Part shown: one piece after another, positions 1-64,000 of the stretch | Layout: every line of letters starts with the position of its first letter | Position numbering within the stretch: position 1 is the stretch's first letter | Origin: Chloroflexota bacterium | GTDB taxonomy: Bacteria; Chloroflexota; Limnocylindria; Limnocylindrales; CSP1-4 | Direction: 5' to 3' | Length of the DNA: 64,000 nt | Assembly: GCA_034436555.1 (NCBI GenBank) | Contig: DAOTUU010000033.1 | Location: 259,720 to 323,719 of the forward strand | The notes under the pieces: generated by a model | The model's input: only the letters and a program-made list of their open reading frames with translations | What the model was told of the DNA's origin: nothing | Database searches by the model: none | Position numbers and translations under genes: made by a program

Positions 1-259
1 TGCCGGCCCACGCAGCGCCCTTCAGCGCGAGGTTGACCGACTCCGTGCCGCCACCCGTGAACACGATCGCACGCGGCTCCGCACCGATCGCGCGGGCCAC
101 GCGCTCGTGCGCCTCGTCCAGGACGGCGCGTGCGGCGCGGCCCACCGAGTGCGCGGAGGAGGGGTTGCCCCATGCGACGGACTGGACGCGCGCCATCGCG
201 TCGAGCACCTCGGGGCGGGGCGGCGTCGTCGCCGCATGGTCCAGGTAGATGGGCGTCAC
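1..259 (-). CDS. Cysteine desulfurase / class V aminotransferase (NifS/IscS/CsdA-like), N-terminal part only; the gene continues past the window start
   Basis: Minus-strand translation of 1..259 gives (V)TPIYLDHAATTPPRPEVLDAMARVQSVAWGNPSSAHSVGRAARAVLDEAHERVARAIGAEPRAIVFTGGGTESVNLALKGAAWAG. This matches the canonical cysteine desulfurase N-terminus (IYLDxAATTP ... FTSGxTEsnNlAlkG). GTG start at 257-259; high GC3. Confidence 0.6.
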   Translation of the reverse strand, partial: MTPIYLDHAATTPPRPEVLDAMARVQSVAWGNPSSAHSVGRAARAVLDEAHERVARAIGAEPRAIVFTGGGTESVNLALKGAAWAG

Positions 260-284
260 CGCCCGATTGTAGGCGAGGGCGCCG

Positions 285-2762
285 TCAATCCCGCTCGGCC
301 CGAGACCCGCCGCGGATGCGCAGGCCGCGAGGGTCCCACAGGGGCTCGGCGGTGACGGTCGCGCCGACCCACGTCCCGAACAGGTCGACCTCGGCGCGCG
401 TGCCGATGGCCGCCCGGTCCGCAGGCAGGTAGGCGTACGCGATGGACCGCTCCACCGCGAAGCCGTAGCCGCCGCTCGTCACCCGGCCGACCACCGCGCC
501 ATCGAGGCGCACCGGCTCGTTGCCCAGGCAGACGCTGCGAGGGTCGTCCAGCACGAGGCAGCGCAGGCGACGGCGCGGCCCGGCGGCCCTCGCGGCTGTC
601 AGCGCGTCGCGAGCCATCGCCGGCGGCACCTTGTCCAGGGCGACCGCGAAGCCCAGCCCGGCCTCCCACGGGTCCTCGTCGGGCGTGACGTCCACGGACC
701 AGACGCGGTAGCCCTTCTCCAGCCGGAGCGCCTCGATGGCGCGGTAGCCGCCCGCGACCAGGCCATGCGCGCGTCCGGCGTCCCACAGCGCGTCCCACAG
801 GGCGCGCCCGTACTCCGACGAGGTGTACAGCTCCCAGCCCAGCTCCCCGACGTACGTCACCCGCAGCGCGAGCACCGGCACCGGCCCCACGCTCAGCTCC
901 TGCGCGGTCAGGTAGGGGAACGCCTCATCGGCGAGCGAGGTCCGCGTGAGCGGCTGGAGGATGTCGCGCGCCCGGGGCCCCCACAGGCCCAGGCACGCCC
1001 GCGCGCCCGTGACGTCGCGGATGGCCACATCCTCTCCGTCGGGGAGGTGGCCCCGCAGCCACGCGGCGTCGTGATTGCCGTACGCCGTGCCCGTGACGAG
1101 CAGGAACGTGTCGGGTCCGGCGCGGGTGATGGTCACGTCCCCCTGGATGCCGCCCCGGCGGTCCAGGAGCTGCGTGTACACGACCGACCCGACCGGACGG
1201 TCCAGGTCGTTGCCTGCGACGCGCTGGAGGAAGGCGAGGGCGCCCCGTCCCGAGATCTCCAGCTTCGCGAACGAGCTCTCGTCGAACAGCGCCGCGGCCT
1301 CGCGCGTGGCGAGCGCCTCGGCGGCGATGGAGGGCGACCAGTGACGGCCGGCCCATCCGTGCGGGCGCAGCCGCTCCAGGGACTCCCGACCCCCGAACCG
1401 CGGATCGTCGGCATTGGGCTCGAACCAGTTCGGTCGCTCCCATCCCGACTTCTCGCCGAAGACCGCGCCCAGTCCGGCCAGCCGCTCGTAGGTCGGCGCG
1501 GTGCGCAGGGGTCTGCCCGCCTGGCGCTCCTCGGCGGGATAGTGGATGTCGTAGTACGTGGCGTAGACCTCCGTGGTCCGCGCGAGCGTGTGCCGCCCAG
1601 AGCGGTACGCCGCTCCGAACCGGCGGATGTCCATCCTCCACAGGTCCAGCTCCGGCTCGCCGTCCACGATCCACGCGGCCATCTGCCGCCCGACACCCCC
1701 CGCCCCCGCGATGCCGTGCGCGCAGAACCCGGCGGCGACCCAGAAGCCGCGCACGTCGGTCTCACCCAGCAGGAACTCGTTGTCCGGCGTGAACGCCTCC
1801 GGGCCGTTGATGAACCGGCGCACGCCCGCATCCCGGACCGCCGGGACGCGTCGCACCGCGCCCTCCGCGATGGGCTCGAAGCGCGCGTGGTCCGGTGCCA
1901 GCAGGCGACCGTTGAAGTCGTCCGGCACGCCGTCCAGGGACCACGGGGCCGGATCGCGCTCGTAGCCGCCGAACAGGAGCCCGCCCAGGTCCTCCCGGAA
2001 GTAGACCAGGTTGTCCGGGTCGCGCAGCTGTGGCAGGCCGGCGTGGACGCCCCCGATCGCGTCCGTGAACAGGTACTGGTGGGCCATCGGGATGATGGGC
2101 ACGCTCACGCCCGCCAGCCGTCCGATGTCCGGCGCGTACATGCCGCCCGCGTTGACCACGACCTGCGTCGCGATTCGGCGACGCTCGCCCCCCTCCTCCA
2201 CCATCACGCCGGTGACGCGGCCGCGCGCCTGTTCCACGGCGACGACGCGCGCGTGCTGGCGGATCGTGGCACCGCCGGCGCGCGCGCCGGCCGCCAGCGA
2301 GAGGGCGAGGCCGCTGGGGTCGAGCCAGCCATCCGTGGGCAGCCAGACCGCACCCAGCACGCCGTCGGTGGTCATCAGCGGGAAGCGGTCCTGTGCCTCC
2401 CGCGCCGAGATGAGGTCCAACGGGAGACCGAACGAGCGCGCCCAGGCGACCTGGCGCCTCAGCTCCTCCAGCCGCTCCGGGGAGCTGGCGAGGCGCAGCG
2501 ACCCCACCTCGTGCCAGCCCGGATCCACCCCCGTCTCGGCCCCCAGGCGTCGGTACAGGTCGGCACCAGCCATCATCATCCGGGTCAGGCTCACGGAGCC
2601 GCGGAGCTGCCCGACCAGCCCGGCGGAATGGAACGTCGATCCGGAGGTCAGCTCCGCGCGGTCGAGCAGCACGATGTCCGACCAGCCCCGCTGCACGAGA
2701 TGGTAGGCGATCGAGGTCCCGCCGACCCCGCCCCCGGTGATGACGACGCGCGCATGGTCCAT
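285..2762 (-). CDS. Dimethylglycine/sarcosine dehydrogenase family protein (FAD-dependent oxidoreductase fused to a GcvT-like aminomethyltransferase domain)
   Basis: ORF 285..2861 minus. I place the start at ATG 2762 (MDHARVVITGGGVGGTSIAYHL, Rossmann FAD motif GxGxxG). About 825 aa with a C-terminal folate-binding GcvT-like region. Length and domain order match DMGDH/SardH. Confidence 0.85.
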   Translation of the reverse strand: MDHARVVITGGGVGGTSIAYHLVQRGWSDIVLLDRAELTSGSTFHSAGLVGQLRGSVSLTRMMMAGADLYRRLGAETGVDPGWHEVGSLRLASSPERLEELRRQVAWARSFGLPLDLISAREAQDRFPLMTTDGVLGAVWLPTDGWLDPSGLALSLAAGARAGGATIRQHARVVAVEQARGRVTGVMVEEGGERRRIATQVVVNAGGMYAPDIGRLAGVSVPIIPMAHQYLFTDAIGGVHAGLPQLRDPDNLVYFREDLGGLLFGGYERDPAPWSLDGVPDDFNGRLLAPDHARFEPIAEGAVRRVPAVRDAGVRRFINGPEAFTPDNEFLLGETDVRGFWVAAGFCAHGIAGAGGVGRQMAAWIVDGEPELDLWRMDIRRFGAAYRSGRHTLARTTEVYATYYDIHYPAEERQAGRPLRTAPTYERLAGLGAVFGEKSGWERPNWFEPNADDPRFGGRESLERLRPHGWAGRHWSPSIAAEALATREAAALFDESSFAKLEISGRGALAFLQRVAGNDLDRPVGSVVYTQLLDRRGGIQGDVTITRAGPDTFLLVTGTAYGNHDAAWLRGHLPDGEDVAIRDVTGARACLGLWGPRARDILQPLTRTSLADEAFPYLTAQELSVGPVPVLALRVTYVGELGWELYTSSEYGRALWDALWDAGRAHGLVAGGYRAIEALRLEKGYRVWSVDVTPDEDPWEAGLGFAVALDKVPPAMARDALTAARAAGPRRRLRCLVLDDPRSVCLGNEPVRLDGAVVGRVTSGGYGFAVERSIAYAYLPADRAAIGTRAEVDLFGTWVGATVTAEPLWDPRGLRIRGGSRAERD

Positions 2763-2772
2763 GACCGCCAGC

Positions 2773-3693
2773 CTACCCGCTGGCCGCCACCGCCCGCAGG
2801 GCCGCGGTGAACGCCGGGGTGGTCGCCCCGGCGAGCGCCCGCTCGAGGTGCCCGACGGCATAGCCCCGGAAGTCGACGTCGAGGATGCTGATCGCCTGCT
2901 GGAGCACGCCCCACATCCCCTCCCGGATGTCCGAGGCGACGCGCATCAGCGCGATCCGGGCGAGCTCGTGCGGCGCGGGCGCGCGGCCCAGGTAGCTGGT
3001 CGCCAGATGGGCGTCCTCGTCGGGCGTGAGCCCGTGGTTGATGGACAGGTTGCCCAGGTCGAACCACGGGTCGCCCATGCCCGCGTACTCCCAGTCCACG
3101 ATCCGGATGCGCCGCCCATCGTCGATGAGGTTCGCGCTCAGCAGGTCGTTGTGACAGGGCGCCAGGGGCTGGCGCGCGGCGAGACAGGCGCGCTCGATGT
3201 CCCGACCCACGGCCTCCGCGCGCGCCCAGGCGAGTGGCGGCTCGGTGCCCCGGGCGCGCGCGAGGGCCGCGTACAGCTCCGCGGTGCGCCGGGGCGCGAA
3301 CAGACCCGGCACCGGCGGCCCCCCGTGGACCCGCCGCAGCGAGTCCGCCACGCGCTCGAGCATGCCTCGGTCATGGAGCGCCTCGGGGCTCACGGGCGAG
3401 CCCGCGATGAAGCGGGTGACCAGGATCCCCTCGGCACGCAGGAACGCGACCACCTCCGGCCCGACGCCCGCGCCCGCTGCGGCCACCGTGGCCGCATGCT
3501 CCAGATCCCTGCTGATGCCCAGCAGGTGCGTGTCGTTCCCGGCGAGCCGGACGACGTACCGCTCGTCGGTCCCGCTCGCGGCCACCAGGAGGTTGCGGTT
3601 CGTGAGCCCGCCCGAGAGGGCCGTGAGGGTCAGTTCCCGGCCCGCCAGCCCAGGGACCCGTGCCAGCGCCGCCTCGACTCCGGGCTCGATCAC
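2773..3693 (-). CDS. Choline/ethanolamine kinase-like phosphotransferase (APH/ChoK family)
   Basis: 306 aa. Motifs LTNRNLLV (Brenner-like), CHNDLLSANLI (catalytic HxD...N) and IDWEYAGMGDPWFDLGN (DxE/choline kinase motif). Sits immediately upstream of the DMGDH-like gene. Confidence 0.7.
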   Translation of the reverse strand: MIEPGVEAALARVPGLAGRELTLTALSGGLTNRNLLVAASGTDERYVVRLAGNDTHLLGISRDLEHAATVAAAGAGVGPEVVAFLRAEGILVTRFIAGSPVSPEALHDRGMLERVADSLRRVHGGPPVPGLFAPRRTAELYAALARARGTEPPLAWARAEAVGRDIERACLAARQPLAPCHNDLLSANLIDDGRRIRIVDWEYAGMGDPWFDLGNLSINHGLTPDEDAHLATSYLGRAPAPHELARIALMRVASDIREGMWGVLQQAISILDVDFRGYAVGHLERALAGATTPAFTAALRAVAASG

Positions 3694-3699
3694 GGACGG

Positions 3700-4557
3700 C
3701 TACTTGCCGCCCGCGATGACCGTGAAGCCCTTGGGCAGCGTGACGGCGCAGCTGCTGATCGCGATGTCGCCGTCCGCGAGCCACCATCGGCAGGCCGTGC
3801 CGTCCGGGTTGTAGAACAGCAGCGAATCCGCGGTCCCGGCGATGATCGCCCAGGGTACGAACGCGGACGAGCTGTGGGACCCGAAGAAGGGCGGATCATG
3901 CTGGGCGTCCATGATCCCCCAGCCGCCGAACAGCCCGCCGGCCGTCTCCACCAGGAACATGTAGGAATCGCTGGTCGTGGCGAGGCGCGCGATCGACTCC
4001 GTCCCGACCGTGTTGACGGTGTTGCCTGGCCTGAGGTCCCCGCCGCCCATCGCGAAGGTCGTCACCGTTCCCAGGTCCACGCCGACATCCCAGAGCACCA
4101 GGGCATCGCAGGTCGCGGCGATGCGCTCGGCACCGGCGACCAGGAACCCCGACGACCGATTGCGGAACCGCCCGTTGATGAGGGTCCCCATGAGGTACCG
4201 ACCCGTGGTTCGGTTGTACAGCACGAGCGAATCGCAGCTCGCCGCGGCATGCGTGAACCCGGAGCGGACGGTCATGGACTCCACCGGCGCATAGGCGCCT
4301 CTGCGGAAGGTGCCCGTGCGCAGCCGCCCGGTCGACCGCGTGTAGAGCGCCAGGCTCGAGCGGCTCGCGGCAGCCAGGTCGACACCGCGCAGGGCGAAGC
4401 TGTCGACCTTCGTGTAGATCCGGTGCTTGAGCGTGCCCGTGACCGCCTTGCCCGGCTTCCACAGCAGGATGGAATGGTTGGGGCCGGCCGCAGCGCCCGG
4501 GGACGCGAGCGCGAGGAGCAGGACGACCAGGATCGGCAGCAGCAACGGACGCCACAT
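3700..4557 (-). CDS. Secreted hypothetical protein with four degenerate ~45-aa tandem repeats
   Basis: Start set at MWRPLLLPILVVLLLALASPGAAAG (signal peptide), ATG at 4555-4557. Repeats: SLALYTRSTGRLRTGTF / SLVLYNRTTGRYLMGTL / ALVLWDVGVDLGTVTTF / SLLFYNPDGTACRWWL. Confidence 0.55.
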   Translation of the reverse strand: MWRPLLLPILVVLLLALASPGAAAGPNHSILLWKPGKAVTGTLKHRIYTKVDSFALRGVDLAAASRSSLALYTRSTGRLRTGTFRRGAYAPVESMTVRSGFTHAAASCDSLVLYNRTTGRYLMGTLINGRFRNRSSGFLVAGAERIAATCDALVLWDVGVDLGTVTTFAMGGGDLRPGNTVNTVGTESIARLATTSDSYMFLVETAGGLFGGWGIMDAQHDPPFFGSHSSSAFVPWAIIAGTADSLLFYNPDGTACRWWLADGDIAISSCAVTLPKGFTVIAGGK

Positions 4558-4636
4558 GGTTCGGGAGCACCTCGGCCGCGGAGTGGACGGGAGGGACACT
4601 ACGCGCAACGGCCGAGGCTGTCACCCCGGAATCCGC

Positions 4637-6562
<1,926 letters not shown>

Positions 6563-6653
6563 GGGGAGCGTGATGGTCCCACATCCGGGCGGTGGACGCG
6601 CGCGGGTCGTATCCTCGTCGGGAACCGATGCCACAGGAGGCCACGTCCGCCAC

Positions 6654-7853
6654 GTGCTGACCCGACGACCGGAGCCGCGTCCCTGGGACGTGATCGCGCT
6701 CGAGGTGCTGCTGACCGTCGCCTGCGCCGTCCAGGTCGGCCTGCTGCTCTGGCTGGCGGTCGCGACGTGGGAGGAGCGGGGCGCGCCGGGCATGGTCATC
6801 GGCGTGCTGGTCATGGTGGCCATGGCGGTGGGCGCCGGCTGGTTCCTGTGGCTCACGGGCGTGAACGGCTGGCTGCTGGCGGGCGCCAGCGGCGTGGCCG
6901 GGATCGAGGTCGCGTTCCTGATGGTGCTGGGCGCGACCGGCCAGGTGCTCGGCGTCGGCGCCGGACCGCTGCTGCTCAGCCTGGGCGCCGCCGTCCTGGG
7001 CGTGTCATGCGGCATCTTCCTGCCGGCGCCGTCGGCGCGGCGATACGCGCCCACCCCGCGCGCCCGCGAGGTCGCGGGCGGCCCGCCCTCGGCACCCCCG
7101 ATCTCGCCGAGCGTCGCCGCGGCGGCCGACCGCTACGCCCGCCCGGTGGTCACGGGCGCGGTCGCGCTGACCGTCGCGGGCGCCCGCCGGATGCGTCGGA
7201 CCGGCGGTCCGTCCGCGGGCCCGGTCGAACCCTCGGTCGATGCCGCCCCCGACCCCGTGCTCCAGCCTCGCCCCGGCACCCCCATCCGGACCATGGCGCC
7301 CGCGGCGGGCACGGTGGACGGGCCGCCGACTGCCGTCGCGGGAAGCGCCTCCAAGGGCTCGACGGCCACCGTGCCGGCCCCGGCCGCGGGGACGCCGGCC
7401 GCGGGCGCGTCCATCGCCGCGAGCCCCGCCACCCCGGCCGCCGGGACGCCGGCCGCCGGGACGCCGGCCGCGGGCAGCGCCACCCGCTCCGGAACCGGGC
7501 GCACCCCCGGCGCGACCCCCGATCCGGGGGCCATCGCGCGCCAGGCGCGCGCCTCCATCGACGCGGAGTTGGCCAAGCCCCGTGGCGCCGGTCGAGGTGA
7601 CGCACCCGCCGGCACCGCGCCGGGATTCCGCCACGTCGACCCGCCCCCGCCCGCCACACGCGTCCCCGCACCATCCGGGGTCGAGCCCCGGTTCAGTCCA
7701 TCGGGTGGGTCGACCCCGCCCCGGCCGCCGACCGGCTCGCCGACGGCCCGCGCCGGGGACGCCCCGCAGCCGTCCGACCCCTCCTCGGTCACGCCGAGCC
7801 TCCGGCAGGTGCCGCCGGCCGATGGCGGCGACGGCACAGGGGTCGGACGGTGA
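6654..7853 (+). CDS. Membrane protein with four predicted TM helices and a long Pro/Ala/Thr/Gly-rich low-complexity C-terminal tail
   Basis: GTG 6654 preceded by AGGAGG at 6635-6640. N-terminal hydrophobic segments ([51 protein letters not shown] ...). Very high GC3. Stop overlaps the next start (GTGA). Confidence 0.5.
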
Positions 7854-8542
7854 CGGTCGCGGCGGTCATCCTCGCCACGCCGCCGGATCTCGGGCCCGGC
7901 GACCCGTCGGCGCGTGCCGGGGTCCGGCGCGCCGTGGAGACGGCCTGGGCCGGCGGCGCGATGCCCATCGTCGTGGTCGCAGCGGATCCCGACGGGCTCC
8001 TCGCGGGGGCGCTGGCGGGCAGCCAGGCCACGCTCGTGACGCCCGCCCCTCTCGACACCGGCCCGATGGCGCACCTCGCGCGCGGGATGCGCGTCGCCGT
8101 CGACCTCGTCTCCGGGACCGATGCGGTCCTGGCCTGGCCTGCGCGGTTCGCGTGGGTCGGCCCGGAGACCGTCACCAGCCTGCTCCAGGCGCACGGCCTG
8201 GATCCGGACACGCCGCTGCGACCCCGCTGGCAGGGCGAGGACGGCTGGCCGGTGCTCGTCCCGGTCCCGTGGCTTGCATCCCGCGAGCCCCGCCGGGCCG
8301 GACCATCCCGGGATGACCTGGCCAGCGAACTCCTGGACGCCGACACACCCACCCGATCGCTGGACCTGGGCGATCCGGGCAGCGTCATCGACCGCACAAC
8401 GCCCATCGACGCGCTGCCGCCGTACCAGGGTCCGTCAGAGCCCCCGGTCACGCCTCCCGACTGGGGCGCGTCGGTTCCCGACGCCATCGAGGAGCTGCCC
8501 GCCCGGCCCATCGTCCGGATCGACGCGGGCCACGACGCCTGA
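7850..8542 (+). CDS. Nucleotidyltransferase-like (MobA/CofC-like NTP-transferase fold) protein, putative
   Basis: GTG start overlapping the upstream stop (GTGA). N-terminus [16 protein letters not shown] resembles the NTP-transferase glycine-rich loop. The assignment is weak. Confidence 0.4.
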
Positions 8543-8729
8543 CGGCGAGCCGGGGACGTCGGACGGCCGCTTACCGCGGACGGCGGATCAGACCGTCGGC
8601 AGCGACTCCCGCCCGCTAGCATGGCACCAGGTCCCGGCCCGCGGTGACCCTGTCGGGTCCACGGGACGATGGCCGATCGGAGAGGACCGGCGGGCGTCGT
8701 CCGCCGGCGCAGTGCACGGAGGAGCATCC

Positions 8730-9788
8730 ATGCGACGACGACTCGCGACCCTGCTGGCCGCAGGGACCGCCCTGGCGTCCGCCACCGGGGTGAGCGCCCA
8801 GGACCCGAACCCCTCGCCCACGCCACCGCCCGATGCCCAGGCCGTCCTCGCCACCGTCCAGGCGCGGGGGCATCTCGTGTGCGGCGTCAACGGCAGCCTG
8901 CCCGGCTTCTCGGTCCTGGACGAGGCGACCGGCGCCTACTCCGGCTTCGACGCCGACTTCTGCCGCGCGGTGGCCGCCGCCGTCCTGGGCGACCCGACCA
9001 AGGTGGAGTTCCGACCCCTGACCGCGGCACAGCGCGGCCCCGCGCTGCAGACCGGCGAGGTGGACGTGCTCATCCGGAACACGACCTGGACCATCAGCCG
9101 CGACAACACGTGGGGCGAGTTCGCGCCCACCACGTTCTATGACGGCCAGGGCCTGATGGTCCGCGGCGACCTCGGGGTGTCGAGCCTGGAGGACCTCGCG
9201 GGCGCCACCATCTGCGTCCAGTCGGGCACCACCACCGAGCTCAACATCACCGACGCGTTCCGGGCCCGTGGGCTGGAGTTCACGCCGCTCGTGTTCGCCG
9301 AGATCGACCCCACGTATGCGGCCTATGACGAGGGCCGCTGCGACGCGGTCACCAGCGACCGGTCCCAGCTGGCCGGGCGGCGCACCACGTTCGCGGATCC
9401 CGCGGCCCACGTCATCCTGGACGACGTGCTGTCCAAGGAGCCGCTCGGCCCGGTCGTGCCCATGGGCGACCCCCAGTGGTTCGACATCGTGAAGTGGGTC
9501 GTGTTCGCGACGTTCGAGGCCGAGGAGCTGGGCATCACGAGCGAGAACGTCGCGTCCATGGTCGGCGGCGACGATCCCGTGGTGCGCCGGTTCCTGGGCG
9601 ACGAGGGCGACCTCGGCCAGGCGATGGCGCTGTCCAACGATTTCGTGGTCAAGGTCATCTCCGGGGTCGGCAACTACGGCGAGATCTTCGCGCGGAACCT
9701 GGGACCGGACACGCCGTTCGCGCTGGAGCGCGGCCTGAACGCCCTGTGGAAGGACGGCGGGCTGCTCTACTCGCCACCCTTCCGCTGA
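8730..9788 (+). CDS. aapJ: General L-amino acid ABC transporter, periplasmic substrate-binding protein (AapJ/BztA-like)
   Basis: ATG 8730 with GGAGG 8 nt upstream. Signal peptide MRRRLATLLAAGTALASATGVSAQ. SBP family 3 motifs (LVCGVNGSLPGFS, VDVLIRNTTWT). Followed by two permeases and an ATPase. Confidence 0.85.
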   Translation: MRRRLATLLAAGTALASATGVSAQDPNPSPTPPPDAQAVLATVQARGHLVCGVNGSLPGFSVLDEATGAYSGFDADFCRAVAAAVLGDPTKVEFRPLTAAQRGPALQTGEVDVLIRNTTWTISRDNTWGEFAPTTFYDGQGLMVRGDLGVSSLEDLAGATICVQSGTTTELNITDAFRARGLEFTPLVFAEIDPTYAAYDEGRCDAVTSDRSQLAGRRTTFADPAAHVILDDVLSKEPLGPVVPMGDPQWFDIVKWVVFATFEAEELGITSENVASMVGGDDPVVRRFLGDEGDLGQAMALSNDFVVKVISGVGNYGEIFARNLGPDTPFALERGLNALWKDGGLLYSPPFR

Positions 9789-9861
9789 TCGCCCGGCCAC
9801 CTGATCGACGCCCGGCCGGCACACGCCGCGCCGGGCGTCGCCTCACCCGAGGGCGCCCGGC

Positions 9862-11061
9862 ATGACCGACCGTCCGTCGACGCCATCGCGACCGTCCGTC
9901 GGCGCGGCCACGCCACCCTGGCGCGACGTGCGGGTCCTGGGTGCGCTCACCCAGGCGGCCGTGCTCGGCGCGGTCGGGGTCGTCGCGTGGTTCCTGGTGG
10001 GCAACCTCCTGGGCGGCATGTCGCTGCGCGGGCTGTCGTTCGCGCCCACGTTCCTGGGCACGACCGCCGGGTTCGAGATCGCCGAGACCACCATCTCCTA
10101 CACGCCCACGGACACCTACGCCCGGGCGCTCCTGGCCGGTCTCGCAAACACGCTGCTGGTGGCGGTCCTGGGCATCGTCCTGTCGACCATCCTGGGCGTC
10201 CTGGCGGGCGTCGCCCGGCTGTCGTCGAACTGGCTCCTGTCCCGCCTCACGGCAGGGTACGTGGAGCTGTTCCGGAACACGCCGCTGCTGGTGCAGCTGT
10301 TCCTGCTCTATTTCGTGGTGTTCCTCCAGCTGCCCGCCGTCCGAGACTCGATCGTGGTCGGGGACGCCGTGTACCTCAACCAGCGGGGCATCAGCCTGCC
10401 GCGTCCGATGCCGGCGGCCGGGGCCGAGGTGTTCCTGGTCGCGCTGGCGGCGGGCATCGGGCTCGCGGTGGCCGTCCGCCGATGGGCCTCCCGACCACGC
10501 GCGGACGTCCGGCGCCTGCCGGGTTCGGGCTGGCTTGCGCTCGCGGTCCTCGTCGCGCTGCCCGCGTTCGCCTGGCTCGTCCAGCCGGCTCCCCCGTTCG
10601 GCGTGGATGTCCCCGTGCGCGGCACGTTCAACGTGCGGGGCGGGCTGACCGTCACCCCCGAGTTCGCGGCGCTGCTGCTGAGCCTCGTGCTCTACACCTC
10701 CGCGTTCATCGCGGAGATCGTGCGGGGTGGCATCCAGGCGGTGCCCCGCGGCCAGATCGAGGCCGCCCATGCGCTCGGCCTGTCCGACGCGGTCGTGCTT
10801 CGGCGCGTGGTGCTGCCCCAGGCGATGCGCGTGATCGTGCCCCCGCTCACGAGCCAGTACCTCAACCTGCTCAAGAACTCCAGCCTGGCCATCGCCATCG
10901 GCTATCCCGACCTGTTCAACGTCAGCACGACGGTGGCCAACCAGACCGGCCAGCCGGTGGCCGTGATGGGCCTGGTCATGGTCACGTACCTGCTGCTCAG
11001 CCTCCTGGGCTCCGCGATCATGGGCGTCGTGAACCGGCGCGTGCAGCTGAGGGAGCGCTGA
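9862..11061 (+). CDS. aapQ: Amino acid ABC transporter permease (AapQ/BztB-like)
   Basis: 399 aa polytopic. EAA-like loop [23 protein letters not shown]. Confidence 0.85.
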
Positions 11062-11064
11062 CCC

Positions 11065-12276
11065 ATGAGCGCCGCCGGACTGACCATCCGCCCACCGGAG
11101 CCGCCTCCTCCCGCGGAGCGGCTGACGGCGTGGGGGTGGGCCCGTCGGAACCTGTTCGGAAGCCCTTCGAGCGCGATCGTCACGGTCGTCCTCGCCATCG
11201 CCCTCGCCTGGCTCGCGGTGCTGGTCGGGACCTGGGCCCTCACGGCCGCGCGATGGGGTGTCGTCACCGACAACCTGCGGCTGTTCCTGATCGGTCTGTA
11301 CCCGCCCGCGGAGGCATGGCGGCCGTGGCTGTGTCTCGCCCTCCTGTCCATCCTGGCGGGGCTCTCCGCCGGTGCCCGGGACGGTGCCGCGCGCACCGCG
11401 GCGACCTGGCTCGCGGCGGGACAGGCGGCGCTCGCGCTGCTGGTGCTCGCCTCGCCCATGGGCCTCGCGCCGGCGCTGGCGCTGGCCGCGAGCGGCGGAG
11501 CGGTGGTGGCGGCCCGTCTGGTCGCGGCCCGCCGGCCGGTCCGGGCGCGCTGGCTCCGCTGGGGCTGGCTGCTGGCGCTGCCAGCCGCGTGGCTGCTCCT
11601 CGGGGGCTGGTCCGGCGGGCCACTCGTGCGGGTGCCACCCGACTCCTGGGGCGGCCTGCTGCTGACGCTCGTGCTGGCGCTGGTGAGCATCCTGCTCTCG
11701 TTCCCGCTGGGCGTGCTGCTGGCGCTCGGTCGCCGGTCGTCGCTGCGTCTCGTGCGGCTGCTGTGCATCGCGCTCATCGAGTTGGTGCGAGGCGTCCCGC
11801 TGGTGACCATCATCTACCTCGCGGACATCCTGCTGCCCCTGCTGCTGGGCGACGTGCGCATCGACCGCGTGGTGCGTGCCATCGGCGGCCTGACCCTGTT
11901 CTGCGCGGCGTACGTCGCCGAGAACGTGCGGGGCGGACTCCAGGCCATCCCGCGCGGCCAGGTCGAGGCGGCCCACGCGCTGGGCATGGGCACCATCGCC
12001 ATCCATCGGTTCATCATCCTGCCGCAGGCGCTGCGGATGGTCATCCCCGCCAACGTGGGCCTGTTCCTGAGCCTGCTCAAGGACACCACCTTGGTCATCA
12101 TCGTGAGCCTGCTGGAGCTGCTGGGCATCGGCCGCGCCGTGCTCGCCCAGCCGGAGTGGCTGGGCACCCAGGTGGAGGTCTACGTGTTCGTCGCCGCGGT
12201 GTTCTTCGTGCTGTGCTGGACCATCGCACAGGCGAGCTATCGGCTGGAAGCCACGCTGGGGGTCGGCCGACGATGA
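11065..12276 (+). CDS. aapM: Amino acid ABC transporter permease (AapM/BztC-like)
   Basis: 403 aa polytopic. [23 protein letters not shown] loop. Confidence 0.85.
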
Positions 12277-13037
12277 CACAGTCGTCGTCGGCCCAGGCGA
12301 CCCATGGACCCATCATCGAGGTGGTCGAGGTCCACAAGTGGTTCGGCGACCATCACGTGCTGCGGGGCGTCTCGCTGGAGGTGATGCCCAGCGAGGTGGT
12401 GGTCATCTTCGGGCCGTCCGGGAGCGGCAAGAGCACCCTCATCCGGACCATCAACCGGCTCGAGACGCACCAGCGGGGCCGCATCGTGGTGGATGGCATC
12501 GAGCTCACGAACGACATCCGCAACATCGCCCAGGTGCGTCGCGAGATCGGCATGGTGTTCCAGCAGTTCAACCTGTTCCCGCACCTCACGGTGCTGGACA
12601 ACGTGACGCTCGCACCGGTCCAGGTGCGCGGCTGGAAGGCGGAGCGCGCACGGACCGTGGCGATGGAGCTGCTCACCCGCGTGGGCATCCCGGAGCAGGC
12701 GGGCAAGTACCCCGCCCAGCTGTCGGGCGGCCAGCAGCAGCGCGTGGCGATCGCGCGGGCGCTCGCGATGCAGCCGCGCATCATGCTGTTCGACGAGCCC
12801 ACCTCCGCGCTCGATCCGGAGATGATCAACGAGGTCCTGGAGGTGATGCGGGAGCTCGCCGCGAGCGGCATGACGATGCTGTGCGTGACCCACGAGATGG
12901 GGTTCGCGCGCGCCGTCGCGGACCGGATGGTGTTCATGGACGAGGGGTCGATCGTGGAGGTCGGCCCGCCGTCGCGCATCTTCGAGGCGCCCGCGGAGGA
13001 GCGCACCCGCCGGTTCCTCCAGCAGATCCGCCACTGA
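12273..13037 (+). CDS. aapP: Amino acid ABC transporter ATP-binding protein (AapP/GlnQ-like)
   Basis: ATG 12273 overlaps the permease stop (ATGA). Walker [10 protein letters not shown], signature [14 protein letters not shown], Walker [13 protein letters not shown]-loop CVTHEM. Confidence 0.9.
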
Positions 13038-13044
13038 CCGCCGG

Positions 13045-13245
13045 GGTCCGGCGCGAGGGCCACCGGCGCGTGGGCCACCGGCGCGTGGGCGCGTGGCCCT
13101 CCGCCCGTGCGTGGCCCGCCGCCCGTGCGTGGCGCGCTCCGCCCGTGCCACCACCGGTGGCGAATCTCCACGACTCGTGGAATCTCGCCACGCGTCGTGG
13201 AATCTGTCCACGACTCGTGGAGACCGTCCACGCGCGGCGTCGCTC
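13045..13245. repeat. Intergenic repeat array: 2x CCACCGGCGCGTGGG, 3x CCGCCCGTGCGTGGC, then about 4 tandem ~19-bp units each carrying the palindrome CCACGA-N-TCGTGG
   Basis: Read directly in the 244-bp gap between the convergent aapP and aspS genes. Confidence 0.6.
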
Positions 13246-13280
13246 CGCGACACACGGCGGGGATGGAGCCGTCCGGGGCG

Positions 13281-15131
13281 TCAGGCGGTCGGAGGCTCCC
13301 CATCGGGTGTCCTGGGCGCGAGCGCCAGGCCCAGCTCCGCCAGCTGCGCCATCTCGATCTCAGAGGGCGCGCCGAGCATCAGGTCGGATCCGGAGCTCGT
13401 CTTGGGGAACGCCATCACCTCCCGGATGTTCGTCTGGTCCGTGAGCAGGGCCGCCCAGCGGTCCACCCCCAGGGCGATCCCGCCGTGCGGTGGCGCGCCG
13501 TATTCGAACGCCTCGAGGATGCCGCTGAACTTGGCCTCCTGCTGTTCCGGGGAGTGACCCATCAGCGCGAACGAGCTGGACAGCCTCTCTCGCGTGTGGA
13601 ACCGCACCGAGCCGCCGCCCAGCTCCCAGCCGTTGAGCGCCAGGTCGTACTGCTGCGCGCGGGCACGACCGGCCGGATCATCGGGGCCGGGCCGGAAGGG
13701 ATCGCCGCTCGCGGTCACGAGCAACTCCTCGTCCTCCGGCAGCACACCGCTGAACGGGTTGTGGGTGGCGTCCCAGCGACCGTTGTCGGCGTCCCACTGG
13801 TACATCGGGAACTGATGCACCCAGACATACGCGAGCACCGCGGGATCGCCCAGGCCCAGGCGCGTCGCGACCTCGATGCGCACCTTGCCCAGCGCCTCCT
13901 GGGCATGCACGTCGCGGTCGGCGACGATGAGCGCAAGGTCACCCGGCAGCGCCCCGCAGGCCTCCGCGATCGCCCGGGCACGCCCGGCGCCCACGATCTT
14001 CACGATCGAGCCGCGCACCTCGGTCCCTGAATCCGCGGGCAGCGCGACCCACACGAGGCCGCGCGCACCGCCCTTCCGGGCGACCTCGGTCAGCTCATCG
14101 ATCTCCTTGCGGGTCGCGCCGCCCATGCCGGGCGCGGCGATGCCCATCACGCGGCCGCCGCCCGCGAGCGCGTCCTCGAACACGCCGAACCCCGACCCCC
14201 CGACCGCGGCGGCGAGGTCGTGCAGCTCCACGCCGTAGCGCAGGTCGGGCTTGTCGATGCCGAATCGGTCGATCGCCTCGCGCCACGTCAGTCGCGGGAA
14301 CGGGACCTGCGCGATGGGTCGCCCCGGGGTGACGGCCTGGCTGACCGCGATGGCCATCTCCTCCACCCAGGCCATCACGTCCTCCTCCCCGACGAAGCTC
14401 ATCTCCAGGTCCAGCTGGGTGAACTCCGGCTGGCGGTCTCCCCGCAGGTCCTCGTCACGGAAGCAGCGCGCGATCTGGAAGTAGCGGTCCATGCCCGCCA
14501 CCATCAGCAGCTGCTTGAGCTGCTGGGGCGACTGGGGCAGCGCGTACACGTTGCCCGGCTGGAGCCGCGACGGCACCACGAAATCCCGGGCACCCTCCGG
14601 CGTGGACTTGATGAGCAGCGGCGTCTCCACCTCCACGAATCCCGCGGCATGGTGCGCCTCGCGGATCGCCTGGACCAGGCGACCGCGCGCCAGGATGCGC
14701 TTCTGGAGCGGCTCGCGACGCAGATCCAGGTAGCGGTAGCGCAGCCGGATGGACTCGTCGACCGGGGCATCGGGGTCGTTGATCAGGAACGGCGTGTTGC
14801 GAGCGGTCGACAGGATCCGGATGCCGCTCGCGCGAAGCTCCACGTCCCCCGTGGCCAGCCTGGGATTGTGCGTCCCCTCCAGGCGCTCCGCGATCCGGCC
14901 GGTCACCTGGAGCACGAACTCCGAGCGCACCCCGGAGGCGACCGCGTGCGCCTCGGGCGCCTCCTCGGCGTCGAGCACCACCTGGGTGATGCCGTACCGG
15001 TCCCGCAGGTCGATGAAGATCAGCTGGCCCAGGTCTCGGCGACGGTGGACCCAGCCCGACAGGGAGACGGTGCGGCCGACGTGCTCGGGGCGCGCGTCGG
15101 CGCAGGTGAGATCGCGGTAGGAGGTCTTCAT
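13281..15131 (-). CDS. aspS: Aspartyl-tRNA synthetase
   Basis: MKTSYRDLTCADARPEHVGRTVSLSGWVHRRRDLGQLIFIDLRDRYGITQVV (OB anticodon-binding fold). Class II motifs FRDEDLRGDRQPEFTQLDLE and GGGSVRFH. ATG at 15131. Confidence 0.9.
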   Translation of the reverse strand: MKTSYRDLTCADARPEHVGRTVSLSGWVHRRRDLGQLIFIDLRDRYGITQVVLDAEEAPEAHAVASGVRSEFVLQVTGRIAERLEGTHNPRLATGDVELRASGIRILSTARNTPFLINDPDAPVDESIRLRYRYLDLRREPLQKRILARGRLVQAIREAHHAAGFVEVETPLLIKSTPEGARDFVVPSRLQPGNVYALPQSPQQLKQLLMVAGMDRYFQIARCFRDEDLRGDRQPEFTQLDLEMSFVGEEDVMAWVEEMAIAVSQAVTPGRPIAQVPFPRLTWREAIDRFGIDKPDLRYGVELHDLAAAVGGSGFGVFEDALAGGGRVMGIAAPGMGGATRKEIDELTEVARKGGARGLVWVALPADSGTEVRGSIVKIVGAGRARAIAEACGALPGDLALIVADRDVHAQEALGKVRIEVATRLGLGDPAVLAYVWVHQFPMYQWDADNGRWDATHNPFSGVLPEDEELLVTASGDPFRPGPDDPAGRARAQQYDLALNGWELGGGSVRFHTRERLSSSFALMGHSPEQQEAKFSGILEAFEYGAPPHGGIALGVDRWAALLTDQTNIREVMAFPKTSSGSDLMLGAPSEIEMAQLAELGLALAPRTPDGEPPTA

Positions 15132-15429
15132 GAGGTCCCCATGGTACGGGAGGTCGATGGGGCCCGATCGGCGACCCGGTGGTGGAAGTCGCGGCGGTCG
15201 AGCGTCGGAGACCGCCGCCGCACCGCGATCGAGTACCGTCGGCGATGGCGCGCAGCTCGGAGTCGCGGGCGCGCGTCCGCGATCAGGATGCGATCGTCGA
15301 GCGTGGCAACTCAGGGCGCACGGGATTCGTGGCGGGGTCGGCACTCCAACCCGCTGCGCAGCGAAGGTTGCGACGCTGCTCGACCCTGCGCCAAGGCATC
15401 CGTCCTATGTCACGGGGCGAGCCGAGCAA

Positions 15430-16113
15430 TCAGGGATAGTCGCCGGGCTGCCCCACCCTTCGCCGCGACACGGTAAGCCAGGCCAGGGCGAAAGAGGCCA
15501 CGAAGACTGCGCTCAACCTCCATAGAGTGTCGGGCCTCGATGTTTCGCGACCCCGGACGGTGGCCATAGCCGTCGGCGGTAGTTGGCCAGCGCCGACAAG
15601 AGACAGGGCATCCTGGAGGTCATGAACGTCCCACACGTCTGGATAGAGCCTTCGGGGTAGCTCGAACGCCACGAGTTCCACGCCATCCCCATCCAGCTCC
15701 CACGCGACCGTATTCCCGGCGTCAGGTGCCGCGAGATCAGCCGAGGAGACGAGGTACGTGCGACCTTCAACGAATGCGTTCAGCCCGTGGCAGGCGATGA
15801 CCTCGTATGTCACGGGGTCGTGCGCCACTGAACCGCGCACGACTCGCTCCACGCTCCAGCGGTGTTGCCGCGGGAAGGCGCCCGAATCATCCCCTTGGAA
15901 CGTGCCGATGAACGCATCGCCGGTGGCACTAGCGATGCGCATCGGCGCTCTGCGCTGGAGATCGCAGTCGGCGGCTACCGGCACCGAAAGGAGCATCACT
16001 CCGACCACCCCGCCCGCGACTGCTACCCACAGTGACCGAACGCTGCGAGGTGCGATCTTCACGAGCAGGCTACTGGGTGCACTGTGAGAGGCCTGAAACG
16101 CATACGTGGACAT
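15430..16113 (-). CDS. Hypothetical protein with an N-terminal signal/TM segment and a C-terminal TM anchor; lower GC than its surroundings
   Basis: ATG 16113 with GGGAG upstream (alternative GTG at 16062). KIAPRSVRSLWVAVAGGVVGVMLLSVPVAADCD signal-like. C-terminal LWRLSAVFVASFALAWLTV. The rest of ORF 15430..16800 overlaps the protease gene out of frame and was rejected. Confidence 0.5.
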   Translation of the reverse strand: MSTYAFQASHSAPSSLLVKIAPRSVRSLWVAVAGGVVGVMLLSVPVAADCDLQRRAPMRIASATGDAFIGTFQGDDSGAFPRQHRWSVERVVRGSVAHDPVTYEVIACHGLNAFVEGRTYLVSSADLAAPDAGNTVAWELDGDGVELVAFELPRRLYPDVWDVHDLQDALSLVGAGQLPPTAMATVRGRETSRPDTLWRLSAVFVASFALAWLTVSRRRVGQPGDYP

Positions 16114-17332
16114 CGAAGAGATCTCCCGTCCAGGATTGGTGGCGCGCATACCCCTCGTCCCCGGAGTGATCGCTCTCCCAGGGCTCGCAGTCATCGTCGT
16201 TCGGAATCGAGCGGCACCCAGACTGGATGCCGTAGATGGTGTGCCCGTAGAAGACAGGACCACCACTGTCACCGCCGGCCCACTGGTAGTAGCCCAACGC
16301 CTGTAGGTATAGCCAGACGTTTGTGGACTCGTTGAATGAGGCATACGTCGTGGTGATGACCTTGTCGGCGGCCCCGTAGCCGGTGGTCCTTCCGGACAGC
16401 CGGACTTTGGTCCCGGCGACTGCGCTTCCAACAGCGTCGATCGCCCACGCCTTCTCGTCGTTGCTGCGGTAGATCTTGTGTCCCTCCCACGCTTGGATGT
16501 CGCCCAAGCCGAGAATTGCGAAATCCGTGTAGCTGGTGGAGAAGTACGCATTCTTCTGCACACCTCCAAAGTCGTGGCCGTTCTGGTCGTGCCACTGGTC
16601 GCCGCCGGTGGCGTTGAAGCAGTGACCCGCGGACAGCATTCGAATCGCTCCGCCAGCTTTCCACGCGACAGCTCCCGTCGTGCAATCGTGGGAGCCGATG
16701 GTGAGCCCGCCTCTGGTCGGTGCTTGCCAGCAGTCATGTCGAGAGTTACATGCGGTATTCTGGGATCCTCTCCCCTCGACGACACGAACGAGACCGGCAT
16801 TGAACTCCGCCTCGGTCATCGCGCGGACAGCACCGATTTGGTTTCTGGGCGCCTCGACCTGGACGATGTTGTCCGCACCCCAGATCCCGAAGCCAACGAT
16901 GTCGGAGGCTCGCTGGTCCGACCGAGATGTCCAGTCCATCAACTTGCCCAGTACACCGTCAAGGGCTGCCTGGGAGTTTGGGACCACCTCGAACCTCGAC
17001 TCCACAAAGCCGGGAAGGGCGTCGCGAGCAGCGTCCCGCTGAGGCGCGGTAGTAGTCTCAAGAACCTGGATGACGACTCTGGGCGATGGTATGTCCTCGA
17101 TGTAGATACCGCCGTAGTCGCGCGGGGCAGACTCAATCAGCTCCACCAACGGACCGACTGAGTTCTGAACCTTTTCACGGAACAGCTCGTCATCTATCGA
17201 GCCGACCATCGTCTGAGCAATCCATTCTGCCGGTACCGCGGACGCGTCTCTGGCCCCCATGACCACGGATGCGCCGATCAGCAGGAGGCATGACGAAGCC
17301 GCGACCGCAAGTCCCGGCCGACGAGTTGCCAT
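16070..17332 (-). CDS. Secreted S1 family serine protease, alpha-lytic protease/streptogrisin-like, with N-terminal pro-region
   Basis: LSAGHC (His), GDSGGP (Ser), multiple Cys pairs. Signal peptide MATRRPGLAVAASSCLLLIGASVVMGARDASA. GGAGG 6 nt upstream of ATG 17332. GC3 is clearly lower than in flanking housekeeping genes. Confidence 0.8.
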   Translation of the reverse strand: MATRRPGLAVAASSCLLLIGASVVMGARDASAVPAEWIAQTMVGSIDDELFREKVQNSVGPLVELIESAPRDYGGIYIEDIPSPRVVIQVLETTTAPQRDAARDALPGFVESRFEVVPNSQAALDGVLGKLMDWTSRSDQRASDIVGFGIWGADNIVQVEAPRNQIGAVRAMTEAEFNAGLVRVVEGRGSQNTACNSRHDCWQAPTRGGLTIGSHDCTTGAVAWKAGGAIRMLSAGHCFNATGGDQWHDQNGHDFGGVQKNAYFSTSYTDFAILGLGDIQAWEGHKIYRSNDEKAWAIDAVGSAVAGTKVRLSGRTTGYGAADKVITTTYASFNESTNVWLYLQALGYYQWAGGDSGGPVFYGHTIYGIQSGCRSIPNDDDCEPWESDHSGDEGYARHQSWTGDLFDVHVCVSGLSQCTQ

Positions 17333-17705
17333 TGCTGCCCTCCTGTGTATGGAGCGTGCCCTCACGATTGGCTGCCCCGAACGATATCACCGTCGTTAAC
17401 GCACGGACAACGGCGAGGTCAAGGCGGCGCGGCAGGCAGTGGAGCACCGTTGGGACGCAGGTTGGCGTCGGGCGTGGCGCCTGCATGCAAAGAGGCCCAG
17501 GCGGCTCTCAGGTGACGGATCGGCTGCGATGAAATCTGCCGAGTCATCGACTTCGTTGCGGGGCGCACCTCGCATCACGGCCGATCCTGATTGGGTGCTG
17601 GTGAGCATCGATTCCTTGGCGCCTAGCGCTTCGGTCGCTCGCCGCAGCCGCCCTCCGGCGTCCCGTGTCGGAACCTGTCAAGTCGGATGAGACACGCGGT
17701 GTCGA

Positions 17706-18713
17706 TCAGGTCTGTGCAGGCGGCTCCTTCGGCGGGTTGATCCAGGCGGGTCCCGGCAGCCTCGGCGGCTCGGGGTGCCTGTTGACGAACCGCTCCGGAT
17801 GGGCGGCGTATGCGGCGTCCAGGACGAGGGCGCGCCGCTCGCGGACCAGGGTCGCTGTGCCGAGGTGGACCGAGGCGGGCGTGTGGTACCCGATGCCCGA
17901 GTGGCGATGCTCGTGGTTGTAGACGTCCATGAAGGGGCCCACGAACGCCCGCGCGTCCTCGATGCTCCCGAACCGCTCCGGGAAGCCGGGGCCGTGCTTG
18001 AGCGTCTTGAAGGCCGCCTCGCTGTAGGCGTTGTCGTTGGACACGCCCGGCCGACCGTGGGTGCGCCCGATGCGCAGGTCCGCCAGCAGCTGGGTCACGG
18101 GCTTGGAGGTCATCGGCGCGCCACGGTCGGCGTGGACCGTGAGGCGGCCGGGCTCGAAGGGTCCGTGGACCCGGACCAGGTCGGCGATCCAGCCGGCCAC
18201 GAGGTCGCCCCGCTCGTGGGGGACGACCATCCAGCCCGGGCAGTACCGGCTGTACAGGTCGAGCATCACGAACAGCCGGTACCAGACGCCCCTCCGGGGT
18301 CCGGGCAGCGCGGTCGCGTCGTAGGACCACACCCGGCACGGACCGTCGGCCACCAGCTCGGGGATCGTGCGGGGCGGATGGACCGCCTGGCGCCGGCGCT
18401 CGCGGACCCCGCCGTCGGCGCGCAGGATCCGGTACATCGTGGACTCGGACGCGAGGTACGTCCCCTCGTCGAGCAGCGTGGCCCACGCCTGGGCGGGCGC
18501 CCGGTCCACGAAGCGCTCCGAGCCGAGCACGTCCTTGACCGCCTCCCGCTCGTCCGGCGTCAGGGCGTTCGTCGGCGTCGGACGGGGGCGTGGCGGACCC
18601 TGGCGGGGCGGCAGGAGCCGGCGGTACCAGGTGGCGCGCGAGCGGCCCACCGCGGCACAGGCGCCCTTCGTGCCGACCAGCGGCAGGAGGTCGGCGAACG
18701 CGCTCTCGATCAC
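17706..18713 (-). CDS. IS3-family transposase OrfB (HTH_21 + DDE rve integrase core)
   Basis: CAAVGRSRATWYRRL (HTH_21), WSYDATAL (D), HADRGAPMTS (D), SNDNAYSEAAFKTLK (E). GTG 18713 with GGACGAGG upstream. The rest of ORF 17706..19490 overlaps the IS110 transposase gene and was rejected. Confidence 0.75.
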   Translation of the reverse strand: MIESAFADLLPLVGTKGACAAVGRSRATWYRRLLPPRQGPPRPRPTPTNALTPDEREAVKDVLGSERFVDRAPAQAWATLLDEGTYLASESTMYRILRADGGVRERRRQAVHPPRTIPELVADGPCRVWSYDATALPGPRRGVWYRLFVMLDLYSRYCPGWMVVPHERGDLVAGWIADLVRVHGPFEPGRLTVHADRGAPMTSKPVTQLLADLRIGRTHGRPGVSNDNAYSEAAFKTLKHGPGFPERFGSIEDARAFVGPFMDVYNHEHRHSGIGYHTPASVHLGTATLVRERRALVLDAAYAAHPERFVNRHPEPPRLPGPAWINPPKEPPAQT

Positions 18714-18779
18714 CGCGGCTGCCTCGTCCCCTCGTCGCCCTCGGCCAGCAGCCGCTCCAAGAGCTCCGATGCTAGCCTG

Positions 18780-20075
18780 AGAATCCCCAGGCTCGGCTCG
18801 ATCCCGATCAGGCGGCCTCGTCGAGGGTGACGTGGTAGCCAAGGGCCTCGAGGCGCTTGACCGTGCGCCGCACGGTCGCTGTCCGATCGCGCTGGTCGAA
18901 CCAGGTCGGGCCCAGCTCCTGGTACACGACACCGTCCCGGAGCAGGTGATACACGATGACCAGGATGGAGTGCCCGACCGCGACGGCCGCCCGGCCGGCG
19001 CCGCGCCGCGCGGCGATGCGCCGGTACTGGGCGGCGAGATAGGTGCCCTTCGTATGGGCGGCCGCGTGGGCCGCCTCGACGAGCGCGGTGCGGAGCCAGG
19101 CGTTGCCCGGGCCGGTCGCCCCGGATCGGCGCTTGCCGGCGCTCTCGTCGGTGCCAGGGCAGACCCGCGCCCAGGAGGCGAGGTGGGCTGCGGACGGGAA
19201 GCGGGACATGTCCGGGCCGATCTCCGCGAGGATGGCCTCAGCCGTCCGCAGCGCGACACCCGGGATGGAGTCGACGAGCGCCAGCGTGGCCCCGAAAGGG
19301 CGCATCCGCTCCGCCACCTCGGCCGACAGGGTCGCGATCTCAGCGTCCAGGAAGTCGATGTGCCGCAGCTGCGCCCCGAGCATCCGACGCTGGTGCTCGC
19401 CGAGCAGGCCGCGGAGCGCGGCCACGAGCCGGTCGTGCTTGGAGCGCAGTCGCCCGCGTGCGAGCCCCGCGAGCGCCTCGGCATCGTCACCCCCGGCCAC
19501 GATCGCCTCGAGCATCGCCCGCCCTGACACCCCCAGCAGGTCGGAGGCGACCGCGCCGAGCTTGATGTCGGCGCCCTCGAGGACCTTGTGCAGCCGCTGG
19601 ACCTCGCGGCCGCGCTCGTCGATCAGCCTGCGCCGGTGGCGCACGAGCTCGCGCTGGGCCCGGTCGGGGACGAAGCTGCCCCGCAGCAGGCCGTGGCGCA
19701 GCAGGTCGGCGACCCGCTCCGCGTCCCTCACGTCGGTCTTGCGTCCGGGCACCGCGCGCATGTGGCGGGCGTTCACGAGGAGCAGCTCGAGGCCGCCACC
19801 CTCGAGCAGGTTGTACACCGGCTTCCAGCAGACGCCGGTGCTCTCCATCGCGGCGTGGGTCACGCCCCGATCGGCGAGCCAGTCGGCCAGCTCGAGCAGG
19901 CCGGCGGTGACCGCACCGAACGTGCGCACCTCGCGGCCCTCGGGGGTGATGACGCAGGCGACCACCGTGTCCCGGTGGACGTCGAGCCCTGCGCAACGTT
20001 CGTGGAGCACCTCCATCGCGCACCTCCATCCGGTCTGGCGGTGGCGGGCTCGACGACCGGAGCGCGAGAATCTAG
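18780..20075 (-). mobile_element. IS110-family insertion sequence nested inside the IS3 element
   Basis: The transposase gene fills most of the element. Junctions carry TAGCCTG/AGAATC (18771-18784) and GAGAATC/TAGCCTG (20066-20079). Boundaries are approximate. Confidence 0.65.
18808..20016 (-). CDS. IS110-family transposase (DEDD N-terminal domain + C-terminal transposase_20 domain)
   Basis: MEVLHERCAGLDVHRDTVVACV (DEDD motif 1), ESTGVCWKP. C-terminal LRTALVEAAHAAAHTKGTYLAAQYRRIAARRG. GGAGGTG RBS 5 nt upstream of ATG 20016. Confidence 0.9.
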   Translation of the reverse strand: MEVLHERCAGLDVHRDTVVACVITPEGREVRTFGAVTAGLLELADWLADRGVTHAAMESTGVCWKPVYNLLEGGGLELLLVNARHMRAVPGRKTDVRDAERVADLLRHGLLRGSFVPDRAQRELVRHRRRLIDERGREVQRLHKVLEGADIKLGAVASDLLGVSGRAMLEAIVAGGDDAEALAGLARGRLRSKHDRLVAALRGLLGEHQRRMLGAQLRHIDFLDAEIATLSAEVAERMRPFGATLALVDSIPGVALRTAEAILAEIGPDMSRFPSAAHLASWARVCPGTDESAGKRRSGATGPGNAWLRTALVEAAHAAAHTKGTYLAAQYRRIAARRGAGRAAVAVGHSILVIVYHLLRDGVVYQELGPTWFDQRDRTATVRRTVKRLEALGYHVTLDEAA

Positions 20076-20181
20076 CCTGCGTGCTCCCCGGCGTGGGCCG
20101 GGGGCGACAATGGGTGGTGCCTGCGGTCGTCGGGGTCCAGACTTTTCACGGGCTGTCGGCACCAAGCGAGCACGGCCTCGA

Positions 20182-20568
20182 TCAACCCGCCACCGGCACC
20201 ATTCTCATCCACCGGGTGGTGCGGCGGAACGGCGCATCGATGACTTTTCCCTGGATGCCGATCACCAGGCGCGCCTTCGCCAGGTCCGCCTCGGCTCTCT
20301 CGGCCCTGCGGCGCAGTCGGGCCAGCTCGGCCTGCTCCGGGCTGGTCGCGCGAGGGCGGGGCCGCTGCCCCAGACCGGCGAGTGCGCCCGCGTCCCGGGC
20401 CCGGCGCCACTCCACGATGTGGGAGCTGTACAGGCCCTCGCGGCGCAGGAGCGAGCCCCGCGATCCGTCGGTCGGGGCGGCGTCGTACTCGGCCAGGATC
20501 GTCGCCTTGTACTCCGCGGTGAAGGTCCGGCGCACCGGGCGCTCGGGAGGGGTCGGGTCTCCGTCCAT
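20182..20568 (-). CDS. IS3-family transposase OrfA (HTH + leucine zipper)
   Basis: RRTFTAEYKATILAEY (IS3 OrfA HTH), LARLRRRAERAEADLAKARLVIGIQGK (zipper). Start uncertain (ATG at 20568, 20592 or 20613). Ends just after a GGGAAAA heptamer. Confidence 0.7.
   Translation of the reverse strand: MDGDPTPPERPVRRTFTAEYKATILAEYDAAPTDGSRGSLLRREGLYSSHIVEWRRARDAGALAGLGQRPRPRATSPEQAELARLRRRAERAEADLAKARLVIGIQGKVIDAPFRRTTRWMRMVPVAG
20245..20251 (-). other. Candidate -1 programmed ribosomal frameshift heptamer G GGA AAA (X XXY YYZ) at the 3' end of IS3 orfA
   Basis: Minus strand reads atc cag GGA AAA gtc in the orfA frame. The -1 frame continues open (…GLIEAVLAWCRQPVKSLDPDD…) until a TAG created at the IS110 junction. 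Confidence 0.45.
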
Positions 20569-20891
20569 GGCCGCATGATGCGCGCGCTCCATGGTCAGCG
20601 TCGTGATGCTCATGGTCGTCAGGCTGGTGTCCTTCTCGCCCTGTGGGATGACGGGTCGCTGCCCGTGTCTCACCCTATGCTGACAGACAGGGAAGCATGC
20701 AACCGCCGCTGGACAGAAGACTCCACCGCCAGCGTGTGCGATCGCGCCCTTCGCACGCTGCCCGCGCACCGCAAAGACCACGAGGCTGGCCTCGACCAGC
20801 GTCCGTCCCGGGCGCCGCCGAGGATTGCCGCGTCGCGCCGCTCCGCGCTGGTCGGGTGTGCCCCTTCGCGGCTTCGAACAGGTCGCCCCTG

Positions 20892-21155
20892 ATGGCACTA
20901 CATCATGCACAATGCAGCTATGGTGCATCGTGTGAGAACACCGTCGACCTTTCGCCCGCTGCGCGTGCATTGGAAGTCGCCGCAGCGCGGGGCATGTCGC
21001 TCTCGGCGACGATCGCGGACCTGACGTCACTGGGTCTGGAGCGCATGCGCGAACCGGTGACGCTGTCCATCGATGCGCAGTCTGGGTTCCCGGTGATGCG
21101 GTTCGGGTGGCGCATCACGAACGAGGATATCAGGGCCGCCCTGGACGACGAGTGA
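20892..21155 (+). CDS. Small ribbon-helix-helix-like protein, possible orphan antitoxin/regulator; low GC3
   Basis: VDLSPAARALEVAAARGMSLSATIADLTSLGLERMRE resembles RHH/CopG. Codon usage (gca cta cat cat gca caa tgc agc tat) is unlike the host genes. A weak call. Confidence 0.3.
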   Translation: MALHHAQCSYGASCENTVDLSPAARALEVAAARGMSLSATIADLTSLGLERMREPVTLSIDAQSGFPVMRFGWRITNEDIRAALDDE

Positions 21156-21300
21156 CCATGTGGTTCGCGGTCGGACGCCAAGATAGCGACGATCGATGCC
21201 GGTTTCGCACAGGCGCTGCCGGATCTGACATTCCTGGTCCCCGAGTGACAGCGGTGTGCGAACGGCGCGAGGAACGGCAGCCCGGACCGGAACGTGGCGC

Positions 21301-22413
21301 TCAGGTGGGTTCGGGGTCGTCAGGATCGCCGGTCGGGACGCCTTCGGCGGTCGCCGCGGACCGGCCATGCGGGTCGCCTGGGCGATGGACGTCGCGATAC
21401 CGCCAGCGCCGGTAGCGGTCACGGGCGGTCGCCCCCAGCCCCAGGACACGGGAGCCGACGGGAGCCAGCGTCAGGCGCCACGCTCCCACGTAGTCGACCT
21501 CGTGCCCGCCGAAGCCGCTCTTGAACTGCTCGATGCCCTCGCGCGGCAGGCCCCACAGGTCGTACTGCGTGTAGCCAGCCGCCTTCATGCGCCGCAGCGC
21601 CTCCCACTTGAGGAGGTAGTTCGCGCGACGCCGGGCGCCCTTCTCGGTGGTGCCGCCGTACAGGTCCGCGACCCGCCGGCCGCAGCCGACGAGGAGCACC
21701 GCCGCCACCGCCTCGCCCGTGTCCACGGCCTCCGCGAACAGCAGGTGGGCCTTGCCGCGCGGCGCCAGGTGGGTCCACATCTCCCGGAACGCCTCCTCGC
21801 TCCGGGGCGCGATGCCGGCCCGCTGCAGTGCCTCCGCGTGGATCGCGTGCAGCTCGCCGATGCGTGCCGCGTCGCCCGCGACCACGCACACTCCGAGCCG
21901 CTCCGACTTGGACACCGACTGGCGAGTCTTGCGGTGCATGCCCGCCAGGATCGCTGGCTCGTCCTGGGCCAGGTCGATGATGCGCGTGCGGTCGGGCTGG
22001 ACGTGGTCGGTGCGCCGCCATCCTGCGCGGATCAGCTCGCGCGCCAGCCGCCCGTCCCCCGCGTCCGCCTCGGGCTCCATCACGATCGTCGCTAGCCGGT
22101 GACGCCGCCCCGCCTCGCGCAGGCGCCGGGTGACGGCCAAGACCTGCGCCCGGCTCAGCGTCCCGTCCGCGGTGACGGGTCCGCGCGCGAGGTAGCCCAG
22201 CCCCCAGGGCAGGCCACGCGGACGCTGCACCAGCACCTGCGCCCCCACGAGGCCGCCGTCCGGGTCCGCGGCGACGCGGAACGAGGACCAGCCATTCGGC
22301 CGCTTGACCGCCGCCCAGGCGCTCGACTGGAGGTGGCAGGGCGCCGCGGACGCCGCCAGGAACGCCTCCCAGGCCACCTCGTCGACCTCCAGCCGGGCGG
22401 CGGCGTCGGTCAC
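21301..22413 (-). CDS. FemAB-family peptidoglycan aminoacyltransferase (tRNA-dependent lipid II peptidyltransferase-like)
   Basis: GTG 22413 overlaps the hisS stop (GTGA). WEAFLAASAAPCHLQSSAWAAVKRPNGW, YLLKWEALRRMKAAGYTQYDLWGLPREGIEQFKSGFGGHEV (Fem C-terminal signature). 370 aa. Confidence 0.8.
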   Translation of the reverse strand: MTDAAARLEVDEVAWEAFLAASAAPCHLQSSAWAAVKRPNGWSSFRVAADPDGGLVGAQVLVQRPRGLPWGLGYLARGPVTADGTLSRAQVLAVTRRLREAGRRHRLATIVMEPEADAGDGRLARELIRAGWRRTDHVQPDRTRIIDLAQDEPAILAGMHRKTRQSVSKSERLGVCVVAGDAARIGELHAIHAEALQRAGIAPRSEEAFREMWTHLAPRGKAHLLFAEAVDTGEAVAAVLLVGCGRRVADLYGGTTEKGARRRANYLLKWEALRRMKAAGYTQYDLWGLPREGIEQFKSGFGGHEVDYVGAWRLTLAPVGSRVLGLGATARDRYRRWRYRDVHRPGDPHGRSAATAEGVPTGDPDDPEPT

Positions 22414-23714
22414 GCGTCGCCGGTCCCGTGCTTGTGCTGCGCCTCGCCGCGCTGGAGGTCGCGGACAAGGTCGTCCAGGTCCACCCGGCGCTGGGTCCCT
22501 GCCTGGAGGTCCTTCACCTGGACCTGGCCCGCGGCGAGCTCATCTCCGCAGATGACCGCGAAGTGGGCGCCCTCCCGCGAGGCTCCCTCGAGCTGCTTGC
22601 CCAGCTTGCGCGGCGCCAGGTCCGCCCGCGCGGCGAGACCCCCGGCGCGCAGGAGCGTGGCGACCCGCAGGCGCGGCACGGTGTCCGCCGGATCGGCGCC
22701 CACCACCACGATGGCGGCGCGGGGTGGTGCGATCGGCTCCGCGCCCTGCTCCGCGAGCGCCAGCACCACCCGGTCAAGGCCCAGCCCGAAGCCGATGCCC
22801 GGCGTGGGCCGGCCGCCCAGCAGCTCCACCAGGCCGTCGTAGCGACCGCCGCCGCCGAGCGCCTGCTGCTGGCCCTCTGCCCCGGCGCGGTAGAACTCGA
22901 ACGCGGTGCGGGTGTAGTAGTCGAGGCCGCGCACCAGGCGGGGCGCGGGTCGGGGGCTGACGCCCAGCGCCGCGAGGTGCGCCCGGACGCCGTCATGGTG
23001 CGCCCGACAGGCGTCGCACAGGTGGTCCGTGATGGTGGGCGCGTCCGCGATGAGCGACTGCATCCGCTCGTCCTTGGAGTCCAGGAGCCGCAGCGGCGCC
23101 GTCTCCAGGCGCTGCCGCTCAAGCTCCGGCAGGTCATCCGCGAACCGTCGGAAGTGCGCCTGGAGCAGGGCCACGTACGCCGGGCGGCAGGCGCCATCGC
23201 CGATGGAGTTGAGCAGCACCTCGACACCCGACACGCCCGCCACGGCGTAGAACCGCAGCCCCAGCTCGACGATCTCGGCGTCGATGCCCGGGCCCGGGTC
23301 GCCGATCGCCTCCACGTCGAACTGCCAGAACTGGCGATACCGTCCCGCCTGGGGCCGGTCGTAGCGGAACATCGGCCCGGTCAGGGTCAGCTTCACGGGC
23401 TGGGGCAGCGTCTGCATGCCGTGCTGGATGTATGCCCGCACGAGTCCCGCGGTCGGCTCCGGACGGAGCGCCCAGCGCTCGCGCTCCTGGTCGCCGCGGC
23501 CGGCCTGGACCCGGAACAGCTCCTTCTCCACCACGTCCGTCACGGCGCCCACGCCCCGCTCGAACACCTCGCTCTGCTCGAACAGGGGCGTCTCGATGGG
23601 CTGGTACCCGTAGCGCGTCGCGAGGTCGCGGGCGATCGTCTCGAGACGCAGGAAGGCGGCCCGTTCGGGCGGCAGCAGGTCGCGGGTGCCCCGCGGGGCT
23701 TGGTACCTCGGCAC
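22410..23714 (-). CDS. hisS: Histidyl-tRNA synthetase
   Basis: Class II motifs 1/2/3 (RYQAPRGTRDLLP, FRYDRPQAGRYRQFWQ, GGGRYDGL). HisA/HisB anticodon-binding C-terminus. 434 aa. Confidence 0.9.
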   Translation of the reverse strand: MPRYQAPRGTRDLLPPERAAFLRLETIARDLATRYGYQPIETPLFEQSEVFERGVGAVTDVVEKELFRVQAGRGDQERERWALRPEPTAGLVRAYIQHGMQTLPQPVKLTLTGPMFRYDRPQAGRYRQFWQFDVEAIGDPGPGIDAEIVELGLRFYAVAGVSGVEVLLNSIGDGACRPAYVALLQAHFRRFADDLPELERQRLETAPLRLLDSKDERMQSLIADAPTITDHLCDACRAHHDGVRAHLAALGVSPRPAPRLVRGLDYYTRTAFEFYRAGAEGQQQALGGGGRYDGLVELLGGRPTPGIGFGLGLDRVVLALAEQGAEPIAPPRAAIVVVGADPADTVPRLRVATLLRAGGLAARADLAPRKLGKQLEGASREGAHFAVICGDELAAGQVQVKDLQAGTQRRVDLDDLVRDLQRGEAQHKHGTGDA

Positions 23715-23751
23715 GGCCGAAGGATAGCGGCGTGGCCTACGATGTGCCGCG

Positions 23752-24573
23752 ATGTCCGTGTCCGCGAACGACCGCCCGGCTGCCTCCTCCGGCGACCGCC
23801 TGGGCTATCTCATCGGCGTCTTCGGGTGCGCCTTCTCGATCACCGCGCTGTGGCTGTGCATGCGCGCCGTGTTGGACATCGGCGGCTCCTGCGGGTCGGG
23901 TGGGCCCTACGAGATCGCCGTGCCCTGCCCGCCAGGGGTCGACCTGCTGCTCGTGCTGGCGTTCCCGCTGGGGTTCGCCTCGGTCGGGCTGATGGTCTGG
24001 AAGGGAGCCCGCCTGGGCGCCGCCTGGGTGGCCCTGGCGGGGCTGGCGTGGCCCGCGGTGTTCCTGTCGCTGGGCTGGAACTTCATCGAGTACGGGCTCT
24101 GGCCGCCGGTCACCGGGGACCCCGGGCTGGGATTCCTCATCCCCGGGGTGGTCTTCCTGGTGATGGGCGGTGTGCCGCTCTGGTTCTGGTGGATCGGCCG
24201 CGGCGATGCCCCGGCCGTGCCGGGATCGCGAGGGACGCGTGCCCGGTCGGATCTGCGCCAGCTGCGCGACCTGCGGGATGCGATGGCGCACGCGGCGGTC
24301 GACGCGCGCCGCAGGGGTGGCCCGACGGCCGACCGGCTGACCGTGCGCCAGGCGATGTCCCTGCCGGGGTCGTCGGACTCGGCCCCGCCGCCATCCCCGG
24401 CGGTCGCGGTCGCGCCGGCCCCCGACGCCGGCGGCGAGGGGGACCGCAGCGAGGCGTTCGTGGCCCAGCTGGAACGCCTCGCGGTGCTCCACCGCGCGGG
24501 CGACCTGTCGCTGCTCGAGTTCCAGGCCGCCAAGGCCGCGCTCCTCGCGAACGCGGGCGGGGACCCGCGATGA
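23752..24573 (+). CDS. Membrane protein with C-terminal SHOCT domain
   Basis: Four or more TM helices, then LERLAVLHRAGDLSLLEFQAAKAALL (SHOCT-like short C-terminal motif). Confidence 0.6.
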   Translation: MSVSANDRPAASSGDRLGYLIGVFGCAFSITALWLCMRAVLDIGGSCGSGGPYEIAVPCPPGVDLLLVLAFPLGFASVGLMVWKGARLGAAWVALAGLAWPAVFLSLGWNFIEYGLWPPVTGDPGLGFLIPGVVFLVMGGVPLWFWWIGRGDAPAVPGSRGTRARSDLRQLRDLRDAMAHAAVDARRRGGPTADRLTVRQAMSLPGSSDSAPPPSPAVAVAPAPDAGGEGDRSEAFVAQLERLAVLHRAGDLSLLEFQAAKAALLANAGGDPR

Positions 24574-24680
24574 GCGGTTCGCCCGTGGGCCGCGGATTCC
24601 GCATCGCGGTGCTGTCCGTGATCGTGCTCGGGATCCTTGCGGCGATGTGGCTCGTGGAGCACCTGCTCGCGCCCGCCTGA
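24570..24680 (+). CDS. Possible 36-aa single-TM microprotein coupled (ATGA) to the SHOCT protein
   Basis: MSGSPVGRGFRIAVLSVIVLGILAAMWLVEHLLAPA. ATG overlaps the upstream stop. Supported only by coupling and hydrophobicity. Confidence 0.3.
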   Translation: MSGSPVGRGFRIAVLSVIVLGILAAMWLVEHLLAPA

Positions 24681-24759
24681 CGGTCCCGCGGTCGACTCCG
24701 GCGGAGCGCCCGGCGCGCCGCACCCTCGGTGGCCGCCGGCCACCCGGCGACGCGTCGGA

Positions 24760-25710
24760 TCAGCCGTCGACGTCGGCGATCCTGATGAACCGGCCGGCCT
24801 CGGGCGCCCACAGCACCGACGTGATGCGGGTGTCCGCAGGGACGTTGTAGCCCACGTATCCGGAGCTGCGGTCGTCCGGCGCGAGCACCTGGGCCTGGAG
24901 GTCCGGCACGATGTCCTCGGCGGGACGCGGCACACGGCTGGGCCGGATGAAGCGCCCGTTCTCGTCCTGGAGGACGATCTGCCAGGGATCGAAGCCCAGC
25001 TGCTGGTCGATGGCCGCCTGGAACACCACGGTCGCGAGGACATAGCGCGTTCCCTCGGCCGGGGGCTGCGCCGGATCGAACTCGGTGTAGGGATCGCGGA
25101 TCGCCCGCACCGTGACCGTCCCGTGCGAGACGCCCGCGGCGTCGGCGACCTCCACCTCCGTGCCCACTGGCCTGGGCTCGGCCTGGGTGAACGTGCTGAG
25201 CGTGATCATCCGCTCGCTCTCCGGCAGGTACAGCACCGCATCGCTCACGGCGCCCGTGGGCACCTTGAAGCCGATGGCACCCGACAGCCGGTCACCGGGC
25301 CCCATGGTCTGGCTCTGGAAGTCGGGCAGCGTCACCGGCTGGACACGCGGCAGGCTGGAGGACCATCGAAGGTAGCCCTCCGCGTCCTGGAGCACGATGG
25401 CGTAGGGGTCCGCCCAGAACGGCTGGTCGGCCGCGGCCTCGAACACCACGTCCAGCAGCACGTAGCGCTCACCCTCGGCGGGTGGGTAGGTCGGGTCGAA
25501 CTCCGTGTACGGATCGGCGACCGACCGGATGGTGACGGTGCCGTGGGTGACGCCATCGGCGTCGACGTACGGCGTGCCGCCCTCGGGCGATGTGACGGGC
25601 GGCGGCGAGTCGGCCGGTGATGGCGACGCATCCTGCGCCATGACCGGCAGGCCGCCCGCCAGCATGACGGTCGCCATGACGATGGAGCTGAACGACGATC
25701 GGTCGCGCAT
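24760..25710 (-). CDS. Secreted protein with two tandem DUF4352-like domains
   Basis: GAGGGGAG RBS before ATG 25710. Signal peptide MRDRSSFSSIVMATVMLAGGLPVMAQD. Two homologous halves (GTVTIRSVADPYTEFDPTYPPAEGERYVLLDVVFEAA / GTVTVRAIRDPYTEFDPAQPPAEGTRYVLATVVFQAA). Confidence 0.65.
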   Translation of the reverse strand: MRDRSSFSSIVMATVMLAGGLPVMAQDASPSPADSPPPVTSPEGGTPYVDADGVTHGTVTIRSVADPYTEFDPTYPPAEGERYVLLDVVFEAAADQPFWADPYAIVLQDAEGYLRWSSSLPRVQPVTLPDFQSQTMGPGDRLSGAIGFKVPTGAVSDAVLYLPESERMITLSTFTQAEPRPVGTEVEVADAAGVSHGTVTVRAIRDPYTEFDPAQPPAEGTRYVLATVVFQAAIDQQLGFDPWQIVLQDENGRFIRPSRVPRPAEDIVPDLQAQVLAPDDRSSGYVGYNVPADTRITSVLWAPEAGRFIRIADVDG

Positions 25711-25860
25711 CGGTGCGTCTCCCCTCATGTCCGTGCGATGGCCGCCCCAACGACCCGCGGCCAGCCTACACCAGGCGGAGGCTGCATCGCGAGAGCGTTC
25801 CGGCCCTGCCGCCGATGGGCCGATCGGCATCGCCCGGGGAGCGCGCCCGCCGGCCCGCGG

Positions 25861-28179
25861 TCAGGCCTGGTCGCGCTGGACCGAGATGATGTCGCGCAGC
25901 TGCTCCAGGCGTGACATGACCTTGGCGAGCTGGGCCACGGAGGTCACCTGGAGGGTGGCCTGGATCGTGGCGCGGTGGCCGTCCTGGACCATGACGTGCG
26001 CCGACACGATGCTGATCTTGTGCTCCGCGACGATGCTCGTGACATCCGCGAGGAGCCCGGTGCGGTCATAGCCGTCGAGGCGGACGGCGATGGGGTACGT
26101 CTGCTGGAGCGCCGCCTCCCACTCCACGTCGATGAGTCGCTCGATGTCCCGCTCGTTGACGATCGTGGCGCAGGTCGCGAGGTGCACGGTGACGCCGCGG
26201 CCGCGCGAGATGAAGCCCGTGATGGGATCGCCGGGAATCGGGTGGCAGCACTTCGCGAAGCGCACGAGCAGGTCGCCCACGCCCTTGACCCGGACACCGC
26301 CGGTGCGCGGCGGCGGTGGCGGCGCGACCTGGGGCAGCACCGCCTGGTTGGCATCATCGGCGACGCCCAGGCGCATGACCACGGTCTGTGCGGAGATCGC
26401 GCCGTAGCCGATGGCGGCGAAGAAGTCGTCCAGGCTCCCGAATCGGTCGCGATCCACCTGCTCCTGGAGCAGGTCCTGGGGGATCCGGTCGATGGACGTG
26501 CGGGCCAGGCGGTGCAGCTCCCGGTCCAGCGCGGCCTTGCCGTGGGCGATGTTCTCATCCCGCTGCTGGCGCTTGAACCATTGCCGGATCTTCTCCTTGG
26601 CATGGCTCGTGGTGACCACGCCGAGCCAGTCGCGCGACGGGCCGTGGGCGGCGCGCGTGGTCACGATCTCCACGATGTCGCCGTTCTTGAGCCGGTAGTC
26701 CAGAGCCACGAGCCGGTTGTTCACCTTCGCGCCGATGCAGGCATGGCCCACGTCGGTATGGATGCGGTATGCGAAGTCCAGGGGGGTGGCGCCGGCTGGC
26801 AGATCCTTGACGTCTCCCCGGGGCGTGAACACGAACACCTGGTCGCGGAAGATGTCGACCTTGACGCCCTCGACGAACTCCGTCGCGTCCGACACCTCGC
26901 GCTGCCAGTCCACCAGCTGGCGCAGCCAGGCGAGCTTCGCGTCGTAGGCGCGGTCGGAGCGCGACCCCTCCTTGTAGCGCCAGTGCGCCGCGACGCCCAT
27001 CTCCGACACGCGGTGCATGTCGTACGTCCGGATCTGGACCTCCAGCGGCTTTCCGTCGAGCGCGACCACGGCCGTGTGGAGCGACTGATAGCCGTTCGTC
27101 TTGGGCACCGCGATGTAGTCGTCGAACTGGCCCGGGATCGGGCGCCACAGGGTGTGGACGACGCCCAGGGCACCGTAGCAGTCCCGGGTGTCCTCCACGA
27201 GCACCCGCAGCGCGTGCAGGTCGTAGATCTCCTCGAGGCGCGCCTGCTTGCGCTGCATCTTCCGGTGGATGCTGTAGATGTGCTTGGGCCGGCCCGAGAT
27301 GTCCGCGTGGACGCCGGCATCCACGAGCGCCGCGTCCAGCACCACCATGGCGCGCTTGACGTACGCCTCGCGGAACCGGCGGTGGCTCTCGAGCTGCCGG
27401 GCCAGCTGGCGGTAGGCCTCGGGATCGAGGATCTTGAACGCGAGGTCCTCCAGCTCCCACTTGATCTGCCAGATGCCCAGGCGCTCCGCGAGGGGCGCGT
27501 AGATCTCCATCGTCTGGCGCGCGATGCGCTGCTGCTTCTCGATGGGCAATGCCGCGAGGGTGCGCATGTTGTGGAGCCGGTCGGCAAGCTTGATGAGGAC
27601 GACGCGGATGTCCTCCGCCATCGCCAGGAACATCTTGCGGATGTTCTCCGCCTGCTGCTCCTCGTGCGTTCGGGCGCTGAACTTGGACAGCTTGGTGACG
27701 CCGTCCACCAGGCGGGCGACCTCGGCGCCGAACCGCTCCTCCACGTCCGCGAGCGAGGCGTCCGTGTCCTCCGGCACGTCGTGGAGCAGCGCCGCCTGGA
27801 CGGTCACCACGTCCAGACCCAGCTCCGCGAGCGTCTGCGCCACCGCCAGCGGATGCACGATGTACTGCTCCCCGCTGGCCCGGCGCTGCGGCGCATGGGC
27901 CTCGAGCGCGAACCGGTACGCGGCCTCCACCTCGGCCGGATCCGCCGCGGGATAGCGCTCGTGGATCTCCGACTCGAGCCGCTTCTCCGCGGCATCGAGC
28001 TGCGCCTGCGAGGTGAGCGCCGGGGGTGAACCCTGCCCGTCCGGTCGTGCCGCAGCGAGAGGGGTCTGCATCCCGGCGGGCGTCCCGGCGATGGCCGCGG
28101 CGGGGGCCGCGGCGGCGCGCTCCGACTCGCCGCCGCGAGTGTCGAGGAGGTCGGCCGCAGTCGGGTCGCTGATGGACAT
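25861..28179 (-). CDS. relA: Bifunctional (p)ppGpp synthetase/hydrolase RelA/SpoT (Rel)
   Basis: HD domain (HPLAVAQTLAELGLDVVTVQAALLHDVPEDT), synthetase domain (GRPKHIYSIHRKM, ALRVLV), TGS and ACT regions. Start ATG at 28179 (MSISDPTAADLLD), about 773 aa. Confidence 0.9.
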   Translation of the reverse strand: MSISDPTAADLLDTRGGESERAAAAPAAAIAGTPAGMQTPLAAARPDGQGSPPALTSQAQLDAAEKRLESEIHERYPAADPAEVEAAYRFALEAHAPQRRASGEQYIVHPLAVAQTLAELGLDVVTVQAALLHDVPEDTDASLADVEERFGAEVARLVDGVTKLSKFSARTHEEQQAENIRKMFLAMAEDIRVVLIKLADRLHNMRTLAALPIEKQQRIARQTMEIYAPLAERLGIWQIKWELEDLAFKILDPEAYRQLARQLESHRRFREAYVKRAMVVLDAALVDAGVHADISGRPKHIYSIHRKMQRKQARLEEIYDLHALRVLVEDTRDCYGALGVVHTLWRPIPGQFDDYIAVPKTNGYQSLHTAVVALDGKPLEVQIRTYDMHRVSEMGVAAHWRYKEGSRSDRAYDAKLAWLRQLVDWQREVSDATEFVEGVKVDIFRDQVFVFTPRGDVKDLPAGATPLDFAYRIHTDVGHACIGAKVNNRLVALDYRLKNGDIVEIVTTRAAHGPSRDWLGVVTTSHAKEKIRQWFKRQQRDENIAHGKAALDRELHRLARTSIDRIPQDLLQEQVDRDRFGSLDDFFAAIGYGAISAQTVVMRLGVADDANQAVLPQVAPPPPPRTGGVRVKGVGDLLVRFAKCCHPIPGDPITGFISRGRGVTVHLATCATIVNERDIERLIDVEWEAALQQTYPIAVRLDGYDRTGLLADVTSIVAEHKISIVSAHVMVQDGHRATIQATLQVTSVAQLAKVMSRLEQLRDIISVQRDQA

Positions 28180-28217
28180 GGGCCGTCCAGTGTACCGTCT
28201 GCCGTTGGAGGCCCCCG

Positions 28218-29552
28218 ATGATGACCCGACCGCAGATGCCCGCGCGCCCCCGCCACGCACCGCTCGTGATGCTGCTGGTCGCCCTGCTGCTGGGGGGCGT
28301 CGGCGGCATGGCGGCTCGGACGCCCGCCGCATCCGCGGGCGGTCGCGTCCACGTCGGCCCGCTCGCGCTGGCCCAGGCGTCCCCGTCGGCGTCGCCGGGT
28401 CCCCTCGCCTCCCCGCTCGCATCGATCGTGCCGGCGCCGTTCGATGCGGCGCTCGCCGAGGCGCTCCAGCGGGTCGTCGACGCGTCGTGGAGGCGCATCC
28501 CGGCACCCGGCATCTCGGTGGCGGTGCGATTGGCCGACGGGCGCATCTGGACCGGCGTGGCCGGCGACCGCCGCCTGTCGCCGCCCGAGCCGGTCGACCC
28601 GGACACCGTGTTCGCCATCGCGAGCATCACCAAGACGTTCGTGACCGCGGTCGTGCTCCAGCTCGTCGATGAGGGGCGGCTCTCCCTGGATGACCCGCTG
28701 GGCCGCTTCCTGCCCCGCTTCCCGCGCGCCCGGGACATCACCATCCGACAGCTCCTGGGTCACACCAGCGGCGTGGCCGACTACTTCGGGAGCCCGAGCT
28801 ATGCGAGCAGGGTGTTCAGCCGTCCGGGCCGCACCTGGACCCGGGCCCAGATCCTGCGCCTCGTGGGCGCGTCCTACTGCGACCCTGGCGACTGCTTCCG
28901 CTACTCCAACACGAACTTCGTGCTGCTCGGCCTGGTGGTCGAACAGGTGACCGGGAAGGACCTGTCGACGGTCATCCGGCGGCGCCTGCTCGATCCGCTG
29001 GGCCTCGACCGCACCGTGTTCCAGCCCGACGAGCGCACGCCGCGAGACGCCGCGCACGGACACCTGTGGGGCGGCGGTGACACGTTCTACGACCAGACGG
29101 GCAGCAGCCGGGTGCTGCCGCATCGCTCGGCATCCACGGTGGCCTGGGCGGCGGGCGCCATGGCTTCCACGGCCGGCGACCTGGCGCGCTGGGCGGCGGC
29201 GCTGTACGGCGGCGACGTGCTGTCGGATGCGGCACGAGCGGAGATGCTCACCTTCCGCCGCAGGGATGCGTACGGGCTGGGGACGCGCACCCGCCAGTTC
29301 GGCGGACACCGCGCTATCGGCCATCTGGGAGGCATCCGGGGCTACGAGCTCGCGATGTGGTACTTCCCGGACGCTGGCGCGTCCGTGGTCGTGCTCACGA
29401 ACCGCGGCCTGTTCAGCACCGACCGGACCGTGAAGCTGCTCACGAAGGCGCTGTTCCGCCACCTCGACGGGGATTCGACGCTCTCCCCGGCGCCATCACC
29501 GAGCGCCTCCGGCGCCCCGCTCCCCTCCCCGTCGGCCGCGCCCCCGGCCTGA
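28218..29552 (+). CDS. Serine hydrolase of the beta-lactamase / penicillin-binding protein fold (class C-like, possible DD-peptidase)
   Basis: SITKTF (SxxK), YSNTNF (YxN), HLGGIRG near the C-terminus. Signal peptide and Ser/Pro-rich tail. Confidence 0.8.
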   Translation: MMTRPQMPARPRHAPLVMLLVALLLGGVGGMAARTPAASAGGRVHVGPLALAQASPSASPGPLASPLASIVPAPFDAALAEALQRVVDASWRRIPAPGISVAVRLADGRIWTGVAGDRRLSPPEPVDPDTVFAIASITKTFVTAVVLQLVDEGRLSLDDPLGRFLPRFPRARDITIRQLLGHTSGVADYFGSPSYASRVFSRPGRTWTRAQILRLVGASYCDPGDCFRYSNTNFVLLGLVVEQVTGKDLSTVIRRRLLDPLGLDRTVFQPDERTPRDAAHGHLWGGGDTFYDQTGSSRVLPHRSASTVAWAAGAMASTAGDLARWAAALYGGDVLSDAARAEMLTFRRRDAYGLGTRTRQFGGHRAIGHLGGIRGYELAMWYFPDAGASVVVLTNRGLFSTDRTVKLLTKALFRHLDGDSTLSPAPSPSASGAPLPSPSAAPPA

Positions 29553-29568
29553 TCCGCGGGCGCCCCGG

Positions 29569-30741
29569 TCAGCCGTCGGCGGCTGTGGGCGCCCCGGTCG
29601 ATCGTCGGCGATCGCCCAGGCGCCACGCGGTCCGCACCATCCCGCCCCGCAGGCGAGACGGCGCGACCTCATGGGCCCCCACGAACGACACGGGTCGGGC
29701 ACCCCACTGGAGCTTGAAGCGATACAGGTTCCACAGCGGATGGGAGTCGTCCTGGGGCAGGCCCGCGGCCGCGTGCGTGTCCACGCCACCCAGGTCATAG
29801 GTCGTGAAGCCCGCCTCCGCCGCCCAGCGGATGATCGTCCACTGCAGCAGGAAGTTGCCGGGCACCCGCCCCTGCTCGGTGTCTCCCTCGCCCGCCTGGA
29901 ACAGGATCGCCCTCGCACCCGCGTGGTGGACGAGCGTGTGGGCGATGTCCCGTCCGTCCAGCCGCGCGAACCACAGCGAGGCCGCTCCCGCCTCGATGAG
30001 GACCCGCGAGGCGGCCGAGTGGTATGCCTCGGGGCGAGGCGTGAACCCGGTCCGGTCCCCGGTCCGGGCAAGCATCCGGTAGGCCGCCTCGAGCGCCGGA
30101 GCCAGCTCCGCGGGGTCGCTGTGGCGGTCCAGGCGCACGATCTCCACGCCCGCCCTGCGAGCCTTCTCCACGTTCCTGCGGGTGTTCTCGTTGACGAGCG
30201 CCCGCTGGGCCGCCTCATCGCGATGAAGCGGCAGCAGCATGCCCGTGCGGGACACCTGGATCTGCCTGCGGGCGGGCGTGAACCCGGCACCCAGCAGCGC
30301 GATCTCGAGCGGCGTGCCCGACTCCCAGGCCGGGTCGAGGACCAGCAGCGCCGCGCGGCGTGACCGCGCGATGCGCACCAGGCCCGCCAGCGCTCCGCGC
30401 ACCGCAGCCGGATCGTCACGCAGCAGCACCGGACCGAACGGCGCGTACAGGAACCGCCCCGGCAGCGCGGTCACGCGTCCGATGCGCGGCCCCCTCGGCA
30501 GGCGGCGAGCCAGCGGACCCGCCACGAGCCGCTCCTGGATCGAGACGACCGCGACGGGTCCGTCCGCGTCCTCGATGCGATAGCGCCCCACGTCCCAGCC
30601 GGCGGCGCCCTTGAACGCCCCCCAGGCGTGCGACTGGAGCGCCTCGCCCCGCGGTGAACGGACCGCGAGCGCATCCCAGGCGTCCGGTGCGGGCGCCGCC
30701 AGCGTCACGACCCGGACGCCGGGCCCGCGGTCGTCGCTCAC
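29569..30741 (-). CDS. FemAB-family peptidoglycan aminoacyltransferase
   Basis: GTG 30741 overlaps the murE stop (GTGA). DAWDALAVRSPRGEALQSHAWGAFKGAAGWDVGRYRIE ... NFLLQWTIIRWAAEAGFTTYDLGGVD ... NLYRFKLQWGARP. Confidence 0.8.
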   Translation of the reverse strand: MSDDRGPGVRVVTLAAPAPDAWDALAVRSPRGEALQSHAWGAFKGAAGWDVGRYRIEDADGPVAVVSIQERLVAGPLARRLPRGPRIGRVTALPGRFLYAPFGPVLLRDDPAAVRGALAGLVRIARSRRAALLVLDPAWESGTPLEIALLGAGFTPARRQIQVSRTGMLLPLHRDEAAQRALVNENTRRNVEKARRAGVEIVRLDRHSDPAELAPALEAAYRMLARTGDRTGFTPRPEAYHSAASRVLIEAGAASLWFARLDGRDIAHTLVHHAGARAILFQAGEGDTEQGRVPGNFLLQWTIIRWAAEAGFTTYDLGGVDTHAAAGLPQDDSHPLWNLYRFKLQWGARPVSFVGAHEVAPSRLRGGMVRTAWRLGDRRRSTGAPTAADG

Positions 30742-32330
30742 GATGACGTCCCGGTCGCCGTCCAGCCCAGGCCCGCCAGCACCTCGCGCGCCACGGTCGC
30801 CTCGTCCCAGGCCAGCGTCCCCGATGCCCGCTCGATGGTCTGCTCGTGGCCCTTGCCGGCGAGCAGCACGACATCGCCGGGCCTCGCGCGGGCCATCGCC
30901 TGTTCGATGGCGGCACGCCGGTCGGCGATGAGGAGGAGCGACCGGCCGCGGATGCCGCCACCCTGCTCGGCACCCTCGGCGATCTCCTCGAGGATCGCCT
31001 CGGGATCCTCCGAGCGGCCATCCTCGTCGGTGAGCACGACCAGCCGGCAGCGCTCCGCGGCCACGCGGCCCATCTCCGGTCGCTTCGTGCGGTCACGGTC
31101 GCCCGCGGAGCCGAACACCGCGACGAGCCCGCCCCCGTCGGCCGCCGCCGCCGGCGCGAGGTTGTCCAGCACCTTCGCCAGCGAGTCGGCGGTGTGGGCA
31201 TAGTCCACGATGACGCCGAAGGGCTGTCCCCGGTCGATCCGCTGCATCCGTCCGGGCACGCTCTCCACGGCCCCGATGCCGGCGCGCATGGCGGCCGGAT
31301 CCAGGCGCAGCGCCTCTCCCACCCCGATCGCGGCGAGCGCGTTGTGGGCGTTGAAGCGGCCCGCCAGCCGCAGCGCCAGGTCGTCCTCCCAGCGGGGCGT
31401 GCGGACGCGCAGTCGCATCCCGGTCGCGTCCTCTCGCAGACTGAGCGTCCGGATGTCGGCGGTCGGGCCCGCGCCATAGCCGTGGACGGTCGCGCCCGCC
31501 GCGCGCGCGGCGGCGCCGAACGCGCCCGCGACGGGATCGTCCAGGTTGACGACGGCGTGCTTGCCGTGGCCCTTCTCGGGGTTGGCGGGACCGCTCGCGA
31601 GCCACTCGAACAGGCGTCGCTTGGCCGCGATGTACGCGTCGCGGGTGCCGTGGAACTCGAGGTGCTCGGAGGTGACGTTGGTGAGCACGCCGACGTCGTA
31701 GGCGACCTCCGCGACACGGTCCTGGGCGAGGCCGTGGGAGGTGGACTCGACGACGGCCCAGCGATCTCCGGCATCGCGCATCGCGGCCAGCTGGGCCTGG
31801 AGCTCGGGCGCCTCGGGCGTGGTCGCCCGGGCCGGGTTGCCCCGGCTGCGCCCGCCCACGATGACATCGATGGTGCCGGTCAGGCCGGTCTGGAGGCCGC
31901 ACGCCTCGAGCATCGCCCGCACCAGCCACGCGGTGGTCGTCTTGCCGTCCGTGCCGGTGATGCCGACCACGCCCAGGTCGCGGCTCGGCTGATCGTGGAT
32001 CCAGGCCGCGGCCAGCGCGAGGGCCCGCCGCCCCTGGGTCACCAGCAGCTGCGGCACCGGCAGACCGGGCGTCGCTCGCTCCGCCACGACCGCCACCGCG
32101 CCCGAGGCCACCGCCGCCGGGACATGGTCGTGGCCGTCGGCGTGCCGGCCCCCGATGGCCACGAACAGGTCGCCCGGCGCCACGCGTCGGGAGTCCATCG
32201 CGACGGCGCGCACGAGGAGGTGCGCCGCCGGCTCCGCGTTCACCGCGAGGATGGCGCGCAGCAGCCCGCGCGCCGCGAGCAGGCCAACGAGACGGCCGAG
32301 CATCCGGCTCCGGTCGTCGGCCCGCGTCAT
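30738..32330 (-). CDS. murE: UDP-N-acetylmuramoyl-L-alanyl-D-glutamate--diamino acid ligase (MurE)
   Basis: MTRADDRSRMLG ... VVGITGTDGKTTTAWLV (Mur ligase P-loop), VVESTSHGL, DYAHTADSL, VFGSAGDRD. 530 aa. Start overlaps the upstream Fem stop (ATGA). Confidence 0.85.
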   Translation of the reverse strand: MTRADDRSRMLGRLVGLLAARGLLRAILAVNAEPAAHLLVRAVAMDSRRVAPGDLFVAIGGRHADGHDHVPAAVASGAVAVVAERATPGLPVPQLLVTQGRRALALAAAWIHDQPSRDLGVVGITGTDGKTTTAWLVRAMLEACGLQTGLTGTIDVIVGGRSRGNPARATTPEAPELQAQLAAMRDAGDRWAVVESTSHGLAQDRVAEVAYDVGVLTNVTSEHLEFHGTRDAYIAAKRRLFEWLASGPANPEKGHGKHAVVNLDDPVAGAFGAAARAAGATVHGYGAGPTADIRTLSLREDATGMRLRVRTPRWEDDLALRLAGRFNAHNALAAIGVGEALRLDPAAMRAGIGAVESVPGRMQRIDRGQPFGVIVDYAHTADSLAKVLDNLAPAAAADGGGLVAVFGSAGDRDRTKRPEMGRVAAERCRLVVLTDEDGRSEDPEAILEEIAEGAEQGGGIRGRSLLLIADRRAAIEQAMARARPGDVVLLAGKGHEQTIERASGTLAWDEATVAREVLAGLGWTATGTSS

Positions 32331-33424
32331 GCGCCCGCCCCCCCGGCGGTCGAGGCCATGGGCCCGGTGGTGCCGCGGAGGCGGAGCCGCCGGACACCCC
32401 GGACCCACAGGCGCCGACCCAGGACCATCGCGTCCCGCAGGATGGGCAGGGTCACCAGGTCGAGCGCGCCGACGTAGCGGACCTCGTGGCCGCCGAACCC
32501 CGCCTTGAACTGCTCGATGCCCGGGTGCGCCAGGCCCCACATGTCGTAGGTGTCGCAGCCCGCCGCGATCGACCGGCGCAACGCCTCCCACTTCAGCAGG
32601 TAGTTGGCCCGGGAGTCGGCGCCCGCCTGCGTCATGCCGCCATACGGCTCGGCCATCCGGTCGCCGCAGCGCACCAGGAACAGGGCCGCGACCGGGACCC
32701 CGTCGGACGTGTGCGCCAGCAGCAGCGATGCCTGGCCCGTCGGCAGGAAGGCATCCCACACCGCCTCGTAGGAGGCCAGGGACCGATGGAAGAAGCCCGT
32801 GCGCGCGGCGGTGTCGGCGAGGATGGCGTGGAACGCCGGCAGGTCCGCGCGGCCGCCCTCCCGGACCGCCACGCCAGAGCGCGTGGCCCGGCCCACGTAT
32901 TGCCGCCACTTGGAGCGCAGGCCCGCCCACACGGCGGCCTCGCCGGGCGCGAGGTCCACCACCCGGCTGCGGTCGTGCTGGACGGCGTCCGCATCCCGCC
33001 ACCCGCAGTGCCGCAGCAGCAGCGCCGCCGACACGTCCTCCCTGCCGGGATCCACCGTCACGTGGGTCAGGCGGTGGCGCCAGGCCGCCCTGCGCAGCGC
33101 GGCGGTGAACGCCGCGACCGACGGCTCGTCCCAGGTCGTGGCGATCGGACCGCGCGGCGCATAGCCCATCGCGAACGGTCCGGGACCCAGCCTGCGGACG
33201 AGGACCTGGGCGCCGATCGGACCGCTGCCGCCGTCGGCGACGACTCGTGTCGAGGTCCAGCCGTTGGGCCGCTTGCTGATGGCCCAGGCGGTTTGCTGGA
33301 GATGGTTCGGCGTGGCGCTCGCGGCGACGAAGGCATCCCATGTCGCGTCGTCTCGTCGGAGGGCGGCGAGCGAGGGACCGGCCTCGACCGCCCGGCCCGT
33401 CGGGATGCCGGGAGTGGTGGTCAT
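32327..33424 (-). CDS. FemAB-family peptidoglycan aminoacyltransferase
   Basis: ATG 33424 overlaps the upstream stop (ATGA). ATWDAFVAASATPNHLQQTAWAISKRPNGW ... NYLLKWEALRRSIAAGCDTYDMWGLAHPGIEQFKAGFGGHEV. Confidence 0.8.
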   Translation of the reverse strand: MTTTPGIPTGRAVEAGPSLAALRRDDATWDAFVAASATPNHLQQTAWAISKRPNGWTSTRVVADGGSGPIGAQVLVRRLGPGPFAMGYAPRGPIATTWDEPSVAAFTAALRRAAWRHRLTHVTVDPGREDVSAALLLRHCGWRDADAVQHDRSRVVDLAPGEAAVWAGLRSKWRQYVGRATRSGVAVREGGRADLPAFHAILADTAARTGFFHRSLASYEAVWDAFLPTGQASLLLAHTSDGVPVAALFLVRCGDRMAEPYGGMTQAGADSRANYLLKWEALRRSIAAGCDTYDMWGLAHPGIEQFKAGFGGHEVRYVGALDLVTLPILRDAMVLGRRLWVRGVRRLRLRGTTGPMASTAGGAGA

Positions 33425-35592
33425 GGGCCCGCCCGGAGCCTGCGCACGGCGCCCACCGACCGACGCGAGACGCGCCCCGCCCGATCGGCCCAGGGACGCA
33501 GAACGATGCGGCGCGCGGGCTCCCGGTCCACCCACACCGCCCCGAAGCCCGCCTTGTGCTCGTAGAGTCCGTGGTTCGGATCGCCCGGTCGTGGCGGCTC
33601 ACGACGACCGGGCAGGTCCACGCCGCCCAGATCGACATGACGCGCTCCCTCCAGCAGCGCGTCCGCCAGGAGCGTCGATCGCACCAGGTGCATGGTGCCC
33701 GGCAGCTCCCGCCGCCGGGTCGCGTCATCGGCGGAGTACGCCGTGGCGAACGCACCCCCCTGGAGGAACACCAGCACGCCGCCGAGCACCGCACCCTCGC
33801 GCTCGGCGACGTACAGGCGTGCCTGACCTGCCGCGATGAGCCGGGCCCAGAAGGCGAGATAGCCCAGCTCCGGGCGCATCGGGATGCCCAGGTCCTCCGC
33901 CCGCGCCACGAGCAGCTCGCCGAAGCGAGCGAGACGATCGCCCGCGGCGTCCACGCGGACCGAGACGCCCGACCTCTCGGCGCCCCGGATGCGCTGGCGC
34001 GTGCTCTTGGAGTAGGAGCCGAACAGCGCATCGACGTCCCGACCACCGGGCAGGACCAGGCGCATGACGTGGATGCTCGGCTGGACCTCCGCGGTGACCC
34101 CGAAGCCCGAGCGCTCCAGCGCCGCCGCCCAGGCCGGGTCGGCATCCCGCTCGGGATCGAGGAACAGCTCCGTGGCGCCCGCGTCGCGGGCCACACCCGC
34201 CAGCCGGACCACCCGATCGACGACGACCTCCACCGGGTCGCCGGCGTGCGCGGGACCCTTGCGACAGGTGGCGATGACGCCCGGCACGAGGCGCTGGCGG
34301 CGCAGCACGAGCAGGGCGCCCCGATCGTCCCCCAGGTCGACGAACCGAGGGTCCGCGCCCTGGGACCGGCGATGGTCCGCCCATGCCGTCCCCTGCATCA
34401 CGTGACCCCCCGGCACATCCACGGTCCGGGCGTTCCAGCCGTCGGGAGGAGCGACGGGCGGCCCGGGGGGCGCGTCCGACCGACCGGTCACGCCGTGACG
34501 GACGGTCCGGACGAGCCGGAGGCCAGCCGAGCGGCCCCGCTCTGCGACGGTCACGAGGGAGGCGGCCCGCGGGTCGGTCAGTAGGCGCCATGCGGCGACG
34601 TACCGCCGCTCCGTGCCACCGAACCCGGCCTTGAACGTCGCGACGCCGTCCGCGTCGGTGCCCCACATGTCGTAGCGCGCCATGCCCCGCTCGGCGGATC
34701 GGCGGATGGCCTCCCACTTCAGGAGGTGGTTCGCGCGACCGTGGGCGCCCTCCTGCGAGGAGGCGCCGTAGAGCTCGATGACCCGGTCCCCGCAGTCCAG
34801 CAGGAGCAGCGTCGCGACGGCCGCTCCGCCCGGCGCCCGCGCGATGAGCAGCCGCGCTCCGCCGCGCCGGGCCCACGCCGCATGCACGGCCCGGAACGCG
34901 GCGCCCGGTTCGAAGCCGACGCGCCGTGCCGTCTCGCGATACAGCGCCTCGAAATCGTCGAGGCCCTCCGCCCCCGCCTCGGCCACCAGGAATCCCGAGC
35001 GCCGCGCCTTGTTGACCGACCAGCGCGCGCTGGAGCGCAGGTCCCCCCACAGTTCGACCTCGGGCCGTCGCAGGTCGATGATCCGGGTGCGGTTGATCTG
35101 GATCTCGCCCGCGGGCTCCCATCCCGCCGCGGACAGCCAGCCCGCGGCCGGACCCTCGGCGTCGAGCTCCGGGTCGATCGTGACGTGGATCAGCCGCTCC
35201 TCCGCGGCGACGGCGCGCACCGCGCGGGTGAACGCGATGACGCCCGGCCCGTCGACCGTGGCGGCCACCGGGCCCCGAGGCGCATAGGCACGCGCCCACG
35301 GACCCGGCCGCAGCGATCGGATGAGCATCTGCGCCCCGATCGGTCGCCCATCCGACTCGGCGATCACCCGGCGCGTCCGCCAGCCCCTCGTGGCGTTCGC
35401 CTCCGCCCATGCGGTCAGCTGGGGGAACGATCCGTTCGGCGATGCCGCGACGAACGCGTCCCAGGCATCCGGGTCCTGGCGCAGCCGGTCCGCCAGGCGC
35501 GGCGTCGGGACATCCGACTGGACGCGGGTCTGGGCGCCCCTCCGGTCAACAGCGTCCGTGGCCGTCGCTGGAGCGGCGGTCACGTCGGTCAT
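33421..35592 (-). CDS. Tandem double FemAB-domain protein (two complete Fem aminoacyltransferase modules in one ~723-aa polypeptide)
   Basis: Module 1: PDAWDAFVAASPNGSFPQLTAWAEANATRGW ... NHLLKWEAIRRSAERGMARYDMWGTDADGVATFKAGFGGTER. Module 2: HVMQGTAWADHRRSQGADPRF ... YEHKAGFGAVWVD. ATG 35592 overlaps the murJ stop. Confidence 0.75.
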   Translation of the reverse strand: MTDVTAAPATATDAVDRRGAQTRVQSDVPTPRLADRLRQDPDAWDAFVAASPNGSFPQLTAWAEANATRGWRTRRVIAESDGRPIGAQMLIRSLRPGPWARAYAPRGPVAATVDGPGVIAFTRAVRAVAAEERLIHVTIDPELDAEGPAAGWLSAAGWEPAGEIQINRTRIIDLRRPEVELWGDLRSSARWSVNKARRSGFLVAEAGAEGLDDFEALYRETARRVGFEPGAAFRAVHAAWARRGGARLLIARAPGGAAVATLLLLDCGDRVIELYGASSQEGAHGRANHLLKWEAIRRSAERGMARYDMWGTDADGVATFKAGFGGTERRYVAAWRLLTDPRAASLVTVAERGRSAGLRLVRTVRHGVTGRSDAPPGPPVAPPDGWNARTVDVPGGHVMQGTAWADHRRSQGADPRFVDLGDDRGALLVLRRQRLVPGVIATCRKGPAHAGDPVEVVVDRVVRLAGVARDAGATELFLDPERDADPAWAAALERSGFGVTAEVQPSIHVMRLVLPGGRDVDALFGSYSKSTRQRIRGAERSGVSVRVDAAGDRLARFGELLVARAEDLGIPMRPELGYLAFWARLIAAGQARLYVAEREGAVLGGVLVFLQGGAFATAYSADDATRRRELPGTMHLVRSTLLADALLEGARHVDLGGVDLPGRREPPRPGDPNHGLYEHKAGFGAVWVDREPARRIVLRPWADRAGRVSRRSVGAVRRLRAGP

Positions 35593-37151
35593 CCGCGACC
35601 GACGGCCGAGCGCGTCAGGTGGACGGCCCTGGACAGTTCGGGAGTGCGCACGAGGCGACTGTACAGCAGGTACACGAGGAGAGCGGCGCCGCCGCCGACG
35701 ACCACCTGGAGGAGCGCGGCCACCCAGGGCGTGCCGCCGACTCCGGCGCCGGCCAGCCAGCCGCCCACGAGCGCCGCCGTGCCGGCCGCGAGCAGCGCCC
35801 CGACGACGAACGACGCGGCCCTCGCGAACGGGCGGAGCCCGAAGGCCGGGACGCGTCGATGGAGCAGCAGCGTGAGCGCGACCGCCTCGAACCAGCCACC
35901 GAGCGCGATGCCCAGCGCCAGGCCCTGGAGCCCGAGGGTCTGCCACGTGAGCAGCGACACCGCCACGTTGATGCCCACCGAGGCGACCGCCACGGTCACC
36001 GGGGTGCGCGTGTCGCGCCCGGCGTAGAAGCCGCGCGCGAGGATGACGTTCGCCGCATGGGCCGGCAGCCCCAGCAGGAAGACCGCCAGCGTGGCCGCGG
36101 TCGCCTCGACGGCGGCCTCGTCGAATCCCGGGAACAGCAGCTCGATGGATTGCACCCGGAACACGATGCCCACGGCCATGAGCAGCATCGTCATCCACAG
36201 CAGGAGCCGGACCGCCTCGCCCGTGAGCGTCGCGAACGTCGCCTGGTCATCCGACCCGCGCGACCGCGACATCGCAGGCAGGAGCACCATCCCCACCGGC
36301 ACCGCCACGACGCCCAGCGGGATCTGGAGCACGTTGAAGGCGATGTTGTAGACCGTGACCGCCGCCGCGCCGCCGAGCGCGAGCACCGTCACGGAGCTCG
36401 CCAGGGTGGTGTTCACGATGAACGTGACCTGGCTCGCACCCAGGCCGATGGCGCGAGGCACCATCAGGACGAGCGCCTCGCGCGCCTGGGGGTCACCGCC
36501 CCGGATGACGGGCGTCCAGGCGAAGCGGCCGCGCAGCGCCGGCAGCTGGACCGCGAAGTGGAGCACCGACCCGATCACGACGCCCAGCGCCGCCGCCGTC
36601 ACGCCCAGCAGCGGCGCGAGCGCGATCGCGACCACGAGGATCGCGGCGTTGTAGGTCACCGGTGCCATCGCCGCCGCCCCGAACCGGTTGTCCGCGTTCA
36701 GGATGGCGGACACGATCGCGCCCAGCGCGAGGAAGACCGGCGAGAGCAGCATCAGTCGCGTGAGCTCGACCGTCTGGCGCACCTGCTCGGCGTCGAATCC
36801 GGACACGATGGCGGGCACGATCTGCGGGGCGAACAGGAACATCAGCACCGCGAACGCGAGCAGCGCCAGGAGCACCGTGTTCGCGACGGCCGAGGCGACG
36901 CGCCACGCGCGGTGCTCCTCGCCGCGCGACAGCAGCTGGCTGAGCACCGGGATGAGCGCCGAGCCGAGCGCCCCGGCCGCCACGAGCTGGTACACCAGGT
37001 CGGGGATGCGGAAGGCGGCGTAGAACGGACCCAGCTCTTCGGGCGTCCAGAGGTTGCCCAGGACCACGACGCGGCCCCAGCCGAGGACGCGCGACGCGAG
37101 GAAGAACGCGAAGACCGTGAACCCGGCCCGCGCGAGATCCTGACGGGTCAC
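35589..37151 (-). CDS. murJ: Lipid II flippase MurJ (MviN)
   Basis: 520 aa, 14 predicted TM segments. MurJ motifs (LASRVLGWGRVVVLGNLW, FYAAFRIPDLVYQLVAAGALGSALIPVLS). ATG overlaps the xer stop (ATGA). Confidence 0.85.
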   Translation of the reverse strand: MTRQDLARAGFTVFAFFLASRVLGWGRVVVLGNLWTPEELGPFYAAFRIPDLVYQLVAAGALGSALIPVLSQLLSRGEEHRAWRVASAVANTVLLALLAFAVLMFLFAPQIVPAIVSGFDAEQVRQTVELTRLMLLSPVFLALGAIVSAILNADNRFGAAAMAPVTYNAAILVVAIALAPLLGVTAAALGVVIGSVLHFAVQLPALRGRFAWTPVIRGGDPQAREALVLMVPRAIGLGASQVTFIVNTTLASSVTVLALGGAAAVTVYNIAFNVLQIPLGVVAVPVGMVLLPAMSRSRGSDDQATFATLTGEAVRLLLWMTMLLMAVGIVFRVQSIELLFPGFDEAAVEATAATLAVFLLGLPAHAANVILARGFYAGRDTRTPVTVAVASVGINVAVSLLTWQTLGLQGLALGIALGGWFEAVALTLLLHRRVPAFGLRPFARAASFVVGALLAAGTAALVGGWLAGAGVGGTPWVAALLQVVVGGGAALLVYLLYSRLVRTPELSRAVHLTRSAVGRG

Positions 37152-38143
37152 GCGTCCCTGTCGGCGTCGATCCGATCGTCCGCACCCGCCGGGACGGTGA
37201 CCCGCGCGCCGCCGCCCGCCGACCGGGCGCGCGGATGGGCCGAGCGGTACGTGGTGCGCAGCCGAACCGGCGAGACGTGGGTGTAGACCTGCGTCGTGGC
37301 GAGGCTCGCGTGGCCCAGCAGCTCCTGGACGATGCGCAGATCCGCCCCGCCGTCCAGCAGGTGGCTCGCGAACGAGTGGCGCAGGGTGTGCGGCGAGACG
37401 CCCTCCGGGAGCCCGGCACGGGCGGCGAGCCGGTCGACCCGCTCACGCATGCCCCGCACACCCAGGGGCGCCCCGAAGCGGTTGAGGAAGACGGTCCCGT
37501 CGTCCGGGGCGTGGGCCGTGGCCCTGAGCTGCGGCCGACCTCTGGCGAGCCACGTCTCCAGAGCGTCGCGCGCCGGACCGCCCAGGAGGGTCACCCGCTC
37601 CTTGCGGCCCTTGCCCAGCACCCGCACCTCGCCGCGGCGCAGGTCCAGGTCGCCGACCGTGAGCGCGGCGAGCTCGCTGATGCGCAACCCGGCGGCATAG
37701 GCCAGCTCCACGATCGCGCGATCGCGCAGCTCCAGGGACGCAGCGGTGGAGGGTGCCTGCGCGGATCCCTCGACGGCGTCCAGCAGGCGCTCCACGTCCT
37801 CCACCTCGAGCACCGTCGGCAGTCGGCCCGGCTGGCGTGGCGTGACGACCGCGGCCCAGGGGTCTCCCGCCACCCAGCCCTCGCGGCGACCGTGGCGATA
37901 GAACGAGCGGAGTGCCGCGAGCCGTGCGGCGATGGAGCGGCGCGCGAGTCCCTCCCCGGCCAGCGTCGCCAGGTAGGCGCGCAGCTGGCGCCGGCCGGGA
38001 CGGGTCCAGTCGACGCCCGCGGGACCCGCGGCCCAGCGCAGGAAGTGGCCCACCGCGCCCTCGTACGCCCGCCGCGTGTGAGGCGACGCGTCCCGGGCGT
38101 CCAGGGCCCGCAGCCAGGCGAGCAGCGCCGACTCGCCGGTCAT
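37148..38143 (-). CDS. xerC: Tyrosine site-specific recombinase XerC/XerD family (CodV/XerC-like by synteny with topA)
   Basis: Core-binding N-domain (HTRRAYEGAVGHFLRW), catalytic R...HxxR...Y (LRISELAALTVGDL, HTLRHSFASHLLDGGADLRIVQELLGHASLATTQVYTHV). ATG at 38143. Confidence 0.85.
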   Translation of the reverse strand: MTGESALLAWLRALDARDASPHTRRAYEGAVGHFLRWAAGPAGVDWTRPGRRQLRAYLATLAGEGLARRSIAARLAALRSFYRHGRREGWVAGDPWAAVVTPRQPGRLPTVLEVEDVERLLDAVEGSAQAPSTAASLELRDRAIVELAYAAGLRISELAALTVGDLDLRRGEVRVLGKGRKERVTLLGGPARDALETWLARGRPQLRATAHAPDDGTVFLNRFGAPLGVRGMRERVDRLAARAGLPEGVSPHTLRHSFASHLLDGGADLRIVQELLGHASLATTQVYTHVSPVRLRTTYRSAHPRARSAGGGARVTVPAGADDRIDADRDA

Positions 38144-38177
38144 CAGGCCGGCCACGCCCCGGACGCGGCGCGTCCCA

Positions 38178-40610
38178 TCAGGACGTGGACTTCGTGGTCC
38201 GCGTCCGGCGGGTGCGAGCCGCCCCGGTCGCGGTTCGGCCTCGCGCGCCACCCGATCCACGGCGGGGCTTCGCGGCGATGGCCTCGGGATCCGGGGGGCC
38301 GCCAGGGAGCTGCGACCCGACGACGACCGGCTCGGGCAGCTCCACGGGCGCACCGCAGCGCAGGCACAGCCCGACCCCGTCCGCCTTGCGCGCCACCGGG
38401 CCGCCGTCGGCATCGTGGGTCGCGCCGACCGGTTCATGGTTCGTGGTGAAGGCGCAGCGCGGGTAGCGGGAGCAGCCGTGGAACACGTTGCCCGTGCGGC
38501 GCGCCCGGCGCGCCGTGAGCGTGCCCTCGCTGCACAGCGGGCAGGTGACCGTGAACGGCAGCGGCGGCGGGGGCGGCGGCCCCGTCCGGTGGATGTACGT
38601 GCAGTCCGGGTAGCGGGAACAGCCCGCGAACACGCCGAACCGACCGCGCTTGGCGACGAGCGTGCCCTGGCCGCACTCCGGGCAGGCCTCGCCCACGCCC
38701 TCGGCGGTGATCGCCTCCGGCTCCTCGCCCGGCAGCGGCCGGGACTCCCTGTGCTCGGGATAGAGCGAGCAGGCGAGGAACCGCCCGTTGCGGCCCAGCC
38801 GGATGACCATCGGGTGCCCCTCGGAGCAGACCTCGTCGGTCTCCTCGGTGGTGAAGTCGCGCCGGCGCAGCTCCTTGCGCTTCTCGTCCACGAGCGAGCG
38901 CAGCGGGCCGTAGAAGTCGCGCAGCAGCGGCACCCATTCCCGCTCGCCGCTGGCGATCTCGTCCAGGCGCTCCTCCATGCGCGCCGTGAACTCGAGGTCC
39001 ACGAACTCCGTGAAGTGCTCCACGAGCAGGTCCGTGACGATGCCCGCGACCTCGGTGGGGTGGAGCCGCCTGTCGGTGACCGTGACGTAGCCCCGGTCCA
39101 CGATCGTGCTGATCGTGGCGGCATACGTGGACGGCCGGCCGATGCCCCGCTCCTCCAGGGCCTTGATGAGCGTCGCCTCCGAGTAGCGCGGCGGCGGCTC
39201 CGTGAAGTGCTGGGTGCTCTCCACGTCCACCACGGACGTGCGGTCGCCCTCCGCGAGCGACGGCAGCGCGCCGTCCGCCTCGTCCTCGGCGCCGTCGTCG
39301 CGGCCTTCGGTGTAGACCCGGGTGAAGCCGTCGAAGAGCGTCCTGCTGGCGCTCGCCCGCAGGCCGTAGGGGCCCGCGGTCAGCTCGACGGTGGTGGTCT
39401 CGATGCGCTTGTCGGCCATCTGGGACGCCAGCGCGCGCTGCCAGATGAGCCGATACAGGTTCAGCTCGTCCTTGCCCAGCCAGCGGCGCAGCGAATCGGG
39501 GTCGCGCTCGAAGCTGGTGGGTCGGATCGCCTCGTGGGCCTCCTGGGCGCCCTTGACCTTGCCGAAGAGGCGGCCCTTGGGCATCGTGTACGCGTCGCCG
39601 TAGCGCTTCGCGATGACGCCCCGCGCCTCCCCCATGGCCACGCCCGCCATCGCGGTCGAGTCGGTGCGCATGTAGGTGATGAGGCCCACGGGCTCGCCGT
39701 CGATCTCGATGCCCTCGTACAGCCGCTGGGCGACCGACATCGTGCGCTTGGGGCTGAAGCCCAGCTTCCGGCTGGCCTCCTGCTGGAGGGTGCTGGTGAT
39801 GAACGGCGGGCGGGGACTGCTCTTGCTCTGGCGGACGCCGATGCTGTCGACGACGGGCGCGAGCGCCCTGAGCCTGGCGGCGTGGTCCTGGGCGGCCCGC
39901 TCCGCCTGGATCGAGGTCTCCTTCCTGGACAGCTCGCCGCCGCGGTTGAGCGGGACGCCGTCCAGCTTCACCACATCCGCGTGGAAGCGCTCGCCGCGCA
40001 CCGTCTCCAGGAGCGCCCGCAGCGTCCAGTACTCGCGTGGCGTGAAGGCCGCGATCTCGCGCTCGCGTTCCACCACGAGGCGCACGGCGACGGACTGCAC
40101 CCGGCCCGCCGAGAGGCCGGCCCGGACCTTGCGCGAGAGGAGCGGGCTGAGCGTGTAGCCCACCATCCGATCCACGATGCGCCGGGTCTGCTGCGCGTCG
40201 ACCAGGTTCATGTCGATGCCGCGCGGGTGCTGGAACGCGTCCCGGATGGCACCCTCGGTGATCTCCGAGAATGTGACGCGGCGGGTCTTCGCGTCCGGGA
40301 TCTCGGCGGCCTGGGCCACGTGCCACGCGATCGCCTCGCCCTCGCGATCCAGGTCGGTGGCGAGGTAGACGGTCGTGGCGCGCCCGGCCTCCCTGCCGAT
40401 CTGCGTGACCTGCTTGCGCCGGTCGTCGCTGATGACGTACTCGGGCGCGAAGTCATGGTCAACGTCCACGCCCAGCTTGCCCTTGCCCGGGTTCTCCGGC
40501 AGGTCCCGGACATGGCCGTACGAGGCGAGCACCTTGTAGTCGTCCCCGAGGTAGCGCTCGATGGTGCGGGCCTTGGCGGGTGATTCCACGATCACCAGGT
40601 TCTTCGTCAT
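38178..40610 (-). CDS. topA: DNA topoisomerase I
   Basis: TOPRIM (MTKNLVIVESPAKARTIERYLG), active-site region (GLITYMRTDS), three C4 zinc ribbons (CPECG...CSRYPDC), basic C-terminal tail. ATG at 40610. Confidence 0.9.
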   Translation of the reverse strand: MTKNLVIVESPAKARTIERYLGDDYKVLASYGHVRDLPENPGKGKLGVDVDHDFAPEYVISDDRRKQVTQIGREAGRATTVYLATDLDREGEAIAWHVAQAAEIPDAKTRRVTFSEITEGAIRDAFQHPRGIDMNLVDAQQTRRIVDRMVGYTLSPLLSRKVRAGLSAGRVQSVAVRLVVEREREIAAFTPREYWTLRALLETVRGERFHADVVKLDGVPLNRGGELSRKETSIQAERAAQDHAARLRALAPVVDSIGVRQSKSSPRPPFITSTLQQEASRKLGFSPKRTMSVAQRLYEGIEIDGEPVGLITYMRTDSTAMAGVAMGEARGVIAKRYGDAYTMPKGRLFGKVKGAQEAHEAIRPTSFERDPDSLRRWLGKDELNLYRLIWQRALASQMADKRIETTTVELTAGPYGLRASASRTLFDGFTRVYTEGRDDGAEDEADGALPSLAEGDRTSVVDVESTQHFTEPPPRYSEATLIKALEERGIGRPSTYAATISTIVDRGYVTVTDRRLHPTEVAGIVTDLLVEHFTEFVDLEFTARMEERLDEIASGEREWVPLLRDFYGPLRSLVDEKRKELRRRDFTTEETDEVCSEGHPMVIRLGRNGRFLACSLYPEHRESRPLPGEEPEAITAEGVGEACPECGQGTLVAKRGRFGVFAGCSRYPDCTYIHRTGPPPPPPLPFTVTCPLCSEGTLTARRARRTGNVFHGCSRYPRCAFTTNHEPVGATHDADGGPVARKADGVGLCLRCGAPVELPEPVVVGSQLPGGPPDPEAIAAKPRRGSGGARGRTATGAARTRRTRTTKSTS

Positions 40611-40698
40611 CGCGGCGGAGGATAGCACGGGGTCCTCGCCGGACCGCCCCCGGGCGGGGTGCCCGCCCGGGGGCCCACGCACGCTCCCCGAGTCGCGC

Positions 40699-41076
40699 TC
40701 AGGCCTGGCGCATCCGCTGCAGCAGCTCCTCGGCGTGCGCCGCCTCCTCGGCATCGTCGACATCCGACAGGTCGTCGTCCGGCACCGCGAGCGATCGACC
40801 CGCGTCGGATTCATCGTCCCGCTCCAGCGGCTCGCCCGCGGGCAGCGCCGGGAGGTCGGAGGCCGCCATCGCCGCCTGCGGGATCTCGATGAAGCGGATG
40901 TGGACGAGCGGATAGAGGAACCACGACTCCGTGTGGTCGATGAACCCGGGCTTTCGTCCGTCGAGGAACCGCAGGTTCGTGACGGTGATGCACACGTCCG
41001 CCGCGGTGGGCAGCGCGCGCAGGTCGCACACCAGCGGCTGTTCCGAGGCGAAGTGAAGGACGGCTCCCTGGATCAT
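40699..41076 (-). CDS. Hypothetical protein with acidic C-terminal tail
   Basis: 125 aa, balanced composition, then DDDLSDVDDAEEAAHAEELLQRMRQA. Lies between dprA and topA. Confidence 0.45.
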   Translation of the reverse strand: MIQGAVLHFASEQPLVCDLRALPTAADVCITVTNLRFLDGRKPGFIDHTESWFLYPLVHIRFIEIPQAAMAASDLPALPAGEPLERDDESDAGRSLAVPDDDLSDVDDAEEAAHAEELLQRMRQA

Positions 41077-41216
41077 CGCTCGATGCTATCCGCCCGGGAG
41101 CGGCGCGCGCGACGGTACGGAGGTCCCGGACCCCGCGCCGCTCCGGGACGCGACGGCTCACCGGTCCGGGACGCGCCGGCGCCCCGAGTCGCGCCGGCGC
41201 CCGGGGACGCGCCCGC

Positions 41217-42425
41217 TCACCCGTCCGGACCGGACGCACCCGTGGGCGAGGCGGCGGCCAGGAGCGGTCCGGAGGGCAGATGCATCGCGCCGATCGGCGA
41301 GGTCCAGCCTCGCAGCTGGAGGAGCGTCAGCGCGCCCGCCACGACCGGCGCGGGCAGCCCCGTCCGGACGATCAGGGCATCCGACGTGGTGGGCCCCTCA
41401 TGGAGCTGCTCGGCGACCGCCCGCTCGACCGACCCGAGCATCGCCAGCGCCGCGCGGTAGCCCAGGCGTGGCACGGCGCCCTCGCCCCTGACGGTCGGCG
41501 CCGCGTCGAGGCCCAGGTCCACCACGAGCTCGTCGAGGCCCACGAGCGGCCGCGCGGGCGTCTCGCGCAGCAGCGCGAGGCAGCCCGCCGCCGCGAGGTC
41601 CCCCGGGCGGCCCGGGGCGACCAGGAGCCGTCGCCCCTGCTCGAGGGCGTGGCGCGCCGTGATGAGGGCGCCGCTGCGCGCGGGCGCCTCCACCACGATC
41701 GTGCCCAGGGAGAGGGCGCTGATGATGCGGTTGCGGCGCGGGAACGTGCCGCGCGTGGGCGCGACGTGCGGTGCGTGCTCGCTGAGGATGGCCCCGCCGC
41801 CCTCCACGATGGCGCGCCCCAGCCGGTCGTGGGCGCGCGGACCCGGATGCTCGAATCCGCCGCCGATGACGGCCACCGTGCGCCCGCCCGCCTCGACCGC
41901 CGCGGCGTGGGCCGCCCCGTCGATGCCCACCGCCAGTCCGGACACGACGACCGCGCCGGCCTCGACGAGCCGCCGCGCCACGCGCGTCGCGAGCGCCCTG
42001 CCGGACGGCGTGGGATGGCGCGTGCCCACCACCGCGACGCTTCGCGGCTCTCTGACCGCGTCGGCGGAACCGAGCCCGAAGACGGCCACCGGAGGAGGAT
42101 CGAGGTCGCGCAGACGGGCTGGATAGTCGGCGTCCAGCGGCGTGAGCGCCCAGGCATCCCAGGTGCGGAGGCGGCGCTGCGTGGCGCGTGGGTCCAGGGC
42201 GCTGGCACGGATGCGGCTCGCGGTGAGCAGCGTCAGTCGTCCGGGCGCCGCATCCAGCAGCCGGCCGATGGCCCTGTCCGCGTCCGGTCCGGCGGCCGCC
42301 TCCAGCGTCGCGCGCCCGCTCCCGAAGTGGCGCACGAAGCGCCCGAGCATGCCCTCGCCCACGCCGTCCACGCTCACCAGCGCGAGCCACGCGTCACGCT
42401 CCGAGACATCCGAGCGGCCGGTCAT
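41217..42425 (-). CDS. dprA: DNA processing protein DprA (Smf)
   Basis: Rossmann-like DprA core (VAVVGTRHPTPSGRALATRVARRLVEAGAVVVSGLAVGIDGAAHAAAVEAGGRTVAVIGGG). ATG overlaps the comM stop. Confidence 0.85.
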   Translation of the reverse strand: MTGRSDVSERDAWLALVSVDGVGEGMLGRFVRHFGSGRATLEAAAGPDADRAIGRLLDAAPGRLTLLTASRIRASALDPRATQRRLRTWDAWALTPLDADYPARLRDLDPPPVAVFGLGSADAVREPRSVAVVGTRHPTPSGRALATRVARRLVEAGAVVVSGLAVGIDGAAHAAAVEAGGRTVAVIGGGFEHPGPRAHDRLGRAIVEGGGAILSEHAPHVAPTRGTFPRRNRIISALSLGTIVVEAPARSGALITARHALEQGRRLLVAPGRPGDLAAAGCLALLRETPARPLVGLDELVVDLGLDAAPTVRGEGAVPRLGYRAALAMLGSVERAVAEQLHEGPTTSDALIVRTGLPAPVVAGALTLLQLRGWTSPIGAMHLPSGPLLAAASPTGASGPDG

Positions 42426-43999
42426 GCGGCGAGACCGCGCGCCATCACGTCCTGGCGCAGTGACAGTGCTGCGAGCACGTCCGGCTCGTCCACGGGCATC
42501 CGCCCGGCCAGATCCGCCACGGTGCGCGCGACCCGCAGCACACGATGGATGGCGCGGGCGCTCAGGTTCTCGGAGGCCGCGACCTCGCGCAGCCGCCGGT
42601 TCGCCGTCGGGCTGAGCGCAGCCGCGCGCAGCAGGTCCGAGCCGGGCAGCCCCGCGTTCGGCAGCCCACCGTTGCGGGTCAGACCCGCCGAGCGCGCCTC
42701 GGCGATGCGTCGCGCCACGACCGACGACGGCTCCGGATCCGGTCCGACCAGGAGCTCCGCGGGGTCCACCCGCGACAGCCGGACCTGGAGGTCGATGCGG
42801 TCCAGCAGTGGACCGCTCATCTTGCGCCGGTACCGCTCGACGTCCGCGGGCCGGCAGGTGCACCGGCGCTCGGCATCGCCCAGCCAGCCGCACCGGCAGG
42901 GGTTCGTGGCGGCGATGAGCTGGAGCTTCGCCGGATATCGAACCGACCCGGTGGCCCGGACGATCTCCACCGTCCCATCCTCCAGCGGCTGTCGCAGGGC
43001 GTCCAGCACGTCGCGGTCGAACTCGGCCAGCTCGTCGAGGAACAGGATGCCGTGGTGCGCCATCGTCACCAGGCCGGGCCCGAGCACGGGCCCACCACCC
43101 ACCATCGCGGCGTACGAGGTCGTGTGATGGGGGCTGCGGAACGGTCGCTGGCGGCCCGCCATCCCGGAGCCCACGCCCGCGACGCTCCGGATGACCGCCA
43201 CCTCCTGCGCCTCCGCCTCGCTCAGGGGCGTGAGGAGTCCCGGGATGCACCGCGCCAGGAGCGTCTTGCCGGCGCCGGGCGGCCCGCTCAGCAGCAGGTT
43301 GTGGCCCCCCGCGAGGGCGACCTCGAGCGCCCATCGGGCGTGCGCCTGTCCGCGCACGTCCGCGAGGTCGGCGGGCGCGAGCGACCCGGGATCGCGCTGG
43401 GCGCCATGTGCGGCCGCAGGACCCGCGGCCCCCTCCCCGCTGCCCGACACGGCCAGGGGCGGCCTGCGCACCGCGGCGCCCGCGGTTCGGCCGCGCGGAC
43501 CTGCGACCAGCCTCGCGGCGTCGTCCAGGCCATCCACGCCGACCAGCTCCACGCCGTCCACGAGGGACGCCTCCGCGAGGTCCGCCGCGGGCAGGGCGAT
43601 GCGCCGGTGACCCGCGCGTGCCAGGGTGGCGACCATCGGCAGCACGCCGGGCACCTGAAGCACCGTGCCCGCGAGCGACAGCTCCCCGAGGAGCGCCCAC
43701 GGCTGGCGCGCCGCGACCTGCCCGGACGCGACGAGGATGCCGACCGCGATGGCCAGGTCGTACGCCGCCCCGCGCTTCCGCCGATCGGCGGGTGCCAGGT
43801 TGACCGTGATGCGGCTCAGGGGATACTCGAACCCCGCGTTCCGCAGCGCCCCGCGCACCCGTTCCCGCGCCTCGGAGAGCGCCGTGTCCGGCAGTCCCAC
43901 GATGTGGCACACGGGCAGGCCGGGCGCGACATCCACCTCCACGTGGACCAGCTCGCCCCGCAACCCTGAGGTGACCGCCGTGACCAATGTCGCCAACAT
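42422..43999 (-). CDS. comM: Mg-chelatase-like AAA+ ATPase ComM/YifB
   Basis: N-terminal Lon-like domain (VHVEVDVAPGLPVCHIVGLPDTALSEARERVRGALRN), Walker A LLSGPPGAGKTLLAR, GILFLDELAEF, C-terminal ChlI region. Confidence 0.85.
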   Translation of the reverse strand: MLATLVTAVTSGLRGELVHVEVDVAPGLPVCHIVGLPDTALSEARERVRGALRNAGFEYPLSRITVNLAPADRRKRGAAYDLAIAVGILVASGQVAARQPWALLGELSLAGTVLQVPGVLPMVATLARAGHRRIALPAADLAEASLVDGVELVGVDGLDDAARLVAGPRGRTAGAAVRRPPLAVSGSGEGAAGPAAAHGAQRDPGSLAPADLADVRGQAHARWALEVALAGGHNLLLSGPPGAGKTLLARCIPGLLTPLSEAEAQEVAVIRSVAGVGSGMAGRQRPFRSPHHTTSYAAMVGGGPVLGPGLVTMAHHGILFLDELAEFDRDVLDALRQPLEDGTVEIVRATGSVRYPAKLQLIAATNPCRCGWLGDAERRCTCRPADVERYRRKMSGPLLDRIDLQVRLSRVDPAELLVGPDPEPSSVVARRIAEARSAGLTRNGGLPNAGLPGSDLLRAAALSPTANRRLREVAASENLSARAIHRVLRVARTVADLAGRMPVDEPDVLAALSLRQDVMARGLAA

Positions 44000-44215
44000 G
44001 GGCAGAGCATGCCGGGCGCCACTTCACCGGGACTCATCCCCGGCTGCACCGTGGATCATCCCCGACTGCACCGGGGCTCATCGGGGTCGGACCGCGGGTC
44101 CGTGGATGAGGACGGCGGCACGGTCCTGTGCCGGGATGGAACAGCCGGCGCCCCTTCGCCAGTCAGACTCTGTGGACGCGATCCTCGCATCACGTCACAC
44201 CGAGGAAGGGGCAGC

Positions 44216-44773
44216 GTGGACCAGAGGGGACTCGTCGAGCGGGCCAGCCGGGGCGATCATGACGCCTTCGGCGCGCTCATCGGCGCGCACCTCGGGCGAA
44301 TGGACAGCGCCGCCCGCCTCATCCTCCGGGACGCCGAGCTCGCCCGCGACGCGATCCAGGAGGCGACGATCCGCGCCTGGCGGAACCTGCCCGGCCTTCG
44401 GGACCCGGGCAGGTTCGAGGCCTGGCTCCATCGCCTGCTCGTCAACGCCTGCCTCGACCTCGCGCGAGGTCGGCGTCGGCTCGCCGAGGTGGAGCTCAGC
44501 GAGGTCCACGACACGCCCGTCGCAGATGCATCCGCGCGCGTGGACGATGCCGACCTCGTGATGCGCATGCTCCTCCGCCTCGAGCCGCCCCAGAGAGCCG
44601 TGGTGGTGCTGCACTACCACCTCGACCTGTCCATCGACCAGACCGCAGCGGCGCTGGGCATCCCGCCCGGCACCGCCAAGTCCCGCCTGAACCGCGCGCT
44701 CGAGGCGATGCGCATCAGCGTCGCGCACGAGATGCCGCGACCGGTTCCCGGACACACGGAGTCCGTCGCATGA
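44216..44773 (+). CDS. ECF-type RNA polymerase sigma factor (sigma-70 regions 2 and 4)
   Basis: GTG 44216 with GAGGAAGGGG upstream. LVERASRGDHDAFGALIGAHLGRM, EAWLHRLLVNACLDLAR (region 2). C-terminal LSIDQTAAALGIPPGTAKSRLNRAL (region 4 HTH). Confidence 0.75.
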   Translation: MDQRGLVERASRGDHDAFGALIGAHLGRMDSAARLILRDAELARDAIQEATIRAWRNLPGLRDPGRFEAWLHRLLVNACLDLARGRRRLAEVELSEVHDTPVADASARVDDADLVMRMLLRLEPPQRAVVVLHYHLDLSIDQTAAALGIPPGTAKSRLNRALEAMRISVAHEMPRPVPGHTESVA

Positions 44774-46173
44774 TCCCGGCGCCCGACCATCGACCGCTCG
44801 ACCCTCAGCGGCTCCGCGCCGCCCTCGACGAGGGCGCGGGACCCGGTCGGACCGACCAGCTCGCGGACCTCGTCGCGCTGGCCAGCCGCACGCGGCAGCG
44901 GCCAGCGTGGACATTCCCCGAAAGGTGGCTTCCCATGACGGTCGCTCTCCAGCCCGCGGTGGTCCCGCGGGCGCACCTGGCGCTGCTCGCCGCGGCGCTG
45001 CTCTCGCTGATCTCCCTCGCCGCACTCCTCGCGGGCCAGGGGAGCCCGGCGCCGATGTCGCTCGGGCGGGCGCACAACGGTCTCATCGCCTTCGACTCGG
45101 GTGACGGGAACATCTACGTCGCGGATCCCGACGGCGGTCGACCACGCCTGTTCCTGGACCGCGAGGCTGAGCTGCGGTGGCCCGCGTGGGCCCCGGACGG
45201 CGCTCACCTCGCGTACTTCGAGATGGTCTCGACCGGCCCCGAGCGCACCGATGACCGGGCGCTCGTCCGCGTGGTGGATGCTGACGGGAAGGGTGACACC
45301 GACCTGACCGGGGGTCAGGCGCTGACACCGTCCATCTCGTCGCACTGGAGGACCGATGCGTCTCCCGCGGGACTGGCGTGGTCTCCCGACTCCCGATGGC
45401 TGGCCCTGTCCGTGCTCGTCGCACAGCCGCCGGGCTCCGCGGCGGTCCATCCCGCGATCGTGGTCATCGCCGCGGACGGATCGGGGGTCACCCCGCTGCC
45501 CCTCCCGCTCGACGCCTACGATCCGGCGTGGTCTCCGTCGGGTGACCGGCTCGCCTTCCATGCGCAGACGCCCTTCGAGGACTCGACCACGGGCGTCTGG
45601 ACGTCGAAGGCCGACGGGAGCGGCGCGACGCTCGTGCTGTCTGCCGATGGGACCGGACCCCATGACCTCGAGACGGACTACTCGTTCTCGGGTCCGCGGT
45701 GGGACCCCACCGGGCAGTGGATCATCACCTTCGTCTCCGACGACACCTCCGAGTCCGATCACGACATCTGGGTCGTGGGCGCCGAGGGCGAGTCTCCCCA
45801 CCGGCTGCTCGACGACCCGACGCCGGAGTGGTACCCGTCCTGGTCGCCCGACGGCGGGCTCGTGGGGTACCAGGGCTTCGACGCCGAGGGCGCCCTGGGG
45901 CTGCGCACGGTCCACGCCGATGGCACCGGACCCGCGGTCCTCCAGACCGGAAGCGGCAACGACGGGAACGGCCCGCTCGTGTGGGCGCCCGACGGGGACG
46001 CCATGCTGACGTACACCGGCGAGTCGACGTCCGACGGTCGGCAGATGACCCACCCGACCATCGTCCACATCGACCCATCGGTGCCACCCACGATCATCAG
46101 CGATCCCGGCGGCCCCCGGCCGACGGACTGGAGCGAGTGGATGGGACTGACCTGGCAGCCGCTCGGCGGCTGA
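44770..46173 (+). CDS. Putative anti-sigma factor: one TM segment followed by a TolB/PD40-like beta-propeller
   Basis: ATG overlaps the sigma stop (ATGA). TM AHLALLAAALLSLISLAALLAG. Repeated WxPDG blades (WAPDGAHLAY, WSPDSRWLAL, WSPSGDRLAF, WDPTGQWIIT, WSPDGGLVGY, WAPDGDAMLT). Confidence 0.65.
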   Translation: MIPAPDHRPLDPQRLRAALDEGAGPGRTDQLADLVALASRTRQRPAWTFPERWLPMTVALQPAVVPRAHLALLAAALLSLISLAALLAGQGSPAPMSLGRAHNGLIAFDSGDGNIYVADPDGGRPRLFLDREAELRWPAWAPDGAHLAYFEMVSTGPERTDDRALVRVVDADGKGDTDLTGGQALTPSISSHWRTDASPAGLAWSPDSRWLALSVLVAQPPGSAAVHPAIVVIAADGSGVTPLPLPLDAYDPAWSPSGDRLAFHAQTPFEDSTTGVWTSKADGSGATLVLSADGTGPHDLETDYSFSGPRWDPTGQWIITFVSDDTSESDHDIWVVGAEGESPHRLLDDPTPEWYPSWSPDGGLVGYQGFDAEGALGLRTVHADGTGPAVLQTGSGNDGNGPLVWAPDGDAMLTYTGESTSDGRQMTHPTIVHIDPSVPPTIISDPGGPRPTDWSEWMGLTWQPLGG

Positions 46174-46245
46174 GCTCCGCGGGGTGCGGGTCGTGTCGTC
46201 CGCGCAGGTCACCGCGGGCGACACGGCCGCTGGCCGGCGACCGAC

Positions 46246-47490
46246 CTATCGACCGCCCGCGGTGATCGCGCGCAGGCGCTGGGGAGCCGGCGCGGGCGCC
46301 GGTGCCGCCGGGGCCCGGATCTCGCCGACGGCCCCGTCGAGTCGGCGCGCCATCTCCGCGATCGACGCGGCGATGCCGGCCTCCACGCGACCCGCCTGGA
46401 ACGGACGGCCCGTGTTCAGCCCGGTGATGGCGGCTCGATAGTCATTGACCACCAGATGCGCGATCTCGCGCTTGAGCACGCTCTCGACGCTCTTGAGCGA
46501 GACGCCGGTCATCGCGTTGGAGCGGTTCATGACCAGCGACAGCCGTTCCTTCGGCACGCCCACCTGGCTCAGCGTCTCCATCACGAGGCGCACGTTCTTG
46601 ATGCACGAGAGGTCGGCGTTGAGCACGATCATCACGCGGTCCGCGATGCCCAGGACGTCCAGCGCGTGGTCATCCAGGCGCTGGTCCAGGTCGAGCACCA
46701 CGAAGTCGTGGAGCGTCCGGAGCACCTGTGTGGCCTGGAGCAGATGGTGCCGCTCCGCGCTCACCAGGTCCGCCGTCTCGGGGGTCGGTGGCGCCAGCAG
46801 CAGGTCGATGCCGCTCGCATGCCGCACGAGCACGGAACCGACCAGTTCCGCGTCGATGCCCGGGGCGTCCACCAGGTCCACGATGGAGCGCCTGTCCAGG
46901 CCCACATCCAGGAACACGCGGTGGTCCCCGAACTGGAGGTTGGCATCCACGAGGGCGACGCGCCGACCCTGCTGGCGGTGCAGGCCGATGGCGGTGTTGA
47001 CCGCGAGCGTGGTGGTCCCCACGCCTCCCTTGGCCCCGTAGAACGCGAGCACCTGGCCCAGTGCCGGCCCGGGCGACGCCACCCGCTGGGGGTCGGATGC
47101 CGGTCCCTCCCGGCGCGCAGGCGAGCGGGCGAGGAAGCGGCGCACGCGTGCGCTCAGCTCGGCCGGATGGACGGGCATCGCCAGGTAGTCGTCCGCCCCG
47201 GACCGGAGGGCGCGCAGCTTCACGCGCGGATCCGCGCCGCCGACGAGCACCACGGGCGTGCGCGGCCCCGGCGACTCGCTGCGGCGGAGCTGCTCCACGA
47301 ACTGGGTGCCGTCGATGCCCGCGAGATCGGTGTCAGCGACGATGACCGCGGGGCGTTCCGCCGCCCATCCCCGCATCGCCTCCCCCGCCGAGGTGGCCAG
47401 GAGCAGGTCCAGCCCCCCTCCAGACAGCGCGGTGCCGAGAAGATCCTGGACGGAGGCGTCGTCGGCGACGACGAGGATGCGCGGATTCAC
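46246..47490 (-). CDS. Response-regulator receiver domain fused to a MinD/ParA-type ATPase (CpaE/TadZ-like)
   Basis: REC-like N-terminus (RILVVADDASVQDLL ... VIVADTDLAGIDG ... DDYLAMPVHPAEL). Deviant Walker A FYGAKGGVGTTTLAVN. Confidence 0.75.
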   Translation of the reverse strand: MNPRILVVADDASVQDLLGTALSGGGLDLLLATSAGEAMRGWAAERPAVIVADTDLAGIDGTQFVEQLRRSESPGPRTPVVLVGGADPRVKLRALRSGADDYLAMPVHPAELSARVRRFLARSPARREGPASDPQRVASPGPALGQVLAFYGAKGGVGTTTLAVNTAIGLHRQQGRRVALVDANLQFGDHRVFLDVGLDRRSIVDLVDAPGIDAELVGSVLVRHASGIDLLLAPPTPETADLVSAERHHLLQATQVLRTLHDFVVLDLDQRLDDHALDVLGIADRVMIVLNADLSCIKNVRLVMETLSQVGVPKERLSLVMNRSNAMTGVSLKSVESVLKREIAHLVVNDYRAAITGLNTGRPFQAGRVEAGIAASIAEMARRLDGAVGEIRAPAAPAPAPAPQRLRAITAGGR

Positions 47491-47561
47491 ATCGCTGAGG
47501 CTATCCCCACCCCACCGGACCGCTCACCGGCCGATGGTCCCACCGGGCCGCGCCGGACGGG

Positions 47562-48545
47562 CTACCCGACGGGCGGCACCGGCGGCTCCGGGGCGGGCGC
47601 CTGGGGGGCGGGCGGGTCGATGCGCCGGACACCGGCGACCGCCGGCGCGCCCGGACCATCGCCGACCGGATCGTCGAATCCGCGATCCACGAACCGACCG
47701 ACCTTCTGGGCGAGCTCGGTGAGCTCCAGCGGCAGCACGTACTTGGTGGACGGGCTGGCGCCCAGCTGCTTGAGCGTGTCCAGGTACTGGAGCACCATCG
47801 TCCGCTCGTCGACCACGCGCGCCGCCGAGAAGATGCGCTCGAGCGCCTGGCTGAAGCCCTCCGCCTCCAGGATCGCCGACTGGCGCTGACCCTCGGCGCG
47901 CAGGATGGCCGCCTGCTTCTCGCCCTCGGCCACGTTGATGTTCGACTGGCGCGCGCCCTCGGACTCGGTGATCACCGCGCGCCGGTTGCGCTCCGCGGAG
48001 AGCATCCGGTTCATCGCGTCCTGGACGTCGCGCGGCGGGATGATCTCGCGGATCTCCACGATCGTCACCTTGCCGCCCCAGCGCTCGGTCTGCTCGTCCA
48101 GCTTCGTGCGCAGCACCTCGTTGATCTGCTCGCGCTTGGACAGCACGTCGTCGATGAGGATGTCGCCGATGACCGCGCGGAGCGTGGTCGTGGCGATGCC
48201 CTGGAGGGCACCCGCGAAGTACGCCACGTTCACGATCGAGGACAGCGGGTCGGTGATGCGCCAGTAGATGAGGAAGTCGATGTTGATGGGCGCGTTGTCC
48301 TTGGTAATCGCGCTCTGGCTGGGGATCTCGATGAACTGCTCCCGCAGGTCCACCTTCACGGGACGGTCGATGAACGGGATGATGAGCACGAGCCCCGGGC
48401 CCTTGACCTTGTCGGGGCCGGTGCGGCCCAGTCGGAACACGACCAGCCGGTCGTACTCGTTGACGATCCGGACCGTCAGCACGACGAGCACGAGGATGAC
48501 CACCACCACCAGGACCAGGGCGGCGATGGTGATCGAGTCGAACAT
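47562..48545 (-). CDS. SPFH/band 7 (stomatin/prohibitin-like) membrane protein
   Basis: N-terminal TM, then RLVVFRLGRTGPDKVKGPGLVLIIPFIDRPVKVDLREQ. Coiled-coil AEGEKQAAILRAEGQRQSAILEAEG. Confidence 0.85.
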   Translation of the reverse strand: MFDSITIAALVLVVVVILVLVVLTVRIVNEYDRLVVFRLGRTGPDKVKGPGLVLIIPFIDRPVKVDLREQFIEIPSQSAITKDNAPINIDFLIYWRITDPLSSIVNVAYFAGALQGIATTTLRAVIGDILIDDVLSKREQINEVLRTKLDEQTERWGGKVTIVEIREIIPPRDVQDAMNRMLSAERNRRAVITESEGARQSNINVAEGEKQAAILRAEGQRQSAILEAEGFSQALERIFSAARVVDERTMVLQYLDTLKQLGASPSTKYVLPLELTELAQKVGRFVDRGFDDPVGDGPGAPAVAGVRRIDPPAPQAPAPEPPVPPVG

Positions 48546-49942
48546 CAGGAGGCGCTCCTCTCGAGCCGCTCCAGCCGGGTGGGCCCGGTGGAGCCGGCGA
48601 TGACGGGTTCCACGATGAGCACGAGGCCATCCTGACCCACGACCCGCACCGCGGTGTCACGGCCCAGGGGTCTTCCGTCCAGGCTTCGGGCGCTCCACTC
48701 CTCGCCTGCGGCGCGGATGGAGCCGACCGGGTCCAGGGTCCGGCGGACGGATGCGGCGGTGCCCGGGGCCAGCAGGTGACGCTGGCGATCCACCACGCCG
48801 ATGTTCATGCGGGGCATCCGCCGAGCGCGCACGGCGGCCCACAGCACCACCCCGACGAAGCCCGCGGTGAGCGTCGTCATCACCGCGATGACCGGCAGGG
48901 CGACCTCGACGGCCGGGCCCACGGGCGAGCCGGGCTCCGTGTACAGCGCCGACGCGCCCAGCACGAACGCCACGAGCCCGCCCATGGCGAGCAGGCCATG
49001 ACTGGTGATGGTCAGCTCCAGCACGAACAGCACGACCGCGAGCGCGATGAGCAGCAGCCCGGCCACGTTCAGCGGCAGACTGCCGAAGCCGATGAACGCG
49101 AGCAGCAGCGCGAAGGCGCCCAGCACCCCCGTCACGAGGTTCGGGTTCTGGAGCTCGAACAGCAGCCCGTAGAAGCCGAGCGTGAACAGGATGAACGCGA
49201 TGTTCGGGTCCGCCAGCAGATGCAGGAAGGACTGGAGCGGGTTCATCGCCTCGTCCACCACCGGCGCCTCCGCCAGGTCCAGGGTGACCGGACCGGACGC
49301 GGTCGTCACGACCCGTCCGTCGACACCCGCGAGCAGCGTCTCCAGGGTCGCCGCCTTGAGGTCGATGGCACCCGCCGCGAGCGCCGCATCCACGGTGTGG
49401 GAGGTGGCGTCGGTCACGGTGTCCACGGCCCAGTCCACCGGGCGCCCGCGCGTCTCCGCGAGGGCGGTCACCCAGGCGACCGTGTCGTTGCGCACCTTCT
49501 CGCCGAGCGCCCCGTCGATGTCCTCTCCCTGGGCGCCCACCGGCGTGGCCGCCCCGATGTTGGTGCCGGGCGCCATGGCCGCGACGTGCGCCGCGAGCGT
49601 GATGAACGTGCCGGCGCTCGCGGCGCGCGCCCCCGACGGCCCCACCCACACGATGATCGGCACGCGTGATGACAGGAACGCCTGCACGATCGTCCGCGTC
49701 GCCTCGAGCGAGCCGCCCGGGGTGTCGAGCCTGACCACGAGGGCCGCCGCGCCGTCGCGCTCCGCGCGCGTGACGCCGTCGGCGAGATAGTTGGCCATCA
49801 CCTGGTCCACCACGCCGTCCGCGGTCAGCACGCGCACGGGCGGCGCGTCCTCGCCCGCTGCCGCGGCGCCGAGCATCATCAGCAGGCCCAGTGCCAGAGG
49901 CAGGGCGCGGAGCAGGAGGCGGACGCGAAGGCTCATCGTCAT
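48545..49942 (-). CDS. NfeD-like membrane-bound ClpP-class serine protease (SPFH partner)
   Basis: Signal peptide, ClpP-like domain (LDTPGGSLEATRTIVQAFLSSRVPIIVWVGPSGARAASAGTFITLAAHVAAMAPGTNIGAATP), TM helices, C-terminal OB-fold. Start at ATG (MTMSLRV). Confidence 0.8.
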   Translation of the reverse strand: MTMSLRVRLLLRALPLALGLLMMLGAAAAGEDAPPVRVLTADGVVDQVMANYLADGVTRAERDGAAALVVRLDTPGGSLEATRTIVQAFLSSRVPIIVWVGPSGARAASAGTFITLAAHVAAMAPGTNIGAATPVGAQGEDIDGALGEKVRNDTVAWVTALAETRGRPVDWAVDTVTDATSHTVDAALAAGAIDLKAATLETLLAGVDGRVVTTASGPVTLDLAEAPVVDEAMNPLQSFLHLLADPNIAFILFTLGFYGLLFELQNPNLVTGVLGAFALLLAFIGFGSLPLNVAGLLLIALAVVLFVLELTITSHGLLAMGGLVAFVLGASALYTEPGSPVGPAVEVALPVIAVMTTLTAGFVGVVLWAAVRARRMPRMNIGVVDRQRHLLAPGTAASVRRTLDPVGSIRAAGEEWSARSLDGRPLGRDTAVRVVGQDGLVLIVEPVIAGSTGPTRLERLERSAS

Positions 49943-49961
49943 CAGGCGGTGCCTGACGCGA

Positions 49962-50582
49962 TTATCCCATCCTCGGAGACGTCTGCCCCGCGCGGACCGA
50001 GGCGGACCCCGGGAACAGGTGGTCGAACACGAGCGACGACCAGGTCTCCATCCGGTCCTGCACGCCGCGGCACTCGGCGGGCGTCGCGAAGGCACCCTCG
50101 AGCTTGTGGGTCTCGCGCACCGCAACCGGCCGACCCTCCGCCTCCACCAGGTAGACCAGGCCGACGTGCACCCGGCCGACGGGCGTGGAGTCGTCGTTGA
50201 GCAGTCCCACCAGCACCGGCTCGGGCTCCCACGGCGCGTCGAGCTCCTCCGCCCACTCCCGGGCGATGCCGCCCGCGACCCCGCCATCCTCGGGGTTCAC
50301 GTGGCCGCCGACCCCGATCGACCAGCGGTCGTGGAGCCGCGCGTCCCCGCCCGCGCGGGTGCGCCGCATCAGGAACACCGAGCCGCGGTCGATGACCACG
50401 AGGTACGGGATGACCTGCTTCCAGGCGGGGTCGGTCTCGCACGCACCCCGCCGGCGATGGCTGCCGTGCCGCTCGACGAGCGCGAGGCGCCCGGCGAGGT
50501 CGCCGTGGAGCACGCCCTGCCACCCGCCGTCGGCCATGAGCACGTCGCGGGGCAGCCCGAGGACCAGTTCGTCGTCTGCCAT
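49962..50582 (-). CDS. NUDIX hydrolase
   Basis: GGHVNPEDGGVAGGIAREWAEELDA matches the Nudix box GX5EX7REUXEEXGU. Confidence 0.75.
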   Translation of the reverse strand: MADDELVLGLPRDVLMADGGWQGVLHGDLAGRLALVERHGSHRRRGACETDPAWKQVIPYLVVIDRGSVFLMRRTRAGGDARLHDRWSIGVGGHVNPEDGGVAGGIAREWAEELDAPWEPEPVLVGLLNDDSTPVGRVHVGLVYLVEAEGRPVAVRETHKLEGAFATPAECRGVQDRMETWSSLVFDHLFPGSASVRAGQTSPRMG

Positions 50583-50641
50583 GCGGTGATGCTACCGGCG
50601 CGCGGGGCGACCCGGCGCCGACCCGGGTACCCTTCGCGGAC

Positions 50642-51748
50642 GTGAGACCCGTGCGACGTCCCCGGCTCCCGCTCGCCTGCCTGGTGGCGGCACTCGCGAG
50701 CGTGATCCTCGGCGCCCTGCCCGCGGGTGCGTCGTCACCCTCGGACGAGCGCCACCTCCACCTCCGGCGGGTCATCGGCGGCGCCATCGCGCCGAAGTCC
50801 GTGGTCGCCACGGGCACCGGCGAGGTCTGGGCCCAGAACGAGGTGTTCCGCCACACGGTCACGGTGTACGGCCCCGGGGGCGGTCTGCGTGCGACCATCA
50901 GCGATCGCGTGCGGCTGTCGCGGTTCGGATTCGAGCGGTGGGACCGGCCGGTCCAGGGCGGGCCCGTGGAGGCCGCGGTGTCACCCGACGGCCGCACGAT
51001 GTACGTCTCCCAGCGGTCCATGTACGGTCCCGGGTTCCGGCATCCGGCGCCGCTGGACCCCGCCTGCCATCCATCTGACGGCATCGATCGCAGCTTCGTG
51101 TATGCCATCGACCGGGTGACCCGCCGCATCCGGGACGTGTACCGCGTGGGCATGACCCCCAAGTTCCTGGCGGTGACCCCCGACGGTCGTCGGCTGCTGG
51201 TGGCCAACTGGTGCGGCTACGACCTGTCGGTGGTGGACCTGGCGCAGGGCCGCGAGGTGCGCCGCATCAGGCTCGGCCCCTATCCCCGGGGCATCGTCGT
51301 GACGCCCGACGGGCGTGCGGCGTGGGTGGCCGTGATGGGGTCACCCGACCTCGCCCGAATCGACCTGGCGACCTACCGGGTGCGCTGGCTCCGGGATGTC
51401 GGCTGGAACCCGCGTCACCTGCTGCTCAGCCCGGATGGGCGGTTCCTGTACGTGACGCTCGACTGGCGCGACGAGGTCGCGAAGATCGACCTGGCCCGTC
51501 GCAGGGTCGTCCGGCGCGTCCACACGGGCCCCGAACCCAGGAGCATGGCCATCAGCGAGGACGGCCGGTCGCTGTACGTGGGCAACTACGAGGGCGACTC
51601 GCTGGTGAAGCTGCGCGCCCGCGACCTGCGCATCCTCCAGCGCGTGTCCGTCCCGGGCGACCCGATCGGCGTCGCCTACGAGCCGGTCAGCGACACCGTC
51701 TGGGTGTCGTCATACCAGGGCACGATCCGCATCTTCGACGAGCGCTGA
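50642..51748 (+). CDS. Secreted YVTN-family beta-propeller repeat protein
   Basis: GTG 50642. Signal peptide. Repeated ~40-aa units (AVSPDGRTMYVSQ, AVTPDGRRLLVAN, VVTPDGRAAWVAV, LLSPDGRFLYVTL, AISEDGRSLYVGN). Confidence 0.7.
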   Translation: MRPVRRPRLPLACLVAALASVILGALPAGASSPSDERHLHLRRVIGGAIAPKSVVATGTGEVWAQNEVFRHTVTVYGPGGGLRATISDRVRLSRFGFERWDRPVQGGPVEAAVSPDGRTMYVSQRSMYGPGFRHPAPLDPACHPSDGIDRSFVYAIDRVTRRIRDVYRVGMTPKFLAVTPDGRRLLVANWCGYDLSVVDLAQGREVRRIRLGPYPRGIVVTPDGRAAWVAVMGSPDLARIDLATYRVRWLRDVGWNPRHLLLSPDGRFLYVTLDWRDEVAKIDLARRRVVRRVHTGPEPRSMAISEDGRSLYVGNYEGDSLVKLRARDLRILQRVSVPGDPIGVAYEPVSDTVWVSSYQGTIRIFDER

Positions 51749-51801
51749 ATCGCGACACCCCGGTGCGGGCCGGGGTGTCGCGGGCGGCCGATGGGCGCCG
51801 G

Positions 51802-53157
51802 TCAGACGGTGGGCACCGTCTCGAGCGCCACGCGGATCCGCTCCTGGGGCAGCTCGAAGTCCTCCAGGCTGCCGTTCAGGTAGCGCTCGTAGGCACTCAG
51901 GTCGAAGTGCCCGTGGCCGCACAGGTTGAACAGGATGACCGGGCTGGTGCCCTCGTCGCGCGCTCGGAGCGCCTCGTCGATGACCGCGCTGACGGCGTGG
52001 GCCGGCTCCGGCGCGGGCAGGATGCCCTCTGCTCGCGCGAAGCGGACACCCGCCTCGAACGTCTTGCGCTGGTGGACCGCACGCGCCTCGATAAGGCCCA
52101 GCTCCTTGGCCAGGCTCACCTGCGGCGACATGCCGTGATAGCGCAGCCCACCCGCGTGGATGGGATCGGGGATGAAGTCATGACCCAGCGTGTGCATCTT
52201 GACCATGGGCGCCATCCTGCCGGTGTCACCGAAGTCGTAGCGATACACGCCGCGCGTCAGCGACGGAGCCGCCTCCGGCTCCACCGCGATGATCCGATAG
52301 TCGGCCTCGCCGCGCAGCTTCTGGCCCAGGAACGGGAAGGTCAGGCCTGCGAAGTTCGAACCGCCACCGGTGCACCCCACGAGGATGTCCGGCTTGTCGC
52401 CGGCCATCGCCATCTGCTCCATCGCCTCCAGGCCGATGACCGTCTGGTGGAGCAGCACGTGGTTGAGCACGGAACCCAGGGCGTACTTGGTGTCGTCCCG
52501 GGTGGCGGCGTCCTCCACGGCCTCGCTGATCGCGATGCCCAGGGAGCCTGGCGAGTCCGGATGCTCCGCGAGGACCGCCCGGCCGTAGTTCGTGGTGGGG
52601 CTGGGGCTCGCCACGACCTCCGCCCCGTACACCTCCATGAGGTTGCGCCGATAGGGCTTCTGGTCGTACGAGGCGCGCACCATGTAGACCTTGACCTCGA
52701 GCCCGAAGATCGCGCCCGCGAGCGCCAGCGAGGTGCCCCACTGGCCAGCCCCGGTCTCCGTGGCGAGGCGCGTCACGCCCTCGGCCTTGTTGAAGAACGC
52801 CTGGGGGATGGCGGTGTTCGGCTTGTGGCTTCCGGCCGGGCTGACGCCCTCGTACTTGTAATAGATGCGGGCGGTGGTGCCCAGCGCGGCCTCCAGGCGG
52901 TGCGCCCGGAACAGCGGCGAGGGGCGGTACATCGAGTACGCCTCGCGGACCGGCTCGGGGATCTCGATCTCCCGTTCCTGGGAGACCTCCTGGAGGATGA
53001 GGCCCATCGGGAACAGCGGCGCGAGGTCGGCGGGGCCGATCGGCTGCCCGGTGCCCGGGTGGAGCGGCGGCGACTGACCGGCCAGGTCCGCGTTGATGTT
53101 GTACCAGGCCTTGGGGATGCGGTCCTCGGGCAGGATGAACTTGGTCTGCTTCGCCAT
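51802..53157 (-). CDS. trpB: Tryptophan synthase beta chain, TrpB2 (long/archaeal-like) type, orphan
   Basis: [21 protein letters not shown] (TrpB2 N-terminal extension), PLP lysine region [38 protein letters not shown] before ATG 53157. No trpA adjacent. Confidence 0.9.
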
Positions 53158-53289
53158 GGGTCTCCTCGACGGGTCGGGCCGGCGTGCGCGGCGCGCCTCG
53201 GCGCGAGTGTACGGACCGCGCCGACGGAGCGTCAAACGCGAACGCGCCCCGGCGACCCGCGTGACGACCGCGCGGCTCAGAGGCTGTGA

Positions 53290-53790
53290 ACAGACCGGCC
53301 GCCGGCCGGGTCCGGCCCGCCCCGGAGTCGCGCCTCGGTGCGCCCCGCGCCGCCCTGCCCGCCGGGTCCGGCCCGCCCCGGAGTCGCGCCTCGGTGTCCG
53401 CCCCGCGCCGCCCTGCCCGGAGTCGCGCCGGGTGTCCGCCCAGCGGCCATGACCGACGCGTCCGGACCCGATCCCGTGGGACGGGCCGCCGAGGGGCCCA
53501 TCCGGACACGCCCGGTCCGATGCGGGCCGCTGAGGGGCCCATCCGGACACGCCCGGTCCGATCCGGTCCGATGAGCGGCCCGGATCGGACGCGCCGGCCC
53601 GGGGCACGTCGGTCGTGTCCGCTCGGCGGCCGGGCGCCCGATGCCCGGCGGCCGGGCGCCCGATGCTCGGCGGGCCGGCCTCGGACATCTGCCGGCGGCT
53701 CCCACCCGCCGCCGACGGCCCGGCCGCCACATACGGCCCCGAGCCCCGTCCCGCGGCGGCTCCCACCCGCCGCCGACGGCGCGGGCGTCA
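53290..53790. repeat. Mosaic of four different tandem duplications in the trpB2 / ABC permease intergenic region
   Basis: ~58-bp unit GGGTCCGGCCCGCCCCGGAGTCGCGCCTCGGTG..CGCCCCGCGCCGCCCTGCCC x2 plus a partial third. GAGGGGCCCATCCGGACACGCCCGGTCCGAT x2. GGCCGGGCGCCCGATGC(C/T)CGGCG x2. CGGCGGCTCCCACCCGCCGCCGACGGC x2. Confidence 0.65.
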
Positions 53791-53847
53791 CATCCGGCCT
53801 GGAGTGCGGGGGCGTCGGTCGGCTCGCCAGCCGCCTTCAGCTCAGAC

Positions 53848-54711
53848 TCAGACCTCGCGGCGCCGGAACAGCACGATCGCGAGCAGCAGGCAGACCGCGA
53901 TCCAGGCCAGCGACCAGATCACCTGTCCCAGCGGGGGCGGCGCGTCCGCGAAGAAGGGGTTCGCGCTCTGTGCCCCTCCCAGGCTCCACGCGGCCATGAT
54001 GGCGAGTGGCGGCTCCAGCGCGAAGATGACGCCCCGCCACAGCAGGTCGGTCGGGACCGCGTATCGCAGCAGGTCGGTGAGCGGCTTGATGGACTCCGCA
54101 TCGAAGGCGGCCGACAGGGACCCCAGCACGCCCCCGAACCAGGAGATCGCGAACAGCACCACGGTGACCGCGCCGGCCGCCACCGCGGGCAGCCGCACGC
54201 CCAGCATCAGCGCCAGCGTCAGCACGACCGCGGACTCCCCGGCGAGGTACGCGAGGGCCGCGACGGGCTCGCCGGGGAAATAGCCCGACACGGCCCGGAC
54301 GGCGAGCAGCGCGAGCACTCCCGAGAGCACGGTGTAGCCCACGATGACGACCATGAGGCCGATCCAGCGCCCCACCACGATGTCCGTGCGACTGGTGGGG
54401 CGGGCGAGCATCGCCAGGATGGTGCCTGACTCCAGGTCCGCCGCGACAGCCGGCGCCGCGAGGAACGCCGCGGACATCGCGAGCACGAAGCTGAACAGGA
54501 ACGCGATGAGGATGAGCACCTGCGACACGCCCAGGCGGATGCTGATCTCGTCGAGGCCGTTCTCGCGCGCGGTGGCCACGAGCTGATCCACGCCCCAGAA
54601 CACGATCGCGGTGCTGGCCAGCGCGAGCAGGAGCAACACGAGGAGCGTCCGCCGCCGGATGGTCTCGCCGATGGTGAGGCCCACGATGGCCCACACCTGC
54701 CGCACGCTCAC
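53848..54711 (-). CDS. ABC-2 type transporter permease
   Basis: GTG 54711 overlaps the ATPase stop (GTGA). Six TM segments. The long N-terminal part of ORF 53848..55035 is Gly/Arg-rich and was rejected. Confidence 0.7.
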   Translation of the reverse strand: MSVRQVWAIVGLTIGETIRRRTLLVLLLLALASTAIVFWGVDQLVATARENGLDEISIRLGVSQVLILIAFLFSFVLAMSAAFLAAPAVAADLESGTILAMLARPTSRTDIVVGRWIGLMVVIVGYTVLSGVLALLAVRAVSGYFPGEPVAALAYLAGESAVVLTLALMLGVRLPAVAAGAVTVVLFAISWFGGVLGSLSAAFDAESIKPLTDLLRYAVPTDLLWRGVIFALEPPLAIMAAWSLGGAQSANPFFADAPPPLGQVIWSLAWIAVCLLLAIVLFRRREV

Positions 54712-55649
54712 GCCCGACGCCCCGCGGCCCCGCCGCCCCGAACCAGGTCCAGGAACGCCTCCTCCAGGCTTCCCCGGACCTGCTCCACAAGATGCACCCT
54801 GCCGCCCGCCGCGACGACCGCCGCGACGACGTCCGGGACTCGCCCGGGGTCCAGGGGGCGGAGCAGGAGCGACCCGTCCTCGTCCTGCGTCACGTTCGGC
54901 GCGAACGCAGCGACCACGGCCGTCGGATCGGCCAGGCCGGTCACCCGGAGGCGCAGCGCCGACGCGCCCAGGAGGTCCGCCACCGGTCCGGACGCGATCG
55001 ACCGGCCGCGGTCGACGATCGTGACGCGGCCGCACAGGCGCTCCACCTCGCCCAGCAGGTGCGAGTTGAGGATGACCGTGATGCCCCGGGCGCCGGCGTC
55101 CCGGATGATGCCCCGGACCTCGTCCCGGCCCAGGGGGTCCAGCGCCGAGGTGGGCTCGTCGAGGATGACGACCTCGGGATCGCCCAGCAGCGCAACCCCC
55201 AGGCCCAGGCGCTGCTGCATGCCCTTCGAGAAGCCGCTCACCCGGTCCCGCCCGCGCGCGGTCAGGCCGACCCGGCCGAGCGCGGTCTCGACCTCGGTGG
55301 ACCAGGTCCGCCGCGGCAGCTCCGCCAGCTCGCAGTGGAGTCGGAGCACCTCCGTGGCCCGCAGCCAGTGGGGATAGCGGAACAGCTCCGGCAGGTAGCC
55401 CGTGCGACGGCGGGCCTCGCGGTCACCCATGGGCCGGCCCAGCAGCCGACCCTCGCCGCCGGTGGGCCGGGTCAGGCCGAGCAGCAGCTTGACCGTCGTC
55501 GTCTTCCCCGCGCCATTCGGGCCCAGCAGGCCGAACACCTCGCCGCGCTCCACGCGCAGGTCCAGCGCATCGAGCGCGACCGTCCGCCCGTACCGCTTGT
55601 GCAGCCCGCGCGTCTCGACCGCGGGTCCATCGCCGGGCGGGATGCCCAT
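54708..55649 (-). CDS. ABC transporter ATP-binding protein (ABC-2 / daunorubicin-resistance-like subfamily)
   Basis: Walker A GLLGPNGAGKTTT, signature FSKGMQQRLGLGVAL, Walker [17 protein letters not shown] 55649 shares a nucleotide with the LigT stop. Confidence 0.85.
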   Translation of the reverse strand: MGIPPGDGPAVETRGLHKRYGRTVALDALDLRVERGEVFGLLGPNGAGKTTTVKLLLGLTRPTGGEGRLLGRPMGDREARRRTGYLPELFRYPHWLRATEVLRLHCELAELPRRTWSTEVETALGRVGLTARGRDRVSGFSKGMQQRLGLGVALLGDPEVVILDEPTSALDPLGRDEVRGIIRDAGARGITVILNSHLLGEVERLCGRVTIVDRGRSIASGPVADLLGASALRLRVTGLADPTAVVAAFAPNVTQDEDGSLLLRPLDPGRVPDVVAAVVAAGGRVHLVEQVRGSLEEAFLDLVRGGGAAGRRA

Positions 55650-56176
55650 CACAGCGGTTCTCCGAGACGGGCCATGGAGAGCGTCCCGTGGCGTGCCCGG
55701 TCGGGACCCAGGTGAGAGCGCATCAGCACGATCCGATCGGCCGTCCACTCGGCGGCGAGGGCGCCGAGGCGGGCGCACTCGAGATCGTCCAGGGCCGCCC
55801 GGGTGACACCCCGGGCGATCGTCAGATGCGCGGCAGGAGCGCGCCGAGGGGCACGGTCGCCGGCGATCGCGCCGGTCGGGATGCGCGCCGCGAGGGCATC
55901 GCCCAGCAGGGCAACCTCACGCCCTCCGGCGTCCAGCCGCAGCCATGCCACGCCGTCCCCATGGCGCGCCGTGCCCCCCGCCGGACCCGTGCGCACGGCG
56001 AACGGCCGTCCGCGCCCGGCGATATCCCGAGCGACCGCAGCGAGGCGATCCGCCTGCACGGGGTCCACCGCACCCAGGAACAGGAGCGTCAGGTGGAGCG
56101 CGTCCGGTGCCGTCCACCGGACCGCGGGGTGTGCCGCTCGGTACGGCGCGAGCGCCGCTTCCAGGCCGCGCGCCAC
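55649..56176 (-). CDS. thpR: RNA 2',3'-cyclic phosphodiesterase (2H phosphoesterase, LigT/ThpR)
   Basis: Two HxT/SxR motifs, HLTLLFLG and HLTIARG. The GTG at 56176 is the first canonical start, but the conserved N-terminal strand RLFLALPVPPVV lies in-frame upstream without an ATG/GTG/TTG. The true start is unresolved. Confidence 0.65.
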   Translation of the reverse strand: MARGLEAALAPYRAAHPAVRWTAPDALHLTLLFLGAVDPVQADRLAAVARDIAGRGRPFAVRTGPAGGTARHGDGVAWLRLDAGGREVALLGDALAARIPTGAIAGDRAPRRAPAAHLTIARGVTRAALDDLECARLGALAAEWTADRIVLMRSHLGPDRARHGTLSMARLGEPL

Positions 56177-56295
56177 GACCGGCGGGACGGGCAGCGCCAG
56201 GAACAGCCGCCAGTGGACGCGACCCTCGCGCGGAGGCAGCTGCGGCGCCGGCGGCAGCCGGGGCTCATCCCCGATCGGCCGCCTGCCGGCCGAGC

Positions 56296-57057
56296 TCAGG
56301 GGACCCCCACGCCCGACGGGCGCGCGACTCCAAGAAGGTCGAGCAGGCCGAACAGGTCCGCCACCACCGGTGCCCCGTGATCGAGGCCCGCGGTCGTCGC
56401 TTGTTCGTGGGCGTGGGATCCGCGCGCGATGAGCACCGGCGCGATGCCCACCGCCCGGGCACCCTCCACATCCGCGCGCGGGGAGTCACCCACGTGGACG
56501 GCGTCCGCGGCGACCACGCCCATCCGCTCCAAGGCATGCTCGAAGATGCCTCGATGGGGCTTCTCGAAGCCCACCCGCGCGCTCGTCACGATGGCTTCGA
56601 GCTGGTCGACCAGCGCCAGGGTGTGGAGCAGCTCCGGCAGGCTCCACCCCCAGTTGCTGATGACGCACAGGCGGAGACCCGCGTCGCGGAGCGCCGCGAG
56701 GGCGGGCTGCGTGTCCGGGAACACCCACCAGGCATCCGCCTGGGCGAACTCCGCCTCGAGATCCCGGTAGAACGTCACCGGCTGCTCCGGATGACCCAGC
56801 TCCCCCAGCACGCGCGAGTCGAACGCCACGAGGCGCTGGAACGAGGCGGCCTGGGACGCCTCGAACGGACCCTCCAAGTCCGGGCGCGGCGAGCGAAAGA
56901 CCCGCTCGAGGGCGGTGCGCAACTCCGTCTCCTCGACGGCGACCCCGTGGGAGCGCAGGACGGGGAGGTACACCGCGGCCCACGAGGGATGGGCGCGGAT
57001 GAGCGTGTCGCCGACATCGAGGAACACGACCGAGGGGTGTGGCGGGGCCATCGCCAC
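56296..57057 (-). CDS. HAD-superfamily hydrolase (subfamily IA-like)
   Basis: Motif I VVFLDVGDTLI (DxD/T), motif II ISNWG, motifs III/IV KPHRGIFEHAL ... VHVGDSPRADVEGA. Confidence 0.8.
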   Translation of the reverse strand: MAMAPPHPSVVFLDVGDTLIRAHPSWAAVYLPVLRSHGVAVEETELRTALERVFRSPRPDLEGPFEASQAASFQRLVAFDSRVLGELGHPEQPVTFYRDLEAEFAQADAWWVFPDTQPALAALRDAGLRLCVISNWGWSLPELLHTLALVDQLEAIVTSARVGFEKPHRGIFEHALERMGVVAADAVHVGDSPRADVEGARAVGIAPVLIARGSHAHEQATTAGLDHGAPVVADLFGLLDLLGVARPSGVGVP

Positions 57058-57098
57058 AGGATACGGGGGCCCGGCGCAGCGCGCCGTCCGGGCCCGGG

Positions 57099-58901
57099 TC
57101 AGTCGGCGTAGAGGCGCTCCTCGATGAGCTTCTCCTGGACGGTCCGGCCGGCGGAGTCGAAGCAGGAGAACTCGAAGTGCTTCTCGTACTCCAGGTCCAC
57201 CGCGTTCTGGCCACCGCGGTTCTTCTCCACGGTCATGATCACCCAGTCCCGGAAGCGCTGCGCCTGGTACGGGTTGTACTCGATGCTGACCTTGGACACG
57301 ATGGAGTACTTCTCGTTGAGGATGAGGATGATGTCCGCCTCGTAGTTGATGGCGGACGACCCGCGCAGGTGATGGTTGCGCAGGCGAGCCGCCTTGAGGC
57401 CCTCCTTGTCCGCGGCGACGATGCTGATCATCGGCACGTCGTAGGCGAGTGCCACGTCCTTGAGGCCCTGCACCACGAAGGTGACCTTCTCCGTCTCGCT
57501 GGGCGGCTCCGGGATGACCGGCACCTTCTGCATGTAGTCGATGAACACGACCAGCCGCCGGTCACCCGACAGCTGCTTGTATCGCTCCACCAGCTGGCGG
57601 ATGTTCTCGACCGTGCTGGTCGTCTGCGAGCCGCGCAACAGGTACAGGTTCTGCCCGTACCGGCTGATCTTCTCCAGGGCGGGCCGCAGCCTGGGGTTGG
57701 CCCCCAGGTCGGCGCTCTCGCTGCCCTGGGCGAGCCATGTCCCGAGGATCTCCTTGCGCACGTCCGTGAGCTTCACGCCGCCCGTCTTGGCAGGCAGCTG
57801 GTCAAGCGCGGACTCCATCGCGATGACCCGGTTGAGCAGGTACTCCTCGTCATGCTCGAAGCAGATGTAGAGCACGCTCGCCTGTCCGCCCAGCACGATG
57901 TTGCGCGCCATCTGGACGGCCATCGTGGTCTTGCCCGTGCCCTGCGCCCCACCGATGAGCAGCAGCTCACCCGCACGCAGCCCGCCGCCGATGGTCTTGT
58001 CCAGGGGCGTGAAGCCAAGCGGAACCGGCTGGTACTGATCGACCGCACCCACAGCGACCTTCTGGGCGAGCGTCGCGAGGACCTCGCTGGCGCTGCGCGG
58101 TGAGACGAGCGCGGTGTTCGTCTCCACGGTCCAGGCACCCGGACCTGCCTGGACGTGGGGGCGAGCGGGGGCCTGCTGCCCCGTGGTGGGCGTCGGCGGG
58201 GTCGCGCCGTTCGATGCGGGCGCGTTCGATGCGAGCGGCGCCATCGGGTGCGATGCGGGCGCGTTCGATGCGAGCGGCGCCATCGGGTGCGATGCGGGCG
58301 GCGCCATCGGCTGCGGTGCGGGCGCCATCGGGCGCGATGCGGGCGGCGGCGGCTGGATCGACGAGGTGGTCGCCGGCAGCGTCCCGGGTGCGATCGGTCG
58401 GAGCGATGCGGGCGGAGGCGCGACGTCCGCGGCCGGCGACTCGGCCTGCATCGGCTCCGGCTGGCGGGCGGACATCGGCTGCGACGGCGCGGCCCCCTGC
58501 GTCGACGGCGTCGGAGCCTCGATCAGCGTCGGCGCCCCAGTGCCCGCGGCGGATCGAGGCGCGAGAGTCGCGGATGGCGGCGGCGGAGCAGCGGTGGCCG
58601 GCGCGACAGGCGCGACAGGCGCGACAGGCGCGAGCGGCGCCAGGACCGGAGGCTGCGGATTCCACGGACTCGCGGTCAGGACGTGGTCGGTGGTCGCCGA
58701 TGTTGACCCGGGCGGCACCAGGCGCCGCTCCAGGACGGACGGCTGCGGCTGCCCGTCCATCCCCGACGGATCCGGCCACGGATCGCCCGCCACGCCCAGG
58801 CTCGCCCAGTCGATGTCGGGTCCAGGCGCGTCCGGCGCCGGTGCGGACGGCATGACTGATTCCGGCGCGGTCGGCTGGCGTGACCAGCGGCTGATGTTCA
58901 C
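57099..58901 (-). CDS. RecA-superfamily ATPase (KaiC / DnaB-C-terminal-like single domain) with a long Pro/Ala-rich repetitive N-terminal region
   Basis: C-terminal 320 aa: Walker A LLLIGGAQGTGKTTMAVQMA, Walker B RLVVFIDYMQKV, KaiC/DnaB-C fold features. N-terminal 280 aa of low complexity with in-frame tandem repeats (PMAPLASNAPASH x2, LAPVAPVAPVAPA). Start uncertain (GTG 58901 with GGGGA upstream, or ATG 58853). Confidence 0.6.
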   Translation of the reverse strand: MNISRWSRQPTAPESVMPSAPAPDAPGPDIDWASLGVAGDPWPDPSGMDGQPQPSVLERRLVPPGSTSATTDHVLTASPWNPQPPVLAPLAPVAPVAPVAPATAAPPPPSATLAPRSAAGTGAPTLIEAPTPSTQGAAPSQPMSARQPEPMQAESPAADVAPPPASLRPIAPGTLPATTSSIQPPPPASRPMAPAPQPMAPPASHPMAPLASNAPASHPMAPLASNAPASNGATPPTPTTGQQAPARPHVQAGPGAWTVETNTALVSPRSASEVLATLAQKVAVGAVDQYQPVPLGFTPLDKTIGGGLRAGELLLIGGAQGTGKTTMAVQMARNIVLGGQASVLYICFEHDEEYLLNRVIAMESALDQLPAKTGGVKLTDVRKEILGTWLAQGSESADLGANPRLRPALEKISRYGQNLYLLRGSQTTSTVENIRQLVERYKQLSGDRRLVVFIDYMQKVPVIPEPPSETEKVTFVVQGLKDVALAYDVPMISIVAADKEGLKAARLRNHHLRGSSAINYEADIILILNEKYSIVSKVSIEYNPYQAQRFRDWVIMTVEKNRGGQNAVDLEYEKHFEFSCFDSAGRTVQEKLIEERLYAD

Positions 58902-59087
58902 GGCAGGTGATCCCCGGGTCGCCCGTGGTCGGGCGACCACGCTCGCGGGCAACCTATCAGCGGCCGCGCGGTGTCGGCAGCCTTCCGAACCTCCTACGAG
59001 CACTTCCCATCGGTACCAACCGCACGTCCGGACCCGGGTCCCGGGGGATCGCGACGGCGACGGTGCCCCGCATGGCCGCAGGCGTGC

Positions 59088-60473
59088 TCAGCGGGGCATG
59101 TCGGCGAGTGCCTGCCAGTAGCGCGCGATCGTGCGCAGGCCGCCCTCGTAGTTGGCGAGCACCATCTGCTCGTTGGGGGCGTGGGCCTGGTCGTCAGGAT
59201 TGGTGAAGCCAAGCAGCACCACCGGCGCCCCGAGCAGCGTCGCGAAGGACGCTGCGGCGGGGATCGACCCTCCCTCCCGGAGGTAGTACGGACGCTCCCC
59301 GAACACCTCCTCCAGGCAGCGTGCCGCCGCCTGCGTGGCGGGATGGTCGATGGGCGCGAGGGACCACATCCCGTGGTTGAGCGGCGTGACCTCCACCCGC
59401 ACGCCAGGTACCGGCACGGCGAGGATGGCATCCCGGACGCGCTCGAACGTGCGCTCCGGATCCATGTCCGGCACGAGGCGGCAGGAGATCTTGGCGTGGG
59501 CATGCGCCGGGATGATGGTCTTGGAGCCCTCGCCCTGGAACCCGCCCCAGATGCCGTTGACGTCGAGCGTGGGCCGGGCGCCGCGTCGCTCCAGGGGGAT
59601 GAAGTCGGCGTCCCCGAACAGCTCCGACACGCCCAGGCGCGCGACCAGCTCGTCCTCGTCGAGCGGGAGGCGTGCGAACTCGGCGCGCTCGGCGTCTGTC
59701 AGCACCCGCACCTCGTCCAGGAAGCCCGGGACCGTCACCCGGCCGGACGCGTCCTTGAGCGACGCGATGATGCGCGCGAGCGCGATCGCGGGGTTCTGGA
59801 CGTTGCCTCCATACGTGCCCGAGTGGAGGTCCAGGGACGGCCCCGTGACGTCGACCTGGGCGTACATCAGCCCGCGCAACCCGATCGTGATCGCGGGGTG
59901 GTTGCCCTCGAAGAAGCCCGTGTCGCTCACGACCACCACGTCCGCATCCAGGCGGTGCCGATTGGCGGCGAGCCAGGCGTCGAAGTTGACCGACCCCGAC
60001 TCCTCCTCGCCCTCGAACACGTAGCGGACGTTCACCGGCAGCCGACCGTGTGTCGCGAGCCAGGCCCGGGCGGCCCAGAGATGGAGGTGGACCTGACCCT
60101 TGTCATCTGCCGCTCCCCGGGCGAAGATGCGTCCGTCCTCGAGGCGCGGCTCGAACGGCGGTCGGACCCACAGGTCGAGAGGATCCACGGGCTGCACGTC
60201 GTAGTGGCCGTAGACCACCACGGTCGGGGCGCCCGGGGCATGCAGCCAGTCCGCGTAGACCACGGGGTGGCCCGCCGTGGGCGACACCTCCACGTGCTCC
60301 AGCCCCCAGTCCGACAGGCGTGTGGCCACGAACTCGGCGGCGGCGACCATGTCATCACGATGCTCGCTCAGCGCCGAGATGCTGGGGATGCGCAGGAAGT
60401 CAACGTAGTCGTCGAGGCGCTCCTGGGCGGTTGCGGTGAGATACGCCTCGATCGGCGCGAGGACGTCGGACAT
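59088..60473 (-). CDS. M20 family metallopeptidase (dipeptidase / ArgE-DapE-like)
   Basis: HYDVQPVDP, GAADDKGQ, EGEEESGS metal-binding motifs. 461 aa. Confidence 0.85.
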   Translation of the reverse strand: MSDVLAPIEAYLTATAQERLDDYVDFLRIPSISALSEHRDDMVAAAEFVATRLSDWGLEHVEVSPTAGHPVVYADWLHAPGAPTVVVYGHYDVQPVDPLDLWVRPPFEPRLEDGRIFARGAADDKGQVHLHLWAARAWLATHGRLPVNVRYVFEGEEESGSVNFDAWLAANRHRLDADVVVVSDTGFFEGNHPAITIGLRGLMYAQVDVTGPSLDLHSGTYGGNVQNPAIALARIIASLKDASGRVTVPGFLDEVRVLTDAERAEFARLPLDEDELVARLGVSELFGDADFIPLERRGARPTLDVNGIWGGFQGEGSKTIIPAHAHAKISCRLVPDMDPERTFERVRDAILAVPVPGVRVEVTPLNHGMWSLAPIDHPATQAAARCLEEVFGERPYYLREGGSIPAAASFATLLGAPVVLLGFTNPDDQAHAPNEQMVLANYEGGLRTIARYWQALADMPR

Positions 60474-60556
60474 GGATCACGCTCCGCTGGGACTGGACAT
60501 GCCATCGCCCGGCGCAGCCGCGCCGGGCGATGCGGTGATCGGGTGGTCGCCCTTGC

Positions 60557-62539
60557 TCAGGCAGGCGAGGGCGTCGGCGACGGTGCGCCGGCAGGGGGCG
60601 GTTCGGGGTGCTGGCGCGGCACCTGGGGGAGCGGTGTGGGAGTCACCGCGCTGCCCCCACCAGCGGCCCGTCGGCCATCCGGGAGGTCGGCGAACATCGC
60701 CTCGAACTCCTCGTGTTCGATGGTCTCCTCCGCGACCAGCCGTTCGGCGAGCTGTGTGAGTCGATCCCGGTGGGTCGACAGCACGTCCAACGCCCTGGAA
60801 TAGGCGCGATCGATGATGGCGCGGACCTCCTCGTCGATCTGCTTGGCCACATCGTCGGAGTAGTTGCGCTGCTCGCCGATCTCCCGTCCCAGGAACACCA
60901 GCTCGTCGCGCTTGCCGAAGGCCAGGGGGCCCAGCCGGTCACTCATGCCGAACTCGGTGACCATGCGGCGCGCCACGTTGGTCGCCTTCTCGATGTCGTT
61001 CGAGGACCCCGTGGTGGTGTCCCCGAAGATGAGGCGCTCCGCGGCGTTGCCGCCCAGCATGCCCGCGATCTTGTCCTCGAACTCCGCCTTGGACTGGAGG
61101 TAGCGATCCTCCGTCGGCAGGCCCATCGTGTACCCCAGGGCCATGCCGCGGCTGATGACCGAGACCTTCGCCACCGGGTCGCACTTGGGCAGGATGCGCT
61201 GGACCAGCGCGTGCCCGCCCTCGTGATACGCGATGATCGTCTTCTCAGCGTCCGAGATGACCCGGCTCTTGCGCTCCGGGCCGGCCACGACGCGCTCCAG
61301 CGCCTCGTTGAACTCGGAGGTCGTGATGACCTTCTTGTTGCGACGGGCGGCGAGGATCGCGGCCTCGTTGACGAGGTTCGCGAGGTCGGCGCCGGAGAAT
61401 CCCGGCGACTGCTTGGCGATGTGCGGCAGGTCGATCGCCTTGTCCAGCGGCTTGCCCTTGATGTGGACCTTGAGGATCTCCAGGCGCCCCTTCATGTCCG
61501 GGCGGTCCAGGATGACCTGACGATCGAATCGGCCCGGCCGCAGCAGCGCCGGATCCAGCACGTCCGGGCGGTTCGTGGCCGCGACCACGATCACGTTCGT
61601 GTTCGTGTCGAAGCCGTCCATCTCCACGAGGATCTGGTTGAGCGTCTGCTCGCGCTCATCGTGCGAACCGCCCAGCCCGGCACCGCGCTGCCGACCGACG
61701 GCATCGATCTCGTCCACGAACACGATGCAGGGGCTGTTGCGCTTCGCCTGGTCGAACAGGTCGCGGACGCGGCTGGCTCCGACGCCCACGAACATCTCCA
61801 CGAACTCGGAGCCGGAGATGCTGAAGAAGGGCACGCCCGCCTCGCCGGCGACGGCACGCGCGAGGAGCGTCTTGCCGGTGCCGGGAGGGCCCACCAGCAG
61901 CACGCCGCGCGGGATCCGGGCGCCGAGCGAGTTGAACTTCTCGGGGTACTTGAGGAACTCCACGACCTCCTGGAGCTCCGTCTTCGCCTCGTCAACTCCC
62001 GCGACATCCGAGAACGTCACGACGGTCTTGTTGCCCAGGAACATCCGGGCGCGGCTCTTGCCGAAGGACATCGCCTGGTTGTTGCTGCCCTGGGCCTGGC
62101 GGAACATGAAGTACAGGAAGACGCCGATCAGGAGCACCGGCATGAGCGCGCTGAGCAGGATGCCCAGCCACTGACCGCCGCTGTCCTCGGGCATGCCTTT
62201 GACGACGGGCACCTCCGCGCAGCCCGGCGCCTGGCACCAGGCCTGCATGTCCTCCAGGACGTTGGTCACGAACTGGTTCGGGACCTCCGTGGTCACGACC
62301 TCGTCCTTGCCACCCGCGTCCTGCGCCAGGAGTGTGATCTCCAGCCGAGGACCCTTCTGGATGACGCTCTGGACCTCGCCCGCGGCCACCCGCGACTGGA
62401 AGGACGTCGCGTCTCCCAGGCCGGAGTAGTTGATCGTCGTGGTGGGATTGTTGGGGAACAGGAACATGTACAGCAGCGCCGCGGTGCCCACGACGAGCAC
62501 GAGCGTGACGATGCCGTTTCGGAGGAAGCGGCTGTTCAA
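60557..62539 (-). CDS. ftsH: ATP-dependent zinc metalloprotease FtsH
   Basis: Two N-terminal TM segments. AAA Walker [25 protein letters not shown] region, zinc motif HEGGHAL. 660 aa. Confidence 0.9.
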
Positions 62540-62708
62540 GTGGGGGTTGCCTCCGGATCGAGGGGTCGCCCGGCCCGACCGGGTCGCGAGACGCCAGTAT
62601 AGGACCGCATGGACGATGGCCCCCGGAACGGGCCAGAAGTCCCGCCTGACGGCAGCGACAGGCTCCGGCCCGGACGGTGGCGGATCAAGGGAGGGCGCAT
62701 CGACGGGC

Positions 62709-62783
62709 TGGTAGCCGAGGGCGGATTTGAACCACCGACCAAGGGCTTATGAGTCCCCTGCTCTACCACTGAGCTACTCGGCC
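62709..62783 (-). tRNA. tRNA with CAU anticodon (tRNA-Met; the elongator vs tRNA-Ile2 lysidine type is not resolved), CCA encoded
   Basis: Minus strand GGCCGAGTAGCTCAGTGGTAGAGCAGGGGACTCATAAGCCCTTGGTCGGTGGTTCAAATCCGCCCTCGGCTACCA. 7-bp acceptor stem, D-arm GCTC/GAGC, anticodon loop CTCATAA, T-arm GGTGG-TTCAAAT-CCGCC. Ends +/-1. Confidence 0.8.
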
Positions 62784-62840
62784 GCGGGTGACAGCCTCGG
62801 AATGGTAGCGCACTCCCGCGCCGGTGCGCTGCCGGCGGCC

Positions 62841-63545
62841 CTACTCCACCGTCACCGTGAGCAGCAGCGTCCAGGTCGGCGCGGCGCTCTCGAAGGGTCG
62901 CGCGTACTGGAACGTGACCGTCGTCTCACCGGCGGCGAGGGCGTCGAATGCGAACGCCTGCGCACCGGGTGCGCCGGGCATCGGCGACGCTGCGGGGATG
63001 TCGCTGGTCCCGCTCAGCGCCGTGATGGTGAGGTCGGCGACCGACGGCTCGGCCCAGCTGAACCCGGTGCTCGGGTTGGAGCACAGCTCCACGATGTACC
63101 GACCACCCGCTGGCGCGCTGATCTGGGCCGTCTGCGAGGGCTGTGCCTCGAACGCCGCGCAGTCCAGGGCGATGGCGGCGGGCGCCGCGGAGGCGCTGGG
63201 TGAGGGCGCCTGGGTGGGCTCGGGCGTGACGACCGGCGCAGCCGTGGGCGTGACGACGGGCGTGGCCGTGGGCTCAGGCGTGGGCGCCTGGGTGGGCTCC
63301 GGCGTGGGCTCCGGCGTGGGCGCCTGGGTGGGCTCGGGGGTCGGCGCCTGCGTGGGCTCGGGGGTGACGACCGGAGCGGCCGTGGGCGCCTGGGTGGGCT
63401 CGGGGGTCGGCGCCTGGGTGGGCTCGGGGGTGACGACCGGCGCGGCCGTGGGCGTGACGACGGGCGTGGCAGCCGGCTTGCCCGAGCAGGCGACGAGCAG
63501 CAGCAGGCTCGCGGCGACGATCAGCCGCGAGAGATGGGAGCGCAT
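62841..63545 (-). CDS. Lipoprotein with a TPEPTQAP-repeat linker and a C-terminal chagasin-family (I42) protease-inhibitor domain
   Basis: Lipobox LLLLVAC SG after MRSHLSRLIVAAS. ~110-aa linker of (V)VTPEPTQAPTPEPTQAPTAAP repeats encoded by near-identical DNA tandem repeats 63230-63480. C-terminal NPSTGFSW motif (chagasin NPTTGY/FxW). Confidence 0.7.
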   Translation of the reverse strand: MRSHLSRLIVAASLLLLVACSGKPAATPVVTPTAAPVVTPEPTQAPTPEPTQAPTAAPVVTPEPTQAPTPEPTQAPTPEPTPEPTQAPTPEPTATPVVTPTAAPVVTPEPTQAPSPSASAAPAAIALDCAAFEAQPSQTAQISAPAGGRYIVELCSNPSTGFSWAEPSVADLTITALSGTSDIPAASPMPGAPGAQAFAFDALAAGETTVTFQYARPFESAAPTWTLLLTVTVE

Positions 63546-63876
63546 GGAACCTCCGAGCATGTGGGCGGATCGGGACGCCCACGGACGTCCGGCCCCTGGG
63601 CATGGGTCGACGCCGCACAGCATGCACGCTCGCACGCCGGTCTGCACGGCGCGCGAGGCGCCTCCGGACCGATCGGTCAGACCTGTCAGACTTCATGCGT
63701 GAGACTCATGGGCCACCTGCTCGGAACACTGGGATTCCGCTGGCAGATACGCAGACTGCGGCTCCTCGAGCGACTCCGTGACCTCATCACGCTGGCGCTC
63801 GTGATGGGCAGCGTGGGTGCCGCGATCGGCTACGCACTGGTGCGCCGCGGCGCCACGGAGTCGGACGTGGACGGAT

Positions 63877-64000
63877 GACCCAGCCGGAGCCACCGCACCC
63901 TGCGGACCGGTCGACGGCCATGGGCGCCGATGGTCCGGGCGCGCGACTTCGACCCCTGCCCGTCGGGGCCCTGCTCGAGGTCGGGTTCCGCGTGATGCGT
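63877..64000 (+). CDS. Start of an unidentified CDS running off the window end
   Basis: ATG 63877 in an ATGA overlap with the preceding small ORF. MTQPEPPHPADRSTAMGADGPGARLRPLPVGALLEVGFRVMR. Too short to classify. Confidence 0.3.

Follow-up and report, generated by a model that had tools for sequence, protein, structure and literature searches.

An enlarged Fem gene set at the murJ–murE locus of a Limnocylindria-type Chloroflexota suggests a bridged peptidoglycan

The 64,000-nucleotide stretch of DNA analysed here, to which we refer as the window (contig DAOTUU010000033.1 of the Chloroflexota assembly GCA_034436555.1, positions 259,720–323,719), carries between positions 29569 and 38143 of its minus strand six consecutive genes for a Xer recombinase, MurJ, a tandem Fem protein, a single Fem protein, MurE and a further Fem protein (Table 1). 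This arrangement raises the question whether the genes form a dedicated pathway for peptidoglycan cross-bridges, as a first-pass annotation had proposed, or belong to the general cell-wall machinery of the lineage. We consider it probable that the locus is the standard peptidoglycan-precursor locus of an uncultured lineage of soil Chloroflexota of the Limnocylindria/Ellin6529 type, that its Fem set is enlarged and that the wall is of the A3-type, bridged kind.

Coordinates and family scores bear out the six gene identities that the first-pass annotation had assigned, and they likewise confirm a convergent gene with a serine-hydrolase/PBP fold and a fifth Fem gene beside hisS, with which it shares a GTGA overlap. 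All five junctions within the six-gene run are 4-nt start/stop overlaps, reading GTGA, ATGA, ATGA, ATGA and GTGA from the Xer gene to the last Fem gene; the overlaps had been recognised correctly before, but with counts of four ATGA and one GTGA in place of three and two. Outside this run, the window has 27 pairs of neighbouring genes on one strand, of which 5 show a 4-nt overlap, and the chance of five such junctions in succession is, by our own arithmetic, ~0.185^5 = 2e-4, which places the run above background. Such overlaps are nonetheless frequent in this 73% GC genome. They indicate co-translation inside a long co-directional string that includes comM, dprA, topA and xerC. A search for promoter and terminator consensus sequences across 28–44.5 kb of the window found none, and any transcript boundaries within this string are putative. 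The convergent gene, for a protein resembling serine DD-peptidases, has its stop 16 nt from that of the last Fem gene (29569), encodes a signal anchor and the motifs S136-I-T-K (SxxK), Y229-S-N (YxN) and H-L-G (HxG), and is found at the equivalent position in most relatives. An 11.1-kb contig from the Logan assembly of run DRR075734 matches window positions 28632–39764 at 99.95% identity with identical gene calls, so that faulty assembly does not explain the arrangement.

Table 1 Features of the locus and its surroundings, in window coordinates
Feature	Coordinates	Strand	Size and evidence
comM	43999..42422	-	
dprA	42425..41217	-	
topA	40763..38178	-	end 34 nt before xer
Upstream context comM-dprA-125-aa ORF-topA	38178..43999	-	co-directional; order conserved in relatives
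Xer tyrosine recombinase	38143..37148	-	331 aa; Phage_integrase 151.9 bits and SAM-like N domain
MurJ lipid II flippase	37151..35589	-	520 aa; TIGR01695 259.4 bits (cutoff 235.55), PF03023 251.2 bits
Tandem Fem	35592..33421	-	723 aa; FemAB 110 bits, three stretches
Tandem Fem, N-terminal module (orthogroup G1)	34495..35592	-	residues 1-366; FK motif F320-K321
Tandem Fem, C-terminal module (orthogroup G2)	33421..34464	-	residues 377-723; motif H679-K680
Single-module Fem (orthogroup G1)	33424..32327	-	365 aa; FemAB 106.3 bits
MurE	32330..30738	-	530 aa; TIGR01085 469.5 bits; three Mur-ligase domains
Single-module Fem (orthogroup G3)	30741..29569	-	390 aa; FemAB 48.7 bits (cutoff 24)
AmpH/D-aminopeptidase-like exported serine peptidase, beta-lactamase fold	28218..29552	+	444 aa; PF00144 217.3 bits
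relA/spoT	25861..28179	-	772 aa; downstream limit of conserved block
hisS	23714..22410	-	434 aa; housekeeping, in conserved relA...hisS...aspS string
Fifth Fem (orthogroup G1, hisS-linked subclade)	22413..21301	-	370 aa; FemAB 78 bits

Every Fem gene exceeds the cutoff of 24 bits for FemAB (PF02388). The modules fall into three orthogroups, with three copies of G1 and one each of G2 and G3; one G1 module is fused to G2, and the single Fem at 32327–33424 shares 48% identity with the N-terminal part of this fusion. An AF2 model of the tandem protein (mean pLDDT 88.3, >90 in the N module) has both modules confident and the linker at residues 365–376 disordered, and its best Foldseek matches are S. 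aureus FemX (4.4e-22), Weissella viridescens FemX (FemX_Wv, ~1e-19) and FemA (6e-16), at TM scores to the target of 0.68–0.77. The protein thus models as two FemX-like folds, in line with the two complete FemAB modules read from it in the first-pass annotation, which had also named the lack of a Fem fold as a result that would overturn its reading; family scores and the catalytic lysine, and for the tandem protein the structural matches, place the proteins in the Fem family. Profiles agree with this assignment, G1 matching S. aureus FemX (6SNR) at 5.4e-48, FemX_Wv at 2e-26 and FemA at 3.2e-21, and G2 matching 6SNR at 1.2e-25 and FemX_Wv at 6e-16. The lysine equivalent to Lys305 of FemX_Wv, whose role has been described (PMC12945691), is K321 in G1, invariant in 16 modules, and K680 in G2, its counterpart invariant in 11 modules; both are invariant in 40 fused homologues. 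Around it, 'FKagFGG' of G1 aligns with 'FKHVF' of FemX_Wv and 'LYRFKLQWG' of G3 with 'LWAFKKVWG' of S. aureus FemX, and in G2 the residue before the lysine is His instead of Phe.

Among enzymes of solved structure, the staphylococcal ones and FemX_Wv come nearest. With S. aureus FemX (FmhB), FemA and FemB (6SNR, 1LRZ) the locus shares several FemAB-family double-GNAT paralogues, the FK motif and a predicted stepwise extension at position 3. However, the helical coiled-coil insertion between the GNAT domains that marks the FemA/FemB/FemX_Sa subclass is absent from the window modules, whose alignments skip FemX_Sa from ~232 to 297; two modules are joined here in one polypeptide; the genes cluster with murJ and murE and are neither scattered nor in a femAB operon; and the predicted acceptor is probably Orn, not Lys. 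FemX_Wv (1NE9, 4II9) likewise lacks the coiled-coil arm and agrees in size, at ~335–350 aa per module (~340 aa in the window), and the TM scores to it are 0.76–0.77; its identity to the window modules is only ~22–23%. FemX_Wv itself uses soluble UDP-MurNAc-pentapeptide and Ala-tRNA. The Fem set of S. aureus comprises FemX, FemA, FemB, FmhA and FmhC, and five Fem modules are at the upper end, yet not unprecedented.

MurE matches all three Mur-ligase families (PF01225, PF08245 and PF02875) and lies above the TIGR01085 cutoff of 257.3 bits. It retains the P-loop GITGTDGKTT, and its segment 'AAKRRLF', which aligns with 'AK' of all templates, contains what we take to be the carbamylated lysine. The motif at the DNPR position differs: it reads EDGR in the window and also in an independent assembly. 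Among 60 loci compared, this position is DNPR in all DAP-type loci and in all actinobacterial and proteobacterial ones, [DE]DPR in almost every Chloroflexota locus and in two spirochaete loci, and DHPR in two Limnocylindrus-type loci; the change from Pro to Gly is seen only in this genome. In the template alignment, M. tuberculosis MurE has DNPR and the L-/D-Lys-adding enzyme of Thermotoga maritima (4BUB) has DDPR, resembling the window enzyme in having Asp for the Asn of DNPR with the Arg retained, but differing from it by the Pro. Within DNPR, Asn and Arg are the residues that bind the carboxylate of DAP (PMC3829189; for the role of the motif see also PMC3681970). The sequence does not indicate a meso-DAP-adding MurE, the position being EDGR here and EDPR in relatives. 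EDGR/EDPR in place of DNPR points to L-Orn or L-Lys as the predicted substrate, matching cultured Chloroflexota. Of the two, L-Orn is the better supported by the chemotaxonomy of the phylum (PMC3236041, PMC12453558): the wall of Ktedonobacter contains Orn:Ala:Glu:Ser:Gly at 0.7:1.8:1.0:0.8:1.9, and the N-terminal residue of its bridge is Ser (PMC3236041), and that of Dictyobacter contains L-Orn, Gly and beta-Ala (PMC12453558). The wall of Nitrolancetus contains both Orn and Lys, and DAP is absent (PMC3504966).

Comparison with related genomes shows what is constant at this locus and what varies. A backbone comM-dprA-topA-xerC-murJ-[0-3 Fem]-murE-[Fem]-relA-hisS-[Fem]-aspS recurs in ~30 species-level Chloroflexota MAGs, and in ~10 of these murJ directly adjoins murE, any Fem gene being absent from the gap. 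We therefore regard the locus as a standard murJ–murE locus, in which murJ–murE is a housekeeping module of the lineage and the Fem genes are variable cargo, and the term 'dedicated' cannot be upheld. The number of Fem modules ranges from 0 to 5 among close relatives, their type varies as well, and the window locus has the largest set among the relatives sampled. Its extra G1 copy (32327–33424) occurs only in this genome among the loci sampled and is reproduced in the independent contig L063; G3 is restricted to this genome and its closest relatives (loci L001–L003); and the slot after hisS is filled by G1 in L001 and L006 and by a different orthogroup, G4, in L008 and L017. MurE is at most 68% identical to that of relatives.

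The same comparison accounts for two features that the first-pass annotation had singled out. Using tblastn with the dcw proteins of a Rhodococcoides locus (L047), we found no dcw genes in the window or in flanks of up to 10 kb on each side of related Chloroflexota murE loci, the sole signal being a cross-match of MurF to murE itself. All complete non-Chloroflexota DNPR-type loci have the order rsmH-ftsI-murE-murF-mraY-murD-ftsW-murG-murC, as against 0 Chloroflexota loci. The window murE shares enzyme family, domain order and catalytic motifs with its canonical dcw (mra) counterparts but is flanked by neither ftsI nor murF; its neighbours are the murJ/Fem genes on one side and relA on the other, a placement shared by all the related Chloroflexota loci. 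Its position outside a dcw cluster is thus correctly described for the window, but it is common, within the flanks searched, to every Chloroflexota locus retrieved and not special to this genome. The Xer gene, whose place at the head of the operon had been called unusual, stands there because the order comM-dprA-topA-xerC is conserved in the lineage: it is the last gene of this string in relatives too, and murJ adjoins xerC in all related loci. Its product scores 298 bits against TIGR02224 XerC (cutoff 335.15), 266.9 against TIGR02225 (cutoff 329.6) and 280.2 against NF001399, barely exceeding the cutoff of 279, and has its HxxR motif at 252. Bacillus has the gene order smf-topA-gid-codV, and both arrangements place dprA (smf) and topA before xerC (codV), which directly follows topA here after comM-dprA; hslVU/codY come next in Bacillus, whereas murJ, the Fem genes and murE do so here. 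The Xer recombinase is a neighbour by synteny and no functional partner of the cell-wall genes.

Could the locus instead make a specialised lipid II variant, as a second pathway beside a canonical dcw-encoded murE? The first-pass annotation had offered this as its alternative, and the absence of a dcw cluster around murE, the company of a flippase and many Fem genes, and the atypical EDGR motif would all suit it. We nevertheless find it very improbable, given the lineage-wide murJ–murE slot in ~30 relatives, ~10 of them without intervening Fem genes, and given that no Chloroflexota locus has dcw neighbours in the flanks searched. MurE is moreover typical by score, and its nearest relatives outside the class are other Chloroflexota at 44–48% identity, which fits vertical descent. 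Two murE matches occurred in no genome scanned, a weak test since the search patterns were specific to the window MurE. More improbable still is a role of the Fem-like proteins off peptidoglycan, in tRNA-dependent natural-product peptides (PacB, DhpH, Sbb17-like) or lipid aminoacylation (MprF-like). Foldseek does additionally retrieve the aminoacyl-tRNA peptide synthases Sbb17/Sba18 and MprF soluble domains, LPG_synthase_C gives a weak match of 23.1 bits, under its cutoff, and tandem Fem proteins of other lineages do not adjoin murE; but FemX and FemA are better in sequence and structure by many orders of magnitude, Fem genes lie between murJ and murE throughout a whole class, and biosynthetic-cluster genes were not found nearby.

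Some of the extra Fem proteins (candidates are G1 at 32327–33424, the copy linked to hisS, and G3) could edit the bridge to confer immunity or resistance, like the lysostaphin immunity factors Lif/Epr, FmhA/FmhC or VanK, an explanation that we consider unlikely and that is compatible with the standard-locus reading for the other Fem proteins. If it holds, altered bridge composition would guard against lytic enzymes or antibiotics. The sharp variation from 0 to 5 Fem modules among close relatives, the confinement of G3 to one subclade and the extra G1 copy peculiar to this genome speak in its favour, and a preprint reports self-immunity to a streptococcal murein hydrolase through a Fem-like protein (bioRxiv 10.1101/2024.09.27.615381). 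Against it, hydrolase, bacteriocin and van genes were not found adjacent, and translational coupling ties these genes into a string of housekeeping genes; the catalytic lysine is kept in all of them, as in core enzymes, and does not separate the two roles.

A bridged, non-direct cross-link is the sensible prediction, and to this extent the earlier proposal of a multi-residue or unusual bridge stands; five Fem modules do not by themselves make it unusual, and cultured Chloroflexota combine L-Orn with Gly, Ser or beta-Ala (PMC3236041, PMC12453558). We regard it as quite unlikely that a tRNA-dependent bridge of unusual length or mixed composition is built on an ornithine stem by as many as five Fem modules. 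In that case the fused G1–G2 protein might add two residues in succession while retaining the intermediate, the Fem in the hisS slot might use an atypical donor such as His-tRNA, and EDGR could reflect a different residue at position 3. Redundancy, distinct regulation or another role may account for there being three G1 paralogues.

For the standard-locus reading we propose the following pathway, in which linkage to murJ and murE supports aminoacyl-tRNA as the predicted donor and the position-3 side chain as the predicted acceptor. MurE, with EDGR for DNPR, would supply the position-3 residue, most likely L-ornithine and possibly L-lysine, and lipid II would be produced by genes elsewhere in the genome. 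Fem proteins of orthogroups G1, G2 and G3 would then lengthen the side-chain amine stepwise from charged tRNAs, most likely with Gly, Ser or Ala, their order, the bridge length and the acceptor level (lipid II or the UDP precursor) likewise being predictions. MurJ would flip the branched lipid II, and the neighbouring exported AmpH-like serine peptidase would trim or remodel stem peptides. Such a pathway would give this organism a wall of the A3 type, with indirect cross-links.

Codon-position GC analysis combined with direct translation of the window (~73% GC) recovers six minus-strand genes at exactly the coordinates proposed in the first-pass annotation, and each of the six assignments is backed by a Pfam or NCBIfam match above the curated cutoff. 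All five junctions between them are 4-nt overlaps, as had been claimed; they read GTGA, ATGA, ATGA, ATGA and GTGA, which makes the earlier count of four ATGA and one GTGA slightly off. Overlaps of this length occur at 10 of the 32 same-strand neighbour pairs in the window and at 5 of 27 once the six-gene block is set aside. They are thus common in this genome, yet five in succession are improbable by chance, which indicates that the block is a tightly packed unit. An 11.1-kb contig from an independent assembly, that of run DRR075734 in Logan, matches window positions 28632–39764 at 99.95% identity and gives identical gene calls. A promoter and terminator scan of 28–44.5 kb returned no terminators and one promoter-like site, on the plus strand. 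Scans for tRNAs and Rfam families gave a single match, a tRNA-Met at 62.7 kb, so no dedicated cell-wall tRNA lies near the block.

Coordinates of the six-gene block, its associated genes and the post-hisS Fem genes of related loci (L001, L008, L017; own coordinates)
Feature	Coordinates	Strand	Length	Remark
Xer	38143..37148	-	331 aa	
MurJ	37151..35589	-	520 aa	
Tandem Fem	35592..33421	-	723 aa	
First single Fem	33424..32327	-	365 aa	
MurE	32330..30738	-	530 aa	
Fem after murE	30741..29569	-	390 aa	
Beta-lactamase-fold protein	28218-29552			convergent; PF00144, 217 bits
Fifth Fem (hisS-linked)	22413..21301			GTGA overlap with hisS
rve-integrase transposase	17706-18713			in hisS-Fem/aspS insertion
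IS110-family transposase	18808-20016			in hisS-Fem/aspS insertion
HTH_Tnp_1 ORF	20182-20673 (to 21030 with upstream start)			in hisS-Fem/aspS insertion
Post-hisS Fem, window (the fifth Fem above)	21301-22413			
Post-hisS Fem, L001	21132-22181			
Post-hisS Fem, L008	17352-18425			
Post-hisS Fem, L017	17465-18562			

Two further genes had been proposed around the block, a convergent serine hydrolase of PBP fold and a fifth Fem gene next to hisS, and both are present; the former encodes a signal anchor together with SxxK, YxN and HxG motifs. Upstream of Xer lie topA (at a gap of 34 nt), a small ORF, dprA and comM, and downstream of the block follow relA/spoT, a DUF4352 protein, hisS-Fem, an IS-rich insertion and aspS. 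The insertion (15131–21300) separates the hisS-linked Fem gene from aspS, two genes that stand close together in several relatives; some 2.5 kb of it is lower in GC (0.64 in the 16–18 kb bin), and it includes two long minus-strand ORFs (15430–16800 and 16070–17365) that have no Pfam match. The small ORF between dprA and topA (40699–41076, 125 aa) likewise has no Pfam match. As called, it shares 65 nt with the 5' end of topA, which probably means that one of the two start codons is misplaced; L001 and L002 have ORFs of 103–107 aa in the corresponding place, which makes it appear to be a conserved small gene. At 44216–46173 the gene of an ECF-type sigma factor shares an ATGA overlap with that of a 467-aa protein, which matches only a PD40 beta-propeller repeat and may be an anti-sigma factor. 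On the opposite strand next to this pair (46246–47490), a gene encodes a ParA/MinD-like ATPase fused to a response-regulator receiver.

We collected related loci (numbered L001 onwards) by neighbourhood look-ups and by scanning GTDB species genomes for MurE with search patterns specific to the window protein, and compared their gene order by tblastn. About 30 species-level genomes share the order comM-dprA-(orf)-topA-xerC-murJ-[Fem x0–3]-murE-[Fem]-(convergent beta-lactamase-fold gene)-relA-...-hisS-[Fem]-aspS. A Xer recombinase at the head of the operon, singled out earlier as unusual, is therefore a shared trait of these genomes, and its place in the block follows from an old topA-xerC linkage. 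In about ten genomes murJ abuts murE directly (L006, L009–L013, L034, L037, L039, L043). Elsewhere the interval holds separate Fem genes of two orthogroups, G1 and G2, either G2 then G1 (L005, L008, L014, L017, L061) or G1 then G2 (L007, L018, L019, L022), or a G1-G2 fusion (window, L001–L003, L015, L016). Among the loci compared, a gene of a third orthogroup, G3, follows murE only in the window and in L001–L003, and the Fem set of the window is the largest seen. Judged by gene order, murJ-murE appears as a fixed housekeeping pair and the Fem genes as the variable element. Some genomes have a G1 gene, and others an unrelated G4 gene, in the slot after hisS, often with a 4-nt hisS overlap; either this slot is permissive or hisS and Fem share a functional link of some sort. 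In L004, a palsa_1032 MAG, ~3.8 kb of the murJ-murE interval (6200–9990) hold three plus-strand ORFs of 515, 269 and 299 aa that match nothing in Pfam and do not encode Fem proteins; the slot can thus carry other cargo.

The orthogroups were defined by all-against-all BLASTP and a neighbour-joining tree that included the modules of related loci. The five modules of the window fall into three groups: (i) G1, comprising the N module of the tandem Fem, the Fem at 32327–33424 and the hisS-linked Fem, with 42–49% mutual identity; (ii) G2, the C module of the tandem Fem; and (iii) G3, the Fem at 29569–30741. G4 occurs in relatives and is absent from the window. We considered the Fem at 32327–33424 as a recent duplicate of the tandem N module and rejected this origin, as the tree groups it with the separate pre-murE G1 gene of L005. 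The G1 profile matches S. aureus FemX at 5.4e-48, Weissella FemX at 2e-26 and FemA at 3.2e-21; the G2 profile matches the two FemX proteins at 1.2e-25 and 6e-16, respectively, and G3 matches S. aureus FemX at 8e-12. The lysine aligned with Lys305 of Weissella FemX never varies, whether within the G1 set, within the G2 set or among 40 fused proteins (the tandem Fem has it as K321 and K680), and it is also present in G3. An AlphaFold2 model of the tandem Fem, for which 40 fused homologues were used, has a mean pLDDT of 88.3. In it each module folds independently and a disordered linker (residues 365–376) connects the two; a pTM of 0.53 leaves their relative orientation undefined. Foldseek searches of the PDB with this model rank S. 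aureus FemX, Weissella FemX and FemA at the top, followed by the aminoacyl-tRNA peptide synthases Sbb17 and Sba18 and then by MprF domains. Together with the profile matches, this bears out the Fem identity first proposed, over a GNAT enzyme of another fold. The helical arm seen in the staphylococcal enzymes is absent from the modules, whose size is close to that of Weissella FemX.

Homologues of the tandem Fem all derive from MAGs of Chloroflexota, some of which carry the name Candidatus Limnocylindria; about 40 of the homologues are full-length fused proteins of 55–76% identity, drawn from several independent sources. When 1.84 billion cluster representatives were searched exhaustively with HMMER, 7266 relatives were found at E <= 0.001. 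The best 150 of these include several other proteins of ~700–770 aa that match over two or three stretches at 31–35% identity, so the tandem architecture recurs elsewhere. One two-module database protein, P0156, is annotated from Caldilinea sp. (MCX6040185.1), and another lies at 8001–10277 of L062 (a 5.03-Mb contig, ERZ26050812) in an unrelated neighbourhood; these tandem proteins measure 725–768 aa. The L062 protein adjoins a Bac_transf sugar transferase and a UDP-glucose pyrophosphorylase-family gene, and murE and murJ are not adjacent. The tandem Fem is already in databases under a generic FemA/FemB name; our literature searches found no paper describing tandem Fem fusions and nothing specific on Fem genes in Chloroflexi or Limnocylindria. 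Apparent MurJ-Fem fusions with both Pfam domains (P0066, P0073, P0074, P0076, P0082–P0085) were rejected: they contain long stretches rich in Arg, Pro and Gly, as is typical when high-GC DNA is translated out of frame, which makes assembly or gene-calling artefacts the most likely source. Stop-to-stop ORFs spanning murJ and Fem in L005, L008, L018, L022, L026 and L061 were also rejected as fusions: their frame differs from that of murJ, and frame arithmetic on the coordinates fits a 4-nt overlap.

The identity of the position-3 residue was approached through the DNPR motif of MurE, which binds meso-DAP. Authenticated DAP ligases share this motif (PMC3681970), and in DAP enzymes its Asn and Arg bind the distal DAP carboxylate (PMC3829189). 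We find DNPR in all DAP-type loci, [DE]DPR in nearly all Chloroflexota and two spirochaete loci, DHPR in two Limnocylindrus-type loci, and EDNR or EDDR in Saccharimonadia loci; in our alignment, the Lys-adding T. maritima enzyme reads DDPR and M. tuberculosis MurE reads DNPR. The window MurE keeps the P-loop and the conserved Lys position and reads TDEDGR at residues 432–437 (31020–31037). This EDGR, with Gly for Pro, is the only one among 60 loci compared, all close relatives having EDPR; the DRR075734 assembly also reads EDGR, so it is not a sequencing error. The missing Asn speaks against meso-DAP. The walls of cultured Chloroflexota lack DAP and have ornithine, or ornithine together with lysine, in addition to Gly, Ser or beta-Ala; in Ktedonobacter, Ser forms the N-terminus of an interpeptide bridge (PMC3236041, PMC3504966, PMC12453558). 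From the motif and these cultured relatives, we infer that position 3 is probably L-Orn and less likely L-Lys. A possible occurrence of histidine in Thermosporothrix walls found no usable support in a literature search and plays no part in the argument.

A tblastn search with the dcw proteins of a Rhodococcoides locus shows that every sufficiently long DNPR locus (actinobacterial, proteobacterial or acidobacterial) has the order rsmH-ftsI-murE-murF-mraY-murD-ftsW-murG-murC, and it detects no dcw genes in the window or in Chloroflexota flanks of up to 10 kb on each side of murE. The location of murE outside a dcw cluster thus holds, but not as a peculiarity of this genome, because all Chloroflexota loci sampled are alike. 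Its fixed class-wide position, its MurE score of 469.5 bits and the fact that its nearest outgroup relatives are other Chloroflexota (44–48% identity) argue that the window murE would be the only one of the genome. A dedicated second pathway, or a second lipid II variant as first proposed, is very improbable: the same locus recurs in ~30 species-level genomes with murJ-murE fixed, and this synteny speaks against it.

We instead propose that MurE installs Orn or Lys, that Fem enzymes of three orthogroups would lengthen its side-chain amine using aminoacyl-tRNAs, that MurJ would flip the branched lipid II, and that an exported AmpH-like peptidase would work on stem peptides beyond the membrane. 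The adjacency of G1 and G2 in either order, or their fusion, suggests that the two catalyse successive steps or form a complex. A bridge-editing or immunity role for the extra Fem paralogues, which would be compatible with this scheme, fits their patchy distribution but finds no support in the neighbourhood, and we consider it unlikely, if less so than a second pathway. Least probable of all is a role of the Fem proteins outside peptidoglycan, which their best matches and genomic context make hard to sustain.

The window most plausibly holds MurE and MurJ together with a Fem-type cross-bridge system, in the genomic position typical of its lineage, an uncultured Chloroflexota class; what sets it apart is a Fem module count above the average and an enzyme in which two modules are fused. 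Current understanding is not overturned, and a specialist would not be surprised. For genome annotation, murE beside Fem genes and away from dcw is normal in Chloroflexota. For a class widespread in soil and freshwater, the locus provides a sequence-level prediction of a non-DAP, probably Orn-based wall with tRNA-built cross-bridges. The range of 0–5 Fem modules among close relatives in an otherwise fixed locus offers a convenient natural series for cross-bridge evolution, and the natural two-module fusion could aid the study of how successive Fem steps are coordinated.

Follow-up and report, generated by a model that had tools for sequence, protein, structure and literature searches.

Why should a single gene encode two Fem aminoacyltransferase modules, when Fem transferases are textbook single-module enzymes? 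The question is raised by a fused fem gene (33421..35592, minus strand) in the window, the stretch of 64,000 nucleotides analysed here, whose host is an uncultured, high-GC soil bacterium of the Limnocylindria (Chloroflexota), a widespread class of soil and freshwater bacteria with few cultured members. The gene consists of a first module (M1), a linker and a second module (M2), and its stop-free translation comprises 723 amino acids followed by TGA. Its ATG start at 35592 shares an ATGA with the murJ stop codon, its TGA shares another ATGA with the ATG of femC, and the protein begins with MTDVTAA, a start that is common to it and its homologues. The initial annotation had described this open reading frame as one polypeptide with two complete Fem modules. 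All of the motifs that it quoted are present in the translation, with AWDAFVAASP...TAWA at residues 43-63 and KWEAIRRS...FKAGFGG at residues 292-326 of M1, and HVMQGTAWADHRRSQ at residues 397-411 and EHKAGFGAV at residues 678-686 of M2, and each half scores as a Fem domain separately.

Is the fusion genuine? A sequencing or assembly frameshift could have joined two genes, given that many relatives carry separate M1 and M2 genes with a mere 4-bp overlap, that frameshift-ridden assemblies occur in the group (L002, L019 and L036) and that the L028 locus encodes a split pair although it is nested within the fused clade. This explanation is effectively refuted. In the GC3 plot, one frame is high across 33500-35500 and remains unchanged at the junction (~34450-34500), and an identical 723-aa protein resides on an independent contig (P0001). 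Furthermore, about 40 independent full-length homologue clusters from metagenomes (JGI, ENA, NCBI and Logan), at 45-76% identity, share the architecture and have a linker that stays in frame while varying in length, and the fusion recurs, with its frame intact, in 18 distinct species-level Limnocylindria/Chloroflexota MAG loci. The initial annotation had pointed to genes that are separate in related genomes as a sign of a frameshift or assembly error; the modules are separate in many relatives, yet the fusion recurs throughout these clusters and loci. The fused gene is a real evolutionary joining of two old, divergent paralogues of FemABX, a family of aminoacyl-tRNA-dependent peptidyl transferases built on a double-GNAT fold.

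M1 lies next to M2 in this order in 51 related loci. Separate adjacent genes, translationally coupled through GTGA or ATGA overlaps, encode the two modules in 32 sister genomes, and the fused state occurs in two separate clades. Therefore, the fusion joined an old gene pair and arose at least twice. Fusion is not required for function, since M1 and M2 are encoded separately in most relatives. Split Limnocylindria pairs (L028, L044, L049 and L054; P0089 and P0087) consist of orthologous modules that are up to ~60% identical, follow murJ in the same order and are translationally coupled by GTGA/ATGA, but they are made as two polypeptides. P0051 (434 aa) was considered as a natural split and rejected because its contig, L002, is full of broken genes (topA, murJ and murE). 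The L019 and L036 assemblies are frameshift-ridden in the same manner.

Two Fem modules also occur in one chain elsewhere in public data, in uncharacterised proteins of ~700-770 aa that include P0110 (768 aa), P0132/P0262 (758-760 aa), P0121 (707 aa), P0099 (706 aa), P0156 (Caldilinea sp.) and MCX6040185.1. These proteins are 31-35% identical, contain two modules of the canonical 'FK' type, reside in different contexts without mur genes and bear only generic annotation. Their identity, module type and contexts identify them as independent fusions. In the literature searched, we found nothing relevant on tandem, fused or bifunctional Fem proteins, an absence that does not prove that none has been published.

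How do the two modules relate to each other and to known enzymes? M1 (residues ~33-366; 34495..35496, minus strand) is a double-GNAT module that resembles FemX, has no coiled-coil arm and terminates in a helix (residues 341-366). When scanned separately, it matches PF02388 FemAB (E=9.7e-26, 91 bits, cutoff 24) and PF13480 (E=2.2e-14, 54 bits). Its best sequence match is Staphylococcus aureus FemX (6snr; E=6e-21, profile E=9e-39), of which the coiled-coil region is skipped; the arm spans residues 235-297 of the staphylococcal protein (PMC8280954). M2 (residues ~383-723; 33424..34446, minus strand) is a complete double-GNAT module that resembles FemX and represents a distinct 'YEHK' subfamily. 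Scanned in the same way, it matches PF13480 (E=8.6e-10, 39.4 bits, cutoff 22) and barely exceeds the PF02388 cutoff of 24 (E=3.6e-6, 26.5 bits). By sequence, M2 matches the FemX of Weissella viridescens (FemX_Wv) over residues 394-659 (E=3e-9), and the M2 model superimposes on the whole of FemX_Wv with a TM of 0.74-0.77 and an rmsd of 3.2-3.4 A (E=6e-20). FemX_Wv (1ne9 and 4ii9), a UDP-MurNAc-pentapeptide:L-Ala transferase, shares the coiled-coil-less double-GNAT fold of each module over its full length, but it is one 335-aa module, whereas two are covalently joined here, and the sequences share only 22-25% identity.

M1 and M2 share only 27-28% identity with each other and are thus old paralogues. 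A recent internal duplication was rejected on this basis, given that M1 and FemC, the product of the next gene, are 45-48% identical. In the fused homologue alignment, conservation is similar in the two modules, with 71 and 69 invariant columns and mean majority-residue fractions of 0.73 in M1 and 0.75 in M2 (linker, 0.32).

Do both modules retain the catalytic residues? Lys305 plays a catalytic role in FemX_Wv (PMC9723616, PMC12945691). The initial annotation had proposed a comparison of each module with FemX, and the alignments place the Lys305 equivalents at K321 in M1 (34630..34632, minus strand) and at K680 in M2, both invariant in all 33 fused homologues (33/33). F320-K321 and D140 of M1 align with F304-K305 and D108 of FemX, Asp108 has an equivalent in M2 as well, and the DPE Asp is invariant in both modules. 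The modules differ at the residues that hold the precursor. In FemX_Wv, Lys36 and Arg211 bind the phosphates and D-Ala-D-Ala of the precursor (PMC2655667, PMC8280954). M2 keeps equivalents of K36, R211 and Y215 as R408, R573 and Y578, whereas M1 has lost the anchoring pair (K36 to N66 and R211 to E228) and contains A232 at the Y215 position. The K36/R211 pair is a feature of FemX_Wv and of MurM models and is unproven as a family-wide requirement. M2 deviates in another respect. Its H679-K680 codons (33553..33558, minus strand; read from the DNA) keep the catalytic lysine and place histidine where FemX_Wv has Phe304, the position occupied by F320 in M1. Phe304 stacks on tRNA C75 and has been reported to be conserved across all Fem transferases, and its mutation cuts FemX turnover 16-29-fold (PMC9723616).

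Either module could therefore be impaired, M1 by the absence of the K36/R211 equivalents and M2 by the histidine in place of Phe304. One of the two might even be a pseudoenzyme, such that a catalytic module is joined to a scaffold or regulatory module that binds, for example, only substrate or tRNA. The residues N66, E228 and A232 in the M1 of the window's clade, the histidine at a position reported as conserved throughout the family (PMC9723616) and the low PF02388 score of M2 are consistent with such a division, which we nonetheless consider improbable. Neither module varies at the catalytic Lys or the DPE Asp, the two match in the number of invariant columns and in mean conservation, and stand-alone genes of the M1 and M2 types persist in 32 genomes, each presumably encoding an enzyme. 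H679 is as invariant as K680 in the 33 fused homologues, and 'HK' is present in every M2-type domain of 79 loci but one, irrespective of whether the domain is split or fused, which identifies it as a subfamily mark rather than decay. As an aromatic residue, the histidine might stand in for Phe304. The suggestion in the initial annotation that one module had become regulatory is thus disfavoured by the retained Lys305 equivalents and by the equal conservation of the two modules, and two active transferase modules are the preferred reading.

The spatial relationship between the modules is less defined. The initial annotation had expected the two halves to form a FemA-like pseudo-dimer, an expectation that was misconceived because a double-GNAT pseudo-dimer is already formed within each single Fem module (PMC12945691, PMC8280954); the fused protein thus contains four GNAT-like subdomains. 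The linker (residues ~367-382; 34447..34494, minus strand) is Pro/Gly-rich and variable in length and sequence, and AlphaFold predicts it to be disordered (pLDDT <50 at residues 365-377). In split relatives, its position is taken by a GTGA stop/start overlap. The whole-protein AlphaFold model has a pLDDT of 87, with both halves confident and M1 mostly above 90, and a structure search with it returns 6snr, 1ne9, 4ii9 and 1lrz at the top, each with a probability of 1.0. Its pTM is 0.53, compared with a pTM of 0.88 (pLDDT 90.8) for M2 modelled separately, so the relative placement of the modules is uncertain and channelling between them is a conjecture. In-frame GTG/ATG codons are located in or near the linker (residues 368 and 391-399), and no obvious purine-rich ribosome-binding sequence precedes these codons as an internal start of M2.

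What acceptor does the fused protein serve? The gene lies in an overlapping operon of the order murJ-fem(M1-M2)-femC-murE-femD, in which four Fem modules surround murE; murJ, murE and the two further fem genes are linked by 4-bp overlaps. The initial annotation mentioned neither femC and femD nor the one-sided loss of anchoring residues in M1. Directly upstream, murJ (35589..37151, minus strand; PF03023, E=2e-74) encodes the lipid II flippase, overlaps the fused gene by the 4-bp ATGA and keeps the same position in L001, L003 and L004. The downstream femC (32327..33424, minus strand; PF02388, E=2e-30) encodes a single Fem module of 365 aa that retains the K51/R214 pair and F306-K307, and it has ATGA overlaps at both ends. 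It is followed by murE (30738..32330, minus strand; Mur_ligase, Mur_ligase_M and Mur_ligase_C), which encodes the Mur ligase that adds the position-3 residue, and by femD (29569..30741, minus strand; PF13480, E=3e-17; PF02388, E=7e-13), the start of which overlaps the murE stop as GTGA. FemD, the fourth Fem module (390 aa), belongs to a divergent subfamily and contains K44, R236, Y240 and F342-K343. The synteny, including femD after murE, is the same in L001 and L004. A fifth Fem gene (fem5) is located nearby, and the catalytic lysine is present in FemC, FemD and Fem5. The hisS-fem5 adjacency is absent from the ~27 relatives that have hisS wholly within the locus. S. aureus has a dedicated cell-wall tRNA-Gly; no dedicated tRNA was found near the operon, and the sole tRNA in the window is a tRNA-Met (62709..62783).

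The position of the gene beside murJ and in one operon with murE points to a peptidoglycan acceptor. The acceptor might instead be a natural product, a lipid or a protein, as for the relatives VlmA, PacB, Sbb17 and the MprF type (natural-product GNAT-fold aminoacyl-tRNA transferases are reviewed in PMC12945691). The fold is common to Sbb17/Sba18 and the MprF C-terminal domain, and M2 yields a weak LPG_synthase_C match. Such an acceptor is very unlikely, given that FemX_Sa and FemX_Wv, both peptidoglycan enzymes, are the closest matches in sequence and in structure, that the translational coupling to murJ and the shared operon with murE are conserved across the class and that no biosynthetic-cluster genes were found near the fused gene. 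As for the residue transferred, the fused protein scores 83.9 bits and FemC 35.6 bits on NCBIfam NF047883 (UDP-MurNAc-pentapeptide-lysine N6-alanyltransferase), so far from the equivalog cutoff of 500 that no specificity is assigned to the fused protein. The score on TIGR03019 (PEP-CTERM-associated FemAB) is likewise below its cutoff (59 bits against 260), and the context is mur rather than XrtA/EPS. Nothing relevant on Fem proteins or peptidoglycan of Chloroflexi or Limnocylindria was present in the literature searched, in which Limnocylindria peptidoglycan chemistry is not described.

We propose, from the sequence and its genomic setting, that the fused protein is probably a bifunctional transferase, which uses aminoacyl-tRNA to assemble part of a peptidoglycan branch of several residues. 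Each of its two active sites would take one amino acid, probably a different one, from aminoacyl-tRNA and attach it to the side branch that grows from the position-3 diamino acid of the precursor. A multi-residue interpeptide bridge would arise from its action and that of FemC and FemD, after which MurJ would flip the finished lipid II. The fusion may fix a 1:1 stoichiometry and hold the two sites near each other, and processive addition of two residues is plausible. Fem paralogue pairs such as MurM/MurN of Streptococcus pneumoniae and BppA1/BppA2 of Enterococcus faecalis add the first and then the second residue of a dipeptide branch (for MurM, PMC8280954); they are two separate proteins rather than one, and we liken them by function. 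In S. aureus, FemA and FemB add two Gly each from one module. The several staphylococcal paralogues FemX, FemA and FemB (6snr and 1lrz), which are lipid II glycyl transferases, work on one branch, as proposed here, but they are made as individual proteins and carry a coiled-coil arm as an insertion, which both M1 and M2 lack. FemA and FemB interact physically and also homodimerise (PMC6135852, PMC6428869), and the fusion may be a covalent counterpart of the FemA-FemB interaction.

The two modules may alternatively act in parallel, using different acceptor positions, alternative donors (MurM, for example, uses Ser or Ala) or nucleotide-bound and lipid-bound precursors. M1 and M2 belong to different subfamilies at 27-28% identity and differ in their acceptor-site residues, the four Fem modules of the operon exceed the needs of a short bridge and the predicted inter-module geometry is unfixed. 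The strict M1-then-M2 adjacency and the two independent fusions favour tightly coupled steps over parallel action, which we judge quite unlikely. Furthermore, characterised Fem paralogues within one organism work sequentially, FemX being followed by FemA and then FemB (PMC6428869).

Under the preferred sequential reading, how might the labour be divided between the fused modules? M2 has the two basic anchoring residues that M1 lacks and is thus probably the precursor holder, with M1 acting on a branch that is presented in cis or already extended. Tentatively, and as an unlikely extension, M1 in the fused clade may rely on M2 for the lipid II or nucleotide precursor in a tethered two-site assembly line. 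The branch would then grow by two residues with the intermediate unreleased, in a non-ribosomal, tRNA-fed and processive peptide synthesis. The loss of the K/R pair from M1 is confined to one of the two fused clades and so counts as just one evolutionary event; in this clade, N or S occupies the K36 position, and E or Q occupies the R211 position. Most split lineages exhibit the reverse pattern, in which the K/R pair is retained in M1 and the R573 equivalent is absent from M2. If the pattern is reciprocal in this sense, only one partner would ever anchor the substrate, and the split M1 and M2 proteins would also be obligate heterodimers.

The fused Fem protein is of interest as a variant within a known enzyme family and represents no new kind of system. 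Its practical impact is modest; both the family and its chemistry are already known, and sequential enzymes are often encoded by fused genes. Within the family, the M2-type subfamily breaks the rule that Phe304 is universal. The cooperation of Fem enzymes on one lipid II molecule is still poorly understood; FemA and FemB of S. aureus interact and may act as dimers. The natural M1-M2 fusion and its split orthologues provide a ready system in which to ask whether successive branch additions are physically coupled, and their comparison could also reveal whether one partner suffices for binding of the precursor head group. For the Limnocylindria, the four Fem modules around murE and the fifth nearby point to an unusually elaborate cross-bridge.

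The window encodes a 723-residue Fem protein that consists of two FemX-like modules, M1 (residues ~33-366) and M2 (residues ~383-723). Because the window is ~75% G+C, long spurious ORFs occur on both strands, and real frames were picked by third-position GC. By this measure, the fem ORF (33421..35592, minus strand) keeps to a single frame across 33500-35500, the inter-module junction included, and its translation reproduces exactly the coordinates and motifs quoted in the initial annotation. The ATG of the fused gene overlaps the stop codon of the upstream gene as ATGA, and its TGA overlaps the ATG of the following gene.

That one polypeptide carries two complete Fem modules, as first annotated, is borne out by a Pfam match for each half, by PDB-sequence matches and by a confidently predicted fold. 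Scanned alone, the N-terminal half matches PF02388 FemAB (9.7e-26), and the C-terminal half matches PF13480 (8.6e-10) and, barely above the gathering score, PF02388 (3.6e-6). Among PDB sequences, M1 matches Staphylococcus aureus FemX (FemX_Sa; 6snr, 6e-21) and M2 matches Weissella FemX (3e-9, residues 394-659); a profile of 33 homologues strengthens these matches to 9e-39 and 3e-23, respectively. The AlphaFold2 model of the whole protein, built from the 33-homologue alignment, has a pLDDT of 87 with both halves confident and disorder restricted to residues 1-30, 365-377 and 721-723, and its best Foldseek matches are FemX_Sa, Weissella viridescens FemX (FemX_Wv) and FemA. M2 modelled alone (pLDDT 90.8, pTM 0.88) superposes on the entire FemX_Wv structure (TM 0.74-0.77, rmsd 3.2-3.4 Å). 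The whole-protein pTM is only 0.53, and the mutual arrangement of M1 and M2 is thus not confidently predicted. The proposal that the two halves jointly form a FemA-like pseudo-dimer is a misreading of the fold, because each single Fem module is already a double-GNAT (PMC12945691, PMC8280954); the fused protein therefore contains four GNAT-like subdomains. Both modules lack the coiled-coil arm of the staphylococcal Fem enzymes. On Pfam score, fold and catalytic lysine, the fused protein belongs to the FemABX family; it is not a FemX_Wv equivalog (84 bits versus a cutoff of 500).

M1 and M2 share only 27-28% identity, whereas M1 is 45-48% identical to FemC, the product of the downstream single-module gene, and 39-42% identical to Fem5, encoded elsewhere in the window. 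FemD, a further single-module protein, forms a subfamily of its own, as does M2. Tandem duplication was rejected as the origin of M1-M2 given the low identity of the modules and the closer kinship of M1 to FemC, and the fused gene joins old paralogues.

Is the fusion genuine? A word-indexed search returned ~40 full-length fused clusters (690-777 aa, 45-76% identity, at least 92% coverage) from JGI, ENA, NCBI and Logan assemblies, and an identical copy of the protein lies on another contig. The homologues named by NCBI come from Chloroflexota and Ca. Limnocylindria MAGs and are labelled only 'peptidoglycan bridge formation glycyltransferase FemA/FemB family protein'. In the homologue alignment, M1 has 71 invariant columns and M2 has 69 (mean majority fractions 0.73 and 0.75), against a fraction of 0.32 for the inter-module linker, which lacks conservation and differs in length between homologues. 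Exhaustive HMMER searches also found stand-alone forms, both M1-type (cluster P0089; 369 aa, 60% identity, six equal-length members) and M2-type (P0087, 359 aa, 59% identity; likewise P0088, P0090, P0091 and P0093). A scan of species-representative genomes yielded 79 loci, essentially all in Limnocylindria or Chloroflexota MAGs. When stop-to-stop ORFs at the loci were sorted with module-specific HMMs, 51 related loci had a pairable M1 and M2, which share a single ORF at 19 (18 distinct contigs) and are consecutive separate genes at 32, where M1 comes first and its stop overlaps the start of M2 (GTGA/ATGA). An additional 12 loci carry an M2 gene followed by a FemC-like gene. The initial annotation had allowed that an assembly error or frameshift might fuse genes that are separate in relatives; the genes are indeed separate at the 32 split loci, but an artefactual fusion is effectively excluded.

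In a neighbour-joining tree of M1+M2, fused forms fall into two separate clades, namely clade A, which includes the window, and clade B (loci L003 and L016-18), with split lineages as its sisters. Fusion also occurs sporadically, at L022 and L024, and clade A includes one nested split locus, L028. The survey and the tree therefore indicate that the ancestral state was a translationally coupled M1-M2 pair, and that fusion arose at least twice through loss of the 4-bp overlap junction. Splits at L002, L019 and L036 were rejected as artefacts of frameshift-ridden assemblies; these MAG contigs contain many broken genes (topA, murJ, murE and fem genes) and are the source of false 'single-module' database homologues, among them the 434-aa P0051. 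In some cases MurJ and Fem seem to share one ORF, once even together with MurE (proteins P0066, P0074, P0076, P0082-P0085 and P0118; long ORFs in L026 and L030-L032); these could be genuine fusions too, or else artefacts of noisy long-read assemblies, caused by read-through or frameshifts.

FemX_Wv uses Lys305 as its catalytic residue and stacks Phe304, described as 'conserved in all Fem transferases', on tRNA C75 (PMC9723616, PMC12945691). Lys36 and Arg211 anchor the precursor by its phosphates and D-Ala residues (PMC2655667); other residues lining the acceptor site are Asn38, Trp39, Tyr103, Thr209, Tyr215 and Tyr256 (PMC8280954). Profile alignment and a joint MAFFT alignment place Lys305 at K321 in M1 and K680 in M2, so the catalytic lysine is kept in both modules. 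Asp108 (D140 in M1, D479 in M2) and Tyr256 (Y275, Y619) are likewise matched in both. Phe304 corresponds to F320 in M1 and H679 in M2. At the acceptor site, Lys36 is replaced by N66 in M1 and R408 in M2, Trp39 corresponds to W71 and A413, Arg211 to E228 and R573, and Tyr215 to A232 and G577 (with Y578 adjacent). FemC, FemD and Fem5 retain both the K...R pair and F-K. Among the 79 loci, only clade A has an M1 without the K/R pair (N or S at the first position, E or Q at the second); outside it, M1 has K/R, and M2 in most cases has G, A, S or Q in place of the Arg573 equivalent. The pattern is reciprocal, in that clade A proteins (window, L001 and L004-L015) lack the Lys36/Arg211 equivalents in M1 and keep R/R/Y in M2, and the full anchoring pair usually resides on just one partner (clade A versus L020-L083). 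Both modules therefore look catalytic yet asymmetric in their acceptor-binding residues. A rival explanation, that one module is a pseudoenzyme, could accommodate the anchoring residues missing from M1 and has to face the lysine retained in both modules. All M2-type domains of the window and of loci L001-L083, fused or split, carry HK except that of L022 (FK). Judged from the alignment, M2 appears to form a subfamily exempt from the Phe304 rule, and its His-Lys pair would contradict the published statement of universal conservation.

The fused gene lies on the minus strand between murJ (35589..37151) and femC (32327..33424), followed by murE (30738..32330) and femD (29569..30741), all in the same orientation and joined by 4-bp overlaps. 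Upstream of this set are xerC-like and topA genes, and downstream are a divergent PF00144 beta-lactamase/DD-peptidase-family gene (28218..29552, plus strand), which adjoins femD, and relA. The synteny is repeated in L004 (GCA_046328165.1), and L001 has the order murJ-fem2x-murE-fem without femC. With four Fem modules around murE and the lipid II flippase gene immediately ahead of them, side-branch synthesis of peptidoglycan is by far the most likely role of the operon; an acceptor other than peptidoglycan is a rival that has to be set against this context. The PF00144 gene is kept at the same position in L001, L002 and L004, and may encode a cell-wall peptidase suited to the unusual bridge. 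The window MurE contains the residues ...VVLTDEDGRSEDP..., in which EDGR presumably occupies the DNPR position (Asn to Asp, Pro to Gly). DNPR is the motif of DAP-adding MurE enzymes (PMC3829189). With EDGR there instead, the window enzyme may add something other than meso-DAP at position 3; Lys or Orn, for instance, would be compatible with Fem branching.

The fifth fem gene, fem5 (21304..22413, minus strand; 370 aa, PF02388 8e-22, 46% identical to femC), overlaps by 4 bp the stop of hisS (22410..23714, minus strand), which encodes histidyl-tRNA synthetase, and has E113 at the site of the DPE Asp of the other modules. None of the ~27 relatives with complete hisS coverage has this adjacency, which is therefore lineage-specific. 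An IS110-family transposase gene (18808..20016, minus strand; DEDD_Tnp_IS110 and Transposase_20) lies ~1.3 kb from fem5 and may be relevant to the arrival of this extra copy.

We propose that the fused protein would be a bifunctional aminoacyl-tRNA-dependent transferase in which each site attaches one residue to a branch on the position-3 diamino acid. Further branch residues would come from FemC and FemD, and MurJ would export the branched product. Fusion would impose stoichiometry and proximity on the two sites, in parallel with the non-covalent FemA-FemB interaction of S. aureus, for which dimeric action has been proposed (PMC6135852, PMC6428869). The architecture, its conservation, the catalytic lysines, the translational coupling and the gene context have been established here, whereas sequential action of M1 and M2, which amino acids are used, the step order and any channelling are inferred; a rival is that the modules act in parallel. 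By analogy, the protein may work like FemX, FemA/FemB, MurM/MurN and BppA1/BppA2.

Our literature search found no paper on a double-Fem architecture. Independent double-Fem proteins do occur in other lineages (P0099, P0110, P0121, P0132/P0262 and, from Caldilinea, P0156), and the architecture is therefore recurrent in databases. These proteins have two canonical FK modules and non-mur contexts, whereas the window protein has an HK-type M2 and a mur context. Two such genes, at L084 (6001..8277; P0262, on a 5.03-Mb contig) and L085 (6001..8307; P0110), encode 758-768 aa, and the former adjoins a Bac_transf sugar transferase gene and a UDP-glucose pyrophosphorylase-family gene. Fusing consecutive enzymes of a known pathway is no major surprise; the M1-M2 fusion is real and conserved, and it would lend itself well to experiments on how Fem enzymes cooperate.

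Follow-up and report, generated by a model that had tools for sequence, protein, structure and literature searches.

How does a spacer between two bacterial genes come to consist of four unrelated tandem repeats set one after another, and does the DNA so produced serve any purpose? The case considered here lies in a 64,000-nucleotide stretch of DNA (the window) from a soil Chloroflexota bacterium of the Limnocylindrales, known from a metagenome-assembled genome (MAG) in which the source contig is 346,112 bp long; despite its high GC content, the organism is not an actinomycete. The upstream neighbour of the spacer is an ABC-2 family permease gene (53848-54711, minus strand; Pfam ABC2_membrane_2, E 2.9e-15), which ends with a TGA stop codon at 53850-53848. 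The downstream neighbour is trpB2 (51802-53157, minus strand; Pfam PALP, E 2.1e-38), the gene for a TrpB-like PLP enzyme. Close homologues of this enzyme are 451-455 amino acids long, and both NCBI and JGI call them TrpB-like; its nearest relatives come from uncultured Chloroflexota and Candidatus Limnocylindrales genomes, the best of them 88% identical in amino acid sequence.

Between these two genes lie 690 non-coding bases (53158-53847) with a GC content of 81%, and the whole 64-kb window has a GC content of 72.6%. The fraction of 0.81 in this spacer compares with 0.66-0.78 in those other gaps of the window that are clearly non-coding. It also comes near the GC content of third codon positions. 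The upstream operon, which is made up of ABC genes, runs in the same direction as trpB2.

The predicted expression signals of trpB2 occupy the end of the spacer that is nearest to the gene. A ribosome-binding site, GAGGAG (53162-53167, minus strand), stands 4 nucleotides ahead of the ATG at 53157. Further upstream is a promoter of the form TTGACG-18 nt-TACACT (53206-53235, minus strand), which is the sole promoter-like site within the kilobase and was found once where shuffled sequences give an expectation of 0.0. This promoter aligns with its counterparts in L081 and L082, the two closest trpB2-bearing contigs, whose trpB2 products are 92% identical in amino acid sequence to that of the window.

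Comparison with these two relatives reveals where the unusual DNA begins and ends. The window, L081 and L082 have a common gene order of ABC ATPase, permease, trpB2, beta-propeller gene, 206-aa gene and NfeD, and the position of the permease stop codon is kept in both relatives. However, the permease-trpB2 spacer of L081 and L082 is only ~105 bp long. When the two contigs are aligned to the window with blastn, the flanks are colinear at ~80% DNA identity and homology is broken exactly at 53239-53853, a stretch of 615 bp for which L082 has only 28 bp. This lineage-specific block has the permease stop codon on one side and the -35 box of trpB2 on the other, and the proximal 80 bp of the trpB2 upstream region, which carry the promoter and the ribosome-binding site, are conserved in both relatives and untouched by the insert. 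Because relatives with the same promoter and gene order are without the block, it is unnecessary for trpB2 expression. Another relative (JGI 3300075153; trpB2 91%) has flavodoxin-like and CoA-binding genes at the same junction. The presence of two extra genes here indicates that the site is variable and that DNA has been both gained and lost.

The block contains four arrays, which were called by Tandem Repeats Finder and by a second, independent repeat search. The first, with a unit of 56-58 bp, covers 53301-53419 and extends to ~53445 with a third partial motif (2.1 copies plus the partial third, 95% matches); the motif CCGGAGTCGCGCC occurs in it three times, at 53322, 53378 and 53417. The second has a 41-bp unit (53482-53581; 2.4 copies, 91-95%). 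The third has a 22-bp unit (53621-53678, with the array call itself at 53624-53678; 2.5 copies, 93-95% matches) that includes the 10-bp palindrome CGGGCGCCCG. The fourth has a 61-bp unit (53676-53804; 2.2 copies, 78% matches, best pair 88% alike), each copy of which contains the short hairpin CGGCGG-N7-CCGCCG. The four scores, in the same order, are 215, 165, 94 and 158, and an array of any kind with a period of at least 15 and a score of at least 90 arose in only one of 300 dinucleotide-preserving shuffles.

Both repeat searches, together with the shuffles, thus confirm the claim of the initial annotation that four distinct tandem duplications follow one another between trpB2 and the ABC-2 permease. 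The 31-mer quoted there is indeed present twice, with the copies 41 bp apart. The repeats for which that annotation gave unit lengths of ~33, ~25 and ~28 bp also exist, but these lengths measure the perfectly matching cores of repeats whose full periods are 41, 22 and 61 bp.

The four units are mutually unrelated, the arrays are adjacent, and within each array the copies are contiguous and arranged head-to-tail. A fractional extra copy is present in every one of the four (2.1-2.5 copies), as is expected if duplication takes place between flanking repeats. None of the periods (56-58, 41, 22 and 61) is a multiple of 3. For arrays in low-complexity open reading frames of the window, the periods are 9, 12, 18, 24, 36, 39, 66 and 90, all of which are multiples of 3.

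A history for one of these duplications is suggested by a homologous sequence from another organism. When metagenome contigs were scanned with the 29-mer core of the 41-bp unit, one contig was recovered, L083, in which a TM198-like gene and a Rieske ferredoxin gene are followed by 350 bp of non-coding DNA. The last ~230 bp of this non-coding stretch are homologous to window positions 53305-53631, and at least 210 bp are shared at 93-95% identity. Within the common core (53409-53626), 165 of 178 positions are identical outside a 41-nt indel, and over 53523-53626 the count is 99 of 104. The indel is clean and equals exactly one unit, such that the 41-bp unit is single-copy in L083 versus 2.4 copies in the window, the copies compared here being at different loci. 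The lengths of the indels that separate the two sequences are not multiples of 3.

The single unit of L083 starts with CGGGCCGCTGAGGGGCCC and is followed by CGGGCCGATGACCGGCCC. These two sequences form an imperfect direct repeat, alike at 15 of 18 positions and spaced 41 bp apart, which is the substrate needed for slipped-strand mispairing or unequal recombination. The arrangement in the window (unit, unit, partial unit) is the product expected from such an event. The one-unit indel and the imperfect repeat that flanks the unit lend support to the initial view of this region as a hotspot of replication slippage or recombination.

Copy-to-copy identity permits the arrays to be ranked by apparent age. 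The 61-bp array appears to be the oldest, given identities of ~80-88% between its copies versus ~95% in the other three, and on the same measure the three younger arrays would be about as old as the split from L083. The window and L083 copies are not orthologous, yet they are as similar to each other as the coding sequences of the two organisms are (93%). This equality could reflect constraint, recent transfer or gene conversion, and it weighs against growth of unconstrained DNA in place.

The explanation that we favour, and hold with reasonable though not firm confidence, is that the block is unconstrained spacer DNA that has been inflating by serial microhomology-mediated tandem duplication, without detectable function. 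According to this model, tandem duplications that arose locally and independently, one after another, would have enlarged the spacer to ~615 bp, with the permease stop codon on one side and an unchanged trpB2 promoter on the other. Each of them was probably the outcome of replication slippage, or of unequal recombination, at short direct repeats that match imperfectly, and the copies would have diverged after duplicating. Short direct repeats should be plentiful in low-complexity sequence of 80-85% GC, since a composition of nearly two letters yields more repeats by chance and thereby favours further duplication. The sequence that seeded the process would be one that is present also beside the Rieske gene, at an unlinked locus.

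We infer both the mechanism itself, slippage or unequal recombination, and the selective neutrality of the block. The very high GC content would likewise reflect a lack of the AT-rich signals that keep GC lower in ordinary spacers, leaving the block exposed to whatever force drives synonymous sites above 90% GC. Overall, the original observation at this locus is confirmed, the reading first given to it is correct in outline, and the block is probably without function.

This explanation can be set against the frequency of similar arrays elsewhere. Non-periodic arrays with a period of at least 15 and a score of at least 80 reach a density of 17 per 100 kb in the window. The corresponding density is 3.7 for 54 Limnocylindrales-like loci, and for 23 loci from other phyla it is 1.5. 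For example, a 570-bp spacer between DnaB-like and pyrophosphatase genes in contig L019 (2237-2808) contains about five different arrays, whose units are unrelated to the block of the window and also to the orthologous spacers of L012, L025 and L040. A second inflated spacer in the window itself, ~920 bp long and upstream of a DnaB-like gene (58176-59093), has arrays as well, and its counterpart in L019 is 275 bp long. Arrays of this sort are a frequent feature of non-coding DNA in the clade, above all in this genome. The mosaic is an extreme instance of this wider trend rather than a singular device.

Small arrays are also seen in two ordinary spacers of the window (13091-13232 and 44021-44082). 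A short motif common to both inflated spacers of the window, GAGGCGCGAC, was considered as a link between them and was set aside, since three occurrences against 1.5 expected are not significant. A search of the literature on Limnocylindria and tandem repeats found no paper.

An alternative that we consider possible but unlikely is that the block is a dispersed, non-autonomous mosaic element of the BIME, MIRU or MITE kind, which was copied between intergenic sites of Limnocylindrales and duplicated internally afterwards. In this version the element may have a role as a stabiliser of mRNA ends or as an insulator. The initial annotation had likewise raised the possibility of a degenerate repeat-based element, and support for it comes from the homologous sequence at a second locus, where the genes SufBD, TM198 and Rieske are found (L083 and L085) and none of the three is present within the 64-kb window.

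The second locus very probably exists in the organism of the window as well. The exact permease protein of the window was found in Logan sample DRR075734 on contig L087, which matches window 57137-53744 at 99.9% identity and breaks off within the 61-bp array. Contig L085, which comes from the same sample and carries SufBD, TM198 and the Rieske gene, encodes a Rieske protein that equals protein P0121 save for one extra initial Met. P0121 is on an NCBI contig of 177,885 bp and the trpB2 product of the window (P0001) on the one of 346,112 bp; because these contigs differ, the Rieske locus is very probably on another contig of the window's own genome. The strain of the window is also present in contigs L088 and L089, the former of which begins only 42 codons ahead of the end of trpB2.

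The spacers of L085 and L083 are orthologous, and they align end-to-end at 78% identity where the coding DNA is 93% identical. Furthermore, the L085 spacer and the window (53431-53453) have in common the exact 23-mer GGTGTCCGCCCAGCGGCCATGAC, after which the L085 contig stops within 7 nt. Related sequence therefore appears, from these alignments, to reside at two unlinked loci in the species group, which growth purely in place is insufficient to explain. The two-locus arrangement may have originated by copying of an element, by gene conversion between spacers or by rearrangement.

Several further features are those anticipated for a dispersed element. Empty sites exist at both loci in more distant relatives, represented by L081 and L082 for the permease-trpB2 junction and, for the Rieske junction, by L084 (86%), with a spacer of 48 bp, and L086 (82%), where the next gene follows after 6 bp. 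In addition, both junctions vary among relatives, and a hairpin with a 15-bp stem is conserved in both copies. However, no further copy was found in the 64-kb window, in 82-86 related loci (~700 kb), or among viral contigs, plasmids or phages. The boundaries of the block have no terminal inverted repeats, the inverted repeats that do occur being internal and 73-88% complementary, and the sole direct repeat that flanks the block is the 6-mer CTGAGC, which is within chance expectation. Neither a transposase nor a RAYT-like gene is present among the ten neighbouring genes scanned, and the lack of relatedness among the four units also weighs against a common element. Moreover, the Rieske locus of the window's strain shows only 23 nt of exact identity before L085 ends, and a single rearrangement or a gene conversion between spacers would equally give two contexts. 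The suggestion of a repeat-based element thus holds as far as the homologous second locus is concerned, but is opposed by the missing terminal repeats, the absence of other copies in the window and the unrelated units. We regard it as doubtful that the block represents a hitherto undescribed family of GC-rich mosaic elements in Limnocylindrales, a Chloroflexota counterpart of BIME and MIRU that adds to inflated spacers. If such a family does exist, it would be the first of its kind described for Limnocylindrales.

A functional regulatory region is improbable. Under this reading the block would consist of arrays of sites for a DNA-binding protein that acts on trpB2, encode a small RNA, or serve as a terminator or insulator that separates the ABC operon from trpB2. 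Its location between a co-directional operon and the trpB2 -35 box, which it directly adjoins on the upstream side, would be suitable for such a role, as would the short palindromes CGGGCGCCCG and CGGCGG-N7-CCGCCG in the units and the 93-95% conservation of the core between two contexts. Nevertheless, the relatives that lack the block keep the same promoter and gene order, and the orientation of the shared sequence relative to the upstream gene in L083 is opposite to that in the window.

Structural analyses mostly argue against a regulatory role as well. The only locally significant hairpin is an inverted repeat whose arms of 15 nt enclose a loop of 5 nt (53556-53590; z ~ -3 on either strand). 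It is found also in L083, and its stability beyond that of shuffles and its presence in both copies count against the spacer reading that we favour; each copy, however, has a single mismatch at a different position that is not compensated, which speaks against a function. Folding of the whole block reveals no excess stability over shuffles on the two strands (z -0.97 and -0.01), and a search for an intrinsic terminator-like site in the block found none. The only candidate small ORF, with an ATG at 53448, is cut short in L083 as a result of the 41-nt difference. A search of Rfam 15 gave no match at the gathering score; relaxing the threshold to E<=10 yields noise, the best hit having 17 bits against a gathering score of 80. 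We also considered a terminator formed by a hairpin and UCUGUU at ~53296-53276, and rejected it because its stability is no better than that of shuffles. A known RNA, riboswitch or attenuator was discarded on the grounds of the empty Rfam result and a global fold at shuffle level.

About equally improbable, in our estimation, is the reading that the block descends from genes or a mobile element that entered a recombination-prone junction, decayed there and were scrambled by later duplications. The flavodoxin-like and CoA-binding genes that occupy the same junction in the relative with 91% trpB2 identity provide a precedent for such an insertion. However, the sequence retains no trace of codon periodicity: GC content is 0.77-0.88 at all three codon phases of 53160-53790, compared with 0.85-0.98 at one phase and 0.40-0.60 at another in the flanking genes. 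Six-frame translations of the block match no Pfam family at E<=1, and a concatenated six-frame query against 5.8 billion proteins returned nothing at E<=1e-4. The frame of trpB2 stays open for another 203 codons, and this extension gave one marginal match (E 7.8e-4) among 1.84 billion representative proteins. Likewise, tblastx against related loci produced only scattered, short matches of a compositional kind, on which basis a gene remnant was rejected.

The same data bear on whether the block is coding at all. Codon-phase GC, Pfam and the two large protein collections agree with the original description of the region as non-coding, and a conserved coding frame is not seen in the relatives L081 and L082, which are without the region altogether. 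An N-terminal extension of trpB2, whose frame is open to 53766, was also considered; it was rejected in view of the missing periodicity, the 451-455-aa length of homologues, the conserved promoter and ribosome-binding site, and the lack of domains or relatives.

An assembly artefact, either a spurious duplication or a collapsed repeat in the MAG, was named at the outset as a way in which the observation might fail and is extremely improbable: the source is indeed a MAG contig and short-read contigs end within the arrays or the shared sequence (L087 at 53744, L083 and L085 inside it), but such breaks are expected at tandem repeats, the copies are imperfect (78-95%) rather than identical, and independent short-read assemblies reproduce parts of the sequence, one matching 53744-53847 with two differences and that of L083 having the core with a different copy number.

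If the block is spacer DNA inflated by serial duplication, as we favour, it has consequences beyond this locus. Bacterial genomes are normally compact and deletion-biased. A free-living soil Chloroflexota bacterium that carries spacers of 0.6-0.9 kb that are apparently functionless, extremely GC-rich and duplicating would be a modest counter-example to this compactness, and the block would document, cleanly and in nature, how microhomology-mediated duplication proceeds. Practical implications follow as well. Since the trpB2 frame is open for 203 codons through the block, annotation may wrongly extend the protein at its N terminus. The arrays interrupt short-read assemblies, and they might be used as strain markers for a soil lineage that is abundant but uncultured.

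Among known repeat systems, some are readily distinguished from the block. In contrast to CRISPR arrays, the copies are contiguous and have no spacers between them. MITEs differ by their multiple copies, their target-site duplication and their terminal inverted repeats, the last of which the block does not have; only the 6-mer CTGAGC flanks it, and an empty site is known. BIMEs, which in enterobacteria are built from REP sequences, have a palindromic unit of ~35 bp in alternating orientation, number in the hundreds and are associated with RAYT transposases. The block resembles them as a mosaic of different short motifs, some of them palindromic, that lies just after a stop codon. Unlike REP and BIME sequences, however, it has no high-copy palindromic unit, and instead shows one significant hairpin, no dispersed copies in the window and a fold at shuffle level.

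The likeness to mycobacterial MIRU-VNTR loci is closer. As in those loci, direct repeats of tens of bases (here 22-61 bp) lie between co-directional genes, the copies are imperfect, and copy number differs between related sequences. MIRU-VNTRs reportedly form one sequence-related family at ~40 loci per genome, and their units are said to keep the reading frame in many cases, with short coupled ORFs that overlap the stop and start codons of the genes on either side. Here, by contrast, four unrelated units are adjacent, no period is a multiple of 3 and no ORF is coupled to a neighbour. Two loci are known to date, and no other was found in the 64 kb.

The process by which the block probably formed is also a familiar one. 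Tandem duplication mediated by microhomology, or by slipped-strand mispairing at short direct repeats, is a mutational mechanism of general occurrence (PMC8639346, PMC6054270). Its signature matches the short imperfect direct repeat that flanks the unit in L083, the unit-unit-partial arrangement in the window and the fractional copies in all four arrays. Such duplications are usually single and either transient or deleterious, whereas here four have become fixed side by side and have aged, suggesting little or no selection against the extra DNA.

By its organization, the block fits the generic class of intergenic VNTRs or minisatellites, having non-coding head-to-tail repeats of ~10-100 bp that exceed chance expectation and whose copy number varies, in this case between loci. 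Slippage or unequal recombination is the accepted cause of intergenic repeats of this class.

The junction between the ABC-2 permease gene and trpB2, which encodes a TrpB-like PLP enzyme and in the window is occupied by the GC-rich repeat block, varies in gene content among relatives. On the contig of P0004 (JGI 3300075153), from a relative whose trpB2 is 91% identical to that of the window, a flavodoxin-like and a CoA-binding gene are inserted at this position. With this two-gene insertion, close relatives show the junction in three or more states.

Two public sequencing runs contain what is essentially the window's strain, represented by contigs L087 (DRR075734), L088 and L089 (SRR35759037); identity to the window is 99.9% across 3.4 kb. 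Contig L087, assembled from short reads, stops at window position 53744, within the 61-bp array of the repeat block, and two of its three differences from the window fall in the 104 spacer bases that it covers.

Upstream of the true trpB2 ATG, a frame of 203 codons without a stop continues across the repeat block (53158-53766, minus strand). Because this frame is open, automatic annotation risks assigning trpB2 a false N-terminal extension. Over the whole window, the only Rfam match is a tRNA gene at 62712-62783 (minus strand).

Tandem arrays also occur elsewhere in the window. Short arrays at 13091-13232 (an 18-bp unit in 3.1 copies adjoining a 20-bp unit in 3.3 copies) and at 44021-44082 (22 bp, 2.8 copies) lie within ordinary spacers of 210-243 bp, one flanked by convergent and the other by divergent genes. 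Nested in-frame repeats at 63222-63461, with periods of 12, 24, 36, 66 and 90, are located inside an ORF (62841-63563, minus strand) and probably encode a low-complexity repeat protein. A 1.3-kb stretch of approximately 80% GC (6575-7849) revealed no clear codon periodicity; a candidate ORF at 6303-7853 (plus strand) would give a protein with several hydrophobic helices and then a tail rich in Pro, Ala and Gly.

The window has a second spacer that is both inflated and GC-rich (58176-59093, ∼920 bp, 76% GC); it is found upstream of a DnaB-like/KaiC-like gene and carries tandem arrays with periods of 39, 24, 18 and 9. Homology to the corresponding protein of L019, the locus of a relative, begins at 58151, and that of the upstream gene stops at 59094. 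A 662-codon ORF (57099-59087) would wrongly take in this spacer. The orthologous L019 spacer measures 275 bp, versus ∼920 bp in the window. L019 also has a spacer mosaic comparable to the repeat block (2237-2808; also 885-1159), located between its DnaB-like and pyrophosphatase genes and composed of about five different tandem arrays, whose units are unrelated in sequence to those of the window's repeat block.
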